Shown here: positions 1-64,000 of the stretch, in pieces
Layout: the number at the start of each line of letters is the position of its first letter
Position numbering within the stretch: position 1 is the stretch's first letter
IMG/VR virus record: IMGVR_UViG_3300023179_000076
Coordinates: 1 to 64,000 of that record
DNA: 64,000 bases
DNA from: an uncultured virus (IMG/VR IMGVR_UViG_3300023179_000076)
Lineage: Duplodnaviria; Heunggongvirae; Uroviricota; Caudoviricetes
Direction: 5' to 3' (one strand)
Notes under the pieces: generated by a model
The model's database searches: none
The model's input: only the letters and a program-made list of their open reading frames with translations
Told to the model about the DNA's origin: nothing
Made by a program: the position numbers and the translations under genes

Positions 1-270
1 GGAACAACAAGAATAAAACCTAAAAGAGGTTGTTTAAAAATAGATGGAACAAGACATAGAGTAAGCTACAGATGCCACATCTCTTTGCCAAATGATATAT
101 CTATTTTCTTTTTAGATAGAAAAAAAATTAAACAAATACCAAGAATTAAATATTTTCCAAAATTATACATAGACAGAATAGAAAAACTTGATTATAAAGA
201 AATGCAGTGTATAACAGTAGACCATAAAGATAGTTTATATCTCACAGATAATTATATTCCGACCCATAAT
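1..270 (+). mobile_element. C-terminal part of an intein in PhoH (probably class 3)
   Basis: Block F MQCITVD and block G NYIPTHN end at 270; the +1 residue is Thr, the Walker A GK-T threonine. The N-terminal part lies outside the window. Confidence 0.88.
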
Positions 271-813
271 ACCCACTGTGCTGTTGGTTTAGCTTTAGAA
301 CATTTATTAGAAGATAAAATCAAGAAAATCATAATAACAAGACCAGTTGTTGAAGCAGGAGAAAAAATAGGTTATCTTCCAGGTAAATATGAAGAAAAAT
401 TATTTCCTTATCTTTTGCCTATAGAAGATGAGATAAATTATTTTATTGGCCCAGCACTTAATGCAACGCTCAAACTAAATAATAAAATAGAAATTGTGCC
501 TTTAGGATTTATGAGAGGAAGAAATTTTCATGACTGTTTTATAGTAGCAGACGAATGTCAAAATGCTTCGTATGAACAATTAAAAATGCTATTGACAAGA
601 ATTGGTCAAAACAGTAAAATGGTATTAACTGGAGATGTTTCGCAATCAGATCTTGCTAGACATTTACAGGGTGGTTTTTATGAAATGATAAAAAATCTAT
701 CAGACGTAGACGGTATAGGTATTTCTACACTAACCGACCATGATATTATTCGTAATCCAATAATAGCAAAAATTTTAGCAAAACTAGATAATTATGAACA
801 AGGCAGAAAATAG
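1..813 (+). CDS. phoH: PhoH-like ATPase, 5'-truncated by the window, interrupted by an intein at the P-loop
   Basis: Frame is open from base 1. After the intein end (THN|T) come PhoH motifs IIITRPVVEAGEKIGYLPG, PLGFMRGRNF, IVADECQN, LLTRIG, LTGDVSQSD and DIIRNP. Confidence 0.93.
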   Translation, partial: GTTRIKPKRGCLKIDGTRHRVSYRCHISLPNDISIFFLDRKKIKQIPRIKYFPKLYIDRIEKLDYKEMQCITVDHKDSLYLTDNYIPTHNTHCAVGLALEHLLEDKIKKIIITRPVVEAGEKIGYLPGKYEEKLFPYLLPIEDEINYFIGPALNATLKLNNKIEIVPLGFMRGRNFHDCFIVADECQNASYEQLKMLLTRIGQNSKMVLTGDVSQSDLARHLQGGFYEMIKNLSDVDGIGISTLTDHDIIRNPIIAKILAKLDNYEQGRK

Positions 814-1381
814 CAAGTGTTTATTATTAAATGCTGATTATTCACCATTAAGAATTATTAGTTGGCAAAAAGCTATTATTTGGTCTATCAAGTATGATAA
901 TAATCCAACTTTTAAGATAGAAATTATTGAATATTATAAAGACAAATATATTCAAGGAACTAATGATAAACAATTTAAGGTTCCATTAGTTGCAAAAACG
1001 CAAAAATATTTCAATATTCATAATAGATCATTAAAGTTTTCTAGAAAAAATCTATTTATTAGAGATGATCATACTTGCCAATATTGTGGAATAAGATTTA
1101 ATCAGAATGAATTAACTTACGATCATGTTATTCCAAAAAGTCAATTTCATCCTGACAAAAAGAATGCTACTAATTGGTTAAATATAGCCACTGCTTGTGT
1201 TAAATGTAATAGAAAAAAATCAAATAAAACACCAGAACAAGCAAATATGAAGTTACTTAATATCCCTAAAAAACCATTTTATGAGCCAAGATACTTGCCG
1301 TTAGCTAAAGAACTACCTACTATATACAGTAGTGACTCAGATCAAAAAGAATGGATAAAATATATAGATGGCTATTTTTAA
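794..1381 (+). CDS. HNH endonuclease (McrA/HNH_5-like)
   Basis: LLLNADYSPL..ISWQKAI, RKNLFIRDDHTCQYCG, LTYDHVIPKS, NIATACVKCNRKK. Confidence 0.9.
   Translation: MNKAENSKCLLLNADYSPLRIISWQKAIIWSIKYDNNPTFKIEIIEYYKDKYIQGTNDKQFKVPLVAKTQKYFNIHNRSLKFSRKNLFIRDDHTCQYCGIRFNQNELTYDHVIPKSQFHPDKKNATNWLNIATACVKCNRKKSNKTPEQANMKLLNIPKKPFYEPRYLPLAKELPTIYSSDSDQKEWIKYIDGYF
1295..1323 (+). promoter_or_regulatory. Putative sigma70-type promoter
   Basis: TTGCCG-17 nt-TACTAT, about 45 nt upstream of the ATG at 1368. Confidence 0.4.
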
Positions 1382-1775
1382 TACAAATCGATCTACTTCT
1401 AATGAAGATAAATTTTATTGTTTATTAGGATCCGAAGACTATATAGACGACGATGGATATCCAAGATTGAATAATGAGAATATTTCGAAAGCCATTGCTA
1501 AGATAATATTTTCTAAAAAATCAAAACATTTTGCTGATAATGATAAGTCTTATGGTAGATATTATATTAAATTGGATCCAAATTCAAAAATTTTCAATCC
1601 TAAAAAAATTCTATCTCCTATAGAAGAAAAAAATTCTTTATCATTTATTAATAATATATGTAAAAGTGAATGGGACTTTAAAGAGGTTACTCCACAAGTA
1701 TTTCAAAAATATATAAATTTTCTAAAGACAAAAAATCTATCTTGGCTAAAAGACGCTCAAAGAGATATTAAATAA
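1368..1775 (+). CDS. Hypothetical phage protein (paralog of 2495-2878)
   Basis: Shares KFxCL..DxID, IK...FNP and Y.xFL.TKN.xWL..A.R with ORF 2495-2878. Confidence 0.75.
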   Translation: MAIFNTNRSTSNEDKFYCLLGSEDYIDDDGYPRLNNENISKAIAKIIFSKKSKHFADNDKSYGRYYIKLDPNSKIFNPKKILSPIEEKNSLSFINNICKSEWDFKEVTPQVFQKYINFLKTKNLSWLKDAQRDIK

Positions 1776-1778
1776 ATT

Positions 1779-2120
1779 ATGCCAACGTACACTTACCATT
1801 GCGAAAATTGTAATAAAAAATTTGAATTATTTTTTTATATTAAGGATTATATTCCTTCGCCAAAATGTAATTTTTGCAATAGTAAAAAAACAGAAAGAAG
1901 CTATACTGACGATGTTTCTACTATTCAAAACTCAATCAAAAAACATGATACTGAGCTTAAAACGGTAGGAGATCTGGCTAACAGAAATAGAGATCGTATG
2001 AGCGATGATCAAAAACAAAGTCTATACTCCAAACATAATTCTTATAAAGCAACAGAGGATAAAGTCTTGCCCAAAGGTATGAACAGAATCAAGAAACCGC
2101 CAAAAACAAAATGGACCTAA
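1779..2120 (+). CDS. FmdB-family zinc-ribbon protein
   Basis: MPTYTYHCENC..KFE....PKCNFCNS..TER matches the FmdB-type CxxC_CxxC start. Confidence 0.8.
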   Translation: MPTYTYHCENCNKKFELFFYIKDYIPSPKCNFCNSKKTERSYTDDVSTIQNSIKKHDTELKTVGDLANRNRDRMSDDQKQSLYSKHNSYKATEDKVLPKGMNRIKKPPKTKWT

Positions 2121-2121
2121 A

Positions 2122-2502
2122 ATGACAGACAATATAGAATCATCTCAATTTTTTACTAAAGAAGAAATAGATATTTATAAAAAACAAATAGACTCTTTAA
2201 AAGATTTTAAGCCAGAAGATCTTTCTGAATATAGTTATATTTTTGATGATCCTAATAATATTAATAAACAAACAGATGCCCAATATGAAATATATATCAA
2301 TCTCACAGCAAATATTCTAAAAAAAATAGAAGACAATAAGTACCCAGAAATTAACACAGTATGCACCAACAGTTACCACATACCGGTTCCATCTGGAGAA
2401 AATTATAATACATATATTAAAAACTTTTTCGAATATGTAGAAAAATGCATGATATCATCGGCTGAAGAAGCAAACCTACCAGAAAAGGTGAAAGATGAGT
2501 GA
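2122..2502 (+). CDS. Hypothetical protein
   Basis: 126-aa ORF tightly packed in the operon. Confidence 0.65.
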   Translation: MTDNIESSQFFTKEEIDIYKKQIDSLKDFKPEDLSEYSYIFDDPNNINKQTDAQYEIYINLTANILKKIEDNKYPEINTVCTNSYHIPVPSGENYNTYIKNFFEYVEKCMISSAEEANLPEKVKDE

Positions 2503-2878
2503 GGATTATTTATTTACGCCTAAAAAAGATCGTAAGTCATCGGATACAACAAACAAGTTTTTTTGTTTAGAGCAAGATTGTGATTTTATAGATGAAAACA
2601 ATCTTTATAGAAAAAATATTGATGATAATACAGTATTAGCAAAAACAATAAATAAAGACAATCATATTATCTATCAGATTAAAATATCAAATAATAATGA
2701 GTTATTCAATCCGTTTTCTAAGCTCGATAGAGAAAAGAGCTATAGTTTTCTTGATAATGTTGTTAGACCAAGTAATAAATTTATCAATACCAATCAATCG
2801 GTATTTAATTATTATCTTAAATTTTTATCTACTAAAAATAATGCATGGCTAGTTAAAGCAGAAAGGGAGAGATTGTAA
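2495..2878 (+). CDS. Hypothetical phage protein (paralog of 1368-1775)
   Basis: Shared motifs with ORF 1368-1775; overlaps both neighbours. Confidence 0.75.
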   Translation: MSEDYLFTPKKDRKSSDTTNKFFCLEQDCDFIDENNLYRKNIDDNTVLAKTINKDNHIIYQIKISNNNELFNPFSKLDREKSYSFLDNVVRPSNKFINTNQSVFNYYLKFLSTKNNAWLVKAERERL

Positions 2879-3192
2879 TGGCAAAAATATCAAAAAATAA
2901 TATTTACGCTATAAAATATTTATTTTCACAAAATTTTACATTAGAACAGATAGCTGCGGAAACCAATTTATCTATTGATAGTATTCAGGCAATAGTGGAA
3001 TCAGAAAATCTTATTAAGACTAATCAACAGCCAACAGCCAAGGACTTGATGATAAACAAAACAGCAGTTAAGAAAAATAATACTGTTGCTATTATGACAC
3101 AAGAGGCGTCTATGATGAACGATCACAATAAAACAAAGCTGTCTCATTTACAAAAGTCACCAGATCATATATTTAAGCCATTCAACAAATGA
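2878..3192 (+). CDS. Hypothetical protein with possible N-terminal HTH
   Basis: FTLEQIAAETNLSIDSIQAIV resembles a helix-turn-helix. Confidence 0.55.
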   Translation: MAKISKNNIYAIKYLFSQNFTLEQIAAETNLSIDSIQAIVESENLIKTNQQPTAKDLMINKTAVKKNNTVAIMTQEASMMNDHNKTKLSHLQKSPDHIFKPFNK

Positions 3193-3611
3193 AATTTATA
3201 TCAAGATACTCCAATAATAAGGAAGTATCAGCTGCCCAATATATCACAGAAATTATTTGTGAAAAAAAGGCAAAACTTGATAAAAAAGATATTCACTATA
3301 AATTTTGGCTAAATAAAGAATGGTCTGCTTTTTATAGAAATCAGATCGCAACAGCCAATAAATTAGTTAAACAATACAGTCCTTTGGCTATAGTAAAAGC
3401 TTTACAAGATAGCAAAACTGTGAACACATATTCGTTGCGAGCGCCAATGCTCAAGGCTATTATAGAGCATCACCAGAAAATTTTAGATTCACAAAACAAA
3501 GAATTTTCAAAAGATATAGACAGATCATCTCATAAAAAATATAAAACAAACAATAATAAAAAATCTAATAATATACTTTCAAAACTAGAGGACATAGATA
3601 ATGAGTCTTAA
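3189..3611 (+). CDS. Hypothetical phage protein
   Basis: 140-aa ORF overlapping both neighbours. Confidence 0.65.
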   Translation: MKFISRYSNNKEVSAAQYITEIICEKKAKLDKKDIHYKFWLNKEWSAFYRNQIATANKLVKQYSPLAIVKALQDSKTVNTYSLRAPMLKAIIEHHQKILDSQNKEFSKDIDRSSHKKYKTNNNKKSNNILSKLEDIDNES

Positions 3612-4614
3612 AGAAGATATAATCAAAAATTTTGGAGATGATATTATATTGTCTGGTAACTCACTGGTAGAAAAAAAGATATTAACTATTCCAATTAGTC
3701 CAGCTCTGGATATAGTTCTAGGTGGTGGAATACCAGAAGGTAGTTTTGTGATATTTACAGGACAACCTAAATGTGGTAAAACTTTGTCATCATTAGACTT
3801 TGCAACCACCGCACAAAAACCAGAATATCAAGGAGATCTAAAGAACCCTAGAGAAGTATACTACCTAAATATCGAAGGTAGACTAAAACAACGAGATCTA
3901 CTTGGAATAAAAGGATTAGATCTGAGCAGATTTCATATTATAGGATCCCAACAAGGTAAAATCTTACACGCCGAAGAATATTTACAAATAGCAGAAAGAA
4001 TTATAAATGAAATTCCCGGCTCTATAGTAATCATAGACTCGTATTCTGCACTATGTACAGAAGCCGAAATTACTAGTGATATGGACAAAATGCAGAGAGC
4101 AGATGGAGCAAAGTTATTAGCCAAATTCTGTAGAAAAGTTTCTAACGTTATTCCTGTTAATAAAAATATTGTGATCGGTATCACCCATTTGATGGGTAAT
4201 CCGACAGGATATGGAGCAGAGTTTAAGGAGAAGAGCGGTCAGGGTATCGCATATCAAACCGATATTAAACTACGAGCAAAAAGTTCTAAGCCATGGTCTT
4301 TAGGAGCAGACGATACTCAGATAGGCCAAGAGGTTGAATGGCAAGTTATTTGTTCCGCTCTCGGTCCTCCGGGAGGAGTAGCAAAAAGCTTTATTCGTTA
4401 TAATGAGGGCATAGATAAGCTCACAGAGCTTGTCAACTTGGCGTCAGATGTCGGAGTTATAAATAAAGGTGGAGCATGGTATACCATCAAAACCAGTAAA
4501 GACTCTCATAAATTTCAAGGGGCAGAAAAAACTAGAATATTTTTAATGGAAAATCCAGAAATAGCAAAAGAGGTCGAAGATTCTGTTAAAAGCTTACTGG
4601 GTATTAAAAAGTAA
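3601..4614 (+). CDS. recA: RecA/UvsX-like recombinase
   Basis: ALDIVLGGGIPEG, Walker A GQPKCGKT, YLNIEGR, Walker B IVIIDSYSAL, C-terminal GAWY and FQG. Confidence 0.9.
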   Translation: MSLKEDIIKNFGDDIILSGNSLVEKKILTIPISPALDIVLGGGIPEGSFVIFTGQPKCGKTLSSLDFATTAQKPEYQGDLKNPREVYYLNIEGRLKQRDLLGIKGLDLSRFHIIGSQQGKILHAEEYLQIAERIINEIPGSIVIIDSYSALCTEAEITSDMDKMQRADGAKLLAKFCRKVSNVIPVNKNIVIGITHLMGNPTGYGAEFKEKSGQGIAYQTDIKLRAKSSKPWSLGADDTQIGQEVEWQVICSALGPPGGVAKSFIRYNEGIDKLTELVNLASDVGVINKGGAWYTIKTSKDSHKFQGAEKTRIFLMENPEIAKEVEDSVKSLLGIKK

Positions 4615-5033
4615 TGAATATAACTAATTTGGATGGAGGAGTTGTTTCTTGGGCCTTGACAGGCTACGTCTCAAAGGGTAAAATACAAAATAAGTCATCG
4701 TACCATTTGCAAGCAAGAAACCTATTGATTTCTCTTCATCCGACACTACAAATATTAGAAGAGGTTTTGGTACCTATAAGAAAAGGACAAATAGCATATT
4801 TAGATTTCTATCTACCACTATTAAAATGGTGTGTTGAGGTTCATGGAGAACAACACTATAAGTATGTACCATATTATCATGGCAATATGATGAGTTTTCT
4901 TAAAGCTCAAAAAAAAGATAGAGAAAAATCAGAATGGTGCAATATTAATAATATAAGATATATAGAACTACCATACCATGAAAATATAGACCAATGGACT
5001 CAAAGAATAAATTATGAACAACAAATCATCTAA
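4614..5033 (+). CDS. PD-(D/E)XK/Vsr-like endonuclease
   Basis: YLDFYLP...VEVHGEQHY...KDREKSEWC..NNIRYIELPY. Confidence 0.75.
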   Translation: MNITNLDGGVVSWALTGYVSKGKIQNKSSYHLQARNLLISLHPTLQILEEVLVPIRKGQIAYLDFYLPLLKWCVEVHGEQHYKYVPYYHGNMMSFLKAQKKDREKSEWCNINNIRYIELPYHENIDQWTQRINYEQQII

Positions 5034-5505
5034 AGAAGAATTACAGTATTGGGATAAAATTTTAGACGAATATGAAAATTCTATAGGCTTATCCGAATTC
5101 TCTGCTAATATTATACCATCGGAAGAAATAAATAAATATACATCAATGAATAGGGACGAAATAGAGAAATTAAGCCCAGAAGATTGTGCGCAAATATCAT
5201 ATAGATTATCCCAATTCTCTTTCTATATACAACGTAGTTTAAATAGAGAAATAGCCAGATATAACTGGGCAGATGAAAATATAAAAGAAGTTATAGCAGA
5301 TGATATCAATAACTATAAAGGATATGGTTATATTGAAAAATCAATACAGGCTATTAAACATAATGAAAAAGCTAATGGCTTGAGTAGTATTAAAAAATAT
5401 GCAAAACAACGCAGCGATAGATTACAATATCTTGCCAATAGCATAAAAAACTTATCCGATGTCATGATTTCCATCCAAAAGAGTAAAAGTAAACATGGAT
5501 CTTAA
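5014..5505 (+). CDS. Hypothetical helical protein (possible UvsY-like recombination mediator)
   Basis: Coiled-coil-like 163-aa ORF next to recA; the function is inferred from context only. Confidence 0.45.
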   Translation: MNNKSSKEELQYWDKILDEYENSIGLSEFSANIIPSEEINKYTSMNRDEIEKLSPEDCAQISYRLSQFSFYIQRSLNREIARYNWADENIKEVIADDINNYKGYGYIEKSIQAIKHNEKANGLSSIKKYAKQRSDRLQYLANSIKNLSDVMISIQKSKSKHGS

Positions 5506-5896
5506 AGATTTATTAAATAATCCAGAACAAATAAAAAATTTAATTACCGTACTTCAATCTTTATTACCGGACGAAAAAGCCGAAAGAAAGGAAGAAACTC
5601 CTTCTGTTGATAGCGAAAATACTAGTCTAACAAATAGTATCCGTACCAAAAATAAAAGACTTCCAGCACAATCAGGTAATAAATTTGAAAAAATGAGCGA
5701 GTTTCATATGCACAAAGATGATAAGCTAATAGATGAAAAATTAGCAAAACATCCACCAGTTGCACGAACAAGAGAATACGAACCAATATCTGTGAAGTGC
5801 AGAGTGTGTGGAAAAACAGAAAATATAAATCCCGCCCTTGTGCATGATAGTCCTTCCCGCTATAAATGTAATAACTGTTCAACAAACGCTGGATGA
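5495..5896 (+). CDS. Hypothetical protein with C-terminal zinc ribbon
   Basis: VKCRVCG...YKCNNC. Confidence 0.65.
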   Translation: MDLKDLLNNPEQIKNLITVLQSLLPDEKAERKEETPSVDSENTSLTNSIRTKNKRLPAQSGNKFEKMSEFHMHKDDKLIDEKLAKHPPVARTREYEPISVKCRVCGKTENINPALVHDSPSRYKCNNCSTNAG

Positions 5897-5899
5897 AAA

Positions 5900-7366
5900 A
5901 TGATACTTTGTGATCCTGCCGCAGAAAGAGCGGTATTGTCTGGAATATGCAAATATGGTGAAAATGCATATTTAGATATTGCTGATATTATACAACCATC
6001 AACATTTACTGTTGATAGTAATGTAATGATATATCAAGTAATAAAAGAGATATGTGAAAAAGACCATAGTCCCTCTATAGATATAGCATCAATCCTATCT
6101 GTTGCTCAATCATTAAATTTTGGTCATATTTTATCTCAAAAAAATGAGACTCAACATTTAAAAGCTATTATAGATTTTCCTGTTAATCTAGAAAATGTCA
6201 GAAAATTTGCAGCTAAAATTAGAAAACTACAAATAGCTAGATTACTTAGAGATCAATTAGAAGAAGCAAAAGAAAAATTATTGGATATCACCGGAGCCGA
6301 ACCAATATCGTCGATTATAGGATTGGCAGAAGATAGTATCTTCAATTTCTCGACCCTACTAAATGATACTGATAATAATCCTGTTTGTATAGCTAATATC
6401 GTTGATGATTATATTAATAATATCAAAGAAAATCCAATTGATCAAGTCGGTATATCTACAGGATTTCACGTTTATGATAATGCTATAGGTGGTGGTCTTA
6501 GAAAAGGATCAGTAAGTATTATAGCCGCAAGACCAAAAACTGGTAAGACTCTGCTAGCAGATAATATTGGTTTACACATAGCAAAAAATGTCAAAGTGCC
6601 AGTATTAAATATGGACACCGAGATGAGCACAGACGATCATCTTAATAGGGTTTTGGCCATGATGACAGAAATAGAGATTTCAAGTATAGAAACCGGTAAA
6701 GCATTTGAGTCTCCGGATAAAAATAATAGATTACAAACGGCTCAAAAAGAACTTAAAGATGTTAGACTGTATTACAAGTCAATCGCTGGTAAACCATTTG
6801 AAGAACAATTGGCTATCATGAGAAGATGGCTTGTTAAGGAGGTTGGATTACACCCAGATGGAACAGCCAAAGACTGCGTTATTGTTTATGATTATCTAAA
6901 ACTAATGGATAGTGCAGGAATATCTCAGGATATGAAAGAGTATCAGGTTTTAGGTTTTATGATGACAAGCTTACATAATTTTGCTGTCAGATATAAAGTT
7001 CCTATTCTTGGTTTTATACAATTAAATAGGGATGGTATAACAAAAGAAACCACAGATACCGCCAGCGGTTCTGATCGTATAATATGGTTATGTAGCAATT
7101 TCACTATTTTCAAAAGAAAAAGCGACGAAGAGATCGCCGAAGACGGACCCACTAACGGTAATAGAAAACTTGTTCCTATTATTAGTAGACACGGTGGAGG
7201 TCTAGACGACAATGACTATATTAATTGTCACATGAAGGGCTGGTGTGCAAAAATTGAAGAAGGTAAGACAAGATTGGAATTAGTAAATAATAATACTAAC
7301 ACAGACAAAGGATTTATTGTTAATGACGAGAACAATGATGACGATCAAGAAATCCCGTTCGTATAA
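5900..7366 (+). CDS. dnaB: Replicative DNA helicase DnaB
   Basis: N-terminal AAERAVL, GISTGF..YD..IGGGLRKG, Walker A AARPKTGKT, MDTEMS, VYDYLKLM, FIQLNR, ISRHG. Confidence 0.93.
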   Translation: MILCDPAAERAVLSGICKYGENAYLDIADIIQPSTFTVDSNVMIYQVIKEICEKDHSPSIDIASILSVAQSLNFGHILSQKNETQHLKAIIDFPVNLENVRKFAAKIRKLQIARLLRDQLEEAKEKLLDITGAEPISSIIGLAEDSIFNFSTLLNDTDNNPVCIANIVDDYINNIKENPIDQVGISTGFHVYDNAIGGGLRKGSVSIIAARPKTGKTLLADNIGLHIAKNVKVPVLNMDTEMSTDDHLNRVLAMMTEIEISSIETGKAFESPDKNNRLQTAQKELKDVRLYYKSIAGKPFEEQLAIMRRWLVKEVGLHPDGTAKDCVIVYDYLKLMDSAGISQDMKEYQVLGFMMTSLHNFAVRYKVPILGFIQLNRDGITKETTDTASGSDRIIWLCSNFTIFKRKSDEEIAEDGPTNGNRKLVPIISRHGGGLDDNDYINCHMKGWCAKIEEGKTRLELVNNNTNTDKGFIVNDENNDDDQEIPFV

Positions 7367-8492
7367 TCAGCCACAACTTAAAGTACTATCTGATTATTTA
7401 TGTGAAGATATAGATAATCTACTAGACAATTTAAATGTTGGTGAGTATAAAACTTTTGATCGCATGATAGCCATGAGATGTCCAATTCATGGCGGAGATA
7501 ATAATTCTGCTTGTAATTTATATTACAAAGGAGACTCATATAGAGGTAACTGGAAATGCAGAACACATCAATGTGAAGAAACCTTTAAAGGGTCTATTAT
7601 AGGATTTATAAGAGGTTGTTTATCTAAACAAAATGGTTGGACAGGACCTGGGGATCCAACCGTTTCTTTTAACGACGCTGTAGAATACGCCATTAATTTT
7701 ACTAAAAAGAATCCTAGTCAAATAAAAGTTAGTAAAAAAGAAGTAGAAAAAAATAATTTTGTAAATATTGTTAATAATATACAAACAGATATTAGATCTG
7801 TTGATGATACTCCTAAAATCACAAGAGATAAAATAGTAAAGAATTTAAAAATTCCATCAGATTATTTTATTAGCAGAGGATTTTCTTCTGAAATACTTAT
7901 CAAATATGATGTTGGTGAATGTTTAAGTTCCGAAAAAGAAATGGGCGACAGAGCTGTTGTACCAGTATACGACGACACTCACGAGAATATGGTCGGTTGT
8001 TCTGGCAGAAGTATTTTTACTCAATGCTCTAAATGTAAAAGTTATCATAATTTAACAAAAGATTGTCCAAATTCAGATTATTTATGGCAATATTCTAAGT
8101 GGAAACATAATAAGGGATTTAAAACACAAGAGTATCTATATAATCTATGGTATGCAAAAGACTATATACAACAGAATAAAAATGTTGTGCTGGTCGAAAG
8201 CCCAGGAAATGTTTGGAGATTAGAAGAGGCCGGAATTCATAATAGCGTAGCCCTATTCGGCTCTGTATTACAAGAAAAACAAAAATTGTTATTGGATATT
8301 TCTGGAGCAATGAGTATATATATACTTATGGACAATGACGACGCTGGCAAAAGAGCTGCTCAAAAAATCTATGATAAATGTCATAAAACATATAATGTTT
8401 TCTATATTGATATTGATCACAGCGATGTTGCTGATATGTCAGTAGCTGAAGTAAAAGAGATTATTTTACCACAATTAAAAGATAAATACTAA
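7317..8492 (+). CDS. dnaG: DNA primase DnaG (true start possibly ATG 7335)
   Basis: CHC2 zinc finger CPIHGGDN...WKCRTHQC, YFISRGF, RAVVPVYD, VGCSGR, YLYN, TOPRIM LVESPG and MDNDDAG. Confidence 0.88.
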   Translation: MLMTRTMMTIKKSRSYNQPQLKVLSDYLCEDIDNLLDNLNVGEYKTFDRMIAMRCPIHGGDNNSACNLYYKGDSYRGNWKCRTHQCEETFKGSIIGFIRGCLSKQNGWTGPGDPTVSFNDAVEYAINFTKKNPSQIKVSKKEVEKNNFVNIVNNIQTDIRSVDDTPKITRDKIVKNLKIPSDYFISRGFSSEILIKYDVGECLSSEKEMGDRAVVPVYDDTHENMVGCSGRSIFTQCSKCKSYHNLTKDCPNSDYLWQYSKWKHNKGFKTQEYLYNLWYAKDYIQQNKNVVLVESPGNVWRLEEAGIHNSVALFGSVLQEKQKLLLDISGAMSIYILMDNDDAGKRAAQKIYDKCHKTYNVFYIDIDHSDVADMSVAEVKEIILPQLKDKY

Positions 8493-9085
8493 TGAATACT
8501 AAAATAATAGCATTTTCTGGCCGTAAACAGTCTGGCAAAACTATTTGTTCAGAATTTTTAAAAGGATTATTATTATCTAATGGATATTCTGATGTTGAAA
8601 TATATAACTTTGCAGATCCATTGAAAGAAGACATATGCATGAACATGTTTGGATTATCATACGTTCAGTGTTATGGCGAAGATCATAATAAGAATGAACT
8701 AGTTGATGCCTATTGGGAAGATAAGCAACTAACAGCTAGAGATTTAATGCAATTAATAGGCACCGACTTATTTAGAAAATTAAATAATAATATTTGGGTA
8801 AATGCTCTTATCAATAAAATTAAAAAGAGTAAACTTCAAGTTGTTATAGTTTCTGATTGTAGATTTCCTAATGAAATAGAAGCTATAAAAAATAATGGAG
8901 GAATAGTATTTCGACTAAATAGAAATCCACACAAATCAGAACATATTAGCGAATCAATATTGGATGCTTGCAGATATGATTGGAATAATTTTAATGCTAT
9001 CATTAATAATGAACATATGACAGTTAGAGAGCAATATGATAAACTTAAAAAACTTATGTTACATTTTAATGTACTACCACAATAA
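8492..9085 (+). CDS. Deoxynucleoside monophosphate kinase
   Basis: IAFSGRKQSGKT, NFADPLK, RDLMQLIGTDLFR, VSDCRFPNE, HISE. Confidence 0.9.
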   Translation: MNTKIIAFSGRKQSGKTICSEFLKGLLLSNGYSDVEIYNFADPLKEDICMNMFGLSYVQCYGEDHNKNELVDAYWEDKQLTARDLMQLIGTDLFRKLNNNIWVNALINKIKKSKLQVVIVSDCRFPNEIEAIKNNGGIVFRLNRNPHKSEHISESILDACRYDWNNFNAIINNEHMTVREQYDKLKKLMLHFNVLPQ

Positions 9086-9094
9086 TAGGATATC

Positions 9095-11083
9095 ATGATT
9101 ATAACTTATTTCCGTAGTTCGTCTTATAATGCCCATTCTATGTGCGAACAACAATTTTTTTTTGAATATGTACTAGGATGGAGGGGCCCAAGTGGACAAA
9201 AGGCGGATAAAGGAACAATAGTCCATAAAGTTTTAGAAATTCTTGCCATGATCAAACAAGGTCAGCAAGATAAATTATCTCATATAAATGATGACGAATT
9301 CTTAGGTCTTATAGATATAAATGACTATAGTCTTAATACCATAATAGAAAAAGTATACAAGCATTATAGTACCGCTAATAGTCATCATACTTGGACTCTA
9401 AAAGATTATAAGGACTGCTATAATTGGGTTTACAAGGCTATAGAATTTAATGGCGGTATGTTTGATCCTAGAAATCGCACCATTCTTAGACCAGAACAAC
9501 ACTTTGATTTGGTAATAGAAAAACCATGGGCTAAATACGAGTATAATATTAATAATCAAAAACTAGATGGATATTTGGGCTTAAAAGGCACTATAGATCT
9601 TATAACTTTGGCTAATGATAATACTATTGAGGTCATAGATTGGAAAGGATTGCCATTAGATACAAAATTACCTACTCTTGACGGATGGACAACAATTGCA
9701 GATATAAATGTGGGATGTAATGTCTTTGATCAATACGGTAATATATGTCGCGTTGTTGGAAAATCAAAAGTCAAAACAAAAAAATGTTTCAGAGTAACTT
9801 TTGATGACAAAACATCGGTAATTTGTGACGATGAGCATTTATGGAAATTATCTAATGGTGAAACGGTATCTATACAGGATCTAGCTATTGGCGATACTAT
9901 TAATGTGACAAAACCATTAAAATGTAATGAACAATCCCTACCAATAGATCCTTATCTATTAGGAGTCTGGTTAGGAGACGGAAGAAATAGAGGCTGCGAG
10001 ATTAGTGGCAATGATACTGAAATTTTTGAAGAAATACAAGCAAGAGGTTATGAGCTAGGAAAAATTCAAAATGATAAAAGATCAAAAAATAAGACAGTAT
10101 CGATCCTAAATGTGACAAAAATACTAAAATCTTTAAATCTATTGAATAATAAACATATACCAAAAATTTATTTGAGAGCATCTTTTCAACAAAGGCTAGA
10201 CTTACTAAGGGGTTTGATGGATACAGACGGAAATGTAAATCCAATTAGAAAACAAACTGTGTTTACTTCTTGTAATAAAAAACTATCCGACGATGTTAAA
10301 GACCTACTTTTAACCCTTGGGCAAAGACCGAATCAAGCGTGTATTAAAAGAGATACAAATTACAAAAAAAACGTAATCATATATCCTATTTCGTTTCGTC
10401 CAATTGACATTAATCCTTTTCTATTGAACAGGAAAAAAGAACTTGTGGATGTAAATTGGGGATCTGGAAGATCTAGGGTTAGACGAGTTTCTAAAATAGA
10501 AGAATCGATTATACAAAAAACTCAATGCATTTCCGTAGACAGTCCAGACAATACTTATCTGTGTACAGAAAATTATATTCCAACACATAATACTGGACGA
10601 AGACTAGATTGGGCAACAGGTCAAGAAAAAACCCAAGAAAAGTTAGAGAAAGATCCACAACTTAAAATTTATCACTATGCTATTAAAAAATTATATCCGC
10701 ATATTGAAAATGTAATTTTTTCTATCTACTTTATTAATGATGGTGGTCCTTTTTCTATGGTATTTCACGATAGTGATTTAATAGATACAGAGAATATGCT
10801 AAGAGAAAAATTTGATATTATTAAGAAAACAAAACGACCTAAACTTAATAAAACATGGATGTGTAATAAATTATGTCATTTTGGTAAAACCACTTTTGAG
10901 AATACTAATATAGAACCTTTGCAGGAGTATAGAGATGGACAAATATGTCAAAAAGGATCTGTGATGACAAAGTGCGAACAAGTCAAGCACGACCTTGAAC
11001 TTTACGGGATCGATGCTACAATGAGTATGTACAAACACCCGAATCATTCTTTTGGATCTTACAAAGCACCAGGATCAGTATGA
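9095..11083 (+). CDS. PD-(D/E)XK (RecB/Cas4-like) nuclease containing an intein
   Basis: RSSSYN..CEQQ, KGTIVHKVLE, LKGTIDLI, IDWK|TG split by the intein, QLKIY, C-terminal Cys cluster CNKLCHF. Confidence 0.88.
   Translation: MIITYFRSSSYNAHSMCEQQFFFEYVLGWRGPSGQKADKGTIVHKVLEILAMIKQGQQDKLSHINDDEFLGLIDINDYSLNTIIEKVYKHYSTANSHHTWTLKDYKDCYNWVYKAIEFNGGMFDPRNRTILRPEQHFDLVIEKPWAKYEYNINNQKLDGYLGLKGTIDLITLANDNTIEVIDWKGLPLDTKLPTLDGWTTIADINVGCNVFDQYGNICRVVGKSKVKTKKCFRVTFDDKTSVICDDEHLWKLSNGETVSIQDLAIGDTINVTKPLKCNEQSLPIDPYLLGVWLGDGRNRGCEISGNDTEIFEEIQARGYELGKIQNDKRSKNKTVSILNVTKILKSLNLLNNKHIPKIYLRASFQQRLDLLRGLMDTDGNVNPIRKQTVFTSCNKKLSDDVKDLLLTLGQRPNQACIKRDTNYKKNVIIYPISFRPIDINPFLLNRKKELVDVNWGSGRSRVRRVSKIEESIIQKTQCISVDSPDNTYLCTENYIPTHNTGRRLDWATGQEKTQEKLEKDPQLKIYHYAIKKLYPHIENVIFSIYFINDGGPFSMVFHDSDLIDTENMLREKFDIIKKTKRPKLNKTWMCNKLCHFGKTTFENTNIEPLQEYRDGQICQKGSVMTKCEQVKHDLELYGIDATMSMYKHPNHSFGSYKAPGSV
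9647..10591 (+). mobile_element. Class 3 intein (315 aa) with LAGLIDADG endonuclease
   Basis: Block A GLPLDTKLPTLDGW, block B CDDEHLW, endonuclease motifs YLLGVWLGDG and LLRGLMDTDG, block F TQCISVD, block G NYIPTHN|T. Confidence 0.92.
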
Positions 11084-12378
11084 CCTATTCTGTTCTTCAT
11101 TGTCATTCGCATTTTAGTCTTTTGGATGGTCTTAATCGTCCAGAACAAATAGCCAATAGATGTTCTAAATTAGGCATTAATTCTTGTGCCTTAACCGATC
11201 ACGGTAACATCGCCGGTTCTGTACAATTCTATCAGAAAATGCGAAATAAAAATATAAAACCAATTCTTGGCTGTGAATTATATATATGTGAAGATGATCC
11301 GAGCATACAAACAAAAGAAAATGCTTCATTATCACATTTTTTGGTATTGGCGAAGAATTTGCAAGGATGGAAAACATTAATAAAGATTGTTTCCGAATCC
11401 AACAGGCCCGATTACTTTTATCATAAGCCACGTTTAAGTCTGGCGAAATTAGCAGAAATACTAGACGGTAATATTATAGGTATCTGTGGACATTTGGGAT
11501 CAACATTAGCAGATAAGATATTATGCGACGAATCCAAAGCTATAGATAATGGATTATCTTTTGTAGATTATATGAAAACTATATTTGGTAATGATAATTT
11601 TTTTCTAGAGACACAACTATTTGATCAAGCATATCTAAAACAACAAACATATTTAACAGATACAATAAGAAGAATCTCTCAATTAAGTAAAACAAAAGCG
11701 GTATGCACACCGGATGCTCATTATTGCGAACAAGATGATGCTATAGATCAAAGAATATTACTCTGTAATAATCTTAAAACAACATTATCAGATATAAATA
11801 CTAAGATGCTTCATAATCAATCTGTACCTATGGAGTGTTTCTTTAAAAGCGATAAATACTACATTCTGTCTCCAGAAGAAATGAAAACTCTTCATAATGA
11901 CGAAGAGATAGAAAACACTTTGTTTGTGGATAGTCTAATAGAAAATTTTGATATACTATCGCCACCTAAATTGCCTAAATTCGAATGTCCCGAAGGATTC
12001 TCTTCGGATGAATATTTAAGAGAATTATGTAGAAAAGGTTGGAAAAATAGAATTATACCGAATATTGACAAATCACAACAGGATATTTATGTTGATAGAA
12101 TAAAATATGAACTACAGGTTTTGCAAAATGCTGGGCTTAGTAGTTATTTTCTAATTGTTCAAGACATACTAAGATATGTTAAAAATAATAATTGGTTAGC
12201 AGGACCAGGACGAGGAAGCGCAGCCGGATGCTTGGTTTCTTATTTAATAGGTATTACAGATATAGACCCTATTAAACACGAATTACTATTTGAAAGATTT
12301 TATTCCGATGGCAGGAATGTAAAAGAACACATATCTTTTCCGGAATTTTCTATACAAACATTTAAAAATGGTGTATAA
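11080..12378 (+). CDS. dnaE: DNA polymerase III alpha, fragment 1 (PHP domain and first part of palm)
   Basis: LHCHSHFSLLDG, ALTDHG, PILGCE, DAHY, GPGRGSAAGCLVSYLIGITDIDP, LLFERF; stops with TAA before PDID. Confidence 0.93.
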   Translation: MTYSVLHCHSHFSLLDGLNRPEQIANRCSKLGINSCALTDHGNIAGSVQFYQKMRNKNIKPILGCELYICEDDPSIQTKENASLSHFLVLAKNLQGWKTLIKIVSESNRPDYFYHKPRLSLAKLAEILDGNIIGICGHLGSTLADKILCDESKAIDNGLSFVDYMKTIFGNDNFFLETQLFDQAYLKQQTYLTDTIRRISQLSKTKAVCTPDAHYCEQDDAIDQRILLCNNLKTTLSDINTKMLHNQSVPMECFFKSDKYYILSPEEMKTLHNDEEIENTLFVDSLIENFDILSPPKLPKFECPEGFSSDEYLRELCRKGWKNRIIPNIDKSQQDIYVDRIKYELQVLQNAGLSSYFLIVQDILRYVKNNNWLAGPGRGSAAGCLVSYLIGITDIDPIKHELLFERFYSDGRNVKEHISFPEFSIQTFKNGV

Positions 12379-12396
12379 ACAGTATAATTCCGGAGG
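12337..12396 (+). promoter_or_regulatory. Predicted RNA hairpin sequestering the endonuclease Shine-Dalgarno sequence
   Basis: TTTCCGGAATT (12337-47) pairs with AATTCCGGAGG (12386-96, two G-U pairs); TATACA pairs with TGTATA and CATT with AATG. The SD GGAGG at 12392-96 precedes ATG 12401. Confidence 0.65.
12370..12389 (+). promoter_or_regulatory. Putative phage promoter motif GGTGTATA-N5-TATAATT
   Basis: GGTGTATA AACAG TATAATT; same architecture recurs at 46242-46261 (-). Confidence 0.55.
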
Positions 12397-12400
12397 CAAT

Positions 12401-13219
12401 ATGAAAGCTAAAATAAAAGACTATAAAAATAAGAGCTATAATTTACTTACTATAATAACTTTAGTTTCGGATAGTAAAGGAGAAACAATTGCTAAGTGTA
12501 AATGTAAATGCGGCAATGTCTGTTATAAGAAACTATCTATGATAAAGATTAACCATGTTAAAAGTTGTGGTTGTTTAGCAAAATCAACTAGATTTACTAA
12601 AAATAGTAAAAAAAAATTATTAAATGATTTCTCTAAATTAGATGCCGCATCAGCTTATTGGCTTGGTTTTATTTTTGGCGATGGAAATATTAGTGATAGT
12701 AATAAGCTACAATTATGCTTGGGATCAGAATCAAAAAAACATTTGATTAAATTTTCTAAATTTTTAATAGGCTCTAATATAGTAAAAGACTACGATAATA
12801 GGTGTACATTTCAATTTACTAGTGATATTTTAGCAAATAATATATCAAAATATGGTATTATACCAAGAAAAACATGGCATAGTACTTTAAAATTACCGTC
12901 GGATCAATTATTATGGCCAGATTTTATAAGAGGATATTGGGATGCTGATGGATGGGTTAGTATAAAAAAACAAACCAATAAAAATAAAGTCTACACTGGT
13001 TACAACATAGGTATATGTTCATATCTTCCAGAAAATTTGGAAACAGTATCCAAAGCCTTACCTGTAAAATATAAAAAACCAACAAAAATAAAAAATAGAG
13101 ACTTGTATCAGTTAATATACCAAAACAAGAGTGAAATTAAAGTTATAGCAAAATATTTACTAAACAATCATTTATATATAGACTACAAATGGAAAAAAAT
13201 TCTACACTTACTAGACTAG
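12401..13219 (+). CDS. Free-standing LAGLIDADG homing endonuclease with Cys-rich N-terminal domain (ORF track start 12368)
   Basis: AYWLGFIFGDG and FIRGYWDADG dodecapeptide motifs; N-terminal KCKCKCGN...KSCGC; GGAGG before ATG 12401. Confidence 0.88.
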   Translation: MKAKIKDYKNKSYNLLTIITLVSDSKGETIAKCKCKCGNVCYKKLSMIKINHVKSCGCLAKSTRFTKNSKKKLLNDFSKLDAASAYWLGFIFGDGNISDSNKLQLCLGSESKKHLIKFSKFLIGSNIVKDYDNRCTFQFTSDILANNISKYGIIPRKTWHSTLKLPSDQLLWPDFIRGYWDADGWVSIKKQTNKNKVYTGYNIGICSYLPENLETVSKALPVKYKKPTKIKNRDLYQLIYQNKSEIKVIAKYLLNNHLYIDYKWKKILHLLD

Positions 13220-14073
13220 TACATGAGATTAAAAGCCAGCCTATAATCGAAAGGTTAGAACAAGAAAAAAATAATAGATTTCTTGAACATGAATGCTCTA
13301 TAGTTCTTTCGGCTCCAGAAAATATATCATACTATAATCATATAATAGTAAATAAAAATATTTTATCCGAAAACACTATTAATAGTTATATAATGTGGAT
13401 ATATGGTATTGTCGATCAGCTTGATAATACTCGTCCAATACAAAGCATTCCAGCCAGAATACAAATGCCAGATATCGATATAGATATCCCAATAGATAAA
13501 CGAGAACAAGTATTAGAATATATAAAAAGTAAATATGGATATGGCAAAGTATCACAAATGATTACTTTTAATACTATGAAAGGTAGAGGGGCGTTAAAAG
13601 ATGTGCTAAGAGTATATGGTAATATATCTTTCGAAGAAATGAATTCTATTACCAAATTTATTCCTGACGAAGCCAAAATAGCCGACGAACTTCAAGAGAT
13701 GAAAGAAGATACCGGAGAAGCCTCGATTATTAGATGGGCTTTAGAGAATAACACAGACAAACTGAAAGAATGGTGCTATATAGCAGAAGATGGTTCGTTG
13801 GCTGGTCCATTATCGAAAAGATTTGAACAGGCCATAAGGCTTGAAGGAACAAAATCCAACCAAAGCAAACACGCTGCTGGTGTAATAATAGGTACCGAAG
13901 ATCTTGCATCTCTGTGTCCTATGGTCTATGATAATAGAAATGATCAGCTGATAGCAGGCATGGAGATGAACGATCTAGAGAGTTTGGGTTTAATTAAATT
14001 TGATATATTGGGTATAGCTTATTTAGACAAAATCATGTCTGTATCAGAATACTTAAAAAATGGAGAACTATAA
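13189..14073 (+). CDS. dnaE: DNA polymerase III alpha, fragment 2 (catalytic palm/thumb) with a 92-aa N-terminal extension
   Basis: MPDIDID (starts 13465), KVSQMITF, ALKDVLR, SKHAAGVII, GLIKFDILG; all three catalytic Asp are present. Confidence 0.92.
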   Translation: MEKNSTLTRLVHEIKSQPIIERLEQEKNNRFLEHECSIVLSAPENISYYNHIIVNKNILSENTINSYIMWIYGIVDQLDNTRPIQSIPARIQMPDIDIDIPIDKREQVLEYIKSKYGYGKVSQMITFNTMKGRGALKDVLRVYGNISFEEMNSITKFIPDEAKIADELQEMKEDTGEASIIRWALENNTDKLKEWCYIAEDGSLAGPLSKRFEQAIRLEGTKSNQSKHAAGVIIGTEDLASLCPMVYDNRNDQLIAGMEMNDLESLGLIKFDILGIAYLDKIMSVSEYLKNGEL

Positions 14074-14255
14074 TGTTAACAAAAACATTAGATCAAGTTG
14101 CTGTAGGCGAAAATTTTAAAGTTAATAATGTAGAGTATACTAAGATTCAAGAGGTTAGAGTAAGTTGTTGCAGAAGCGCTAATTGTCACGTTGTTGCAGA
14201 TAGTAATCAAAGGACTTTTTTCCCAGGAAACACAGTAGTGGAGACAAATGGCTAA
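14073..14255 (+). CDS. Small hypothetical protein
   Basis: 60-aa ORF coupled by overlaps to dnaE fragment 2 and dnaQ. Confidence 0.6.
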   Translation: MLTKTLDQVAVGENFKVNNVEYTKIQEVRVSCCRSANCHVVADSNQRTFFPGNTVVETNG

Positions 14256-14949
14256 TTTACAAAAAATTTGTGTGTTTGATTTAGAAACGGACGGGGCTAA
14301 TCCCGACCTTTGTAGCCCCGTTCAAATTGCTTCTCTGATAATAGATCCATATAAATTAGAAATTATCAAAGATTCAGAATTTAATATTAATCTAAAACCA
14401 TCCATATTAGATGAAAAACCTGACTATATATATGATGATAGTGATGTTCTTGATTTCCATGCCAAGGTTAGAGGATGTGAAAAAACTAAAATATTAGAGG
14501 ATTGGAAATCTTATCAAAATCAGGATAATGGATGGAAAATGTTTGTGTCTTATTTAGAGAAATATCACATAAGATCAGATAAAAAATCTTGTTTTACAGC
14601 GCCAATAGCCGCTGGATACAACATAAATAGATTCGATCTTAGAATTATAGAAAGACTAAGTACTAAATACAATAATGTCAATAAGGAGGGAAGAACATCT
14701 CTTTTTTATCCACGAGACGTTATAGATTTAATGAATGTGATATTTTATTGGTTCGAAGGAAATAACGAACTAAAAAACTATACATTAGATAATGTTAGAG
14801 AATATTTAGGTCTTGGCAATAGTGGATCTCATGACGCGCTAAACGATGTAAGAGCCACCGCTGATATTCTCATTAGATTTATGAAACTTCATAGAAATCT
14901 TGGTAATAAGGTTAAATTCAAAAACGCGTTCGCCGCAGCTTCTGCATAA
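14248..14949 (+). CDS. dnaQ: DEDDh 3'-5' exonuclease (DnaQ/epsilon-like)
   Basis: ExoI VFDLETDG, ExoII GYNINRFD, ExoIII HDALND. Confidence 0.88.
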   Translation: MANLQKICVFDLETDGANPDLCSPVQIASLIIDPYKLEIIKDSEFNINLKPSILDEKPDYIYDDSDVLDFHAKVRGCEKTKILEDWKSYQNQDNGWKMFVSYLEKYHIRSDKKSCFTAPIAAGYNINRFDLRIIERLSTKYNNVNKEGRTSLFYPRDVIDLMNVIFYWFEGNNELKNYTLDNVREYLGLGNSGSHDALNDVRATADILIRFMKLHRNLGNKVKFKNAFAAASA

Positions 14950-14954
14950 TATTT

Positions 14955-16568
14955 ATGAATCATCACTATACGTTTGATTGTGGTTGTAAATTTAAGGTAT
15001 TGGACTATACCCAGGATGGTATTCCTAGAATAGATTTCGATGGCAAACTAGAAAATCTAAATCTAGAATGTTCCAAAACATGGGATATGATAGCACAAGG
15101 AAACACAAAAGGCGTTTTCCAATTAGAGTCCAGACTAGGCTCTAGCATGTCCAAAAAACTTAAACCACAGAATATAGAGCAGCTTTCTGCATTGATTAGT
15201 ATTATGCGACCAGGATCGTTAGAGGCATATAGGGAAGGCAAAAGTATTAGTGATCATTATATAGACAAAAAAAATGGTCAAGAAGAATTAGACTATTTTC
15301 ATCCTTCTCTTGAGCCTTCATTAAAATCGACCTATGGCGAGATGATTTACCAAGAACAGGCCATGCAAATCGCTCAGGCGGTGGCTGGATTCGATCTTCA
15401 AGAGGCCGATATGCTTCGTAAGGCTATAGGCAAAAAGAAACCAGAAGAAATGGCCAAAATTAAAGTTAAATTCAAAGATGGTGTTAAAAAACTTAATATT
15501 GTGTCGGAAGATGAGAGCGAAGAAATTTTTGGTTGGATAGAAAAAAGTCAAAGATATAGTTTTAATAAGAGTCATGCTGTAAGCTATGCTATGAATGCAT
15601 ACTCATCAGCATATGCTAAAGCGCACTTCGCGAAAGTGTTTTTTGCATCATATTTAAAGTTCGCAAAAGACAAGATGGATCCACAAAAAGAAATCAAGGA
15701 ATTAATCAGGAACGCCACAGAAATGGATGTTACTGTTTGCGTTCCAGATTTAAGAAAACTTAATAAGCATTTTACCATAAATGATGATAAAATTTATTTT
15801 GGCTTAACAGATATAAAAGGGGTTGGTTATTCGGTATATGATAAGATCATAGAGATAATCAAAAATATTGATCTTAATTCCATATCATGGTATGGCTGTT
15901 TAGTAAAATTACTCAATAAAATAAACTCTACAGCCGCTAAGGCGCTAATATCATGTGGTTCTCTTGATTATTATCATATGTCACGCACACAAATGTTATT
16001 TGAATATGATATAATATCGGAATTAACATCTAGAGAATTAGATCTTTTAGATATAAACCAAAAACATCTAGGACAAGTTTTAGAGAATCTGCTAACTAAC
16101 AGCAAGATTAATACCAAACGAAAAACTAATATACAAAATTTAATTAAGCTATATGAAAATCCACCATACTCATTAAACGATAAAATAGAATGGTTATCTG
16201 ATACAGAAAATGCGTTGCTTGGAGCATCCATTACCTGTTTTAAAATAGATTCATACGATATCAGCATGACAAACTGTGATTGCAAAATGTTTAAACATAC
16301 CAATAATGTTAAAAATATTATTTTGGCTGGTGAAATTAGTAATATAAATTTTGTTAAAACAAAGAATGGGAAAAATGCTGGTGCAGAAATGGCTTTTGTT
16401 ACAATAGAGGACCAATATGCGTCCTTAGACTCGGTCATCTTATTTCCTGATCAATTGTCTAAATACCGAAACTATCTGTTTGAAGGAAATGTACTAATAT
16501 TTCTAGGTAATAAGAGTCCTAAAAAAGATTCTTTTATAGTAGAAAAATGTTTTATACCAAGGTCTTGA
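14955..16568 (+). CDS. dnaE: DNA polymerase III alpha, fragment 3 (fingers, HhH, OB fold)
   Basis: TKGVFQLES, MRPG, IYQEQ, EADMLRKAIGKK, YSFNKSHAVSYA, FGLTDIKGVG, EMAFVTIED. Confidence 0.93.
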   Translation: MNHHYTFDCGCKFKVLDYTQDGIPRIDFDGKLENLNLECSKTWDMIAQGNTKGVFQLESRLGSSMSKKLKPQNIEQLSALISIMRPGSLEAYREGKSISDHYIDKKNGQEELDYFHPSLEPSLKSTYGEMIYQEQAMQIAQAVAGFDLQEADMLRKAIGKKKPEEMAKIKVKFKDGVKKLNIVSEDESEEIFGWIEKSQRYSFNKSHAVSYAMNAYSSAYAKAHFAKVFFASYLKFAKDKMDPQKEIKELIRNATEMDVTVCVPDLRKLNKHFTINDDKIYFGLTDIKGVGYSVYDKIIEIIKNIDLNSISWYGCLVKLLNKINSTAAKALISCGSLDYYHMSRTQMLFEYDIISELTSRELDLLDINQKHLGQVLENLLTNSKINTKRKTNIQNLIKLYENPPYSLNDKIEWLSDTENALLGASITCFKIDSYDISMTNCDCKMFKHTNNVKNIILAGEISNINFVKTKNGKNAGAEMAFVTIEDQYASLDSVILFPDQLSKYRNYLFEGNVLIFLGNKSPKKDSFIVEKCFIPRS

Positions 16569-16592
16569 CAAAACGCTGCCGCTTGGTATAAT
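16565..16592 (+). promoter_or_regulatory. Consensus sigma70 promoter for ssb
   Basis: TTGACA-16 nt-TATAAT with extended -10 TG; SD AGGAG at 16621-25, ATG at 16634. Confidence 0.8.
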
Positions 16593-16633
16593 ATTGTATA
16601 GTTGTAGCGTTTTTACTTTTAGGAGTTTTGAAA

Positions 16634-17002
16634 ATGAATATTACATTGTTGAAGGGTAATCTTGCACGAGATCCTGAGTTAAGAGTTGTTAATCCAAATG
16701 GAAAACAAACTAGTGTGGTAAATTTTACCATTGCTGTTAATAGGGATTATGTAAAATCGAATGGAGAAAAAGATCGAATTACATCTTTTATTAATTGCGA
16801 AGCATGGGATAGCGGAGCCGAAACTATTGCTGAGTCACTAAAGAAAGGTGATCTGGTTATGGTTGAGGGGTCTCTTAGAAACGATACATGGGAAAAGGAT
16901 GGAGTTAAGCATAGTAGTCTAAAGGTTAGAGTTAATAACTTTTCAAAGATTACTAAGCTTAGTAGGTCGAAAACTGAAGAATCAGAAACAGTTGCTTTCT
17001 GA
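16634..17002 (+). CDS. ssb: Single-stranded DNA-binding protein
   Basis: MN...LKGNLARDPELR, VVNFTIAVNR, FINCEAW, LKKGDLVMVEGSLR; short acidic tail ending in F. Confidence 0.93.
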   Translation: MNITLLKGNLARDPELRVVNPNGKQTSVVNFTIAVNRDYVKSNGEKDRITSFINCEAWDSGAETIAESLKKGDLVMVEGSLRNDTWEKDGVKHSSLKVRVNNFSKITKLSRSKTEESETVAF

Positions 17003-17022
17003 CCAACACTAAAGGAATGTAT

Positions 17023-17059
17023 ATAGAATATTGGGGGTGAAATATCCCCCGTATTCTAT
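17023..17059 (+). terminator. Stable stem-loop between ssb and the glycosyltransferase (terminator, processing or stability hairpin)
   Basis: ATAGAATA-TT-GGGGG-loop-CCCCC-G-TATTCTAT; no clean U tract follows. Confidence 0.55.
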
Positions 17060-17065
17060 TCCATA

Positions 17066-18709
17066 ATGGCAAAATCTAAATTAAAAATATTGATGTGTTC
17101 CGAAGCTAGTTTCATAAATTCTGGTTTTGGAAAATATGCAAAACAGATATTATCAAGATGGCATAAAACCAATAAGTATAGTATTGCAGAGTTTGCCTCA
17201 TACGGAATGGTAAATGATCCAAGAGATAAAAATATAGACTGGATTTATTATGCTAATGCTGTGCGAGATAACGATCCTAGATATAAGGAGTATATGTCTA
17301 GGACAGATAATCAATTTGGAAGATGGAGATTCGAAAAGGTTCTATTAGATTTTAAGCCAGATATTGTGGTTGATGTTAGAGATTTTTGGATGAGTGGGTA
17401 CCAAACCCTATCCCCTCTAAGACCTTATTTTCATCATATTCTCATGCCCACGGTAGACTCTGCTCCACAGCAAGAAGAGTGGGTAGATGTATTTCTATCA
17501 ACAGATGCTATTTTTACATATAGTGATTGGGGCGCTCAAATCCTTAAACAGCAAACTAATGATAAAATAAAATATATTGCCACAACTAGTCCTGGTGTTG
17601 ATTTAGATATTTTTAATATTAAGGATAAAAATAGTTGTAGACAAATTCTGGGTATAGATAATGATGTATTTATAGTTGGTTCTGTTATGAGAAATCAAAA
17701 AAGAAAACTGATTCCAGAGCTTTTAGCTTCTTTCAAAAAAATATTATCTATTTTTGAGAAAGAAAAACGATCCGATAAAATATTTCTATATCTTCATACA
17801 ACATATCCGGATATGGGATGGGATATTCCTGAGTTACTAAATGATCATCAAGTATCTAACAATGTTCTTTTTACATACCTATGTAAGAACTGTTCCAATA
17901 TAGAGAGTTGCGTATACTCTGGACCTCAAAAAGTATGCTCAAAATGTTTTAATAAATCATCGCAATTTCCATCTGTATCTCAAGGCGTTACTGACGAACA
18001 ACTTAGTATAATCTACAATACATTTGATTTATATGTTCAATATGCTATATGCGAAGGATTTGGTATGCCACAAGTCGAAGCTGCTGCCTGTGGTATCCCT
18101 ATAGCAACTGTCGAATATAGTGCTATGGTAGATATTATATCAAAGTTAGAAGCATATCCAATAAAAATTAAAACATATTTCAAAGAACTCGAAACAAAAG
18201 CTATTAGAGTATATCCAGATAATGATTGCCTAATTGATATTATACTAAAAGAATTAGATAAACCAATATCTATTAGAAATAATAATAGAATTCGAATAAG
18301 AAATTTAACAGAAAAATATTATAACTGGGATAATATTGCAAAAATTTGGGAGAATTATTTTGATAATCTAGACTTTAGATCAGACTGGTCCAAGCCTCTA
18401 CCAATCTTGCGTAAAGCGAGCATATCTAATAAGGATTCTAATTTTTCACAATTCATTAACCTATGCAATAATACGATGAAGAATAGTGAACTTTTATCGT
18501 CTTTCAAGTTTTTGAATATGCTTCAGAATGCAGACTATGGTTTCCATTATGTATCTCCAACACAAATCTCTGGATATGGTATAAATAATTTATGCGATCA
18601 TATCAATACTATGATAGATAATAATAATAGATCAGAAGAAGTCAGACAAAAAAATATTAAATTTGAAGAAGACTTTATACAATATGCACATTTAAAGAAT
18701 GATATATGA
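17066..18709 (+). CDS. GT-B (GT4-like) glycosyltransferase with a Cys-motif insertion
   Basis: SGFG, PDIVV, PGVDL..F, VMRNQKRK, YNTFDLYV...EGFGMPQVEAAACGIP, YNWDNIA. Confidence 0.88.
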   Translation: MAKSKLKILMCSEASFINSGFGKYAKQILSRWHKTNKYSIAEFASYGMVNDPRDKNIDWIYYANAVRDNDPRYKEYMSRTDNQFGRWRFEKVLLDFKPDIVVDVRDFWMSGYQTLSPLRPYFHHILMPTVDSAPQQEEWVDVFLSTDAIFTYSDWGAQILKQQTNDKIKYIATTSPGVDLDIFNIKDKNSCRQILGIDNDVFIVGSVMRNQKRKLIPELLASFKKILSIFEKEKRSDKIFLYLHTTYPDMGWDIPELLNDHQVSNNVLFTYLCKNCSNIESCVYSGPQKVCSKCFNKSSQFPSVSQGVTDEQLSIIYNTFDLYVQYAICEGFGMPQVEAAACGIPIATVEYSAMVDIISKLEAYPIKIKTYFKELETKAIRVYPDNDCLIDIILKELDKPISIRNNNRIRIRNLTEKYYNWDNIAKIWENYFDNLDFRSDWSKPLPILRKASISNKDSNFSQFINLCNNTMKNSELLSSFKFLNMLQNADYGFHYVSPTQISGYGINNLCDHINTMIDNNNRSEEVRQKNIKFEEDFIQYAHLKNDI

Positions 18710-19674
18710 ATATTCTATATATAGGTCCTTATAGATCATTAAGTATCGATGGTTATTTGTCTTTGAATCTATTATTGAATTTAAAGGATCTGAAACAATA
18801 TACTGTGACAGCTAGACCCATATTTATATCAAATAGAGTTAATAATCTAGCCAGCAAATTAAATGATACAATTCTGTCAATGGAAAATCATCAGTCTAAA
18901 TCTTTTGATCTATTAATACAAAACACAGAGATCAATACTATTTCTTATAATTCTAAGATACCATATCATATCTTTTTTCCTAATTATAAAGATATTATTC
19001 CTGATGATAGTATATCACAAAAATATATATTTCTAAGTAATAGGGGATTGCTATTATATAGTAATAATATTCATAAAAAATTATTAGAATATCTTAATAT
19101 TGATAATGGTTTATTTCTTAATAACAATATTAATAATAAATTATTATCTCCAACAAATAATATATTTAATTTAGGTATCTATAATAGATATAAAAAATAT
19201 TATACCATAATTCAATCCAATATAGATTATGATACAAAAAAAATAATTGTAGATTTTATTAAACTTAATCAAGAAAATAATTGTTTGGTATTATTTATAC
19301 AAGATATTGATCAGGAAATGCTCAATAAATGCAATGAATATATAAAGAGCGTGTATAAAAAATTTGAAATCAATAATACTATTTCGAAAGTTATAATTGT
19401 TCCCACATTGTTAAACGAAACGTCCATCAGATCAATACATAATACTGGTGATATCTATATACACAAAGACAATGATCTTCATCTTATGCTTGCTAAAGAA
19501 TATGGTAAACATATTGTATTAAATACATCTAATGTTACTATACAATGGGATCAAAACGATCTGCATAAATATGGTAAATTAAAAAATACACAAGATATCG
19601 ACCTTTTATCTGAGAAAAAATATCCCAGTTTAAAAAACAATCTTAGCGAAATTATAGATGCCTATGTTAAATAA
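18706..19674 (+). CDS. Degenerate glycosyltransferase-like protein
   Basis: MNILYIGPY start, KYYTI and IHNTGDIYI resemble GT-B elements; no EGF motif. Confidence 0.5.
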   Translation: MNILYIGPYRSLSIDGYLSLNLLLNLKDLKQYTVTARPIFISNRVNNLASKLNDTILSMENHQSKSFDLLIQNTEINTISYNSKIPYHIFFPNYKDIIPDDSISQKYIFLSNRGLLLYSNNIHKKLLEYLNIDNGLFLNNNINNKLLSPTNNIFNLGIYNRYKKYYTIIQSNIDYDTKKIIVDFIKLNQENNCLVLFIQDIDQEMLNKCNEYIKSVYKKFEINNTISKVIIVPTLLNETSIRSIHNTGDIYIHKDNDLHLMLAKEYGKHIVLNTSNVTIQWDQNDLHKYGKLKNTQDIDLLSEKKYPSLKNNLSEIIDAYVK

Positions 19675-20509
19675 TTTAGCCTGTTCAAACATTATTAATA
19701 ATTTACTAGATAATAAAACCATATACTATATTGGTAAAAAGAACATATTTTTTTATATGTTAAATGTTAATTCTGATTATAATATCATTACCGAACCATC
19801 TCAACCTTTTTCAGCTATCTTATCCGACGATCCTTTGTTTTATTCTCAAAACATAGAAAAGCTGTCTTTAGAATATAATGTAAATAGTGTTCTGGTATTC
19901 CATGATCCACCATCAAATATAATTAAAAAAGAAGATAAATATATCCTAGATAGAAAACTAAGAAATAGTCATAGAATATTTTTTAGTAAAACTATTAAAG
20001 AGTTATGGAACATGGACAATAATTGTCATATTCTACAATATGGCCTACCAGAGAATATTGATATGACAAAAGATAAAGACATTTTAATATTAAATATTGA
20101 TCATAGTAATGTCAATATAGAGCTATATAACTATATCAAAACATTAGCAAATAGTTGTGACATATTAAATAAAAACGATATTAGTTCTTATGAAGATATA
20201 TTAAATATAATATCTAAATATAAAATATGTATTGTAACACAAGGTCAATACGACGCTATCCTTAGTTCTACTTTAAATTGTTTTGTTTTAACAAATATTC
20301 CATTATCTCAAGAGTTTTATAATCCTCTAATAAAAAATATCAACAATAAAAATATAAACGAGCAAATAAAATCCATACTAGAAAACTATTCTTTACCAAA
20401 AGAAATACAATCTTATTCTAATACATATATAAATATAAAAAATATGCAACATAATATAAATCAAGTTTTTAATCAAGTCTTTAAAAGAGTATATATTTAT
20501 GAGCCGTAA
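19658..20509 (+). CDS. Hypothetical protein, possibly degenerate glycosyltransferase
   Basis: 283-aa ORF in the GT cluster; YEDILNIISKYKICI resembles a GT-B C-terminal element. Confidence 0.45.
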   Translation: MPMLNNLACSNIINNLLDNKTIYYIGKKNIFFYMLNVNSDYNIITEPSQPFSAILSDDPLFYSQNIEKLSLEYNVNSVLVFHDPPSNIIKKEDKYILDRKLRNSHRIFFSKTIKELWNMDNNCHILQYGLPENIDMTKDKDILILNIDHSNVNIELYNYIKTLANSCDILNKNDISSYEDILNIISKYKICIVTQGQYDAILSSTLNCFVLTNIPLSQEFYNPLIKNINNKNINEQIKSILENYSLPKEIQSYSNTYINIKNMQHNINQVFNQVFKRVYIYEP

Positions 20510-20903
20510 TATCAACATATCCATCACAGAACCTTCTGATAAAAACACTATTCACATAAATGATCTTGCATCAATAATTAACTATTCTTGCGATAGTATT
20601 AAAGTTGCGTGTTTAGAATTCTTACCAGAGAATGCCCATGGACAGGTTATTAATATATTATTATCTAAGCTAAAACCTCTTGGAAAACTCATTATTACAA
20701 TTAATAATGTTACCAGTATCACTAAAAATTTTATGGCTGGAAGTATGTCATATCAAGATTTCTTAACCTTTTTTCAGAATAAACAAAGCTTACTGTCTAT
20801 AGATAGTCTTTATACATTTATAGACTTTAATACTTTCGATATTATACATATAAATCAAGAAGAATATTTTACAACACTATTCTTAGAGAGAAAACAGTTA
20901 TGA
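20499..20903 (+). CDS. Truncated class I SAM methyltransferase-like protein
   Basis: YSCDSI...LEFL...LLSKLKPLGKLII resembles the C-terminal half of class I MTases. Confidence 0.5.
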   Translation: MSRNINISITEPSDKNTIHINDLASIINYSCDSIKVACLEFLPENAHGQVINILLSKLKPLGKLIITINNVTSITKNFMAGSMSYQDFLTFFQNKQSLLSIDSLYTFIDFNTFDIIHINQEEYFTTLFLERKQL

Positions 20904-21622
20904 GAAATACACTATGTCAAGACTGTTATTTCGCTAAAAAAACAACATCAGACGATAAAGCGTGTTTTTTTGATATTCCAACAATAATAAAAGATATTCA
21001 CAATATACGTATTGATAATGAATTTAATATTATAGAAAACTATCAGTGCAGATATGGAATAAGTAATAAAATATACAAAGAAAATATTGATAAATTTCAT
21101 TCTGTGGATCTTATAGAATATATTAAACAACAAAACACAATTCGCTACTCCATCGCAGTTATTCTAGACAAATCTCCAGATACTGATCTGCTGATAAACA
21201 ACTTAAATAATCTATCTATTAAGCCATACTATATAACCATAGTCTGTTATAACAATACCGAAAATTTAACAAAAAAAATCAACAATCTTGGTATTAAATA
21301 TAAGATCCATAAATTTTTAGAAGATATTCCTGGACCACAAGCTCTTCACATTGCACTGGAAACAAATAAGAAAAATATCCAAAATGTGTTGTGGATTCTA
21401 ACAGAAGCAGGATTAGATCATGTTGTTAAGAACGATAGCATACAAGAAATCAATTATTTGGTGAATGTGGAACAAAAATCTATTCATTATTATAAATGTT
21501 CTAATATAGATTCAAATATTGATGGCGTTTTTATAGGCACAGATAACTATAAGCTTTTCTCAAAAAATATAGACTATACTATAGAACAAAATACGAATAT
21601 ATTATTTGATTATTATGATTGA
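20900..21622 (+). CDS. Hypothetical protein (Cys-rich N-terminus, possible GT-A remnant)
   Basis: CQDCYFA..C...C start; located in the GT cluster. Confidence 0.5.
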   Translation: MRNTLCQDCYFAKKTTSDDKACFFDIPTIIKDIHNIRIDNEFNIIENYQCRYGISNKIYKENIDKFHSVDLIEYIKQQNTIRYSIAVILDKSPDTDLLINNLNNLSIKPYYITIVCYNNTENLTKKINNLGIKYKIHKFLEDIPGPQALHIALETNKKNIQNVLWILTEAGLDHVVKNDSIQEINYLVNVEQKSIHYYKCSNIDSNIDGVFIGTDNYKLFSKNIDYTIEQNTNILFDYYD

Positions 21623-22283
21623 TATACTAATAATAACTCCAGAAATAACGAAAGGAATGAAATCTATAGGATCAAAGTGTTTACTTAATCTAAAAAAGAA
21701 TATGAGTGTTTTGGAATACCAAATTAGTCAGGCTCAAAAAATAAATAAAATATCTAATATAACAATTAATATAGGTTTTGATTATGATAAGATTATTAGT
21801 AAGCTTTATAGATATAAAAATATTAATTTTTTAATTAATAACGAATATGAGCATACTAATCAAGCACAAAATCTTATAACTTATATTAATAAGTATAGAC
21901 CAAAAAATTTGTTAGTAATCAACAGTGGAATACTGATTAAAGACAAAATTATAGATAAAAGCTTTCTAAATAATGAGTCAAAAATATTTATGCTTAACAA
22001 GCCTAAAAAAAATTTTACAATAGGATCATCATTATCTACAAATCTCGAATATCTTTTTTTTGATATGGAACAGTCGTGGTCGGAGATAGTCTATTTTAAT
22101 AATTTGGCCATAGACACCTTCTTGTCATGCGATAGTTCTATGTTTAAACAAATGTATCTGTTTGAGGCTATCAACTTTTTACTACAAAAAAATATTGTGT
22201 TTAAGAAAATTTATATTAACAAAAATAACATAATGAAAATAAATAATGCTAAAGATATTACAAGCGCCAGGATATTTATATGA
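21606..22283 (+). CDS. Sugar/choline-phosphate nucleotidyltransferase-like protein (degenerate)
   Basis: ILIITPEITKGMKSIGSKCLL, VLEYQI, IGFDYDKI, NNEYEHTN follow the LicC/GlmU-N layout but lack the AAG motif. Confidence 0.65.
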   Translation: MIIMIDILIITPEITKGMKSIGSKCLLNLKKNMSVLEYQISQAQKINKISNITINIGFDYDKIISKLYRYKNINFLINNEYEHTNQAQNLITYINKYRPKNLLVINSGILIKDKIIDKSFLNNESKIFMLNKPKKNFTIGSSLSTNLEYLFFDMEQSWSEIVYFNNLAIDTFLSCDSSMFKQMYLFEAINFLLQKNIVFKKIYINKNNIMKINNAKDITSARIFI

Positions 22284-22993
22284 ATAATTTATTAGTACAG
22301 TATAAAAACATTAAATTTATTAATAATATAGGTTTATCTAGCACTGATTTTTGTAATAAGATAGTTACAGAAACTAAGAATAATCTATATAAACTATATT
22401 ATACTTATAATTTTAGTCATGTAATTTTCATAGCGTCAATGATGGAACAGGAAGAATATCAATTTATAGATGATTTTGGTAAAAATATAAACATATTCGT
22501 ATATAATGATAATAATATTCAATTAAGAAAAAACTTAAATATTAAAAAGATTTTGCAAAAAGATAAAAATCAATCCGAGTATGATACAATTAGTATTCCT
22601 AAATTAGTTAACAATGAGCTATTTTTTTCTTCTCCAGATCAAACAATAAAGAATAATCATATTATATCTTTTCTAGATAGTATTGATTCTTTGCCGAATT
22701 GGCTACATAATTTTTTATATCCAACAAGCAAACTACCTATTAAATTATTCAATAATAATACTATTATTCATCCTCAAAATTTAGGGCTCGTCTCCGAAAA
22801 CGATAAAGCCTTATTGCTGCGACAGTCTAAGTACTATTTAGCAATAAATGATGATTATGTTCCAGAAGCGTGGGCGAGCCAGTGTTTAGTTTTGTCGAAA
22901 GATGATCTTGAAACCTTACAGCCCACAACTTATAAAAATAGTAAAAGTTTTCAATCGTATTCTAATTTTTTAAAGGTACTATTCCGTGAATAA
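22280..22993 (+). CDS. Hypothetical protein, GT-like C-terminus
   Basis: NLGLVSENDKALLLRQSKYYL...EAWASQC resembles a GT-B C-terminal lobe. Confidence 0.5.
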   Translation: MNNLLVQYKNIKFINNIGLSSTDFCNKIVTETKNNLYKLYYTYNFSHVIFIASMMEQEEYQFIDDFGKNINIFVYNDNNIQLRKNLNIKKILQKDKNQSEYDTISIPKLVNNELFFSSPDQTIKNNHIISFLDSIDSLPNWLHNFLYPTSKLPIKLFNNNTIIHPQNLGLVSENDKALLLRQSKYYLAINDDYVPEAWASQCLVLSKDDLETLQPTTYKNSKSFQSYSNFLKVLFRE

Positions 22994-23444
22994 AAAAAGC
23001 ATAGGCTTTATGATCATTAATATAGAAAATAATGAATATTATGATAATATTCTAAAAAATATTAAACTTTTGATAGATAACAATCCCTATTATAATATTG
23101 TAATATTCAATAGTAATTGTGACAAAGTATTAACATATAATATACCAATATTACATCTTTCCCATGCTAAGTTTTTTAAAGGCGATTTATGGACATTCGA
23201 TTTGGTTAGTCTTATTATATCGAAAAAATTTCCAAATATTAATAAAAAGATATTATACTGTAATGATATACCATGGATTAAAAATAGAAATAATCTATAC
23301 AATGAATGGAAAGATATCTACAATGATATAGATTTTGTAGCTTCTAACCAATATATATATGATATATATGATATGTCTTGGAGAAAACCATTAGATATTA
23401 TGGAGAGTTTTAATTATGAAAAAATACAACACATCTTACGATAA
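22986..23444 (+). CDS. Hypothetical protein
   Basis: 152-aa ORF overlapping both neighbours. Confidence 0.6.
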   Translation: MNKKSIGFMIINIENNEYYDNILKNIKLLIDNNPYYNIVIFNSNCDKVLTYNIPILHLSHAKFFKGDLWTFDLVSLIISKKFPNINKKILYCNDIPWIKNRNNLYNEWKDIYNDIDFVASNQYIYDIYDMSWRKPLDIMESFNYEKIQHILR

Positions 23445-24228
23445 TTTGTCTGACCAAGACAAAAAAGATCTAATTCTATCTCTATATTCTGAACAAGGTA
23501 AAAGTTTTGCAGATATAGCTGTTATGTATGACACATACGCTAATAGAATAAGGAGAGATGCTAAAAAATTAAATATTAAAATACGAGATAAGAGCGAAGC
23601 TCAAAAAAATGCTCTAAAAACTGGTAAGCATTCGCATCCAACAAAAGGGAAAGAAAGATCTCAAGATACAAAACAAAAGATAGGCATGGGCGTATTAAAT
23701 GCATGGGAAAATCTAGAAGATGATGAAATACAAAAAAGAAAACTTCAAGCTAAACAAAATTGGGAAAATTTAGACGATAATACAAAAGAGAACATTCTTA
23801 AATCTGCTAATACCGCGGTCAGAGCCACAAGTAAGGTAGGATCAAAACTAGAAAAATATCTACATAAAAGACTATTAAATGACGGATACAAAGTAGAATT
23901 TCATAAAGAACAAACTCTGGTGAATACGAGGTTGCAGATTGATCTGTTCGTTCCTAGTATAAATCTAGCGATAGAGGTCGATGGTCCATCTCACTTTACC
24001 CCTGTTTGGGGTCAAGAATCATTAAAAAGAAATAAAAATTATGATAATAAAAAAGAAGGACTAATAATTGGTAAAGGATGGAATTTATTGAGGATCATAC
24101 AAACCAAAGATTATTCTGATGCTCGCGCCTTCTTAATTTATGATCAAATACTTCAAATTATAAAAACAAATCATTCTAACCTTATTTCTGGGCAACAGAA
24201 ATTTACTATAAAGGATACCAATGGCTAA
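23416..24228 (+). CDS. Putative homing-type endonuclease (HTH + NUMOD3-like + Vsr/DUF559-like nuclease)
   Basis: KSFADIAVMYDT..NRIRR, KGKERSQDTKQKIG, GSKLE, QIDLFVP..NLAIEVDGPSHF, GWNLLRI. Confidence 0.75.
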   Translation: MKKYNTSYDNLSDQDKKDLILSLYSEQGKSFADIAVMYDTYANRIRRDAKKLNIKIRDKSEAQKNALKTGKHSHPTKGKERSQDTKQKIGMGVLNAWENLEDDEIQKRKLQAKQNWENLDDNTKENILKSANTAVRATSKVGSKLEKYLHKRLLNDGYKVEFHKEQTLVNTRLQIDLFVPSINLAIEVDGPSHFTPVWGQESLKRNKNYDNKKEGLIIGKGWNLLRIIQTKDYSDARAFLIYDQILQIIKTNHSNLISGQQKFTIKDTNG

Positions 24229-24949
24229 AAAAGATAAGAACGAAACAATTGAGAATACCGAAGATAATATCGTTGAAAAGAAAATTCCAACTATTGCTGA
24301 CTTAGATTGGACGGACTATGTTCTTGGGCTTTTATCAGACGACGAGAAGATTGCTGGTAATCCAACAACGGATGGTTTAAGACGTATTTTTGAAACCGTT
24401 CTAAATTGCAGATTAATATCGTCAACAAGTTCGGTTGTTCAGTCTCCTAGTCCAGAAAATGAAAAAAGAGCAACGGTCATACATTCCTTATCTTACTGTT
24501 TAAATCCAGCTGTTCAGGACTTAAACGGTTTAAATATTGTGTCTGTGGATGGCTCTGCGGACGTTTACTGGGGTAACTGCGATAAAGTATACCGTAATCA
24601 TCCCGTTGCTGTTGCGGAAACTAGGGCAGAAGGAAGAGCCCTAAGAAGAGCGTTAAGACTACGCAAAGTAGTAGCGGCCGAAGAATTATCAAAAGATATA
24701 GAAGACCATCCTGATCATGATACAGTAAATAAGATTAGTAACCAACAAATTAATTTTATAGACGTTTTGGCTCAGAGATTAAACATTAATGTTATCAAAT
24801 TATTAGAACAAAATAATATGGAGACTAAGAATATTTATAGTTTGACACATGAGAGTGCGGTTGATATAATAAGATTATTATCAAAATACCAACAAAATAT
24901 TGATAGTATACCACAAGATATTTTAGGCTACTCTAACGAATGGAAATAA
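24221..24949 (+). CDS. Putative ssDNA-annealing protein (Rad52/Erf-like)
   Basis: PTTDGLRR, DGSAD, VAVAETRAEGRALRRAL, AEEL, C-terminal ISNQQINFI. Confidence 0.55.
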   Translation: MAKKDKNETIENTEDNIVEKKIPTIADLDWTDYVLGLLSDDEKIAGNPTTDGLRRIFETVLNCRLISSTSSVVQSPSPENEKRATVIHSLSYCLNPAVQDLNGLNIVSVDGSADVYWGNCDKVYRNHPVAVAETRAEGRALRRALRLRKVVAAEELSKDIEDHPDHDTVNKISNQQINFIDVLAQRLNINVIKLLEQNNMETKNIYSLTHESAVDIIRLLSKYQQNIDSIPQDILGYSNEWK

Positions 24950-24952
24950 TTT

Positions 24953-25276
24953 ATGAAAGTACTATATAAAGCTAATGATAAATTACAATTTGAATTAGAA
25001 GGCAGCGGGCAAAAAGAAATATTTAAAGAGCTTGCTCTAATCCAAGAAATTTTTGGAGAAGCCAAATGTGGTATGTGTGGTAGCACCAATATTAAGTTTG
25101 TTGTTAGAAATGTTGATGGAAATGATTACTATGAATTAAGATGTTCTGATTGTGGTGCTATCTTAGCATTTGGTCAGCACAAAAAGGGTGGAACATTATT
25201 TCCAAAACGTAAAGATGATAATGGAAACTATCTTCCACATAGTGGATGGCACAAGTGGACTAAAGATAAAGAATAA
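24953..25276 (+). CDS. Hypothetical zinc-ribbon protein
   Basis: CGMCGS...YYELRCSDCGA. Confidence 0.65.
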   Translation: MKVLYKANDKLQFELEGSGQKEIFKELALIQEIFGEAKCGMCGSTNIKFVVRNVDGNDYYELRCSDCGAILAFGQHKKGGTLFPKRKDDNGNYLPHSGWHKWTKDKE

Positions 25277-25639
25277 TTACCATCGATTCATCGGACATTG
25301 CTCGTTAACCAAGCTTAATTTATTAATATAATTACGTGTTCTATTTACTGGACATCCGCACTGTGAGCATATTGAGTTCTTAAAAAATTCACAGCTTTCG
25401 CAAATTTTAAAACGTCTTTCTATTTCATCATCAGAAGCGATATCTTCATTATTTATTGTTTTATCCAATATATCCGTAGACAAGCCCCTTAGTTCCTTAA
25501 TGAAGTCTGGTTGATCAGAATCGATATCTATTGCGGAACATGGAAATATCGGAGCATCTCCATCATTTGTCGAAATCTCTATACCGCATTTACTGCATTT
25601 ATATATATTGTTATTTTTTAATATGAAATTACAAAACAT
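25277..25639 (-). CDS. Small Cys-rich phage protein
   Basis: ERRFKICESCEFF...CSQCGC...K...CPMNRW. Confidence 0.7.
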   Translation of the reverse strand: MFCNFILKNNNIYKCSKCGIEISTNDGDAPIFPCSAIDIDSDQPDFIKELRGLSTDILDKTINNEDIASDDEIERRFKICESCEFFKNSICSQCGCPVNRTRNYINKLSLVNEQCPMNRW

Positions 25640-25643
25640 TTAA

Positions 25644-28600
25644 TTAGAGCTGTACAGCATCGTCTCCTAATGGTGGTTCTGGAATTATTTTAGGCTTGGT
25701 AAAAAATTCATATGGAATTAATTCCCATAAAAATTGACTAATCATGTCATTGGTTTTAATTTCTATACCATCAACAGATCCATAGAATGCCCTATACATC
25801 ATTTCATTCATTAATTGGAAAAATAATGGGGTCGAAGACGGAATTAATGTGTTTGTACTATTATCTATTTCCATACATTTCCAATAATGGAAATCATTGT
25901 TAATGATATTTACTCCGCCGCTAAATGCTCCAGCGCTAACAACTGTGAAAGGATCTAAGGGCTCTAGAGCAGATCTTCTAGGATATGCTCTGTATGGAAC
26001 CTCTATACCATATCTAAATATGGTAGATAGCATATCCATTCCTCTTACTAGTCGTGGTAATTTTCTAATTTTAACTTTTAAATTATTGATATTGTCTAAA
26101 TTACAAACATTATAGATTTTAACAGATTGTTCCACCCTAATTCCTTGACTTAGCAGGCCGTAACCGTTTGGTGATCTCGATTCTCTACTAGCGAGAGCTG
26201 GAATACCACCTTCTTTTCCAAACTCATTCACGTCTCCATCCGAGGTGGTTTTTATAATAGCTTTACCATTATTATTTTCTACTTCTGTAAGTAATATGTC
26301 GTATGTTTCAAAAGCGGTTACGAGTATTTCTTTATTGTCATAAGCAAGATCTAGATTTTCTGTATCTCCATTTATATGATAATCTCTTCTCGATACCCAT
26401 TCTTTCCAATATATTGGTAATCCTTGTTGTCTAAGTTTATTCTCTAAATTAGTTTTTTTAGAATTTATAATATTTTCATTAATTTCATATATATAAGATT
26501 CATAAGATGGTCCTCTGCCAGAGTTTTTATTGCTTTTTTTGAAAGTAACATGATCCCCTATATTATTTTGTATAGATTGTCCTCTTAATCTTATACAAAT
26601 ATTGTTGCTTGGTAATAATGGTGTGCCAGCAATAGTTTGTATAAATGGTGTTCCTCTACATATATATTCTACCTTTTTGAGCACCTTGGGTCTTAATTCT
26701 TCCGCTATGCTGCAAGATTGATGTGGATCTAAGTTGATCCAGTAGTCGTCATTATTTTTCTCATAATTGATATCATAAACATTAAAACTACGCATCCATT
26801 CAAATGGTGTTATTAAAGAGATTTTAGCTATTTCTTGTCCTCTAATGCCTGATGTGTTTCTAGTAAAAGCTCTTCTAATATTTAGAATATTATCTTTTTC
26901 TATTTTTTGTATTTCTTCTTGTATTTTTATTTCAATATTATTAGTATCTTCGGAAATAATATCTCCAATAATAGTATTATTATTAATTAGATTAATTTCA
27001 GCTGTTTGCTTGATACTTATTTCACTTAATAATCTTAATATATCTTCTTTTTCTTTATAAAGTACTCTTAAAGCATATTCCGTTCTTTTTTTATGAATGT
27101 TATAATTTGATAATGCTACTAAGTGTTTATTTATATAATTTAAGTTTCTAGATTCTAAGATTTGATTAGTTTGATTATCCACCCCTATGCTCTGTTCTAG
27201 ACTAGGATATTCTCGTTGGTCTTCTAAAATATTTAGCCTAGCTATAAGATAATTATATGTTGTATCTGACATTTCTTGTCCAATAGGTTGGTCTGGACCT
27301 AGTCCCTCTCCATTTATTGGAGTTATAGTTTTTTTAATTTCCAAATCATCTTCTATACTGATATTACCAATTAATGGAATATTTTCTTTTTTAAGTTGAT
27401 TATTCTTAATATAAAATAGAGAATATGTAGATTCAATATTGTTAAAAACATACTCTAATTTATTTTTTATGGCATCATCTAAATTAGTTTCTTGAACTAT
27501 ATAATTTTTTTGATTCATTATTTCTGGTATATCTATAATTTTATGTGGATATCCAATAGACTCCGATGAAATTATAATATTATTATTAATAGTAATTTTT
27601 GGTTTTTTAAATTTATCATTAATATGATTATTTAATATATTATCAAGCTTTTTAATATTATTATATGATGGAACTGTATTAAGTATATTTTTATTTCTAA
27701 AATTAGATCCGTTCCCATATGATCCTATACTATGTGTGGTCTTTAATATTTCTGGGGGATATTGTGTATTAATACTGTCTTTTTCAAAAGCATATTGATT
27801 TAATGGACTTTCTTTATTATCAAAAGATGACGATAGATCAAAAACAACAACAACATTATCTTGCGGACTTATAAAATCGACTCCAAGCATTGACCTATCC
27901 ATTTTTAATACGCTATATGGTTTGTAGTCTTTATAGATTAGAGCTTTTGCTATAACTTTTCTAGTATATGTTGGCCCGGTAGCTCGTTGTAAAATAGGTT
28001 GCGGAGTATTGTCTTCTGTTGGTAATCCTGGCGTAGTTTCCGGACCGATTGGTTCTTCTATGATAGGATCTGGTTCCAGATTATTACCACTTACATCTAC
28101 ATTATCATTAAGAGAAAATATTTCATAGGGTATTTTACCATTTAAAATAATTATTTGGTTACCTGTTGCATTGACAGTAAAATTTGAAAAAATATTATTT
28201 GTACGATAAATATCTTGATTATTAAAAAGAATATTGTTATCAGAAATATAATCTAGATTACTATTTATTAACAATGGATTGCCTGTCAATAAGGTCCACT
28301 GATTATCTGTAACAGAATAGATTCCATTCTGGCATGATTCCGTAGCGTTAGATTCATCGTCTATCGAAAAAGAAACATCTACCAGATCATATGAGTTATA
28401 AGACGTATTATTATATGTTATCGGACCAACCAAAGAGACTGCGCTGCTACAAGGTAACGATAACGACTTAATATACTTATCGTCTATCAAATCCCTAATA
28501 TCTGTTACAAAATCAAATGTAAATCTAGATAATATAGGAAATGAATTTTTATTTAATTTAATATATGTATATTGTTTTTGAGATAAAACAGGAGTATTGA

Positions 28601-31600
28601 TATATTTAAATATCGAAGCCTCTGCTTTATACCAGAATACGCCATCTTTACTAAAATTAATTAATATTTTTTCTGGACTACCAAAAGGATATCTACTATA
28701 GTCTTGATGAAAAATATCATGCGAAATATCTTGTTGATATTCAGCTGCTCTAATACTACTAAAATATGCGACAAGAGCCCCATATGCACTATCCAAACCT
28801 GGGCCTGATCCAGCTATTCCGGCACCTATTCCGACCAGACCGGCTCCGCTCATGCCAGCCATTCCTGCTATAATTGTCATTATATTTAAAATTGCATTTG
28901 TTGGAAAATCAACAAGATAGCCCGGCGTCGGAGATCCTAATTGATCTAGTTTAGCGGATTGGCATAGACTATAGTCATAAAAAAATATATTAGGAGCATT
29001 AATATTACTAAATGGTAAAAGATGTTTATGATTCTTAAGATTTGCTATAAAACTATAGCCAGCATATTTAGGTTTATTAGAATAATCTATTAATGCTAAT
29101 GCTTCATTATTTCCGTAGGTATGACACGAGCTTAAATTAGGCATTGTTGGTTTAATGACATCATTTACATGTAATAACAGATCCCAGCTACATAGAGCGT
29201 TATCAAATTGACTAGTATTAATTTTTCCAGCAAAGTCATAGGCGTTCGTAAACATCATAGAGCTGACATTATTGTTTAACGGAAACATATCGTCAGATTC
29301 GTCATATACCGTTATGTTCAAAGAAAAAGAAGTTTGACTATCGTATCTAGGTCTACCAACCGGTACGTTTACTCCTATGCAAGAAGAATTATGAAATAAT
29401 GGCTTAGCCCTATATTTTGCAAAGCTATTATTGACTATATTTATTTTATTAGTAGTCATAATATTTTGATAAATAGCAGCCTGACGATCCGAATAATATA
29501 TCGAGCTTGTTGTTGGTTTAATACTATCATTATTACCAATAATATATTGATTATTATATGGCGGAGCGGTTTGATTATCTATATCTATTTCGTCGAATAC
29601 TGCATTGCCAGCGCCATATCGAAGACTGCTTTGAGATATCGAGCCAACACCAGACCCTTTTGTTGCAAAGCTCTTGTCATACAGAACACTGTATTTATTT
29701 GCATTATCCGAAAAAGTTAAGCTTAAATTCATACTATGATTTTGAATATATTCTTGATTTAACAAATATAACACTTGTGGTTTTAGTACATCTTCAAAAG
29801 CTTCATTTTCTATTTTAACAGGATCATAGACCGTATTCATTATGGTTAGTATACGAAGATAATCGTCAAAATCATCATTACCTAATGGAATAAAAGATAA
29901 ACTGTTTTTAAAATTTACATTACCATCACCAGCCCTTGGTCTCCAATTATTAAATTTAGTATATCCATTACCCAATAGCCTATAAGGGCCATCCACAGTA
30001 GTTCCTACTGTTTGATCAATAAAAGTATTTGCTTCAGGTTTTATAGCAGACTCTAGAGGAAAACGAGGAGGATCCTTACACTTAGCATCACATATTCTAG
30101 CATACTCATCTGTACACGGACTTAAAGCTAATGATATGGCTATATCTTTTGTATTAACATAATTTAAAAAATTTAATTTTACTTCAAGATCTTGAATAGT
30201 AAAATCTAATACTCTTGGATTTCTTATACCTTTCCATTCTCCAGTAGGATCAGGGACTCCTTTGTAATAACCTCCTTCTGATTTTGATCCGTCTGGTTTT
30301 AAACAATTTGGTTGAGGCAGACCAGAGGAAATATCTCCTGTTTCTGGATCTATATTATCTCTCGGGGTTGTTAGAGTCCTAAAAAAGTTATTAACCTCAT
30401 TAGGAATGGGACTAATTGGATATGCTGGTCCGGATTGAGTAAAAAGATAATTAAAACTATTATTCATAGTATCACTAGTAAAATTGAATTCATCCATAAC
30501 CGGATTTGAATTAGAATTAATTCTTCTTTCTATTCTTTTGGGTACTCCTCCTCCCAATATTCTATATCCATGAGCATCATTTATGCCAGGTGTATTATTT
30601 GGATATTGATCTGTAGTGTCTCTATGTAGTTGATTCAGCCATTCCCATTCTGGTGGCACATCAGGTCTGCATGGTGTTATATTTATATTGCATGGCTGGG
30701 TATATGGTAAAAATTGAGCATCAGGAATTACGCCTAAATTAATTGTAGACTTACATATTTTAGGTAATATATACACAATATCATTTTCTACAATATATCC
30801 TTCATTATTCAAGTTTGTAATGCTTGGGCCGGTAAAACTAAATGAGTCTCTTGCGCCAGGATTAAATTTTAACACGCTAGATGTATTTCTAACATTGTTA
30901 TAGTGGATACTATCGTGTGGAATCCATCCGCTTTGAGGATGAAAAACCCCTTTGTTGAAAGATAGATAACTAGAAGTTGATTCTGGTAAATAGTCCTCGA
31001 AACAATATTTCTTTTTACCAAAAGGGGCTTCTTCTCCAGGCTTATCGGCAGAATAATATAAGGGTCTGCCCGTAATAGCCGGAAAAGTTTGTTCTGGACC
31101 TATATGATCTGGAATCGTAGAAATATCTAGAGTATTAATTATATTTTGATCATAACCACCATAAGATTTAATTGGTGGACTATAATCTGTAGATATTGGA
31201 GGAAGAGTATAATAACGAAATATTTGTTCTAGACCATCTGCTTTACTAATACCCACAAGAGAGAAAGCGACTTCTGTTCCTCCAGCACCGCCTTTGATCC
31301 TATTCCAAACATTTCCATTACTATATAATTGTGGTAAATAGAAACTAAAACAATCAGCACACTTAGGATCATTATTAATTCTGGTATTTTCTAATATTAT
31401 TTTATCTAATCTATATTTTGTATTATTTAAACTATATTCCAATATTAATGTGCTTGGATCAGATGATCCTTTATTATCAAACATGAATTGGAACATTGGT
31501 AAATTAACCAATAGTTGAGGTCTTTGCTTAATTTTTTTGATATACAAATTAGTATCTACTGGCCAACATAGTCCATTTGCATTCAAAGCAATTTTATTAA

Positions 31601-33758
31601 ATTTTGGCACTATAATCCTTAAATTATCTTGATTAAGATAAATAGGCAGGCTCTCTTTTTGTTTAATATAAAATTCGTCCGATGGTTCTGGAACAAATAT
31701 TTCTTCTGGGTCTGGATCTGGCGGTATTGCATTTTCATTGGTTCCAGCAGCTCGCCAATCTGCAATCACAGGAGCTGTAACATAAAAGGTTTTAATCTTT
31801 ACAAAGGTACCATATGGTGTTTTTATAGTGCATTTTATTTGATATCTACCAGATTGGCTAGGCCAAACATATGCCTCTGTTGATCCAATAAAAACATCAG
31901 TAGATATATCATATCCCGATAAGTCTGTAAATCTTCCATTCGAAACCACTATTGCTGGGCCACTATTGGGAGAAATATACATTTTTATATGATCAATAAA
32001 AAATATGGGTGGTCCGCTAACCTGCTCCCATCTGCATTGAATATAGTCTTTTGCAATAATTTCCGATGGAACAAAAGGATCCTCTGCGTATCTATATGTA
32101 TCTAACTCGAAATCGTCTGTAACAACATTAAACTTTATCAGCTCTGTAAAAAATTTAATAGATCTATTAAACTTAAATAAAACATTAAAAGGACTATTTT
32201 CTGATGAAGGATTAATATTTTCTGGATGATTAGGAATATTACAGGTTTTTTCCATTACAAGATTGATTTTATTTTTTCTACTATTTTTTATCTTTGGCAT
32301 ATATGCATTCATAGCATATAATGGTCTTGGCCGAGCGTAACCTCCTCCATCTTGCCCCAGCCCAACATCTGTTTGTGGCAATGGAGGACCAATAAAAGAT
32401 ACCTTAGATTCTTCTTCATTAAAATTTGTCCCAACAGTTAAGCCACCAATCTTAATATTTTGATTAGCAACAACATGGGTATTCTTAATATTTTTATCTA
32501 CCAGATAGGCTCCTACTTGATTCACAACAATATTAGCGCCATGTCTCAATGGCTGTGTGCTATATATCGCGCTATTATTAGATAATTGTAATTTTAATCC
32601 ATATTTTTGTATTATTTTTAATTTTAGATCATGTAAATTAAAGATTATATTAGTATTTAAAGTATTTTTTATATCGTCTATTAAACTTTTTGATTCTAAA
32701 TACTGCACTGTTTTAATTAATGCATTTTGCAGATTAGTATCTAGTATATAGTTATTGCTAATGTCTCTAATTTTTTTATTTGATAGTCTACTAATAGAAA
32801 ACTCATCTATATATGGACTTGTGGCTAAATATTTGGCTAAATTTTTATAGCATCTAGCGATATTAAGCTGTCTTTTTTCAAAATCTTTCGCATTATCTAA
32901 TGTTATTCTATGATAACAAGCATTATAGACTTGATAAAGAGATGATGGGCAAAATGCTTTTGGTTCTAAATTTCTTCTACTTTCATCTAAATTTGTATAA
33001 TAACTATATACATCTCCATTTGGTACCCATAATAAATATTTACTACCATTGATGATAATATCGGATTCTTGGTAAACAGTAGATGTTGTTTGAAAAGATC
33101 TATTTTCTGCACTATGATTATTAGTTATGGTAAATAATGGAGTGGTTCCACCACCCAAAGTATTTATTTTAACAAAATTATTATAAGGATTATTATCACT
33201 ATAATTAAAAGCAATAGTATTACTGGTAAATCTATGAGATATTTTAGTATTATCTCCAAGCTCATATAATGTTTCGTTATCTATTTTAATAAAAATTCTA
33301 CCATTAAATAATAATCTACTATTATTTGGAAAAGTGTCTATAGGCGACGGACTGGATAGCGGCGTTGGCAATTTTTTAAACCACAACAACAAACCTTTCA
33401 CAGGAAAATGCGATGATAATGGATTATTTAATACCCAGTCAGCCACCATCTCTCCATTTTCAACATTCCAAAAATTAAATCTTGGATTTTTTAAAGACAA
33501 AAAATCTTGAATTCCTAAAAAGTTATAACTATTATTGTATCCAGAAATATATCCTAAATCAGATAGTAGTTTATAGGCACAATATTCTCTACTATTGTCA
33601 ATATTAATAAATAGTGGTGTCCAAATATTATCTTCATGTGTTGTATTTGTAATCAACGAAGATATAGCATTAAAATTTAATATAGCATCCTTAACGGATG
33701 ATTCGAAATCGATCATGTCCTCTAAAAAACTTTTGTTATAAACTATACAGTTATTCAT
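25644..33758 (-). CDS. Very large virion/tail protein (2704 aa) with PKD-like and P-proprotein-like modules
   Basis: Uninterrupted ORF in the structural arm; WEQVSGP..GRYQIKCTI (PKD-like); IQDLEVKLN...LTFSDNA...SWDLLL (P-domain-like). Confidence 0.7.
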   Translation of the reverse strand: MNNCIVYNKSFLEDMIDFESSVKDAILNFNAISSLITNTTHEDNIWTPLFINIDNSREYCAYKLLSDLGYISGYNNSYNFLGIQDFLSLKNPRFNFWNVENGEMVADWVLNNPLSSHFPVKGLLLWFKKLPTPLSSPSPIDTFPNNSRLLFNGRIFIKIDNETLYELGDNTKISHRFTSNTIAFNYSDNNPYNNFVKINTLGGGTTPLFTITNNHSAENRSFQTTSTVYQESDIIINGSKYLLWVPNGDVYSYYTNLDESRRNLEPKAFCPSSLYQVYNACYHRITLDNAKDFEKRQLNIARCYKNLAKYLATSPYIDEFSISRLSNKKIRDISNNYILDTNLQNALIKTVQYLESKSLIDDIKNTLNTNIIFNLHDLKLKIIQKYGLKLQLSNNSAIYSTQPLRHGANIVVNQVGAYLVDKNIKNTHVVANQNIKIGGLTVGTNFNEEESKVSFIGPPLPQTDVGLGQDGGGYARPRPLYAMNAYMPKIKNSRKNKINLVMEKTCNIPNHPENINPSSENSPFNVLFKFNRSIKFFTELIKFNVVTDDFELDTYRYAEDPFVPSEIIAKDYIQCRWEQVSGPPIFFIDHIKMYISPNSGPAIVVSNGRFTDLSGYDISTDVFIGSTEAYVWPSQSGRYQIKCTIKTPYGTFVKIKTFYVTAPVIADWRAAGTNENAIPPDPDPEEIFVPEPSDEFYIKQKESLPIYLNQDNLRIIVPKFNKIALNANGLCWPVDTNLYIKKIKQRPQLLVNLPMFQFMFDNKGSSDPSTLILEYSLNNTKYRLDKIILENTRINNDPKCADCFSFYLPQLYSNGNVWNRIKGGAGGTEVAFSLVGISKADGLEQIFRYYTLPPISTDYSPPIKSYGGYDQNIINTLDISTIPDHIGPEQTFPAITGRPLYYSADKPGEEAPFGKKKYCFEDYLPESTSSYLSFNKGVFHPQSGWIPHDSIHYNNVRNTSSVLKFNPGARDSFSFTGPSITNLNNEGYIVENDIVYILPKICKSTINLGVIPDAQFLPYTQPCNINITPCRPDVPPEWEWLNQLHRDTTDQYPNNTPGINDAHGYRILGGGVPKRIERRINSNSNPVMDEFNFTSDTMNNSFNYLFTQSGPAYPISPIPNEVNNFFRTLTTPRDNIDPETGDISSGLPQPNCLKPDGSKSEGGYYKGVPDPTGEWKGIRNPRVLDFTIQDLEVKLNFLNYVNTKDIAISLALSPCTDEYARICDAKCKDPPRFPLESAIKPEANTFIDQTVGTTVDGPYRLLGNGYTKFNNWRPRAGDGNVNFKNSLSFIPLGNDDFDDYLRILTIMNTVYDPVKIENEAFEDVLKPQVLYLLNQEYIQNHSMNLSLTFSDNANKYSVLYDKSFATKGSGVGSISQSSLRYGAGNAVFDEIDIDNQTAPPYNNQYIIGNNDSIKPTTSSIYYSDRQAAIYQNIMTTNKINIVNNSFAKYRAKPLFHNSSCIGVNVPVGRPRYDSQTSFSLNITVYDESDDMFPLNNNVSSMMFTNAYDFAGKINTSQFDNALCSWDLLLHVNDVIKPTMPNLSSCHTYGNNEALALIDYSNKPKYAGYSFIANLKNHKHLLPFSNINAPNIFFYDYSLCQSAKLDQLGSPTPGYLVDFPTNAILNIMTIIAGMAGMSGAGLVGIGAGIAGSGPGLDSAYGALVAYFSSIRAAEYQQDISHDIFHQDYSRYPFGSPEKILINFSKDGVFWYKAEASIFKYINTPVLSQKQYTYIKLNKNSFPILSRFTFDFVTDIRDLIDDKYIKSLSLPCSSAVSLVGPITYNNTSYNSYDLVDVSFSIDDESNATESCQNGIYSVTDNQWTLLTGNPLLINSNLDYISDNNILFNNQDIYRTNNIFSNFTVNATGNQIIILNGKIPYEIFSLNDNVDVSGNNLEPDPIIEEPIGPETTPGLPTEDNTPQPILQRATGPTYTRKVIAKALIYKDYKPYSVLKMDRSMLGVDFISPQDNVVVVFDLSSSFDNKESPLNQYAFEKDSINTQYPPEILKTTHSIGSYGNGSNFRNKNILNTVPSYNNIKKLDNILNNHINDKFKKPKITINNNIIISSESIGYPHKIIDIPEIMNQKNYIVQETNLDDAIKNKLEYVFNNIESTYSLFYIKNNQLKKENIPLIGNISIEDDLEIKKTITPINGEGLGPDQPIGQEMSDTTYNYLIARLNILEDQREYPSLEQSIGVDNQTNQILESRNLNYINKHLVALSNYNIHKKRTEYALRVLYKEKEDILRLLSEISIKQTAEINLINNNTIIGDIISEDTNNIEIKIQEEIQKIEKDNILNIRRAFTRNTSGIRGQEIAKISLITPFEWMRSFNVYDINYEKNNDDYWINLDPHQSCSIAEELRPKVLKKVEYICRGTPFIQTIAGTPLLPSNNICIRLRGQSIQNNIGDHVTFKKSNKNSGRGPSYESYIYEINENIINSKKTNLENKLRQQGLPIYWKEWVSRRDYHINGDTENLDLAYDNKEILVTAFETYDILLTEVENNNGKAIIKTTSDGDVNEFGKEGGIPALASRESRSPNGYGLLSQGIRVEQSVKIYNVCNLDNINNLKVKIRKLPRLVRGMDMLSTIFRYGIEVPYRAYPRRSALEPLDPFTVVSAGAFSGGVNIINNDFHYWKCMEIDNSTNTLIPSSTPLFFQLMNEMMYRAFYGSVDGIEIKTNDMISQFLWELIPYEFFTKPKIIPEPPLGDDAVQL

Positions 33759-36700
33759 GGTCTAGCAGACGAAAGTGTCCATTTTCCATTGATAAAAATA
33801 AAAATTCCTTTGGTCCCAACAGATGCTGATAGTCCTAATGGATTGGAATAAGATATAACAAAAACTGGTGCTTGTCCAGCTCTTCTTCCAGATACATAAT
33901 GTGCTTCTATTCTTGCTTGATTACCTGTTCCTATTGTTCCTATTGCTGTCACAGACGGTTTCCCTATAGGCTCATAAAAACCACTAAATCTGTCGTATCT
34001 GCACAATAGCTTGGTTCCTCTTGGTGCGGTATAGCCCGTTTTATCTATAACATATACTAATCTTCTATATCCATTTTGCACAGGTTCTTTATTATATTCT
34101 ATATCATCAATAAAAGCTCTTGTAGAATATGTACTATCATAATCGTCTTCTTTAATCATGTCGCTTTCCAATGTAACATAAATATTTCTATATGGACATT
34201 TATTTTCTGTTTTATTTTCTAAAAATTCTTGTAGTGTTGATATGTCTGTTCTATTAGTTACTATAAATGGCGGCAAAATCTCTTCTTTGCAGCCTCCGCC
34301 ACTAGCATCCCATACTCTTCTCTCATTATCCCATCTAACATCGATTGGACCAACAGGCCAAAGATCAGGCCTTTCTGCCCAATTAAGATAGAATTTTTTA
34401 GATGGTTTATTTTTTTTGGTCCATTTTCCATTTCCAGTATTTATACCATTTCCGGTGCCTTTCCATTCGTATCTTGTTGTAATTATATCTCCTAATGGAG
34501 CAGTGTCTCCGGTTGATACTTCGTATTTACCAAATATTTCTAAATTATTCGAACCAAACTTATTATTTCCAGTATCGGAAACAAGCTGAAATCTCAACTG
34601 TCTTCCTTTATCGTCTATGCTATATGGCATATCATAAGCATTTGGTATAGGATATCCATCGGTGTCGAATCCCCAACCATGCATCATTAATGGGCCTCTC
34701 AAAGCTAAAAATCTTTGATTGAGCAACACATTAATATTTTCTAGTTCTTTGACTTTAGTATCAAATCTAGAAAAATCAGGATTATGTCCATTTCTATAAG
34801 TGTTAATATTGGTATTTATATAAAAACTTTCTTCGGTAGGATTGTATTCTCCTCTACTAATAGCTCCGATAGAATGTCTACATCGATCAATACCAGAAGC
34901 GTATGGATTTCTAAATTCTCCAGACGAAACAACTATTGGATTTAAACTATATAAATTAATATCCGGTAATCCTGTTTCACTATCTGGAAATTTATCATTT
35001 TTCTTAATATCTATCTTTGCTCTACTACAAACAGGGCAGGGAATTTGTATATCTGCTGGTGTTTTATCGTCATAAAATGTAGTTGTTAATGCCTCTCCAG
35101 CATTAGTATGATAATCAATATGCGGTATTGTAATATATCTTTTATTATAGCAATATGGACAAGTTGTATCAGTATTTCCGTTTCCTACTGGAACACCGCT
35201 ACCGGCCACATATGTACTAATATTAAAAGTTCTATTATATTGTGTTGGATAAAAAGAAACCGGAGACATTAGTCCATCCAAACTCATAGCAGCTTTACTA
35301 TTATATTGTTGTAATAATTCAGCTCCTATTTCCTTTCCCATCACAGCCCCAACCCAAGAATACATTCTTTTTTGATTTAAAAATCGTTTTCGATCTTCAG
35401 TAGTCTTTCCAATTGGTAAAGGGTTGTCGCCAATATCTTTAATCAAATTAGTATTAATATCTTTCCACCAAACTGGATTTTTTAAACTAGTAATATTTTG
35501 TCCAACAAAAATCTCTATTGGGCTTTCATTATATAATTCTGTTTTAAATTTATCGATACCAAATGGAGTTCTACCTGTTCTTGCTTGTTTTAGTGTTTTT
35601 AATCTTGCTGATTCAATTTTACTAGTTAATCTATTTTGTACATTAGCTATGGCTTTTTGTAATTTACTTGTATCATTATTAAATTCTCTGATAGCATCAG
35701 CATATGTTTTGCTATATAAACCTGTTTTTGGATTGTACGTTTGAAACTGATACGTTGTGGTTACGCCAGCAACACCTACTTGTATACTAATATTAGATAT
35801 TAGTGGACCATCAGACGATACTCCTCTATGATCTATTCTTATACAATCATATGTGATTTCTCTATATCCATTTCTTTTAGTATCAAAAAAAGTATTTGGA
35901 ACATATCTTACTCTATAGTTATCATTATCAAATCTATATTGACCTGCTGGTGGCGTAAAACTTGGATTATCAAAAAATATTCCACCCAAACCAAATATTG
36001 GCGGGCCTACAATAGATACGGAGCCTCTTTCTAACACTGTTTGATAATTAACATCAGCATTTAATCTATATCCGACAGCACGATCCAAGGCGCTAGATGA
36101 TCCATATTTCCATGGCACTAGCTCGGGATCATATTCTACTTTAGAATGATGAATTAAATTATTGATATACGGCTGCGCAATAAAATTATCAGCATAATTT
36201 GTCCAAGGCCCATAACAGAATTGATTACTAACTAATGGGATAGCAAAAAAGTAAGGATGAGCAGCTCTTGGCGCCATCCTCGCATGATCAACACTAGGAT
36301 TAGCTTTTGGTCCTGTAGCTACCAAATACCTAGAATCTATTTCTGGTACAATGTATTCTTTTAAATATCTAATATAATCCACTTCTGTTTTTAAAATATG
36401 CATATCACTTAATATTTGCTCAGCTCGTTGCTGATCTCCATTATCTAGCGCCTCATTTCTTTCTTCTCTAAGATTTTGTAATTTATTTTTTACTTTCATA
36501 TAAATGAGGCTATCTTCTATAGCTATATTTGCTATAATAGATAATCCAGGATCTTTTACATAAGCTAAACTGGTATCAAAAACATCTAATTTATCAACTG
36601 TCATTATTGCTCTAGGATCAGTAAGATTAATAATATTTCCAAAAACAATTTTATCATCGTTAGCTTTTATAAATAATTTAGATGATCTTGGAGATGGTCG

Positions 36701-39700
36701 TCCGAATGGCTCTTTTTTTGACGAGACAGGAACAATAATATAATCACTATCAGCCTCTCCTGATAAATTAGATATATCTAGTGAATGAACACCAAAAGTA
36801 AGCAAAGACATATTTAATATTGACTGTTGAGCCTCATTGATAATCGATGGCCACTGATCAGCCAATGTGGCTAATCCTGTGACAGTTGGGTCTTGTAAAT
36901 ATTCCTTGATACTTTTATTAATACTAGCCCACATATTATTCCAAATAAGTTGCATTCTTGCCCTATCTAATCCGCTGATACAGTTAATGGTCGTTCCAAA
37001 CTCTCTAAGTTCTTTCTGAGCCTCTAATTCTCTATTATGTTTTTTTACTATATCATTTAATATTGTTCGTATCCTATTTTCGGCTGCTATTTGAGCAACA
37101 CTAGCTAATTCAGCATCTGACTGATCCAAATTATCTATAATATCATCAATTTCATTAGCAGCTTCACTTAAACTATCGAGCATTCGTTGTCCAATACTAT
37201 TGTCTCCTTCTCCAAATAATCTTCTTATTCTTTCTTGACGATCTCGTTCACACCATCTTTGTCTAACATCGTCAATATTTAAACTATTATTATATCCAGC
37301 TATTGGCGTTATAAGATTATTATCATCAGTAAAAATTTTTGATGCATTTGAACCAATCATAACACAATCATCTATAAAATTGCCAGGCTCTTCCCAGGCC
37401 CCCTCTGCCAACGCATAATTTTTAAAGATCTTATTACTACCAGCATAAACCGCAATACTACTATACACTCCGGGAATTCTAATACTACTATATTGCAAAT
37501 CTTTGTATAAGATCATATCCGGTAACTTAACCATATACTGTTTACCATAATATTTATCAGCTAAATTTTTAATAAATTCGCAAACTATTTGTAAATCTTT
37601 AATAAAATTATGATTTAAATATAAATTCCAGTTCATATTCAAATCTGTTTTTGCTGCATTACCAGGTATAGAGTTAACACCTTCATGGTTTACATTTCTC
37701 TCTCCGACACCTCCTCTGTGAAGGCCGCTACCACCTTTTATATCATCGTCATCAACACTATTATATGTTGTAAGATCTTCATTAGCGAATAATTCGCCTT
37801 TAAGTTGATAAGCTGAAACTAACATCAGAAATAAATCTGGTTTACTGTATTTGCTTTTTGCTAAGCAGTATGCCAAATAACTGTTAAAGTCAACTTGTGC
37901 CGCCCTCATCTCACTTTCTGTAACAGTAAACCCTGGTTTATTATAAGAATATCTTCTTTTTGGATCTGTTCCTAAAGGTTGCCAAGATCCTTCAGCAGCA
38001 TCTCCTGTTGCTGGATTCGGTGTAGAGTTTGATCCCGAATTTGTGCCACCGGCACCAGCTCCAACTTCTCCCCTATCTAATCCAGCTCCCATAACATCCA
38101 TAGTTAATCGATTTTTATTAAATATACTACTATCATATAGAGGTAGTGGCTCGCCTATATTAACTTGTGGTAACTCATGCATATAAAAACTAACAACTAT
38201 TTGATTTGTCCATATATCAAGATGTACTGGTCGTATGCTTCTAAATTCATTAGCATCATCAGCTGGTGGTAATTGCTCTTCTAGGGTTCTGCCAAAATAT
38301 GGACATATCCAATCATTATGTAAATTCAGATATCTGCTAGCAGGAGCATCGAAACCAGTAATTGGTACGAAACCTCCATCGCTAAAATCTGGAATTTTAT
38401 CCATCGTGGGGTCTTGAGACGACTGATTACCTCCTGGTAGTTCTGGATTATCGGAACAAGAATTATTTGATTCTTCTCTAGACTTACTAGGACATGGTGT
38501 TGGAACAAAATAGACGCATGTAGTATCAATATAATGAGTATCTAAAGTCTCATCGCCTGACAATTGTCCTGGAGTACAAGGCTCTTTCGGTTGACTAGGC
38601 TGCACATCCTTATTTAGATCATCTTCTCTAACAATATAACTTTTATACTCAGATAAATAAATATTACTATTTTTATAATTTCCTTTTATAATTTCTTCAC
38701 TTAGTCCTATAGCGCTAACTTCAATATCTTTCCACTGACTATCTAGACTGGTGAATCTAGTATCTCTTTCAGTGTCGTTAGTGTTTAATCTATTTCCTAT
38801 ATACGGACCCAAACTTAAAGTTGAAATATATGGATGACGTGTTGACATAACATCAGGAACTCGTGCTTTATTAGATGGTCTATTTAAAGTAATAAATTTT
38901 TTAAGAATAGGATTATAAATATAATTAGTTTGAGCATATGGTAGTCTATAGTTTTTAACCTGTAATAATCGTTGCTGAGGTCCGCCTATAATAAATTTAT
39001 GAGTAACATTTTCATTAACATCTTGACCAAAATTACTAGATGATATATTGTATTGTTGGTTTTCCAAATTTGTAACAATAGAACGTATATTGTATGGTGA
39101 TCTATATTCGGTTCTATCAACAGTCATTATTTTAATAACAAACTGATATAGACCATCACTATCAATAGCTGGTATAACTCTTGTAGTGTAATCAGTCCCA
39201 TTTGCTGATACTAATTGATTTAAGAAAGAAGATATGCTTTGTGATCTATTTTCAATTCTATAATCCGATATTAATCCACCAATATCTGACAAATCAAGAC
39301 TAAAAGTATTATATAATGGTGGAGGATTATCTATAATATTTCTATTAGTTCCTATTGTTGGTGTTATAATACCAAATGATTTAATATCTTGAATATTTCC
39401 ATAAATATCTGCCATAGATTTTGTAAGTATTCGTCCAAACGGAGAAAAAGCAGCATCTCTGTCCAATCTAGTATGAGAAGATGTTAGAGCCGCTAGTCCA
39501 GACAACACGTCTATTGCTCTTAATCCATTTTCATTTTTATTGGATCCTCCAAAAAAATCTATTCCAAAACTTTCTAAAAATCCATATACATTAAAGATAT
39601 TTGGAATATTTCCTTGACTTAATAATCCATTATAATTAAAATTATTTAAATTAATATCATTAACAGGAGTTCCTTTACCAAGTCCCTGCGATCCGAAGAT

Positions 39701-40483
39701 AGATCCTCCGTAAGGATCCAATATTATCCAACAATTATCCAATAGATTTTCAAAACCCTCTATTGTTACACTATATGTTATTCCTCCTGGTCTGTTATTT
39801 CTTTCCCAGTTTTTAACTAATCCTATAAATTCAAAATTATCAAATTTAAAATATACTGGAGTATTTATAATATCATAAGTCCATAAACCATTGGCGCCGG
39901 GAGTATTAAGGGGTTGTCCATTATGGCCAGCGCTTCGAGATATGCCTCCGCCTGGCTGTACTTTGGTGCCTGTTGCAAAGAATCCTGGATCTCCATGCAT
40001 CCAATATTTGGAAACAAATCTATTATTTATCCATTCATAATATATTTTACCAGGAACATTTTTTTCTTTTGGCGGATCAGGAGTCCCATCCTGTTTGGTT
40101 CTGTTAGGATTATAAGGATTTCCTAATTCATCCACATAACAATCATTGCCAGAGCATTCATAGTAATGATTGGGCAAATAAGATAAATCATTATAGTGTG
40201 GAATATTATAGAAATCTCTACCTAAACTTCTATTTCCATTATGCCCACTAGGCAATGGAGATATTTGAGGTTCGCCTGGTAAAGGAGCTGACGACTCGTC
40301 ATGAAGATGTCCATAGTCCGCTGGTTGGTTTTGATAAAATTTTCTAAAAGGAACTTGACCAAAAGGCTGAACATCTTCTATTAACTCAACAGTGAGACTA
40401 CTACGATTCCCACCCCAGCCAACACTACTACTATAACCAATAACACTAGCTCCTAAAAATAGTGTTTGTCCTACAACCTTCAT
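33755..40483 (-). CDS. Very large virion protein (2242 aa), putative tail tip or baseplate hub
   Basis: Uninterrupted ORF downstream of tape measure and fibre genes; start FLGASV...GWG...LTVELIED. Confidence 0.6.
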   Translation of the reverse strand: MKVVGQTLFLGASVIGYSSSVGWGGNRSSLTVELIEDVQPFGQVPFRKFYQNQPADYGHLHDESSAPLPGEPQISPLPSGHNGNRSLGRDFYNIPHYNDLSYLPNHYYECSGNDCYVDELGNPYNPNRTKQDGTPDPPKEKNVPGKIYYEWINNRFVSKYWMHGDPGFFATGTKVQPGGGISRSAGHNGQPLNTPGANGLWTYDIINTPVYFKFDNFEFIGLVKNWERNNRPGGITYSVTIEGFENLLDNCWIILDPYGGSIFGSQGLGKGTPVNDINLNNFNYNGLLSQGNIPNIFNVYGFLESFGIDFFGGSNKNENGLRAIDVLSGLAALTSSHTRLDRDAAFSPFGRILTKSMADIYGNIQDIKSFGIITPTIGTNRNIIDNPPPLYNTFSLDLSDIGGLISDYRIENRSQSISSFLNQLVSANGTDYTTRVIPAIDSDGLYQFVIKIMTVDRTEYRSPYNIRSIVTNLENQQYNISSSNFGQDVNENVTHKFIIGGPQQRLLQVKNYRLPYAQTNYIYNPILKKFITLNRPSNKARVPDVMSTRHPYISTLSLGPYIGNRLNTNDTERDTRFTSLDSQWKDIEVSAIGLSEEIIKGNYKNSNIYLSEYKSYIVREDDLNKDVQPSQPKEPCTPGQLSGDETLDTHYIDTTCVYFVPTPCPSKSREESNNSCSDNPELPGGNQSSQDPTMDKIPDFSDGGFVPITGFDAPASRYLNLHNDWICPYFGRTLEEQLPPADDANEFRSIRPVHLDIWTNQIVVSFYMHELPQVNIGEPLPLYDSSIFNKNRLTMDVMGAGLDRGEVGAGAGGTNSGSNSTPNPATGDAAEGSWQPLGTDPKRRYSYNKPGFTVTESEMRAAQVDFNSYLAYCLAKSKYSKPDLFLMLVSAYQLKGELFANEDLTTYNSVDDDDIKGGSGLHRGGVGERNVNHEGVNSIPGNAAKTDLNMNWNLYLNHNFIKDLQIVCEFIKNLADKYYGKQYMVKLPDMILYKDLQYSSIRIPGVYSSIAVYAGSNKIFKNYALAEGAWEEPGNFIDDCVMIGSNASKIFTDDNNLITPIAGYNNSLNIDDVRQRWCERDRQERIRRLFGEGDNSIGQRMLDSLSEAANEIDDIIDNLDQSDAELASVAQIAAENRIRTILNDIVKKHNRELEAQKELREFGTTINCISGLDRARMQLIWNNMWASINKSIKEYLQDPTVTGLATLADQWPSIINEAQQSILNMSLLTFGVHSLDISNLSGEADSDYIIVPVSSKKEPFGRPSPRSSKLFIKANDDKIVFGNIINLTDPRAIMTVDKLDVFDTSLAYVKDPGLSIIANIAIEDSLIYMKVKNKLQNLREERNEALDNGDQQRAEQILSDMHILKTEVDYIRYLKEYIVPEIDSRYLVATGPKANPSVDHARMAPRAAHPYFFAIPLVSNQFCYGPWTNYADNFIAQPYINNLIHHSKVEYDPELVPWKYGSSSALDRAVGYRLNADVNYQTVLERGSVSIVGPPIFGLGGIFFDNPSFTPPAGQYRFDNDNYRVRYVPNTFFDTKRNGYREITYDCIRIDHRGVSSDGPLISNISIQVGVAGVTTTYQFQTYNPKTGLYSKTYADAIREFNNDTSKLQKAIANVQNRLTSKIESARLKTLKQARTGRTPFGIDKFKTELYNESPIEIFVGQNITSLKNPVWWKDINTNLIKDIGDNPLPIGKTTEDRKRFLNQKRMYSWVGAVMGKEIGAELLQQYNSKAAMSLDGLMSPVSFYPTQYNRTFNISTYVAGSGVPVGNGNTDTTCPYCYNKRYITIPHIDYHTNAGEALTTTFYDDKTPADIQIPCPVCSRAKIDIKKNDKFPDSETGLPDINLYSLNPIVVSSGEFRNPYASGIDRCRHSIGAISRGEYNPTEESFYINTNINTYRNGHNPDFSRFDTKVKELENINVLLNQRFLALRGPLMMHGWGFDTDGYPIPNAYDMPYSIDDKGRQLRFQLVSDTGNNKFGSNNLEIFGKYEVSTGDTAPLGDIITTRYEWKGTGNGINTGNGKWTKKNKPSKKFYLNWAERPDLWPVGPIDVRWDNERRVWDASGGGCKEEILPPFIVTNRTDISTLQEFLENKTENKCPYRNIYVTLESDMIKEDDYDSTYSTRAFIDDIEYNKEPVQNGYRRLVYVIDKTGYTAPRGTKLLCRYDRFSGFYEPIGKPSVTAIGTIGTGNQARIEAHYVSGRRAGQAPVFVISYSNPLGLSASVGTKGIFIFINGKWTLSSARP

Positions 40484-40484
40484 T

Positions 40485-42491
40485 TTAATGATCCCTAAAA
40501 TCTCTTGTTATTGAAAGCTGCTGATATGTCCAGCTAACATTTCTAGAATACTTTCCAGTAGTAGGATTCCATGTTTCACCGTCCTGAGATGTATACACCA
40601 AACCTTCTCTCTGTGTGGGTTCATTAGGCAAGAACTCACTTGGAGAATATGGTCTATGTGCCTCTATAATTTTTTCAATAGTTTGGAAAAGATAGCCGCT
40701 TTTATGCATTGGACATGCTGGACTATTAATAGATAATTGATTAATACCTGTTATTGGCATTATTCCTATTTCTACACTAATTGTTTTTCTGGGTAAAGAT
40801 CTTCCAGTTCTTTGTATTATTGGGCCCAAAGCCCTACCTATAATATTTAATTCTGTGGTACTATCTACAGGATTATCATAATTCACACTAATATTTTCAC
40901 TAATTACGCCACTAATAATTGTTAATCTAGTACTATATTCATAACTATAATTTATTGTGCCTTTTCTTGGATCATGGCCTTCGCTTGTATTTATTGGAAT
41001 AGTACTAAGTAAAGTTTCTTTACTATATATGGGATTATTAGGAATAGTTGGAGGATTTGTAGTATAAGATGGTGTGTAGGTTATTGTTCTATCTGAACTA
41101 TTAACAGCTAAGCACGCTCTCCTATATAGCATTGGCTTGATGTGTTCTAACCAAGCATTACGAGCATTATCGTATTTGATACTTGATATAGACTGCGACA
41201 AAAGATTCGATGATGGCGATCCAAAAGCTGGTGGCGAAACAATATCTAAAGAATTATAAGTATTAGCATTAGATTGAGCATTAACATTGTAAGCATCCAA
41301 TCTTAACTGAGAGTCTATATCTCCACCATTACCAGTGCCACTAACTAAGACTCCACTATTTGTCATTAATCCTTGATTTGATATAGCTAAACCGACTATA
41401 CTACCAGCTACTCTTACTGTTCTAATATAATCTTCTCCAGTAGATGTTTCTAATGTATAAGTTTCGGTATATGGAACTCCACTAGGCATCGCCAGCCAAG
41501 TATCATTAATTTCATATGTGCCATTATATATATCAATATTAATTGTTCTATTATGATTAAAAGCAAATAAAGTTTGATCAAATGGATTTTTAAAATATGG
41601 AGAACTATTATTTGATATGTCAGATGTTTGAAAACTCTTTTTTGCCATATTCTCAACCCAAGTTTTAGCAAAAACATAGGGTTTTGTATTTTCATTATAT
41701 AATTCGGATCTAGATATTTTTCCAGTTGGATCATTTGGTCTGACAGACCCTTTAGCAGATAATCTTCTAGTTATACGAAACTGCGGAATATTGATAATTT
41801 GTAAAGAATGTGTTTCTGATGATGGTCCTCCAGGAGCGCTAAACGATGTTGGTCCGGCTCCGGGCGGTCTATTAAGTTTAGGATTACTATACTCATATTT
41901 TCCTGTTACTGATTTATTAAAACTTGTATATGTATTATCGTCTAAAGGCTCTATATTCCATGTGTCCTGTCTTTCTGTAACAAATGCCTCTATCGCATCG
42001 TCACCGCTTCCACTCCACAATCTTTCTGATCCTTCTAGACTAATTGTATAGTCCGCAGTTTGCACCCAATTATCTTCTGTATTATTAATTTGTATATCTC
42101 GTACCCTTAATCCACTTATTTCATGTAATATTTCAGAACCGCACTTAAATTTAAGAACACCATACGGATCATCTGTAAAAATTTTTCTTAATCCACTAAC
42201 ACCAGCTATGATGCCACTAAATCCTGGCATTGCTTTATTAGTATCTACGCCGCCAATATTTTGACCTTCTGGCCATCTAAGAATTTTACCAATAAGAGTT
42301 ACATTTGTTGTTACGCTTTCGGCTAGATCATTACCATTATTATTAAAACTATAACTAATATCAACAACAGGCACTGGTCCAGTTATAGAATGAATATCGG
42401 TACCATTATAATTTATTACTATCCTAGGTGTATTCCCAACACTCTGAGTAGTAAAATTATCTTGTTGTAAATTTAATTGATTATATACCAT
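40485..42491 (-). CDS. Putative tail/baseplate structural protein
   Basis: 668-aa beta-rich ORF in the tail module. Confidence 0.55.
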   Translation of the reverse strand: MVYNQLNLQQDNFTTQSVGNTPRIVINYNGTDIHSITGPVPVVDISYSFNNNGNDLAESVTTNVTLIGKILRWPEGQNIGGVDTNKAMPGFSGIIAGVSGLRKIFTDDPYGVLKFKCGSEILHEISGLRVRDIQINNTEDNWVQTADYTISLEGSERLWSGSGDDAIEAFVTERQDTWNIEPLDDNTYTSFNKSVTGKYEYSNPKLNRPPGAGPTSFSAPGGPSSETHSLQIINIPQFRITRRLSAKGSVRPNDPTGKISRSELYNENTKPYVFAKTWVENMAKKSFQTSDISNNSSPYFKNPFDQTLFAFNHNRTINIDIYNGTYEINDTWLAMPSGVPYTETYTLETSTGEDYIRTVRVAGSIVGLAISNQGLMTNSGVLVSGTGNGGDIDSQLRLDAYNVNAQSNANTYNSLDIVSPPAFGSPSSNLLSQSISSIKYDNARNAWLEHIKPMLYRRACLAVNSSDRTITYTPSYTTNPPTIPNNPIYSKETLLSTIPINTSEGHDPRKGTINYSYEYSTRLTIISGVISENISVNYDNPVDSTTELNIIGRALGPIIQRTGRSLPRKTISVEIGIMPITGINQLSINSPACPMHKSGYLFQTIEKIIEAHRPYSPSEFLPNEPTQREGLVYTSQDGETWNPTTGKYSRNVSWTYQQLSITRDFRDH

Positions 42492-42499
42492 ATTTTATA

Positions 42500-43834
42500 T
42501 TAAATATTTTTTTGTGTCCAAGAAATTCCACTATCATTACTAATATATACTTGTCCATTCATAACCGACGCTATCAATTTAGTACCATCGCTATTGCTTG
42601 CTATGCTAGTCCAGCTTCTATTGCTTTCTCTAGCTGTCCAAGAAATCCCGCTATCTGTGCTTGTATATATTTGGCCTCCACTATGTGTCGCAACAAGTTT
42701 TGTGCCATCACTACTACCAGCAATACTAGTCCAATATCTTGTGGATTCTCTTGCTGTCCAACTAGCTCCAGTGTCTGTGCTTGTATAAATATTTGTATTG
42801 ATTCCAACAACAGCCATTTTGCTTCCATTATCACTAATGGTTGCTTCTTGCCAAGAACCATCTGGTAGACTTATAATTGCAGAAGAATTAACACCAAAAT
42901 TTATACTCTTATATATCTTGTTACCAGTAGTTTCACCCCCTAGTATTATGCTACCATCAGAATCGCTTGCTACAAAAGTCCAGGCTCTGGATATAGACAT
43001 AGTTGACCAATTATCGCCAAAATCATCACTAATTAAAATTCTACCATTCTCAATAGCAACCATAATATACCCACCATCTTTGCTAATATAAACATCAGTA
43101 ATACCAAATCCTTCCGAGATACTTTTATTTGTCCAAGTAATACCGCTATCACTACTTATATAAATATCATTATTATCAAGACTTGTTGATGCTACTATTT
43201 TAGTCCCATCCGCGCTCATAGACACACTGTTCCATGAATCAATATTATTTCTAGGTGTCCATGATAAGCCACCATTTGTGCTAGTATAAATATTGCCAAA
43301 TGATGCTACTGCCACCAATGAATTACCGTCGGCACTGCTAGCCACAGCACTCCATTGCCTACTACCTAAGCTGGTTGAAGTTACAGTTGGTGTTGGTGTT
43401 AAAGTTCTTGTTGGAGTTTTGGTTGGTGTTATACTTGGTGTTGGTGTTTGTGATGGAGGTATATAACTAGGAGTAACAGTTGGGGTTACAGAAGGAGTTA
43501 CTGTTACTGTTGGTGTGGGAGTAGGTATAGGAGGATCACAACTATTATAATCTGGACATTTAATAAAATTACTATAAGTTAAACTATTATTTTCATTAAT
43601 ATCAAAAACATTAACTTCTAATAATAGATTGCTAATTCTCGTATCTTTAGTGAGTAAAACAAAGGCATTTTTAACAGAACTAGCTGCTCTAAAATTAAAA
43701 GAATATTTATCTAAATTAGCATTATATTGATTTTGAGCGTAGTGTATTTTATAGGTTACAAGATACTCGTGACATATTAATAAATTATTTAATTGAATTG
43801 GAATAACATCTGTAGAAACAAAAATATCTGTCAT
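42500..43834 (-). CDS. Putative receptor-binding protein: Ig-like N-terminus, Pro/Thr linker, Asp-box beta-propeller
   Basis: PTPTPTVTVTP linker followed by about seven repeats of W.SIA.SSDG.KL.A....IY.S.D.G.SW. Confidence 0.75.
   Translation of the reverse strand: MTDIFVSTDVIPIQLNNLLICHEYLVTYKIHYAQNQYNANLDKYSFNFRAASSVKNAFVLLTKDTRISNLLLEVNVFDINENNSLTYSNFIKCPDYNSCDPPIPTPTPTVTVTPSVTPTVTPSYIPPSQTPTPSITPTKTPTRTLTPTPTVTSTSLGSRQWSAVASSADGNSLVAVASFGNIYTSTNGGLSWTPRNNIDSWNSVSMSADGTKIVASTSLDNNDIYISSDSGITWTNKSISEGFGITDVYISKDGGYIMVAIENGRILISDDFGDNWSTMSISRAWTFVASDSDGSIILGGETTGNKIYKSINFGVNSSAIISLPDGSWQEATISDNGSKMAVVGINTNIYTSTDTGASWTARESTRYWTSIAGSSDGTKLVATHSGGQIYTSTDSGISWTARESNRSWTSIASNSDGTKLIASVMNGQVYISNDSGISWTQKNI
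42510..43360 (-). repeat. BNR/Asp-box repeats with about 120-nt period
   Basis: GCTGTCCA...TCTGTGCTTGTATA repeats at about 42633-42667 and 42753-42787; protein repeats SxDxGxSW. Confidence 0.75.
43375..43535 (-). repeat. Pro/Thr low-complexity linker
   Basis: PPIPTPTPTVTVTPSVTPTVTPS...TPTPSITPTKTPTRTLTPTPTVTST. Confidence 0.85.
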
Positions 43835-43852
43835 ATCTTAGTCCTTAGTTGG

Positions 43853-45013
43853 TCAATCGCACGAATCACTTCTACAAGCTAATCCAACAGTGTCATGAAC
43901 CTTTATATTTGTATTTGTATGAATCAGTTCAACAGTTAATAAAGTTTGAGCATAATCAGTAAGATTGGTACTCATTACAGTATTTATTTTTCCATATCCG
44001 CCACTCCCAAAATAAATCTCCCCACTACTTGGGCTAAATGTTAAAAACTGTGTGCCGCTAGAAGGAATACTATCAAAATTATAAGTATATTTTTCTCCAG
44101 GAATAGCATTACTAACATTAACGCTCATAAATTTTTGACCTTGACAACATCCTGGTTCTAGCGTTATTAATGGAGATCCACTAAAAACAATATTAGCGTA
44201 TCTAACACATGGTAGACAATTATCGCATTCTATAGCGGTCTCTTTACTAGTTGCTAAATCACCACACTCCGATAGTATACTCAGTGTTAAATTCGTATGA
44301 AGTTTTTTATTATTAAAATCTTTCTCAGCCATACTATCAAGAGTATATGGTAATAAATTCGATGTTCCGCTGGGACAATTTCCGGAAGGATAGCAAAACA
44401 TTAATTTGCTAACTATAGTTTCTGTTCCATCTTGTGACGCAATAAATGATCCGCTAATGGGTTTTAATATGCTAGGCCAATTACTATCATTACATGTAAA
44501 ACTATAATTATATTTCGCATTAGGTAATAATCCACTAGCTATCCCAGTAATACTAACTATATTAGATGACGTTAAAGTAATTTTACTAGGAATAGTTTCG
44601 CAGTTTTGACTGCCACATCCAGAAATATCAACACCCATTTGATAAACGCATCCCGAGCATTTAACAAGTTGAACCGGAGATTGAATAATTGACCCATCTC
44701 CCAAACTAGTGACTTTGGCAGATATATTCGTGAATACTTCGTCTGTTTGATACCCACAAGTTAATAGATCATAATCTAAATAGTTTTGATTGTGAGATGA
44801 TCCTGTTGTGGGTAAAAATATAATAGTAGTATCTATATTTCTAGTTTTACTTGTTGCTGTAAAAGAACCGCTAGGAGGCAACGCTATAACGGGCCAATTC
44901 CCACCAAGTCCGACTATATCGTATCTATAATCTTCTCTTTTTATTAATCCACTAACTGGAATAGATAGATTAAAGTTATTATTTTTTTTCATAATTAAAA
45001 ACCTTATAAGCAA
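43853..45013 (-). CDS. Virion protein with three Ig-like repeats (start possibly ATG 44992)
   Basis: Repeated SGL...Y.Y......NWP....P.SG.F units ending in CxxC. Confidence 0.65.
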   Translation of the reverse strand: MLIRFLIMKKNNNFNLSIPVSGLIKREDYRYDIVGLGGNWPVIALPPSGSFTATSKTRNIDTTIIFLPTTGSSHNQNYLDYDLLTCGYQTDEVFTNISAKVTSLGDGSIIQSPVQLVKCSGCVYQMGVDISGCGSQNCETIPSKITLTSSNIVSITGIASGLLPNAKYNYSFTCNDSNWPSILKPISGSFIASQDGTETIVSKLMFCYPSGNCPSGTSNLLPYTLDSMAEKDFNNKKLHTNLTLSILSECGDLATSKETAIECDNCLPCVRYANIVFSGSPLITLEPGCCQGQKFMSVNVSNAIPGEKYTYNFDSIPSSGTQFLTFSPSSGEIYFGSGGYGKINTVMSTNLTDYAQTLLTVELIHTNTNIKVHDTVGLACRSDSCD

Positions 45014-46215
45014 TCATTACAATATATTGTTAGTGGCGTGCTATATACACTACTGCTGTTTTGAAATAAATAATATGGCTCCGTACATGTGTTTGGGGTA
45101 ATTTTTAGAACAAAAGATGTGTAATAAGATTCTATAAATTTTGGATCAACAGTATAATCTAAAACAGAAGAATCCGTAGATGGACAAAGACCAGTTGTTG
45201 GACAGAATGTTAGTCTTGATGTTAGTGTAAAGTCTTCATTTGGCCTGTAAGAAGTTATAACTCCACTAATTGGTGTTATAAACATAGCTGGCCAATTGCC
45301 ACCAATACCAACATATTCATAAGTATAATTTTGTGTCGGTTCCAAATTAGATATTACAGAAGAAACATTGACAGTGTTTGTGGATGTAAGATCTATAGAT
45401 GGACTATATTGTTGTAAATTAATGCGTACTCTTGGTAAGCAGTCTTTGCACTCCATTGTGATAGGATTACTCTTAACAGTTATACCACTAAAAGATACTG
45501 GTTTTATTTCTAATTCGAATGTACTATATAAATCTATCTCATTAAAGTTAGGACATCTATTTTTAATATTGCCCATAATTATATCTGGATCAATTACACA
45601 AGAACAACAGGAACCAGAAGTTGCACAAAAAGATAAAACTGAACTTAATTTAGCCTTATCTGTTGATGGCCTAATTATTCCGGATATTGGCGATATGGTA
45701 ATTGGCCAATTTGCAGATAAGCCCTTGTACTCATACGAATATGTTTCATATTGTTGAAGCTGTCCTATTTCTGGTTTTATTACAATACTATTACCAGAAT
45801 TAGCTGAAAGAGAAATATTATTTATTCCTGTTATAATTGGAGCTAGACTATTATCAGTAAATCCTGCTACGGCATCTCCTAATATGGGAACAATTATTGG
45901 TAGACTATCTAAATTTCTTACTATGACATAATAAGATTCTTTTGAATCTAATTGTGTAAGAGTTGAGTCGGGGTGCGGTTGATAGCCGATATTATTATTT
46001 CCAAGAGAATCTGTTAAGGAAACCCTACGAGTCCAAAATACTGGAATATTATCATTTATATTTTGACTACCATATATGGAGTCTATAGATTGTATAAATG
46101 TGTTATATTGTGATAACAATATTGGATTATTGCTGAATTCCTCTGGAATTTCCATTAGGTTTAATGGTTCAGATCCAGCGTATGTAAAAATATAAAATTG
46201 ATTATTAATAATCAT
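45004..46215 (-). CDS. Virion protein with two Ig-like repeats (paralog of 43853-45013)
   Basis: YSYEYKGLSANWP..ISPISG and YTYEYVGIGGNWP...TPISG; CKDC and CNDC. Confidence 0.65.
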   Translation of the reverse strand: MIINNQFYIFTYAGSEPLNLMEIPEEFSNNPILLSQYNTFIQSIDSIYGSQNINDNIPVFWTRRVSLTDSLGNNNIGYQPHPDSTLTQLDSKESYYVIVRNLDSLPIIVPILGDAVAGFTDNSLAPIITGINNISLSANSGNSIVIKPEIGQLQQYETYSYEYKGLSANWPITISPISGIIRPSTDKAKLSSVLSFCATSGSCCSCVIDPDIIMGNIKNRCPNFNEIDLYSTFELEIKPVSFSGITVKSNPITMECKDCLPRVRINLQQYSPSIDLTSTNTVNVSSVISNLEPTQNYTYEYVGIGGNWPAMFITPISGVITSYRPNEDFTLTSRLTFCPTTGLCPSTDSSVLDYTVDPKFIESYYTSFVLKITPNTCTEPYYLFQNSSSVYSTPLTIYCNDCL

Positions 46216-46241
46216 ATAAATTAATATCTCAAAAGTAATTT

Positions 46242-46261
46242 AATTATAAGTAATATACACC
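46242..46261 (-). promoter_or_regulatory. Putative phage (late) promoter motif GGTGTATA-N5-TATAATT
   Basis: Minus strand reads GGTGTATA TTACT TATAATT in the 54-nt intergenic gap upstream of the ATG at 46215. Confidence 0.55.
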
Positions 46262-46269
46262 TAAGTCAT

Positions 46270-47172
46270 CTACGAAATATTTACTAAGCAAATAGAGGAG
46301 TTGATTACTCTACCAACACCATATATATCAGCAACAGAGGGAATCGGGGCAGCTGTATTTTTATCTACTATAACACTAATATTTTTTAAGGGTAAAAAGA
46401 CCTCAATATCATCATCCAACAGGTCTAATCTAACAAATTTCACAATAACTTGTTCGTCATAAGTTTGCGTCCAGTTATTTGATTTATTTAGAATAGTATA
46501 ATTATTTTGTATAATTTTATTAATTAATTGTTCACTATTTGCACATGTCAAAGACCTGGAAAAAATATAAGTTCCAGAATAATTATTTAACGAAACATTT
46601 AAATTTTCTGATAATTCAATATCAGTCGAACTACCCTGAATAAAGCTTCGAATTGACACTGTTTTATCTTCCGGTATTCCAGGTCCTTTAACAATCATTC
46701 CAGATAATAAAGAAGCAGTAGCATTAGCATCATTCATTCTGAGAATAGATCCACCATTAGGACCAACGCCTTCTGATGTTGTCCAACTCAACAGTCTTCC
46801 TTTGAAACTAAATTCTGAAACTGGAGAACATATAACTAAGATATAATCATTATAAATAATATTATTATATTGATCTTTAATAACAGTTTGAATCAATGAC
46901 TGTGTTTCAAAATTATGATTAGCTTTTATTTTAATATTAACAGTTGGTGAGAAATTTTTGTTTTTTATTATTGTATATGCGGGATTTTCCGGAATAAATG
47001 AAACAGTCGGTGGGGATAATGTTGGTAAAACTGATGAAACTTTAAAATCAATAATATAAATGTCTTTATTTGGCAAAGATTGCGGTACTTGTGGAAATAC
47101 TAGCAATATACCAGACTCACCATCTGATAAACTAAAATTCTTTATATTTATCATAGTGATGCTTCCAAACAT
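46270..47172 (-). CDS. Hypothetical virion protein (start possibly ATG 47154)
   Basis: ORF in the tail module; LLSGMIVKGPGIPEDKTVSI is a beta module seen in phage structural proteins. Confidence 0.55.
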   Translation of the reverse strand: MFGSITMINIKNFSLSDGESGILLVFPQVPQSLPNKDIYIIDFKVSSVLPTLSPPTVSFIPENPAYTIIKNKNFSPTVNIKIKANHNFETQSLIQTVIKDQYNNIIYNDYILVICSPVSEFSFKGRLLSWTTSEGVGPNGGSILRMNDANATASLLSGMIVKGPGIPEDKTVSIRSFIQGSSTDIELSENLNVSLNNYSGTYIFSRSLTCANSEQLINKIIQNNYTILNKSNNWTQTYDEQVIVKFVRLDLLDDDIEVFLPLKNISVIVDKNTAAPIPSVADIYGVGRVINSSICLVNIS

Positions 47173-47693
47173 TTAAGTGTGATTATTTGTTCAGTAATAG
47201 TTGTTAGATTAGAATCACTAACTATAAATTTAAACATACTAATATTATTATAGTTTGTATTTTTTATAGAAAAATTAATTGGTATAACAGCCTTCCTAAT
47301 ATTTCTTGTGATTCCATCGACAGTTTCTGTATATGCTTCAAATCTCGGATCAGAGATGGATATTAATTCTGATCCAGAATTTTGTGTTAGTTCTATAAAA
47401 TCAAAATTATAAATAAAAGGTTCGCTTTTTAATTTATCTATTTTAACAATAATATTATCTCCAGCACAACAAAATTTATCTATATTAGATATATTAGTAT
47501 TATTATACTCAAATGATATAATTGGTAAAGGTTCAAAACATATTTTTTGTCCTATCCATTCCATAATTGAACCATCCACTAATTTTGTATATAATTTACC
47601 TGTTTTACTGTTTATAACTAATTCTCCAACAGCTATTTGATCTGGTGCTGGAAAACCTGTTCCGGTTTCATCTCTTTTAAGTTGAAGTCTCAT
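47151..47693 (-). CDS. Tail-fibre-associated protein
   Basis: MRLQLKR....P...IAVGELVINSKTGKLY is a typical fibre N-terminal attachment motif. Confidence 0.65.
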   Translation of the reverse strand: MRLQLKRDETGTGFPAPDQIAVGELVINSKTGKLYTKLVDGSIMEWIGQKICFEPLPIISFEYNNTNISNIDKFCCAGDNIIVKIDKLKSEPFIYNFDFIELTQNSGSELISISDPRFEAYTETVDGITRNIRKAVIPINFSIKNTNYNNISMFKFIVSDSNLTTITEQIITLKCLEASL

Positions 47694-50266
47694 ATGCTAC
47701 ACACTCCTGTGAATAAAATAACACCAAAATCCCAATTACCTAAGATATCTTCTGCTTCTTGTATTTCTTCTGCTGTTTGAGTATTATTATCAATAACAGC
47801 CTCACCTTCTTCTGGATCAATTTCAATTATGGTCAAGCCAGAAGAATATAAAAATGAATATGCGCTAGGCCCGCTGGTATTCCATGCACTAATTCTATAT
47901 AAATAATCTTTTCTACTAGATAAGCCTGTTATAGTCTCGTCGGTATCTGTGATAAAATTATTTCCAGATGGTAAATTATAATAGTACCAAGTATTACCAT
48001 AATCTTCTGATTCTTCTATCACATAACCAGAAAACGCTGCTTCTCCACCAAGTCCTAATTGGGCGCTATCGCCCCAAGATAAATTAATTTGAGAAATATT
48101 AGTATCTATAACTTCTCTAGTTCCAGATAGTGATATGGGAGAAGTTGGTACGGTTGTATTTGTTACAAATATTGATGTGGCTTCGGAATAAGATCCGATA
48201 CCAACTTTATTTTGAGCAGCTACTCTGAAAATAATATTGCTACCAACACTTTTGATAGTACAAGATTGTTGATTGGATATTCCTCTATCAATATAGGCCG
48301 TGCTGTTTGGGGCTGTATCCTGAGCGTTAGTCCAAGTTGATCCATCGTCTAATGAAAATTGAATATGATACTTAATAATACTACTATTTCCATCGTTTGT
48401 TGGAGCATCCCACTGAATTGAATATTCGTAATTACCGGCACCGGCATTGTAATGACCAACAGACCCTCTAACATTCAATGGTCTAGATGGTACCGTTGGA
48501 TTGGTTCTTGGTGTTCTAGATACAATTTTTCCATTACTATCTATAGTTAATAAAGCATTAGCAATATATTTTCCTGTATTATCTTGAGATGGTGCAGGTT
48601 TTAAATATATGTCTTCTGTCGTTATTGTTGTAGAATATGTGTGTCCACTTATTGTTAAATCTGCATATGTAGATAATGTAGAATTTCCACTTGGTATACT
48701 AGATAAAATATATGATCCACTAGTATTTATACTAATTTTAGCTTTATCATCAAAACTCCATCCAGATGGAATAGTTTTATTTCTATCTAAATATCTACTA
48801 AATACAACACCAGATGGGGATCCTATAACAGAATTTTCGATATTAGCGTCTACTTTAAAGGCTGGTTCTAAACCTTTAGGAATATAATTTTCATTTAGTT
48901 CATATATATCACTAACATAATTATTATATGGAATAGTTTTTTTACCATAAATTAAGAAATCAATATTTTCTCCAAGCATATTGAATGAAGTAAAAATATT
49001 TGGTCTTATACTAATATTATTAGATGTTGATGGTTTAAAAGTTAAATTTGTAGCATCTGGACACAATAGTGGATCTATAGCATCCGGAGACAACTGCATA
49101 GGTAAATAGCCGCCTTTTGTAACAGAAAAAGCGAATCCATTCTGATCTAAGAATGTGCTTTGTAATAATGGATCAGATGGACACATGTGTACTATTAAAA
49201 CAGGAACAGGTGTTGGGGACTGTCCGACGCCAACAGTTTCCATAGGGTCAAAAATTTCTGTTGACTCAAAAATATCTGTAAAGTCATACGGACCTATAAC
49301 CAAGCCAGTCGGAACAGATTCTGCAAATGGAGAAATATCAGTGGTGGCGAATTTACTAAAAATATATTGTCTTTCTTCTCCATCCCCACCCAAATTTTCT
49401 AATCTTATAGTATCCAAACCGTCACCGAACTCCTTAATTATCTGCTCTATACTTGTGACAGCTGGATATGGAGACCATGTTCTATCAGATAAATAAAATG
49501 CTATTCTATTATTAGATAAAAATGATACCGGTCTTCTTGGAAATCTAATCCACGATAAACCAACATCTTCTAATCCCTCATATGGGACTTGTGAATCATA
49601 ATTTTCCCTTAGATATGTGGCTGGTTTCCACTGAGCAACATTACCGGAACCATTATGAGTTAATATATATCCTTTATAAGATTCAAGATCATTATTTGGT
49701 CCTAACACAATACCACTATTGGCCTGTATAGCAACATTTGTACTTATACTAGCAGGAAAAAGAATATCTCCTTCAGCATCTGTTGATTCAGGTACTAAAT
49801 TAATATAATCGAATGTGTCAATTTTTCTAGTTGTGGGAACAACGACGCCATTTTGTATAAATTGAGGAACAAGATATAATAGCGATCCTGGAGAACCTCC
49901 TGGAAAAGATAGAAAATTACCAGTATTATATACGATATAATCAGTAGAAATTAGTGTTGAGTCATCTTTTTTAATTACTATTCCACTATTAACACCAGAA
50001 TAAAATGGAATAATACCTCCAGTAGCATTAATTTTACCAAAATTTTCTGCCAAAATAGTATTTGCTCTAATACCACTTGTATCTACAAAAGATCGACTAA
50101 TTAACTTTATGCCGCTGTTAGCTGCTAAGAACATACTACCGCTAGCTGCTAAACTAACATGATTACTACTTAATAGATTATAATATACTCCATCTATTTT
50201 ATTATTTCCTGTTTGAATATTAACACCAGGCCAATTACGTGGATTTAGAATATTATACCATAACAT
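47690..50266 (-). CDS. Tail fibre-like protein with two fibronectin type III domains
   Basis: PSRPLNV...IQWDAPTNDGNSSIIKYHIQFS.DDGSTW...FRVAAQNKVGIGSYS; second unit LSW...YLYRISAWNTSG. Confidence 0.78.
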   Translation of the reverse strand: MLWYNILNPRNWPGVNIQTGNNKIDGVYYNLLSSNHVSLAASGSMFLAANSGIKLISRSFVDTSGIRANTILAENFGKINATGGIIPFYSGVNSGIVIKKDDSTLISTDYIVYNTGNFLSFPGGSPGSLLYLVPQFIQNGVVVPTTRKIDTFDYINLVPESTDAEGDILFPASISTNVAIQANSGIVLGPNNDLESYKGYILTHNGSGNVAQWKPATYLRENYDSQVPYEGLEDVGLSWIRFPRRPVSFLSNNRIAFYLSDRTWSPYPAVTSIEQIIKEFGDGLDTIRLENLGGDGEERQYIFSKFATTDISPFAESVPTGLVIGPYDFTDIFESTEIFDPMETVGVGQSPTPVPVLIVHMCPSDPLLQSTFLDQNGFAFSVTKGGYLPMQLSPDAIDPLLCPDATNLTFKPSTSNNISIRPNIFTSFNMLGENIDFLIYGKKTIPYNNYVSDIYELNENYIPKGLEPAFKVDANIENSVIGSPSGVVFSRYLDRNKTIPSGWSFDDKAKISINTSGSYILSSIPSGNSTLSTYADLTISGHTYSTTITTEDIYLKPAPSQDNTGKYIANALLTIDSNGKIVSRTPRTNPTVPSRPLNVRGSVGHYNAGAGNYEYSIQWDAPTNDGNSSIIKYHIQFSLDDGSTWTNAQDTAPNSTAYIDRGISNQQSCTIKSVGSNIIFRVAAQNKVGIGSYSEATSIFVTNTTVPTSPISLSGTREVIDTNISQINLSWGDSAQLGLGGEAAFSGYVIEESEDYGNTWYYYNLPSGNNFITDTDETITGLSSRKDYLYRISAWNTSGPSAYSFLYSSGLTIIEIDPEEGEAVIDNNTQTAEEIQEAEDILGNWDFGVILFTGVCSI

Positions 50267-50278
50267 ATTTAATTCCTA

Positions 50279-53200
50279 TTAATAAAAATAAGGACCTATA
50301 AATATACCGCTTGGTCTACACCAGTACGGAATATTATTTGTTTCTATAAGTAGTGGGTCTTCACAATCTAATGATTCTCCATTACCATTTGGTGGATAGG
50401 GAGGCTCTGTTTCACCATATACTCCATCTTTTCTAACAGAAGCTGTTGAGTTTGACCAATACACATTGCTGTTAGATCCACCTGTTTCATTTTGTTGTGG
50501 TGGTGGATCTCCATCTACAATTGTTTGTCCACTAATAGTTTCTTCAGTTGGTACTTCTGGCTCAAATCCAATATCGCTCAGTGAAGAAGCAATTGTTCCG
50601 TCTCTCACTATAAGTTTATCAACAACTAGCCAACCACTTACTGTTAGATCCGCCAAAAGTTGTTTGGGAACAACTGTTGAGTTAGTATTTTGAGATTGAG
50701 TAGTAGTTATCTTTTCTGTTGCAACAATATATGGAGTGTCTGTATTTATGGTCACAACCGGTTTGCCAGAAACAAGTACGGCTGGTACTGGTTGAAAATA
50801 TGCTGCTTTATGCCACTGATGAATATTGGGTAAGAAATACTTCTTATTACTATTATGTGTTATTAAATAACTATTATTTTCTCTTAGTAAACTATATGCA
50901 CCATCGTCCAAAATTTCATCAATTAATTTATCAGCAAAATCTATACCAGAAGGAGTTCCGTTATGTAGCCAATTAACAAATTTTATAGCATTAATATAAC
51001 TAATAAAATTTACTGGCTTATTAGCCATGTTCAATTTTGTAGTATAAGAATATGAAGAACCATTAGTATTTCTAAGTATACCGCCGCTATCTTCAGTATC
51101 CATCCTAGTATCATACAATCCACTACTAGTATAATTTATTCCTGTGGCAACAGCATTAAGATATCTAGCATATTGAGCATTAGTTGTTTCGTATGTACTA
51201 ATTCTATAGTTTCTATCAACATATCCTAAATTGAATATATTTTCTGTGTCATACGATTCTTCAGATGACCTAAGATATAGACTATCTGTGTCCGCAATGT
51301 TATATGCGTCGTTAATTGTTTGAAAACTAAAATTTAGAATAGATCCTATTGGTGAACTATCTGTTATATTGGATACGCTGGCGATTCTAAATCCTATATG
51401 ATTATACCCACTAGTTATAACTGCGGGTTCAATACTTTTTAGATATATTGGATCATGTGTTTCTGTTGATCCACCAGCAGCATATTGAATAGAATTATTA
51501 GAATCAATAGGATCTGGCTCTAGCCACTCTGCAACGTTTCCATTTTGGTCATATGTTCCATAATGACTACTAATACCATTGGTTCCAACAGATGATACTA
51601 TACCACTAAAAACATTATTACTACTATTATATTTAAAATTAGCAGAACTAAAGTTATTATTTATTCCGCTACCACCAATATTAACTGGTATGGATGCTAT
51701 TGTATTATTTTCAGTAGCATAATTATAATATATTCCAGATATTTGTGTTTTTGAGCCAACATTAGCATATACTTTAAAAGCCGGTATGGTATCCGTACCA
51801 TATATACTAAAATCAATATTTTTTTGTGCTGTATTAAAAATTGTTTCAAAATTAGGTCTAATACTAAGCCTAATAGATGTTGAGTCGGAATCTATATCTG
51901 TGGTACTCTTTTGTATTGTTAAATAGCCACCCTTTGATATGGAAAAAACTGATAAGCTATCAACACTATTACTTGTTACATTTTGGTTTAGAATTAATTC
52001 TGAGATACTATTTTGATCCATTACCATATCGGTAATAGTTCTATATATAGTATTATTTCCATTAATAATTTCTACTTGATCGCCAATACTAAATTCTTCT
52101 GATGGAACACTATCATCAAAAATTACTTGTTTTAAACATATTGTGCATGATCTGCGTTGATATTTGTTCCATACAATATCTTTTTCTGTTAAGAAATAGT
52201 CGTCTGTATCATAAACGCCAACAACATTATTGTTAATATCTGTGGTTAAAAATTTATTACCAGAAATATTATTAAAAATAAAACCATTATTACCACTATT
52301 TATTGTTATTCCATCTAATGGTACAATAGTTTTATTATTAGATAATACCAATATACTACTACTAGCAATATTTGGTAATGTTATTGTGTTTGCTGATATA
52401 TTATTAGCTGATACTAATCCATTACTAGTTACAGATCCAGAACCAAAGAACAGTGTATTAAAATTAAATGTTATATTATCTGTACTGTTATTAAGATTTA
52501 TATATGTGTTGGGTGTTCCAATAATGGCTGATGATGCTGCTTTAGCTTCAATATTGGATCCAGATAATGATATATTTCCATTATTATTAATATTAAGTTG
52601 CTTACTATTATTATATCCAATATTAATATTACTTAAATCTCCAGAAACTATATTTTGTTGATTATTTCCAGAAGCAACGCTTAATACCAAACCACCATAT
52701 CTGTTTGTTGGACTAGAAGCCAAGCCCCTAACCAGAGCATAGTCTGTTTGAACATTGTTAGAATCTTTACCAGCCAAATTTAATATGGAGCATATTGTAT
52801 TATCGGACAGAGATGATGATGGCTTGTGATAAAGAGTTAGTTTAGCTGGTTGGCAGCTTGTTCTATTTTCTAATCTTAGTATTTCGCTACAACTATAATT
52901 TACAACATGAAAAATAGTTTGAGGTCTGGACCCAGATGGAATATTAATACCAACTCTACCATCATAACTAAAAAATAAATTTCTATATGGTTGTCCACTA
53001 CCGTATACTATAAAATCGCTAGCTTGATAATCTTGATTAAATATTGTATCTGCTGAACCAGAAGTTGGTATAACAGTATGGGCCAGAGACTCTGAACTAG
53101 ATCCTAATAGTAGCTTATTAGTATCGCCAGAACTCCAATATGCTTCTGATCCTAGTAGTCCATTCGATCCATCATTATATTGAAAAGAATATGCTGCTCC

Positions 53201-53845
53201 GCCAGGATTGCTTTGAGCAGAAAAAGTTGGATTAGACAACAAAGCATAATCATAGTGATCGTTCTCATTTAATATATACCAAGTTTGTCCATCGCAAACT
53301 AGCCTGGTTGAATTTTTTGTTGACTCAAAAATTGAACCATCATTATTTCTAATAATTACATTATGAGCAGACGAGATGGGTTTAATATCGACAACTACAT
53401 TTCTAGCATTGTTAGATTGAGGTAATACACAATCAATATTTTTATCGTTGTTATCTACCAAATAAATGCTTGTTACATTATCAATAGTAAAATGATCATT
53501 TTTAAGAATAACATTATTAAAACTAGTATTAAAATTAGTATTATTTACAAAGAGATAGAATTCATTTTCATTGCCAGTAAATATTACTGACTTATTATTA
53601 TTTGATGAGCTAGATATTTCAATTTTTTTAATATTTAATAAGCTATCAACAAATTGAACTTCGCCAACTCCAATTTCCCATTTATATCCATCTTTGATAT
53701 TTCGAATTAAATATGGTATAAAATATCCAATACTATCTTGTTCTAATAATTTATAGCCTGCTATGGCTTTATTGGGAACAATAATATTTTGATTAATAGA
53801 GCAATAAAAACCTATATTATTAAATATTTTAGTTATTTTATTCAT
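50279..53845 (-). CDS. Tail fibre-like protein with an inserted, circularly permuted FGE-sulfatase (C-lectin fold) domain
   Basis: WEIGVG N-terminus, DGRVGIN..PQTIFHV fibre motif, YGTYDQNGNVAEW, IGFRIAS, YETTNAQY, NKPVNFIS, LP...WHKAA. Confidence 0.75.
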   Translation of the reverse strand: MNKITKIFNNIGFYCSINQNIIVPNKAIAGYKLLEQDSIGYFIPYLIRNIKDGYKWEIGVGEVQFVDSLLNIKKIEISSSSNNNKSVIFTGNENEFYLFVNNTNFNTSFNNVILKNDHFTIDNVTSIYLVDNNDKNIDCVLPQSNNARNVVVDIKPISSAHNVIIRNNDGSIFESTKNSTRLVCDGQTWYILNENDHYDYALLSNPTFSAQSNPGGAAYSFQYNDGSNGLLGSEAYWSSGDTNKLLLGSSSESLAHTVIPTSGSADTIFNQDYQASDFIVYGSGQPYRNLFFSYDGRVGINIPSGSRPQTIFHVVNYSCSEILRLENRTSCQPAKLTLYHKPSSSLSDNTICSILNLAGKDSNNVQTDYALVRGLASSPTNRYGGLVLSVASGNNQQNIVSGDLSNINIGYNNSKQLNINNNGNISLSGSNIEAKAASSAIIGTPNTYINLNNSTDNITFNFNTLFFGSGSVTSNGLVSANNISANTITLPNIASSSILVLSNNKTIVPLDGITINSGNNGFIFNNISGNKFLTTDINNNVVGVYDTDDYFLTEKDIVWNKYQRRSCTICLKQVIFDDSVPSEEFSIGDQVEIINGNNTIYRTITDMVMDQNSISELILNQNVTSNSVDSLSVFSISKGGYLTIQKSTTDIDSDSTSIRLSIRPNFETIFNTAQKNIDFSIYGTDTIPAFKVYANVGSKTQISGIYYNYATENNTIASIPVNIGGSGINNNFSSANFKYNSSNNVFSGIVSSVGTNGISSHYGTYDQNGNVAEWLEPDPIDSNNSIQYAAGGSTETHDPIYLKSIEPAVITSGYNHIGFRIASVSNITDSSPIGSILNFSFQTINDAYNIADTDSLYLRSSEESYDTENIFNLGYVDRNYRISTYETTNAQYARYLNAVATGINYTSSGLYDTRMDTEDSGGILRNTNGSSYSYTTKLNMANKPVNFISYINAIKFVNWLHNGTPSGIDFADKLIDEILDDGAYSLLRENNSYLITHNSNKKYFLPNIHQWHKAAYFQPVPAVLVSGKPVVTINTDTPYIVATEKITTTQSQNTNSTVVPKQLLADLTVSGWLVVDKLIVRDGTIASSLSDIGFEPEVPTEETISGQTIVDGDPPPQQNETGGSNSNVYWSNSTASVRKDGVYGETEPPYPPNGNGESLDCEDPLLIETNNIPYWCRPSGIFIGPYFY

Positions 53846-53846
53846 A

Positions 53847-56800
53847 TTATGTGAATCTTCTAGGATCTATATCTATATTAAAATCTATAGTATCGTTTTG
53901 TGGATTTTTTGCTTTAAGATCCGCAAACGCGCCTCGGATGGCAGATATAACTATTCCGGCTATATCTGGTCGTAATTGATTCAATACTGTATCTCCATTA
54001 ATTGTGACAACAACATCGTGTTTTCCTGTTATAGTAATTTGTGGTGGTATATAAATATTACTAAGTATATTAGCAATATTATTTAATCTATTAACAAAAT
54101 TATCAATACTAGCAAGATCAGCCCCATTATTAGATACACCACCACCAGCATTGTTTGGTTGTTTTAGACCAGACAGTGCTTTATCAAAAGCTTCTGTTAT
54201 ACTACTACTAACGGCTCCTACTAGACTATTTAAATATTTGGTAAAATCAAAAGATGGAGTAGCAGAGCCTGCGGACCCCATTAAGCCTCCAATAAATTTA
54301 TATTCTGGAATATATCCACCTTTATTTAAATAATTAACTATTCCACCTCTGCTATAATTACCATTATTAATAGCTTCAAGAACAGGCTTATATTTTTGAG
54401 TTGAATCCCTATTAACTACAAATTCACCAGGTGTCAACATAGCCGGAACAGTATCAGTACCTCTTGGTTTAAAATTAATTAGTCTACCATTATTAGCATA
54501 TATTAATCCACCAGCTTGATGATGTTGAACATTTTCTGATTTCATATCCATATCATGCAAGTATTTCTTTACTGCAGTCATCATAGTATTATGCACACCC
54601 GTAGCGAAACCAGCAACTGCTTGATCTCCTTGATGAGCAGCGTTCAATAAAGTCTGAAGTGTTGTTTCTTGCATTTTAATAAATGCATTTGGATCACTAA
54701 ATGCAATATCTAAACCAGATGGTTGAATTTCTCCACTAATACCACGAAAACCCAACATATCTCTGGTTTGTTTTGGGTCTATCTTATTGGGGTAGGCGAC
54801 TCTAACAGGAGCAACTTGTTCCATGGTTGGCATAGCAGCACCAACCAATGGATCTTCGATCTGAACACGACGATATTTTTCTAGATATGTATTTAATGCT
54901 TGCTCTTGTATTGTGCCTGGAGGAATTAAAGGTTCTGCTGGAGCAAATTTAGATATATTCGCATTTAATTTATCTAATAACTCTTGAGATACTGGTTGAT
55001 TTTCAAAATTTTTGCTAGCTTTTTGAACTAATAATTTTGCCTCTGGACTTAGAGTGTTGCTCAAAACACTAACATTACTAAGAACCTGGTCTAAAGTTTT
55101 ACCCGATTGTAATTCTGCTACAACATTACCTTGTAAATATGCTATAATTCTTCTAACATCTTCCTGAGTATAATATCCAAGTCCTTGATTTCCCCAACCC
55201 GGTCTTCTAGCATCCATATTCTCTGGTATAGCGCCGGGTAAACCCGTTCTAGGGGATATCCCCTCTGATCCACCACTAATAGTTCGTTTAGAAAGTGTTG
55301 GAGTTTCTCCTTGTTGAGTATTGGTATACTGTTCTGGAAAATTATTTTCTCGGGATGCTCTAATGGCACTAAATACCTTTAAATCTTCTCCATCAATTCC
55401 GGCCATGCGCAACATGTCACGATTAATAACGTCGTCACCAATCAATAGTTGAGCTGCTTTTTCAAATTGTGTCACATCTTCTGCTGTAAATTGTCTTTGA
55501 CCATAGCCAAATGCTCCAGTGCCGCCTCTGCCGGATGCTGGCATTCTTTGTGATATTCGATCCTGGATGATTTTTTCAGCCCATTTGGTTCTAGCTTCTC
55601 GTATTTGAGCACGACCAAAAGTGGCGCCACCGACCATAGCAGCGAGTATTTGATTTGTATTAAGCTCCCACAAGCTTTTTGGCACATGAGGATCGTCGGG
55701 GCTAGTAACTATCATCTCGCCAGCATTAGTCAATACCTGAACACCGGCATCTGATGCTCCAGAAGCTATGGCTGCTACAGCCCTATCTGTCCATGCTCTC
55801 TTTGATGTAAGAGTCTGTGCCTCTCTAACAATTCCAGAAACACCAGCTCGATAACCAGCTTGAGCTAAACTAGCACCCATGGGAACTATAGATCCTGCTG
55901 TTGTAGCATATGGATTAGCTTCTTTAATTTCATCAAATCTTTCTTTAACGCCAATGGCTTCTTCTAATTTGCCCATTCCAAAACTTGTAGCAGCATATGT
56001 TGCGCCATATACTATTGGTATAGCTAAAGCATAAGCTACTGTCCCCCACGGGGGAGCAGCAGCCATAGGAGACAATGCTGTTGATGCGGCACCAGCTGCT
56101 TGCGAAGCGGCTAAATGAGCAACTGTAGATTCTCCAGCAGATATACCAAAGGCTGTAAGAGTACTATTTTCTCTAGCCTTTTGCCTATCTTGTCTTCTTC
56201 TGGTTTCTTCGACAGCATAGGCTAGTTCAGCCCATGTAACATTGGTATATGGTATTGTGTCATCTTGACTAAACTTATTTCTTTCCAAATCTTCTAGATT
56301 AATATTTCTCATTGATCTGGGTGCATCAGATTTCCAAATACTAGGATCGACAGTATAAACACCGGGAGCTATTTCTTCGAGAGTGGGAGATATGGGGCTG
56401 GGCCGATTATCTCTACGAGAACTATCAGAAGTCATATCTGTATCTAAATGCATTCCGCCAGCCGCATAAATAATCCCGCCCTTACTATAGCCTTTACTGC
56501 CAGAGTTTATGGCTTTGAGTAATGGTAGATTAGCTTTTGTTGCGGCCCTATTAATCACAAATTCACCAGGCGTTAACATGGCCGGAACAGTGTCTGTTCC
56601 TTTTGGTTGAAAATTTATCAGCCTACCAGTACTAGCATAAATCAATCCGCCTCTTGCTTTATTAATAGGTTCCTCGATCTCTAATTGTAATTGATCGAAT
56701 AATCGCTCGCTGTCCGGTAATACCCCGTATTTATTTCCTGTTAAAAAAGCATGTGCTGGTTGAGCTGTTAGTCTTCTAAAACCATCAAAATTATTTTTAT

Positions 56801-59800
56801 TGAATGGTTGTGATAGTTCTTCTTGAGATTTTGCAAAATCTGCTCCTAAGTTTAAATATTTATCCTGATAATCAGTATACCACTCTTTTAAGATATCAAT
56901 ACTTTTAGCAGCTGTGAGCGCTGTGGGATCTCCGTAATCAAATACAAGATTTCCATTTTGATCCGTTCCTTTCTTATATAGTTCTTCCAAAACGCTTAAG
57001 TATTTTTCACTTCTAAAAGTTGGGGTAGCAAATACATTTCGTGGATTTAAACCTATATCCATCACATCTTTATACGACTGAGGAACAAGTTCCTTGTCGC
57101 CTTGAAGAAGAGTGTCCCCACCATCTTCATAAATTCTAGCCTGTGAACCACTAATCTTAAGTTTTTCTTTATCTTCATCACTTAGTGTTCCGGCAAAAGC
57201 TGTTCCGCTTTTTAATGCTATTTCTCTATTAATAATATTTTTGATTGGACCTTCAGCAGATTTTGGATCCAAATAATCAACATAGGCTGCTTCTTTTTTA
57301 TCTTTAAATCCAGGAACAGGAATCTGTGGAGATTTTTTAGGATCTGTAAAATACTTATTATTAATTGGTAATCCTAATCCTTTAAGAAATTGAGGAGTAT
57401 CAAGATCAGTACCTTTATAAGTTCCTTTATATAATTCTACAAAAAATGCTCTATAAGCATAATTTTTTAACCATTCTGGATTAGTTAATCTTTGATCAGG
57501 AACTGTTTTTGATAAATCTTTAGATAATTTAGTTTCATTATCATTAAGTTCTCTAATTATAGAGCGAACATCTTCTAGTTTAGCTGGTTTAGCAGATTTG
57601 ATCCCGATTGCTTTTTTACCAATATCATAAACTGCTCGTGCAATACCAACTTTTTTAGCATTTGTAAAAGCATCTCCTGTTTCTAGTTTTATTTTAGGTT
57701 TGGTTTTAGCAGTATCTACAGCTTCATTCTTAAATACTTCTGCTGCTCTATCTTTTAGATTTTCTTTAAACTTTAGAGCATCGACCTCCATATCTGTTAC
57801 TACAGACGGAACAATATACGGAACAAAATCTTGTAATACCGACTTATATTGATTGCCTAACTCAGATTCAACACTATCAAAACCACCCATAGGATCAGCA
57901 AACATGTATTTGAAAGTTTTTTCGGCTCCTATTAATTTTCCAGTTTTATTATCATATTGATTAGTATTATTTTTTAATTGATTATTAAAATTTTGCCATT
58001 GATTTTCTGGAATAAATAACTTATCTTGTGACATTTCTCCAAAAGGAGATCTATTATTATCTTGTTTATCTATAACATAATAATTAATTGGTTCTCCAAC
58101 AAATTGTCTTTTTGATGTATCGTATCTTGTGCCTCTTGTGATTTTTCTGTAAAAAAACCAAGGCGCTAAATCTTTTTCTTTTCCGTATTCTATAGGTGGA
58201 CTTAAAGTATCAAATAGTTTTTGAGGCTTGGGTCCGAATTGTGATTTACCAGATGATACAAAATTTTCATGAGTGATATCAGTAACATTAAAGTCTTTAG
58301 ATAGCCACGGATACGAATCAATTCTATTTCCTGTTTTTAGATCTATCAAATCAATAAAATTATCTGTATCAGCTTTAAAATCATCATTTATAGGCAACAA
58401 ATCTGCCAAATTATTTCCATTATTCTTTGATTTTTCTAATTTAGTTTTGAATTTATCTATTTGATTTTGCCATTGATTTGCTCCAATATTATATAAAGTT
58501 AAAGGTAATAGTTTGCCCTTAGCTTTTTGTCCATCTAAAATATTTTCATCTTCATCCCCTAATTCTATAGAGAATAATTTTTTATTTGCAAAATCTTCTA
58601 GTAAACTTATAATTGTTTTTTTATTTTGAAATTTTGAAGATGCTACAAATTTTTCTTTATCCATATTTTCAATGACTCGTTCTAAATTAGCATAGTTTTG
58701 TTTTGTAATGGATAAGTCCGCAAAAGCCTGCGAATAGTCAGATAGTAAACCGCCTGAGCCTCCTGCCGATTTATAATCTGTAAGATTCTCAATTTTTACC
58801 CCACCTCCGGTATTTGAGAATACTCCTTGAGGCATTCGACTAAGATTAATTGGATATGCCGCTGACTCCGAAATTTTATCTTTGCTTAAAAGATATTTTT
58901 TAGTTGAATCACTAACAGCTAAATTGTCTATAGACGCTTCGGAATTCGGATACCCAAAAAAAGCTCGTGGTATTTTTATATCAAGGACACTGTCTTTAAT
59001 TCTTGGAATAAATTTATCTTGAGTGGTAATATCCTTATCCAATATATTTTTATCAATTAAATTTAATATATTTTTATAAATAGGTTTATTTTTTTCTAAT
59101 TGCTGTTTTGTTATCGGTTTTTCATCACTAGACAAAAATTTGGATGTATCTAATAACGATTTGATTATTCTTTCAGCTCCTAAACCATTATACATATAGG
59201 AGTTTTTATCATTAACATCTATACTATTACCAACATAAGAAGATCCGGGAACTATGTTAAAATTACTATTTGGTACTGGTTTTTTAATTATTTTTTGTGT
59301 AAACCAATTTCTCTCTGCTGGAAACTCAATATCTTGTGTATATTTTTTATATGCTCTGGCGGGAGTTAATAGAAGTTCTTTTTGGTCGTCTGCTTTTGGT
59401 TCTTTTTTAACTTCTGGATAAGATTTTGATGTTTGTAGCTCGGTTTTGTCTCGTTCTGATGATTGATATAATTTTTGTTTATCTGGTGTTGTCCAATTCT
59501 CTCCAGGTACAATACCACCATCTTGTAGATAATTAATCTTTCCTCCTCGACTACTATTAATACTTTGTAATAATGGTAAATTACGTCTAGTCGAAGCTCT
59601 ATTAACAACAAATTCTCCAGGAGTTAACATAGCCGGTACGGTGTCCGTACCTTTTGGAGCAAAGTCTATGGATGCTCCATTACTGGCATAAACGATACCT
59701 CCGGTAGCAAATCCTGATGCTTTTTGATTATTTGCTACTAAATTTTTTAAATTAATAATTTCTAATCTAATATCATTCAATATTTTCTCTTCAAATGTAA

Positions 59801-62800
59801 ATTTAGTTTCTTGAAGTGCAACTTTTAATTTTTCAGCAGCATTTTTTGCTGTATTTTCTGACATTAATTCTTTGATTTCGCCTAATCTAGCATTTGCGCT
59901 AGCTTGTAGGCTAACTCCTTGCTTATAAACACTAATAGCTTCTTGCATCTCCGGATCACCTTCCGGATTTCGTAAACTATCCAAAACTTGTGCAAACATT
60001 GGGGTAACGCCCTGTCCACTTTCAAGCAACATACTTTCTAGTACATTAGCTCTTAATTCATTTTGTTTAGCTCCTTCTCCCAATAAGGGGGCTATCATAT
60101 TAAAAGATTGTAAACTCTCTGATCTTTGTTCAGCGGTTGTTCCGCGATTTACAATACCTCTCATATTATTATCTAATCTGTTCAAAGAACTATTGAATTT
60201 ATTAAGCTCTTCGGAATTTGATGTTACAATTTTTTCTATTAAATTAGCGCCTGACTGCCTTTTTGCTTGAATTTCTTGTATTTTAGCTAATGCAGCACTA
60301 GCTATCTCACTACTTTCGGCTAGATTTTTAAGCGCATCAAAATTTTGTCGTAATGCTAAATTATTATTACGAAGTCTATCTTGCATAGTCTTAAATTCAT
60401 CCTCTGCTGACGGTCCTTTTGCTGCGGCAGAATCCGAGGCTTGTTGTAATGTTTGTCTAGAATTTTCTAAATTTTGAATATTTCTAGATATTCTAACAGG
60501 ATCTGTTTCTCCTCCTGTTTGTCTTCGTGCTTTATCTAATGTTTGTGTCAAGGTTTCTCTTAAACTAATTTCTCTTCCAAACACTTTAGATAATTCATTA
60601 TTTGATGAAGTAATAATATCTGATGCTTTATTAAAAGCCTGATTTGCTTCTAACTGAAGATCTATCATAGTATTCATAGCATTAGCATATTCATTTACTG
60701 CATTCTGATAGAATTCCATAGCCCTAACAGCACTTTCCTGTGCTCGTTTAGCAGCTTCTATTTGTTTTGTTAAGCCTGGAACTTTTTCTGCTATTTCATC
60801 AAAATTAACTTGGTCTAAATCTCCTTTAGTGCTAATATCTTTGAGAGCGCTCTGAATTTGTTTACTAAAAGATGGAACTAAACTATCAGGAATTTGTAGA
60901 TCTCTTAATTGTTTATCTAAATTAGATCTAATTCTAGCTAACACTTTTTCATTAGTTGCATTTGGATCTTCTTTACGTGTTCTATTAATTGTTTGTAAGA
61001 TAGTATCTTCTAGTTGACCAGCACCAATATTAAGAATTGATGATATTGGTTGGCTCGCTGATCCAAAAAATGAACCAGCAAAATTTACAGCCTTATCTTG
61101 TTCTTCTTGGGAGTATACACCTCTGTTTTGTAGTACATTAATGGCTTTTAAGTTAACCTGTCCAGCTTTAGCATTGCCATTTAAAGAAGCAGTAGCTAAT
61201 TCAGCGCTATTAGATAGTTGTTGAATTTTGAAAGATGCCTTATTTATTGACATCTCCATATTAGAATATATTCTTTCCATACTATTAACAAACGTATTAA
61301 CGCCCTTATTTAATTTTTCAAATTCTATTTCTCTAGCAACTCTAGCGTTATTTAATATGATTTGTTTTTCCGCTTCTCTTGCTATTATTCCATCTATTAT
61401 TTTTTTTCTCTGGTCATCATCTAAATCTGCTCTAGCTTGGGTTTCTATAATTTGTTGTGCTACGATAGGATTTGATCTTGCGATAGTGTCAGCAAATTGT
61501 GAAACATTACCATTAGCGTCTTTTATAGAGGCTAATATTTCATCTTCTGATTTTTGACCACTTCTCATTTGCTGTTCAAAAACTCTAAATATATTATCTG
61601 CTAATGGCTTAAACATTGCTGATTGCTGTTGTGCCAATCCAGGGGCTAAAGCAAACATATTTGATTGTCTATTTAGAGCTGCTTGTTCATTAGCTGACCT
61701 ATTGCTGAATATTTTAGTATCATACATGCTTGATCCACTCAATGCTTTAAAAATAGCATCTGGTATTCCAAGAGCAAGAGCATTAGCAGTCATTCCTATT
61801 GGAGCATTACCAAGTGTAGTAGATTGCAAATATGCTCCAACTCCTTGTTGTTGTAAAATCATGCTTCTTTGTGTTGCTTCTGATCCAGAAAAAGCCATTG
61901 CATCTATAATATTTGTCCAAAACATAGCCGGTACTTCCGTATCAATCTTTAGTCTTGCCATAGCAGCAGATATTCCAACATTTATTTGATCTGTTATATC
62001 TTTTAGAATACTTAACTTAGTCATATCTTTACTAAATTCATCAAATAGTATAGATATTCTATCCAAGCTTGTTTGTAGTTTTTTACTAGCTAATTCTTTA
62101 TCAAATTCTCGTGCCGCATTATAAGCATCTTTAAATGCTGCTGCTAAACTTATAGCGGCGGTTGCTGCTATTCCAAATGGTCCAGTTAATACTTTTGTTA
62201 GTCCAGGCAAAACTGATCCTGCTAATTTTCCTATTCCTGTACCACTAAATATAGTAGAAGTAGATAATTCTTTTAATGTTTGAAGACTTTGGCCAATACC
62301 AACCGCTAATGTTGAGGCTGTGGATGTTCCACTAGAAATTGCTGCTGCTGCCATTGCTGCGTTTCTGCTTTCTGTTGCATCTATAAATTTAGCTATAACA
62401 CTACCAGCAGCTCCTATAGCTAAACCAAATTTACTAAATTTTGCAGATATTTTATCGATTTCCTTAAATAGTTGTTGAGTTTCTCCTCTGGATTTTAATG
62501 CTTCTCCTGTGGCTCCTTTAATTTGTTCTGGTTGTATCTTATTTTGAGCAGCAATCATTGTCGCTGCTCTGGATACAATTGCTTCATCGGTTGATATATT
62601 CTTTATAGCATCAGTTAAACTTTGAACATTAAAAGCTTGTGTTGGAGTAGCCCCCTGTTTTAACTGATCCATAATATCTTTTAGTATTTTATTACTATCA
62701 CCAGCAAAATTTTCTCCTAGAATATTTTCAAGAGTATCTCCTATACTTTCTTCTAGTTGTGAAATATCTATAGCTTTTCTCTCTTGTCCTTCTTGATTAG

Positions 62801-64000
62801 CATATTCTCCTTTTGCTTCTCTAGCGCTTATATTTTCAAGACTTTGTTTAGCATCAAATAATTGTTCTTGAAAACTATCTAAAGCTCTAGGAAGATTATT
62901 CTTAAATTGTTCAGCTAAATTTAAAGCCTGATCAGATAATGACTGAGAATATTCCTCAAGACTTTGTCCGGCTAGTCTTGCTCTCAAAGCCAAATAATCG
63001 TTCGCTGTGGCAGCAGCCTGGGCCTTATTTTTTGTTTCGGAAATTTGTGATATTATATCTTTTATATTGGTGCCTTGTCCTAGATCAGTCACATCAAATG
63101 CTTGTAGTCCTCTAGATCTAATAGTCTCGCTAAGTGCTTGTTGTCTTGCTTCTTGTGTGGACGGCACCTCTGGTCCTAGTACATTGCTAAAATCTTGCTC
63201 CATAATATTGATTGATCTAGTATCAATTTCTTGTTGTAACCCAGATATATATTCTTCTGTGGATTGATTAGCTTCTTTAGCTCTTTGAGCTAATAGTTCT
63301 TGTAGTATTATTTGTTGTTGAGCAGCTTTATTGGCCTGTATGGTAGCATCAACAGCTTGAAATTTTAGCCTAGCTTCATCTTGTATCGCTTGCTTATCTT
63401 CTCTGGACGATGCTGCTCTGTATAATGGGTCATATTCTGATTTGATTCTTTCTTTTGACTCTATTCTTTGAGCAATTGCTTCGTTTTCTACTGCTGCTAG
63501 TTTTTGCTCGGCAGATTTGGGTACGGGAGGTGGGGTTGGTGATAAAGAAGATCTGTTTCTGCGACGAGGGCGTGGTGGAGTAACTGTATATGTTGTTGTT
63601 GATTTTGGAGGCTCTATAGGAGCAGGATTTTGATATGTATCTATTGCTTTATTTAGAGCATCAATATAATGAGTCATTATAGCATCAACTTCTGCCGTTG
63701 TTTTTCCTTGTTTAGCCAAAGACACGACTACTGCGCGGTAGCTTTGCACCATCAAACTAGCATCGTCTAATGTTGCATCGATAGTACTATGATATCTATC
63801 TAAAGTCTTTGCTAAAATCGGAGCCACTTTGTCTATCTCTTGCCAGGCTGAATAGCTATTACTTATCATTTGTTCTGTAGTTCTAAAGCTATCTACTAAT
63901 AATATTGCACTTGTCTTTAGAAATCCAAGATCAGGCATGAGCGTCCGAATACCAGTTGTGTCTTTTCTTCCATAAGAAACCTTATCACCGTCTTTAAATC
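53847..64000 (-). CDS. Tail tape measure protein (more than 3380 aa; 5' end lies beyond the window)
   Basis: Frame stays open upstream of the ATG at 63938 to the window end; long Ala/Gln-rich helical region, hydrophobic segments, three GTDTVPAMLTPGEFV motifs. Confidence 0.85.
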   Translation of the reverse strand, partial: FKDGDKVSYGRKDTTGIRTLMPDLGFLKTSAILLVDSFRTTEQMISNSYSAWQEIDKVAPILAKTLDRYHSTIDATLDDASLMVQSYRAVVVSLAKQGKTTAEVDAIMTHYIDALNKAIDTYQNPAPIEPPKSTTTYTVTPPRPRRRNRSSLSPTPPPVPKSAEQKLAAVENEAIAQRIESKERIKSEYDPLYRAASSREDKQAIQDEARLKFQAVDATIQANKAAQQQIILQELLAQRAKEANQSTEEYISGLQQEIDTRSINIMEQDFSNVLGPEVPSTQEARQQALSETIRSRGLQAFDVTDLGQGTNIKDIISQISETKNKAQAAATANDYLALRARLAGQSLEEYSQSLSDQALNLAEQFKNNLPRALDSFQEQLFDAKQSLENISAREAKGEYANQEGQERKAIDISQLEESIGDTLENILGENFAGDSNKILKDIMDQLKQGATPTQAFNVQSLTDAIKNISTDEAIVSRAATMIAAQNKIQPEQIKGATGEALKSRGETQQLFKEIDKISAKFSKFGLAIGAAGSVIAKFIDATESRNAAMAAAAISSGTSTASTLAVGIGQSLQTLKELSTSTIFSGTGIGKLAGSVLPGLTKVLTGPFGIAATAAISLAAAFKDAYNAAREFDKELASKKLQTSLDRISILFDEFSKDMTKLSILKDITDQINVGISAAMARLKIDTEVPAMFWTNIIDAMAFSGSEATQRSMILQQQGVGAYLQSTTLGNAPIGMTANALALGIPDAIFKALSGSSMYDTKIFSNRSANEQAALNRQSNMFALAPGLAQQQSAMFKPLADNIFRVFEQQMRSGQKSEDEILASIKDANGNVSQFADTIARSNPIVAQQIIETQARADLDDDQRKKIIDGIIAREAEKQIILNNARVAREIEFEKLNKGVNTFVNSMERIYSNMEMSINKASFKIQQLSNSAELATASLNGNAKAGQVNLKAINVLQNRGVYSQEEQDKAVNFAGSFFGSASQPISSILNIGAGQLEDTILQTINRTRKEDPNATNEKVLARIRSNLDKQLRDLQIPDSLVPSFSKQIQSALKDISTKGDLDQVNFDEIAEKVPGLTKQIEAAKRAQESAVRAMEFYQNAVNEYANAMNTMIDLQLEANQAFNKASDIITSSNNELSKVFGREISLRETLTQTLDKARRQTGGETDPVRISRNIQNLENSRQTLQQASDSAAAKGPSAEDEFKTMQDRLRNNNLALRQNFDALKNLAESSEIASAALAKIQEIQAKRQSGANLIEKIVTSNSEELNKFNSSLNRLDNNMRGIVNRGTTAEQRSESLQSFNMIAPLLGEGAKQNELRANVLESMLLESGQGVTPMFAQVLDSLRNPEGDPEMQEAISVYKQGVSLQASANARLGEIKELMSENTAKNAAEKLKVALQETKFTFEEKILNDIRLEIINLKNLVANNQKASGFATGGIVYASNGASIDFAPKGTDTVPAMLTPGEFVVNRASTRRNLPLLQSINSSRGGKINYLQDGGIVPGENWTTPDKQKLYQSSERDKTELQTSKSYPEVKKEPKADDQKELLLTPARAYKKYTQDIEFPAERNWFTQKIIKKPVPNSNFNIVPGSSYVGNSIDVNDKNSYMYNGLGAERIIKSLLDTSKFLSSDEKPITKQQLEKNKPIYKNILNLIDKNILDKDITTQDKFIPRIKDSVLDIKIPRAFFGYPNSEASIDNLAVSDSTKKYLLSKDKISESAAYPINLSRMPQGVFSNTGGGVKIENLTDYKSAGGSGGLLSDYSQAFADLSITKQNYANLERVIENMDKEKFVASSKFQNKKTIISLLEDFANKKLFSIELGDEDENILDGQKAKGKLLPLTLYNIGANQWQNQIDKFKTKLEKSKNNGNNLADLLPINDDFKADTDNFIDLIDLKTGNRIDSYPWLSKDFNVTDITHENFVSSGKSQFGPKPQKLFDTLSPPIEYGKEKDLAPWFFYRKITRGTRYDTSKRQFVGEPINYYVIDKQDNNRSPFGEMSQDKLFIPENQWQNFNNQLKNNTNQYDNKTGKLIGAEKTFKYMFADPMGGFDSVESELGNQYKSVLQDFVPYIVPSVVTDMEVDALKFKENLKDRAAEVFKNEAVDTAKTKPKIKLETGDAFTNAKKVGIARAVYDIGKKAIGIKSAKPAKLEDVRSIIRELNDNETKLSKDLSKTVPDQRLTNPEWLKNYAYRAFFVELYKGTYKGTDLDTPQFLKGLGLPINNKYFTDPKKSPQIPVPGFKDKKEAAYVDYLDPKSAEGPIKNIINREIALKSGTAFAGTLSDEDKEKLKISGSQARIYEDGGDTLLQGDKELVPQSYKDVMDIGLNPRNVFATPTFRSEKYLSVLEELYKKGTDQNGNLVFDYGDPTALTAAKSIDILKEWYTDYQDKYLNLGADFAKSQEELSQPFNKNNFDGFRRLTAQPAHAFLTGNKYGVLPDSERLFDQLQLEIEEPINKARGGLIYASTGRLINFQPKGTDTVPAMLTPGEFVINRAATKANLPLLKAINSGSKGYSKGGIIYAAGGMHLDTDMTSDSSRRDNRPSPISPTLEEIAPGVYTVDPSIWKSDAPRSMRNINLEDLERNKFSQDDTIPYTNVTWAELAYAVEETRRRQDRQKARENSTLTAFGISAGESTVAHLAASQAAGAASTALSPMAAAPPWGTVAYALAIPIVYGATYAATSFGMGKLEEAIGVKERFDEIKEANPYATTAGSIVPMGASLAQAGYRAGVSGIVREAQTLTSKRAWTDRAVAAIASGASDAGVQVLTNAGEMIVTSPDDPHVPKSLWELNTNQILAAMVGGATFGRAQIREARTKWAEKIIQDRISQRMPASGRGGTGAFGYGQRQFTAEDVTQFEKAAQLLIGDDVINRDMLRMAGIDGEDLKVFSAIRASRENNFPEQYTNTQQGETPTLSKRTISGGSEGISPRTGLPGAIPENMDARRPGWGNQGLGYYTQEDVRRIIAYLQGNVVAELQSGKTLDQVLSNVSVLSNTLSPEAKLLVQKASKNFENQPVSQELLDKLNANISKFAPAEPLIPPGTIQEQALNTYLEKYRRVQIEDPLVGAAMPTMEQVAPVRVAYPNKIDPKQTRDMLGFRGISGEIQPSGLDIAFSDPNAFIKMQETTLQTLLNAAHQGDQAVAGFATGVHNTMMTAVKKYLHDMDMKSENVQHHQAGGLIYANNGRLINFKPRGTDTVPAMLTPGEFVVNRDSTQKYKPVLEAINNGNYSRGGIVNYLNKGGYIPEYKFIGGLMGSAGSATPSFDFTKYLNSLVGAVSSSITEAFDKALSGLKQPNNAGGGVSNNGADLASIDNFVNRLNNIANILSNIYIPPQITITGKHDVVVTINGDTVLNQLRPDIAGIVISAIRGAFADLKAKNPQNDTIDFNIDIDPRRFT
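54316..59715 (-). repeat. Three dispersed ~200-nt direct repeats in the tape measure gene
   Basis: GG..YA..G..I.F.P[KR]GTDTVPAMLTPGEFV.NR..T....P.L..IN at about 59516-59715, 56455-56660 and 54316-54520. Confidence 0.85.

Follow-up and report, generated by a model that had tools for sequence, protein, structure and literature searches.

Organization of the split dnaE locus

How can a replicative DNA polymerase be produced from a gene that is broken at its catalytic strand, with a free-standing endonuclease gene in the gap? This question is raised by the dnaE locus of an uncultured freshwater phage (IMG/VR IMGVR_UViG_3300023179_000076), of which we analysed a stretch of 64,000 nucleotides, hereafter the window. 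The virus record is about 53% complete, and another dnaE may lie elsewhere in the genome. The locus contains the following features.

11080-12378, + strand: dnaE fragment 1 (whole ORF), ending ...LLFERFYSDGRNVKEHISFPEFSIQTFKNGV*
11080..12336, + strand: native part of fragment 1, PHP domain and N-terminal palm, through ...FERFYSDGRNVKEHIS, residue 419
12337..12378, + strand: cassette-encoded tail of fragment 1, FPEFSIQTFKNGV and TAA stop
12401..13219, + strand: free-standing gene for a LAGLIDADG homing endonuclease of 272 aa (Pfam LAGLIDADG_3 3.1e-8)
13189-14073, + strand: fragment 2 ORF, in which 92 residues precede M93 of MPDIDID
13189..13464, + strand: residues 1-92 of fragment 2, the extension; conserved domain, predicted to be helical, followed by a linker to MPDIDID
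13465..14073, + strand: native part of fragment 2, catalytic MPDIDID strand, remaining palm and thumb
14248..14949, + strand: gene for a DnaQ-like 3'-5' exonuclease, separating fragment 2 from fragment 3 (Pfam RNase_T 4.3e-9)
14955..16568, + strand: dnaE fragment 3, fingers, HhH and OB fold (Pfam DNA_pol3_finger 4.6e-48, HHH_6 6.9e-10)

Fragment 1 matched Pfam PHP (1.4e-34) and the first part of the DNA_pol3_alpha profile, which was split cleanly at the break: profile positions 1-99 corresponded to residues 311-413 of fragment 1 and positions 96-260 to residues 88-275 of fragment 2. The native part of fragment 2 also aligned with residues 456-626 of Taq Pol III alpha (E 2e-23). The PHP, DNA_pol3_alpha, DNA_pol3_finger and HHH_6 matches, distributed over three ORFs, thus identify a C-family replicative polymerase (DnaE, Pol III alpha), and the predicted fold of a homologue in which the two halves are fused matched Pol III alpha structures (E 8e-43). 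The native part of fragment 1 aligned collinearly with uninterrupted relatives as far as ...RIS. The DnaQ-like exonuclease gene occupied the same position in all seven related loci examined, whether the cassette was present or not. It belongs to the native gene layout and is no part of the cassette.

The endonuclease gene was assigned to the LAGLIDADG homing endonucleases by a LAGLIDADG_3 score over the cut-off and by two motifs visible by eye in its translation (YWLGFIFGDGN and FIRGYWDADGW); its product is presumably an active endonuclease. Homologues with 32-56% identity (E<=1e-40) were found at the same location in four related loci (L009, L090, L092 and L107). The earliest in-frame ATG is at 12368; the likely start is the ATG at 12401, shortly after a GGAGG at 12392-12396. 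From the stop of fragment 1 to this ATG there are 22 nt, and the endonuclease gene overlaps fragment 2 by 31 nt, leaving almost no non-coding space at the break. An earlier note on this DNA had described fragment 1, the LAGLIDADG ORF and a fragment 2 with 92 residues before MPDIDID, and its coordinates and quoted sequences were correct. Its claim that a free-standing homing endonuclease lies at the catalytic DxD strand of DnaE is borne out. The note had also named an assembly chimera as a case that would refute it. Positions 11900-13800 are covered by unbroken single contigs in two further lake metagenomes; therefore, the locus is not a chimera.

Recent transfer of the cassette

Comparison with an uninterrupted allele (L011) delimited the insert and its flanks as follows.

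12319..13464, + strand: whole inserted cassette, 1146 nt in place of 18 nt (codons TKDRIS) of L011
12019..12318: left co-conversion tract, divergent flank imported along with the cassette
13465..13800: right co-conversion tract, mismatch gradient against L011

In a blastn comparison, the window matched L011 at 98.3% over 7328-12318 and at 98.8% over 13465-14678, with nothing alignable between. Counted outward from the junction, mismatches per 100 nt in the left flank numbered 21, 19, 5, 2 and 3, followed by five bins of 0, and those in the right flank 4, 4, 4 and 1, then 0. Among the best 80 related loci, 68 were uninterrupted at this site, nine carried the cassette and three had a split intein elsewhere. 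Insert-bearing and insert-less contigs occurred together in one lake sample (run X9); in its insert-less contig, 12110 was joined to 13465 with 226 other letters between. In a tree built from 188 unique core sequences, the window was nested among uninterrupted alleles, and the state of the extension (present in 42 tips) changed at least 14 times. The co-conversion gradient, the allele polymorphism and the scattered phylogenetic distribution fit homing. The insert, probably a homing cassette, was recently transferred by recombination.

Conservation of the tail and the extension

The tail comprises 13 residues (420-432) and lies within the 1146-nt block; the 68 uninterrupted loci lack it. Tail-bearing forms of other lineages share the motif h-S/N-F-x-E-h-x-h..(F/Y) with it, and the 25 codons after LLFERF, tail included, gave pN 0.25 and pS 0.58 against L009. 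The extension showed 49% identity to that of L009 at equal length and with 0 indels (pN 0.37, pS 0.66). Omega was about 0.32 over the whole extension and about 0.12 within residues 42-87, values that are rough because dS was saturated (1.1-1.8) and a single pair was compared. By these substitution patterns, both the tail and the extension are under purifying selection. The extension is characterized by the motif NSYIMW...(K/I)VD.(I/L)D. The string NTINSYIMWIY.IVD was invariant in four of four close sequences, and E35, Y48, Y49, N62, N65, S66, Y67 and V75 were invariant in 21 of 21 sequences.

Pfam searches with the extension returned no consistent family. A profile search among 1.84 billion representatives gave 31 matches at E<=1e-3, of which one was a low-complexity false match, leaving a family of 30 clusters: 18 of 281-304 aa (like fragment 2), nine of 533-1171 aa, one fused and two fragments. 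The gene context of the extension varied. Homologous LAGLIDADG genes lay between the two halves in five lineages, and in one lineage (L115) the gene between the halves was a dCMP deaminase gene instead of an endonuclease gene. In two genomes the halves were unlinked, with about 10 kb between them in G001 and 7.6 kb in G002. In addition, in-frame fused forms with no endonuclease were found (L091/P0018, L095 and P0036); P0018 and P0036 were 60% identical, and P0036 occurred on 23 contigs. By its profile matches, the extension represents an independent, conserved and so far unannotated family, apparently old and general. The domain persists without the endonuclease and may have a function of its own that is unrelated to bridging the break.

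Proposed assembly of the split polymerase

The extension is predicted to be helical. Its fold and position as an adaptor are uncertain, because the insert had a pLDDT of only 40-59 in the AlphaFold2 model of a fused homologue and the model of fragment 2 alone was of low confidence in the extension. A model of the complex of fragments 1 and 2 scored 0.91 against 0.00 for the best control. Such a score is no surprise where the two halves come from a known fold, and it says little on the tail and the extension themselves. In calibration, 116 of 157 solved complexes attained the mark that it passed, as did 2 of 215 mismatched pairs; the pass is owed largely to resemblance to DnaE structures solved as single chains. 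Contact agreement between runs was at least 97% and partner pLDDT at least 86. The predicted interface included tail residues 407-432 and extension residues 35-66.

We consider it rather probable that a mobile endonuclease cassette with a non-splicing adaptor module splits dnaE here and that the fragments assemble non-covalently. The cassette, consisting of the 13-residue tail with its stop, the gene for the LAGLIDADG homing endonuclease and a helical extension of 87-92 residues, would have homed into dnaE after the codons of ...RIS and before those of MPDIDID, the strand with the two catalytic aspartates. Nothing would be spliced: fragment 1 with its tail and fragment 2 with its extension would be translated separately, and both halves would join non-covalently into one palm, together with the natively separate fragment 3. 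The tail and the extension would form an extra domain at the break that makes the insertion tolerable, and this putative adaptor probably holds the halves together or allows their folding. If this reading is true, adaptors of this kind probably let DnaE work in pieces without splicing.

The tail and the extension could instead be an old, lineage-specific insertion domain of DnaE with a job of its own, such as binding of a replisome partner, in which the endonuclease later nested. The fused forms P0018, P0036 and L095, which retain the domain without an endonuclease, and the conservation of NSYIMW in every context speak for such a domain. However, the lineage of the window received domain and endonuclease as one 1146-nt block with co-converted flanks, the 68 uninterrupted loci among the 80 close relatives function without the domain, and the repeated state changes on the tree likewise count against this reading. 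We regard this alternative as unlikely, though as the least unlikely of those considered.

Origin of the tail and the extension

The earlier note had proposed that about 90 codons were duplicated around the insertion and decayed in a complementary manner, the two dead copies forming a pseudo-palm that clamps a domain-swapped heterodimer. Some features do resemble a duplicate. By eye, the extension has an order of helix, helix, loop and helix with EL.VI, G and S-h-h-x-aromatic-L motifs like those of the segment before the cut; this segment also gave the sole long collinear hhalign alignment (50 columns), and within the lineage of the window FPEFSI of the tail resembles MPDIDI. However, the profile similarity of the extension to DnaE was not significant, an outcome that the note itself had listed among those refuting its proposal. 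The parallel drawn with DRIKYEL...GITDID of fragment 1 was within chance (hhalign P 0.45, 0.37 and 0.13), and an unrelated C-terminal segment scored better (P 0.073). In a ranking of 55 windows, the palm window next to the cut came 7th in global and 11th in local mode. The HMMER alignment had a register unlike that of the note, and its score was reached by 13 of 2000 shuffles.

The tail fares no better as a duplicate. Since uninterrupted relatives read LLFERF-YNAGRNTKDRIS-MPDIDID, the sequence up to ...HIS is native. Of the parallel that had been seen between HISFPEFSI and RIQMPDIDI, only about six weakly similar residues beyond HIS are left (FPEFSI against MPDIDI, 2/6 identical), and the Pro of FPE is replaced in other lineages (FDE, FQE, FSE, FGE). 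No DNA repeat linking both cassette junctions was found, and five other lineages do not conserve a 12-nt repeat that the window has at the two ATGs. A duplication origin is also at odds with an extension that forms a family of its own, fused in frame in some genomes and carried on unlinked genes in others. We therefore find the duplication improbable. What stands of the built-in adaptor that the note had envisaged is a tail and an extension under selection and in the predicted interface, and not a dimerising pseudo-palm.

Search for introns and inteins

The preferred reading, an adaptor module that is not spliced, also has to be weighed against removal of the insert from protein or RNA. If this were an atypical split intein, its N part short and its C part long, trans-splicing would ligate the two halves. 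Stretches of about 13-25 and about 87 residues are reminiscent of such inteins in size, classic split inteins with free-standing endonucleases interrupt dnaE at GRG|S in three relatives (L025, L026 and L029), and a neighbouring nuclease gene contains an intein. However, no intein or Hint family of Pfam was matched in either fragment at E<=0.1, and HINT blocks A, B, F and G, the nucleophiles and the terminal Asn were not found at the site. The extension does not end in HN or Asn. Immediately before (M/L)PDID, the window has Q and other sequences have S, I, N, Y, E, A or T, so that no Ser, Thr or Cys is conserved there as +1 nucleophile. Moreover, the extension is predicted to be helical as opposed to the all-beta HINT fold, and the tail and the extension together (about 105 residues) are smaller than any mini-intein known to us. 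We judge a split intein to be very improbable.

Group I introns are frequent in phage polymerase genes, and by eye one can pick out a 5' exon that ends in U and a 3' splice site that follows G such that the frame is kept; nevertheless, a group I or other intron that carries the endonuclease ORF, with the tail and the extension as fortuitously open intron sequence, is the least credible explanation, since Rfam gave 0 matches at E<=1 over 11000-17000 and thus no ribozyme core, the flanks evolve as codons (pN < pS, 0 indels), the 108 codons upstream of MPDIDID, from 13141 on, are open in the frame of fragment 2 at a GC content of about 27%, and the same extension occurs on genes 7.6-10 kb from fragment 1 and in continuous ORFs. 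The statement of the earlier note that the break has neither intein blocks nor non-coding room for an intron core agrees with the empty Pfam and Rfam searches, the 22-nt gap and the 31-nt overlap. The gene products most likely act as separate polypeptides.

Comparison with known split genes

Phage Aeh1 reportedly carries nrdA-a, mobE and nrdA-b as 'genes in pieces' with tails (Friedrich 2007), and the analogy drawn in the earlier note is apt: here too an endonuclease ORF splits a gene that is contiguous in relatives, and the terminal additions are unique to the insertion.

In Aeh1, the split NrdA requires the tails that arose with the insertion of mobE, and such tails have been proposed as a general means of neutralising fragmentation (Crona 2010, PMC3045599). 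As far as the available text of that study goes, the two systems share an essential enzyme gene that a free-standing homing endonuclease gene divides at a site critical for function, and unique terminal sequences on both fragments that were gained through the insertion and are missing from contiguous homologues (PMC3045599). Aeh1 uses no RNA or protein splicing, and the same is probable for dnaE, in which no intron or intein signature was found. They differ in the endonuclease and the host gene (HNH and nrdA in Aeh1, LAGLIDADG and dnaE here). The opposite-charge pairing of tails proposed for Aeh1 (PMC3045599) was not seen in dnaE, where tails are mildly acidic and extensions near neutral (median -0.8, range -6.5 to 9.5, n=32). 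In the part of the Aeh1 work available, the tail is a short lineage-specific peptide, whereas one of the putative dnaE adaptors is a conserved domain about 87 residues long. The dnaE cassette goes beyond that account in its fresh co-conversion tract and allele polymorphism, and in a module that is also fused in frame, unlinked or accompanied by another gene in the gap; its function is predicted here. A putative non-splicing adaptor in the form of a conserved, widespread domain is what sets the dnaE cassette apart from Aeh1.

Fractured genes, in which split-intein halves flank a free-standing endonuclease, have been described from aquatic phage metagenomes with DnaE among their hosts (Dassa 2009, PMC2677866). 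The order of fragment, endonuclease gene and fragment, the environment and the host gene are the same here, and four relatives of the window (L025, L026, L029 and L109) indeed have a split intein in dnaE at GRG|S. In contrast to the fractured genes as presented in the available text (PMC2677866), the break studied here has no HINT motifs, splice-junction residues or intein Pfam match; the flanking additions are predicted to be helical, and therefore ligation is not expected.

Other phage replication genes are also split by or beside free-standing endonuclease genes, namely the topoisomerase genes 39/60 of T4 with mobA and, in Aeromonas phage 25, gene 43A/43B with a seg-like gene, and the products in phage 25 co-purify and are active (Edgell 2010, PMC2988022). 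Tail-like extensions are mentioned for gp39 and gp60 (Crona, PMC3045599). These cases involve other endonuclease families and other sites, and the available text of Edgell et al. describes no conserved adaptor domain family for either (PMC2988022). Finally, the fused forms P0018, P0036 and L095 resemble an endonuclease-less cassette left in frame, comparable to mini-inteins or ORF-less introns. Unlike these, the fused remnant is probably not removed from RNA or protein and would stay in the palm, to which it adds about 100 residues.

Organization of the dnaE locus

The locus is real and fairly unusual. Re-reading of the open reading frames (ORFs) showed that the sequences and coordinates quoted in the earlier note were correct. 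The dnaE gene lies in three pieces, the first two of which flank a LAGLIDADG endonuclease gene.

Genes at the interrupted dnaE locus
9095-11083, + strand: PD-(D/E)XK nuclease gene with an intein
11080-12378, + strand: dnaE fragment 1 (432 aa), with a PHP domain; DNA_pol3_alpha profile positions 1-99 at residues 311-413
12368-13219, + strand: LAGLIDADG endonuclease ORF
13189-14073, + strand: dnaE fragment 2 (294 aa); DNA_pol3_alpha profile positions 96-260 at residues 88-275
14073-14255, + strand: 60-aa ORF, downstream of fragment 2 and upstream of the exonuclease gene, conserved in the related viral loci L010 and L011
14248-14949, + strand: DnaQ-like exonuclease gene
14955-16568, + strand: dnaE fragment 3, with fingers, HhH and OB fold

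Fragment 1 finishes in a short tail (residues 420-432), and fragment 2 begins with an extension (residues 1-92) ahead of the catalytic DxD strand MPDIDID; residues 456-626 of Taq Pol III alpha match fragment 2 from residue 88 onward. The tail with its stop codon, the endonuclease gene and the extension make up a cassette at 12319-13464. Translation of the endonuclease probably begins at the ATG at 12401, with GGAGG upstream at 12392-12396. No Pfam family was found for the 60-aa ORF at 14073-14255.

With or without a cassette, the native dnaE of this phage group consists of two genes (14073-16568 in the window). The DnaQ-like exonuclease gene separates the palm/thumb gene from the fingers/HhH/OB gene in all seven loci examined (L010, L011, L012, L017, L025, L009, L076), and the two form one gene in other lineages (P0006/L090, P0014, P0031 and others; P numbers denote protein clusters). 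The nuclease gene upstream of dnaE (9095-11083, +) encodes 662 aa, whereas its counterparts in L012, L025 and L076 are 347-358 aa long. Its intein has a LAGLIDADG domain (Pfam LAGLIDADG_3, 9.4e-7) and by eye starts at GLPLDTKLPT... and ends at ...IPTHN/T; the residue at its start may be other than Cys or Ser. The PHP domain reads LHCHSHFS in the window; its first HxH is absent in L009 (2889-) and in 22 of the uninterrupted loci tested (L040, L045, L053, L063, L066-L068 and others), 19 of which read, for example, ...SESHYSLLDG, the open frame beginning too late to tell in the other three.

Cassette boundaries and allele polymorphism

Viral contigs were scanned for relatives of fragment 2; such relatives are encoded by 394 stretches, of which the best 80 loci were kept. 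Among these 80, 68 are uninterrupted at the cassette site (LLFERF-YNAGRNTKDRIS-MPDIDID), nine carry the extension (L001-L009), and three (L025, L026, L029) are broken instead at GRG/S, with a classic split intein and another ORF between the halves. The coding sequence of the uninterrupted L011-type allele reads ...GRNTKDRISMPDIDID at the site. L011 comes from nearly the same phage as the window, matching 7328-12318 at 98.3% and 13465-14678 at 98.8%, and 18 nt of it (codons TKDRIS) are replaced by 1146 nt in the window (12319-13464). Mismatches to L011 per 100 nt outward number 21, 19, 5, 2 and 3, then 0 for five bins, on the left of the insert, and 4, 4, 4 and 1, then 0, on the right. This gradient is the pattern of a co-conversion tract, and at the sequence level it points to import by recombination, as happens in endonuclease homing, with a diverged donor as the source.

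The sequence at 11900-13800 was also followed in metagenomes. Twenty DNA runs from 20 lake and freshwater studies contain at least 80% of its sampled words; two of the runs may be the source of the window DNA, and four were compared along the stretch. Among 24 runs in all, no RNA run contained it. Single contigs in runs X3 (10,139 nt) and X8 (5,306 nt) span 11900-13800 with 7-8 differences, so the arrangement is not an assembly chimera, a possibility named in the earlier note. In run X9, one contig carries the cassette; in a second, 12110 and 13465 are separated by 226 letters of different sequence, exactly the length that an insert-less allele should have if its left flank is diverged (208 + 18 nt). 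The cassette site is polymorphic in nature.

Coding constraint on the tail and extension

Locus L009 has the same arrangement as the window, with 65-78% protein identity in the polymerase parts. The 25 codons after LLFERF, which include the tail, and the 87 codons of the extension are equal in length in the two loci, with zero gaps.

Coding constraint between the window and L009 (values are rough: dS is saturated and a single pair is compared)
25 codons after LLFERF, tail included: pN/pS 0.25/0.58, omega ~0.28
Extension, all: pN/pS 0.37/0.66, omega ~0.32
Extension residues 1-41: omega ~0.59
Extension residues 42-87: omega ~0.12
Rest of fragment 2: omega 0.09
Endonuclease: omega 0.21

The frame is open from 13141, giving 108 codons ahead of MPDIDID in DNA of ~27% GC. 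This open frame and the codon pattern argue that the tail and extension are translated.

A family of extensions and its genomic contexts

A word-based homologue search with extension residues 1-90 found four clusters. Profile A1, made from four extensions and searched against 1.84 billion representatives, matched 31 proteins at E<=1e-3, seven of them at <=1e-10; P0020 was dropped as a low-complexity false match, leaving 30. Eighteen of the 30 are fragment 2-like (281-304 aa). In nine (533-1171 aa) the extension heads a gene that also contains the fingers and C-terminal domains, two are fragments, and P0018 (689 aa) carries the N-terminal part, tail, extension and palm in a single chain without endonuclease. 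E35, Y48, Y49, N62, N65, S66, Y67 and V75 are invariant across an alignment of 21 extensions. Searched in Pfam at E<=10, these 21 gave nothing consistent (20 unrelated families, the commonest matched by three). ESM Atlas, queried with residues 1-88, returned short DnaE fragments only, with uninformative scores of <=0.90, and blastn against GenBank phages yielded two short Bacillus phage dnaE matches and nothing else.

In five lineages (the window group, L009, L090, L092/L109/L110/L112 and L107) the two halves are separated by homologous LAGLIDADG genes (32-56% identical, E<=1e-40), and in each of these lineages the beginning of fragment 2 overlaps the last 13-34 nt of the endonuclease gene. 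In L115 the endonuclease is absent, and a dCMP/cytidine deaminase gene (750-1208; Pfam 2.7e-21) occupies the gap between the tail- and extension-bearing halves. Unrelated genes lie upstream of the extension-bearing half in L093/L094/L113/L114 and L106/L108. In the records from which L094 and L093 come, fragment 1 is encoded on the same strand ~10 kb and 7.6 kb away, respectively, and finishes in the same kind of tail, ...HLSFDEYPFIDEF... Fused forms are L091 (= P0018), L095 and P0036, the last of which occurs on 23 contigs and is 60% identical to P0018. L104 is without upstream sequence. All forms share the tail pattern h-(S/N/P)-F-x-E-h-x-h-..-(F/Y).

A FastTree tree was built from 188 unique core sequences of 205 residues each from MPDID on, with identical cores merged. 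On this tree, which represents retrieved sequences and not a random sample, the window is placed among uninterrupted alleles, and the 42 extension-bearing tips imply no fewer than 14 state changes, whereas 500 label shuffles needed 33 or more (mean 38.4). Therefore, the extension state is partly inherited, yet gains or losses have been frequent.

Origin of the extension and splicing alternatives

According to the earlier note, about 90 codons were duplicated around the insertion, the copies decayed in a complementary manner, and the resulting pseudo-palm could clamp the fragments into a heterodimer. In profile-profile comparison, the extension (13189-13464; a family of 33 sequences) gave non-significant results against the close DnaE family (P 0.45) and against a more diverse DnaE alignment (P 0.37 for the N part, 0.13 for palm-N only), and an unrelated C-terminal segment gave a better score (P 0.073). 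In a sliding-window test the segment adjoining the cut ranked 7th (global mode) and 11th (local mode) among 55; it gave the only long collinear alignment to the extension (50 columns). The tail has a significant HMM score due mostly to YSDGRNVKEHIS, the native continuation of the gene. Past it, the parallel once drawn with MPDIDI is confined to FPEFSI, which is identical at 2/6 positions and whose Pro is unconserved in other lineages. No direct repeats linking the two cassette junctions were found. On this evidence, we do not accept duplication and complementary decay. AlphaFold2 gave an unusable model of fragment 2 from a shallow alignment (mean pLDDT 47) and, for fused P0018 (113 rows), a core of pLDDT >90 with an insert of 40-59; Foldseek with the P0018 model found Pol III alpha and PHP proteins only. 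Because both models are unreliable in the extension, there may still be a remote structural likeness between it and the palm.

A 12-nt direct repeat, AGA(C/A)TACAAATG, is present at 13180-13191 and 13456-13467. One copy ends at the start codon of fragment 2 and the other at the Met codon of MPDIDID, so that together they bracket the extension exactly. The repeat was taken as chance, being unconserved (6-10/24 identical) in L009, L090, L092, L107 and L115.

Joining of the halves by a split intein was rejected: no Hint/intein Pfam family was found, the residue before (M/L)PDID is variable (Q, S, I, N, Y, E, A, T), terminal HN is absent, and the extension is predicted to be helical, with five helices in both AlphaFold2 models. 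The lack of intein blocks had been recognized from the sequence alone. An intron was rejected because Rfam gave no match in 11000-17000 at E<=1 and because the coding constraint, like the existence of unlinked and fused forms, argues otherwise. Translational bypass of 1.1 kb is not credible. The original observation is partly confirmed and its interpretation partly supported: the break and the absence of intein features stand, and the duplication is not supported.

Proposed working of the split polymerase

Two polypeptides would have to rebuild one nucleotidyltransferase fold, with GRGS and helices on fragment 1 and the DxD strand on fragment 2. ESMFold2 with custom alignments of 29 and 41 rows gave the complex of fragments 1 and 2 a score of 0.91 in three of three runs, against 0.00 for the best control; this score is reached by 116/157 solved complexes and 2/215 mismatched pairs. 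Contact agreement between the runs was at least 97% and partner pLDDT at least 86. Since single-chain DnaE structures are known, the pass mostly reflects likeness to known structures. The confidently predicted interface comprises the tail (407-423, 425, 428-429, 432), extension residues 35-66 and canonical contacts. In the fused homologue model, with low confidence, tail and extension together make a single helical insert that follows the FERF helix and precedes the catalytic strand. The tail may complete or dock onto the helical extension, and the two together would form a small extra domain bridging the break, its two parts covalently linked where the gene is fused and non-covalently associated where it is split.

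Taken jointly, these data lead us to a tentative reading, which we hold at somewhat less than even chances. The tail and extension would be a dedicated, heritable adaptor domain that forms a single mobile unit with the LAGLIDADG endonuclease, has reached many aquatic phage lineages, outlives endonuclease loss as an in-frame insertion, and let the polymerase halves drift to separate loci; the helical domain may descend from a copy of the adjacent palm helices that has diverged greatly. If true, homing endonucleases would have, in addition to introns and inteins, a third means of sitting harmlessly at an essential active site.

Among known cases, the split NrdA of phage Aeh1 comes closest (background in PMC2988022), and the earlier note had already drawn this parallel. 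According to Crona et al. 2010, enzyme activity there depends on the tails that came with the mobE insertion, and it is proposed from this one phage that endonuclease-borne sequences mend the break, perhaps generally (PMC3045599). Compared with Aeh1 NrdA as described there, the cassette follows the same logic but has an endonuclease of another family and a large conserved adaptor in a wide family; homing looks ongoing and the natural states are more varied. Opposite charges on tail and extension, as proposed for Aeh1, were looked for in the cassette family and not seen. Nor is the locus a fractured gene as understood by Dassa et al. 2009 (PMC2677866), since intein features are absent. A literature search by titles and abstracts found no paper on this DnaE arrangement, which does not prove absence.

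The locus offers a second, independent system for the proposal of Crona et al., with much more comparative power: the adaptor family is conserved in at least 30 sequence clusters, four natural states are known (uninterrupted, split with endonuclease, split and unlinked, and fused), and alleles co-occur in the same lakes. Therefore, the general claim of fragmentation repair becomes testable. The locus bears on gene fission, on the ways in which selfish elements remain harmless, and possibly on the design of self-assembling split polymerases. For annotation, such fragments are easily labelled pseudogenes, and the extension carries no family name.

Further insertions in dnaE

L109 (102-395) has a split intein at GRG/S in addition to the tail/endonuclease/extension cassette, with ~50 native residues left as a middle piece. 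At GRG/SAAG in L025, L026 and L029 (about 3900-4800), the layout is that of a fractured gene: an N-intein end, a free-standing ORF, and a C-intein ending ...GVHN/S. The gene is a hot spot for mobile elements: by eye, the long extension-bearing DnaE proteins (P0012, P0014, P0016, P0021, P0031, P0034) have at least one further intein-like insert in the fingers region, for example from CISGDT... to ...HNS.

Follow-up and report, generated by a model that had tools for sequence, protein, structure and literature searches.

A DnaE-type DNA polymerase encoded in separate pieces around a proofreading exonuclease gene in a lake phage

Background

The alpha subunit of DNA polymerase III (Pol III alpha, DnaE) is regarded as a single-chain enzyme, and to our knowledge the only well-known form in which it is split requires re-joining by an intein. 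Within the E. coli Pol III core of alpha, epsilon and theta, epsilon binds the polymerase via a C-terminal tail on the PHP domain, and theta is helical. Cyanobacteria encode the two DnaE halves at separate loci, with the break at another position than the one described here, and ligate them by a split intein (PMC2677866). Three metagenomic DnaE loci presented as 'fractured genes' (Dassa et al. 2009) combine a split intein with a free-standing endonuclease. T4-related phages contain genes-in-pieces made by endonucleases, with Aeh1 NrdA and its mobE and a split gp43 polymerase as examples (PMC2677866). Finally, group 2.2 jumbo phages carry a minimal split Pol III alpha, whose separate proteins have been suggested to rebuild the enzyme together (Iyer et al. 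2021, PMC7824862).

The present analysis concerns positions 1 to 64,000 of an uncultured tailed phage record (IMG/VR IMGVR_UViG_3300023179_000076), a stretch referred to below as the window. As in cyanobacteria, two genes are used for Pol III alpha, but here the halves are adjacent and intein-free. With the loci of Dassa et al. the window shares a phage-like DnaE from aquatic metagenomes that is broken in two with an intervening gene; those loci contain split inteins and GIY-YIG or Vsr-like endonucleases, whereas here neither break has a detectable intein domain and the endonuclease at the first break is of the LAGLIDADG type. Like Aeh1 NrdA and gp43, which are described as functional without covalent joining, it presents an essential replication enzyme as adjacent ORFs, and the break between its first two polymerase fragments has the anatomy reported for those genes, with a free-standing endonuclease separating the two parts and alleles without interruption in near relatives. 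In contrast to these cases, the break between palm and fingers has no endonuclease in the window, harbors a functional partner gene (a proofreading exonuclease), and is ancient, spanning a very large clade; moreover, the enzyme here is of the C family, while the T4-related examples in that account are a B-family polymerase or a reductase. The jumbo phage version is portrayed as a minimal core from which PHP and other domains are missing, encoded by distant genes alongside a PolB (PMC7824862), unlike the full DnaE domain set found here, in adjacent pieces with the exonuclease between them and with no other polymerase. The E. coli core is similar in its separate DEDDh proofreader and possibly in its small third subunit, but its alpha is one chain, and the small protein of the window is predicted to be all-beta and matches no known family. 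A search of the main texts of openly accessible papers found no earlier account of a palm/fingers split that lacks an intein and encloses an exonuclease gene.

Architecture of the locus

The DnaE of the window is encoded as three ORFs instead of the single continuous polypeptide of the DnaE type, and all features given with coordinates below lie on the plus strand. Fragment 1 (f1, 11080..12378) comprises the PHP domain and the first part of the palm (Pfam PHP PF02811, 1.4e-34; PF07733 positions 1-99). Fragment 2 (f2, 13189..14073, 294 aa) begins with a cassette-derived N-terminal extension (residues 1-89), continues with the palm including MPDIDIDI and KFDILG, matches PF07733 at positions 96-260 of 260 (E 2.3e-38) and terminates in KFDILGIAYLDKIMSVSEYLKNGEL. 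Fragment 3 (f3, 14955..16568, 537 aa) starts with MNHHYTFDCGCKF and consists of a Cys-containing leader, the fingers, HhH, a QMLF stretch and a C-terminal OB fold; it matches the PF17657 fingers model at positions 7-164 of 166 (E 4.6e-48), HHH_6 at 6.9e-10 and, weakly, an OB model. An earlier sequence-only reading had placed the end of f2 just after KFDILG and a short leader ahead of TKGVFQLES (f3 residues 51-59), and both ORFs are built in this way. The Pfam palm model terminates within ORF 13189-14073 and the fingers model begins within ORF 14955-16568, with ORF borders that coincide exactly with polymerase domain boundaries.

Between f2 and f3 lie a 60-aa ORF (o60, 14073..14255) and the gene of a DnaQ-like DEDDh 3'-5' exonuclease (14248..14949, 233 aa). 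Their tight packing, which the same reading had pointed out, is confirmed by the junctions: f2 and o60 share a TAATG overlap, o60 and the exonuclease gene overlap by 8 nt (ATGGCTAA), and a 5-nt spacer separates the exonuclease gene from f3. GGAG precedes the starts of both o60 and the exonuclease gene, and no terminator-like sites were seen within 10900-17030. Given these overlaps and the short spacer, the genes are probably transcribed together and coupled in translation, which would yield matched amounts of the N-half, the small protein, the exonuclease and the C-half.

The exonuclease assignment is based on Pfam RNase_T (E 4.3e-9) and PHROG 192, 'DNA polymerase exonuclease subunit' (4.4e-22). 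Across 47 sequences, D11, E13, D130, H195 and D200 never vary and supply the residues expected of the ExoI (D-x-E), ExoII (D) and ExoIII (H-x4-D) motifs, and its C-terminal KFK..F tail is conserved.

Fit to the C-family polymerase structure

Comparison with solved structures aligns f2 residues 88-280 to Taq alpha 456-626 and f3 residues 33-345 to Taq alpha 646-951; since these alignments flank the break, it falls in the linker that joins palm to fingers and is about 20 residues long (Taq alpha 627-645). The f3 model (pLDDT 83) superimposes on Taq alpha 638-1123 with Z 15.1 and rmsd 4.5 over 430 aligned residues and on E. coli alpha 572-927 with Z 12.7, and f3 residues 425-537 align to OB folds with Z 11-12. 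The f2 core is 70-100% identical across 46 relatives, and its P5, D6, D8, D10 and D183 are invariant in 47 sequences. All elements of the DnaE type are present, namely the PHP domain, a palm with PDxD and a third Asp in the K-x-D-x-L-G strand, and fingers, HhH and OB fold. The three catalytic aspartates all lie on the palm side of the break and HhH and OB fold on the fingers side, so that the halves sum to exactly one complete DnaE with no domain absent or doubled.

Conservation of the palm/fingers break

The survey of synteny in related phages that the sequence-only reading had proposed revealed the palm/fingers break in all 80 related viral loci, at f3 identities of 57-100%, which is far beyond chance. 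After duplicates were removed from 192 fetched loci, 105 distinct loci remained (96 split, 3 fused and 6 incomplete), and every one of the 96 split loci has the exonuclease gene in the gap. Stand-alone C-halves with a CxC leader make up 122 of the best 150 representative clusters at 50% identity, while 5 clusters are fused. Uncultured aquatic phages forming a very large group retain a polymerase broken at the palm/fingers hinge, and the split arrangement persists from 35% to 100% identity. Fused forms (L083, L158, P0068, P0082 and P0105) occur at similar distance. A neighbor-joining tree (Biopython) of 150 sequences, from which P0121 was left out for its short length, has a star-like shape and therefore does not order fission and re-fusion. 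For P0112 and P0046, no relatives were found in the viral contig collection.

Are the pieces a working polymerase?

The available data are compatible with a model in which the phage's only DNA polymerase consists of separately translated DnaE-type pieces that reassemble non-covalently, and we consider this quite probable. A non-covalent multi-subunit replicase is the best reading of a split that has no detectable intein or intron, is conserved and under purifying selection, and occurs in phages whose complete relatives show no other recognisable polymerase. The model would start from an ancient, conserved break in the short palm/fingers linker, with the gene of a DEDDh proofreader always in the gap and, in this clade, a 60-aa beta-barrel protein as well. 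We infer polymerase activity, co-translation and non-covalent assembly for the pieces, along with any role that the Cys motifs may have. If the pieces do assemble, palm and fingers of a C-family polymerase could be supplied in trans, and the locus would offer a naturally occurring case in which to study the hinge and from which to engineer split replicases, as well as a new model for the coupling of polymerase and exonuclease.

Among the alternatives, the one that survives best, albeit as an improbable reading, is that the halves act apart; the N-half might, for instance, serve as a PHP nuclease or nucleotidyl-transferase, and the C-half might bind DNA or a clamp. The minimal split Pol III modules of PolB-bearing jumbo phages, the role of which is given as uncertain, lend it some precedent (Iyer et al. 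2021, PMC7824862). Here, however, the halves are always adjacent and jointly form one complete DnaE, and no second PF07733, PolA or PolB was found in a 152-kb strain rated 100% complete or in two complete relatives of 200 and 238 kb. The window's own record is about 53% complete, and the sole-polymerase claim rests on these complete relatives.

It is more improbable still that the fragments are relics in a phage replicated by host Pol III. No phage clamp (PF00712) was found, which implies that host factors are needed anyway, and many mobile elements reside in the gene. Against this stand the conservation of the arrangement down to 35% identity, the invariant catalytic residues, and the helicase, primase and SSB encoded in the same gene row. 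Moreover, dN/dS is far below 1 for each piece (0.025-0.06 for the f2 core, 0.04-0.08 for the exonuclease, 0.036-0.083 for f3 and 0.10-0.32 for o60), values that are rough because dS is large (0.7 to over 2.7, saturated in some pairs). These rates indicate that all pieces are under purifying selection and not decaying. The sequence-only reading had named an intact dnaE elsewhere, with the fragments decaying, as one result that would speak against a multi-piece enzyme; no such dnaE was seen in the complete relatives, and the fragments show no decay.

Post-translational ligation of the halves, by a very small, unrecognised split intein or ligating element made up of the f2 tail and the f3 leader, is very unlikely. 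Split inteins do join the halves of DnaE in cyanobacteria and at the metagenomic 'fractured' loci (PMC2677866), and the f3 leader has conserved cysteines. Yet f2 extends only 14 residues past the aligned palm and f3 starts about 11-25 residues before the aligned fingers, which is too little for a Hint fold, the fragment ends lack HN or C/S/T junction residues, and 17 distinct split loci lack a leader altogether. In line with the absence of intein motifs that had been noted from the letters, f1, f2 and f3 match no intein or Hint family at E <= 0.01 (Pfam), and no Hint halves flank the break; the same Pfam library detects PF14890 inteins in f3 of relatives and LAGLIDADG in a neighboring nuclease.

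Equally unlikely is that alpha is made as one chain, with or without the exonuclease as an internal domain, because o60 and the exonuclease gene are intronic or because ribosomes recode across the junctions: although group I introns are common in phage genes and f2 and the exonuclease share one frame in the window, frame relations among the genes vary between relatives, which argues against recoding, every ORF starts independently, with coupling of the overlap type, the exonuclease shows the evolution of a conserved protein whose catalytic residues never change, a weak search for longer, fused proteins carrying o60 or the exonuclease found none, and Rfam covariance models found no group I or group II ribozyme core. 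Specifically, no Rfam intron was detected in 9000-17200 (E <= 1) or in 12300-13500 and 13950-15100 (E <= 10), scans that returned only chance-level snoRNA and sRNA rows and that a highly divergent intron could escape.

The small protein and the Cys leader

Returning to non-covalent assembly, the two conserved Cys motifs in and next to the gap are candidates for a role at the interface. An o60-kind ORF is present in 79 of the 80 loci, and its protein matches neither Pfam nor PHROG families at a threshold as loose as E <= 10. The model (pLDDT 92) predicts a small all-beta, SH3-like barrel in which SCC (residues 31-33, nt 14163-14171) sits between two predicted strands; F15, C32 and C33 are invariant. 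Fold matches are generic only (SH3, KOW, Tudor, FeoA and EF-P domain I; E >= 0.06, Z <= 5.0), and the same applies to the comparison with theta (HolE) and named small replisome subunits, which gave no family sequence match. The protein forms 111 standalone clusters of 56-71 aa, 4 of which have a precomputed PF26909.1 label, and appears in the ESM Atlas only in viral 'hypothetical protein' clusters. The f3 leader (14955..15071) is specific to the split form: three short strands are predicted (pLDDT 81-88), C9 and C11 (nt 14979-14987) and C39 (nt 15069-15071) are invariant in 47 sequences, and the CxC motif is absent from the 5 fused clusters.

The sequence-only reading had proposed that the CGC leader and an SCC..C small protein may help assembly. 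Conservation of both motifs is borne out, SCC included, while the third Cys and a His of the small protein vary. Joint action is weakened by exceptions among the distinct loci: the leader occurs without an o60 ORF in 7, an o60 ORF occurs alone in 2, and 17 split loci lack both. Because exceptions run in both directions, an obligatory four-Cys site to which o60 would contribute CC and the leader CGC was rejected. A complex prediction with o60 as partner of the f2 core, the exonuclease and f3 1-300 scored 0.00, run without controls and thus uninformative either way.

A bolder version, which we regard as doubtful, is that the break is a designed subunit interface and not just a tolerated interruption, at which the exonuclease, joined in this clade by the SCC barrel and the three-Cys leader, would form a metal-bound (Zn or Fe-S) clasp in the place that the palm-fingers linker takes up in ordinary DnaE. 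If so, the proofreader would be built into the polymerase core instead of being tethered to the PHP domain, adding a third mode of DEDDh/C-family coupling beside E. coli epsilon and the PolC insertion.

A mobile cassette at the first break

The break between f1 and f2 is a mobile LAGLIDADG cassette, and the three-piece state is lineage-specific. The cassette (12337..13464, 1,128 nt) encodes a homing endonuclease together with the N-extension of f2 (89 aa), and duplication of the target motif leaves its borders uncertain by 24 nt. The free-standing endonuclease (12368..13219) is read in a frame different from those of f1 and f2 and matches Pfam LAGLIDADG_3 (3.1e-8) and PHROG 4645 endonuclease (1.2e-27); in the window, only this break has a homing endonuclease between the halves. 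Alignment to uninterrupted alleles identifies the f1 tail ISFPEFSIQTFKNGV as a degenerate copy of the catalytic ISMPDIDIDI stretch. A split intein at this break was considered and rejected, given that no Hint match exists and that the RIS-MPD stretch is copied in both fragments.

The cassette is missing from L009, the f3 of which is 100% identical, and from L011, and f1 and f2 form one ORF in 68 of the 80 loci. The proposal of a three-piece Pol III alpha therefore holds for this lineage but not elsewhere. Nine of the 80 loci contain the cassette, the distant L033 among them, as does the distant L083, and the N-extension is conserved in P0011/L083. The scripted survey of 80 loci also marked L020 and L070 as split between f1 and f2, and in both the junction reads through. 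In run X8, one cassette-free contig occurs alongside cassette-bearing ones, a weak hint, as its shorter side spans 25 letters. The cassette has cut the N-half again, beside the PDxDxD motif, leaving three polymerase pieces in this strain. If the pieces assemble as proposed, the locus illustrates the conversion of an essential gene into genes-in-pieces by mobile elements.

Further insertions are found in relatives, the loci of which contain at least four intein sites and several HNH insertions. Some carry HNH-like ORFs at the palm/fingers break itself, where the window has no endonuclease.

The new analysis indicates that an intein-free split of Pol III alpha between palm and fingers, with an exonuclease gene in the gap, is conserved, widespread and apparently not remarked on before; its pieces probably assemble. 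In the window, these pieces lie within a plus-strand replication row comprising a DnaB-like helicase (5900-7366), a primase (7317-8492), a dNMP kinase (8492-9085), a PD-(D/E)XK nuclease (9095-11083), the first DnaE fragment f1 (11080-12378; PHP and PF07733 positions 1-99), a LAGLIDADG endonuclease in a different frame (12368-13219), the second fragment f2 (13189-14073; PF07733 positions 96-260), a 60-aa ORF termed o60 (14073-14255), a DEDDh exonuclease (14248-14949), the third fragment f3 (14955-16568; fingers, HhH and OB) and SSB (16628-17002). These ORF coordinates and Pfam domains agree in all particulars with the sequence-only reading of 13189-16568. The source viral record measures 77,280 bases and is about 53% complete (CheckV). 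Within the row, the PD-(D/E)XK nuclease is interrupted in frame, roughly at residues 190-497, by an insert of some 308 aa that includes a LAGLIDADG domain and is presumably an intein; its flanks are uninterrupted in most relatives, and the insert is common to the closest strains.

Because f2 88-280 aligns in sequence with Taq Pol III alpha 456-626, and f3 33-345 with Taq alpha 646-951 and E. coli alpha 589-891, the chain is cut in a linker of about 20 residues past the palm strand bearing the third catalytic Asp. The AlphaFold model of f3 (pLDDT 83) aligns structurally with Taq alpha 638-1123 (Z 15.1, rmsd 4.5, 430 aligned) and with E. coli alpha from residue 572 onward (Z 12.7), and only about the first 11 f3 residues, CGC included, lack a counterpart in single-chain enzymes.

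Frameshifting or read-through across the break is argued against by the frame relations of f2, o60, exonuclease and f3, since these vary among relatives. As to splicing, Pfam gives no intein or Hint family match in f1, f2 or f3 (E <= 0.01), in line with the earlier claim of a split without intein motifs, and the same library does detect the LAGLIDADG domain of the neighbouring nuclease and, in f3 of relatives, PF14890 inteins. What remains of the chain at the palm/fingers break is too short to form a Hint fold, and Rfam returned no intron in 9000-17200 (E <= 1) or in 12300-13500 and 13950-15100 (E <= 10).

The genes are tightly packed, with a TAATG shared by f2 and o60, a ATGGCTAA overlap between o60 and the exonuclease, and a 5-nt spacer before f3. 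From these junctions, the GGAG upstream of both the o60 and exonuclease starts, and a search of 10900-17030 that found no terminator-like site, we infer that f2, o60, exonuclease and f3 are probably co-transcribed and translationally coupled. Promoter-like sites show no excess (39 vs 34.1 +/- 5.1 in shuffles). A perfect sigma-70 consensus at 16565-16592 (TTGACA, 16 nt, TATAAT, with TG) overlaps the f3 end just 5' of ssb, with a terminator-like hairpin past ssb at 17032-17051.

Synteny among relatives bears out the arrangement. A viral-contig scan with f3 recovered 251 relatives, and in 80/80 of the best 80 used (57-100% identity) f2 and f3 are distinct ORFs flanking the exonuclease. Three further scans brought the set to 192 loci. 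Judged by the initial 200 residues of each f3 match, 105 of these are distinct (6 incomplete), of which 96 are split, all 96 with the exonuclease in the gap, and 3 are fused. Of the fused loci, L083 has its exonuclease downstream of SSB by 1.8 kb and L158 immediately upstream of dnaE; in L188 it was not seen. Searching 1.84 billion representatives in full with HMMER yielded 4,879 proteins (E <= 1e-30); among the best 150, 122 are stand-alone C-halves opening with a phi-x-phi-x-C-x-C leader, 23 stand alone without it (at least four of them, probably truncated, start within the conserved core), and 5 are fused, with palm N-terminal to fingers.

Inteins (Intein_splicing) occur in many C-half representatives at about f3 residues 87-95, 131, 153 and 203-206, the site varying by cluster (P0002, P0004, P0006, P0026, P0105 and P0149 among them), and L158/L159 are interrupted at about f3 residue 203 with a frame change. 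HNH-type endonuclease-like ORFs sit in the f2-exonuclease or exonuclease-f3 gap of L163, L164, L170, L173 and L019, and larger inserts of 1-3.6 kb in the exonuclease-f3 gap of L058, L062 and L075. DNA near-identical to 11900-14400 was found in metagenome runs from lakes or freshwater (20 runs, 20 studies, 2016-2024); two may be the source sample, and none is RNA.

The refuting signs named in the earlier reading, a full-length dnaE elsewhere or dN/dS near 1, both came out negative: no full-length gene was found in the complete relatives, and dN/dS stays well below 1 in ten pairs. The Nei-Gojobori values span 0.025-0.06 (f2 core), 0.04-0.08 (exonuclease), 0.036-0.083 (f3) and 0.10-0.32 (o60); they are rough because dS is high and partly saturated, but dN lies far under dS for every piece. 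Across 47 sequences the catalytic residues do not vary: P5, D6, D8, D10 and D183 in the f2 core, and D11, E13, D130, H195 and D200 in the exonuclease. A strain with f3 99% identical (152-kb record rated 100% complete) has PF07733 only as the same two pieces, and two relatives of 200 and 238 kb, complete with terminal repeats, show one PF07733 match each, in a 627-aa frame. Neither a PolA or PolB match nor a beta-clamp N-domain match was found in the window's record or these three genomes.

The N-half (in this strain f1 plus f2) contributes PHP and a palm bearing the three catalytic Asp residues, and the C-half contributes fingers, an HhH followed by a QMLF stretch similar to a clamp-binding motif, and the OB fold. 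Together the halves make up one full DnaE domain set, with nothing missing or duplicated. Because the polymerase reaction requires palm plus fingers, the pieces would have to associate; presumably they do so as they are made from a single mRNA, and the exonuclease, translated in between, would be present in matched amounts. Assembly of the separate pieces into an active polymerase is quite probable.

The earlier reading thought that o60 and the Cys leader might help assembly. An o60-like ORF of 56-69 aa separates f2 and exonuclease in 79/80 loci (L049 is the exception), with F15, C32 and C33 invariant and S31 and N37 nearly so; C38 and H39 of the window vary, so that of the proposed SCC..C motif the SCC stands and the third Cys does not. 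The o60 model (pLDDT 92) is a six-stranded small barrel with the SCC between two strands, and its fold matches are generic only (SH3, KOW, Tudor, FeoA, EF-P domain I; Foldseek E >= 0.06, VIA Z <= 5.0). The family comprises 111 unnamed clusters (56-71 aa), and the family search turned up nothing longer; a precomputed Pfam label, PF26909.1, on 4/111 clusters (P0181, P0186, P0196, P0197) is neither reproduced nor named by local Pfam. In the f3 leader, modelled as three short strands (pLDDT 81-88), C9, C11 and C39 are invariant, and the leader is missing from 5/5 fused representatives. Among 96 split loci, 70 have both o60 and leader, 17 neither, 7 only the leader (the f2 stop adjoins the exonuclease start in L181 and L189) and 2 only o60 (L117, L149). 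The two are associated with no obligatory link, and the association is confounded by shared descent. A metal-bound clasp formed at the hinge by exonuclease, o60 and leader would be a rather unlikely arrangement.

The f1/f2 split is young and mobile. The window's pattern, the three-piece state of the earlier reading, occurs in 9/80 loci (eight near-identical strains plus the distant L033), and f1+f2 form a single ORF in 68/80; a script also flagged L020 and L070 as split, yet the junction reads through in both. Aligned to L009 (f3 100% identical) and L011, the insert parting f1 from f2 measures 1,128 nt. The f1 tail, ISFPEFSIQTFKNGV and then a stop, repeats the target ISMPDIDIDI in degenerate form, and f2 starts with 89 additional residues before the intact ARIQMPDIDIDI. 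This N-extension is kept in L033 and in P0011/L083 of the f2-f3-fused lineage (55% identity, 280 residues). One lake run offers a weak hint of mobility, a cassette-free contig beside cassette-bearing ones, with a joint whose shorter side is only 25 letters. In L051, another one of the 80, a different insert of 1.2 kb interrupts f1 near residue 379/380 and the frame changes there, and L180 has the break and N-extension but no endonuclease gene, with a gap of ~80 nt.

According to PMC2677866, an intein joins the cyanobacterial DnaE halves, split inteins and endonucleases occur at three 'fractured' DnaE loci from metagenomes, and NrdA and gp43 of T4-like phages are split by endonuclease. The f1/f2 anatomy matches that of the endonuclease-made genes-in-pieces in that text, but unlike its 'fractured genes' the break here has no split intein. 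Jumbo phages that also have PolB carry a minimal split Pol III module, according to PMC7824862. The palm/fingers arrangement goes unmentioned in the consulted passages of surveys of viral and bacterial C-family polymerases (PMC3201878, PMC3919608, PMC12926913), and a full-text literature search found it nowhere described. INPHARED contains no close relative (top tblastn identity 31.6%).

Elsewhere in the window, giant minus-strand ORFs lie at 25644-33758 (2,704 aa), 33755-40483 (2,242 aa) and 53847-63938 (3,363 aa), beside minus-strand ORFs mostly without a PHROG match. The stretch 18001-22000, inside a gene block after a glycosyltransferase, is markedly AT-rich (GC 0.24-0.25 vs ~0.32 elsewhere). 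Additionally, an HNH-type homing-endonuclease-like gene at 794-1381 directly follows a PhoH-like gene, and an HNH/homing-endonuclease-like gene lies at 23416-24228 within the AT-rich glycosyltransferase region.
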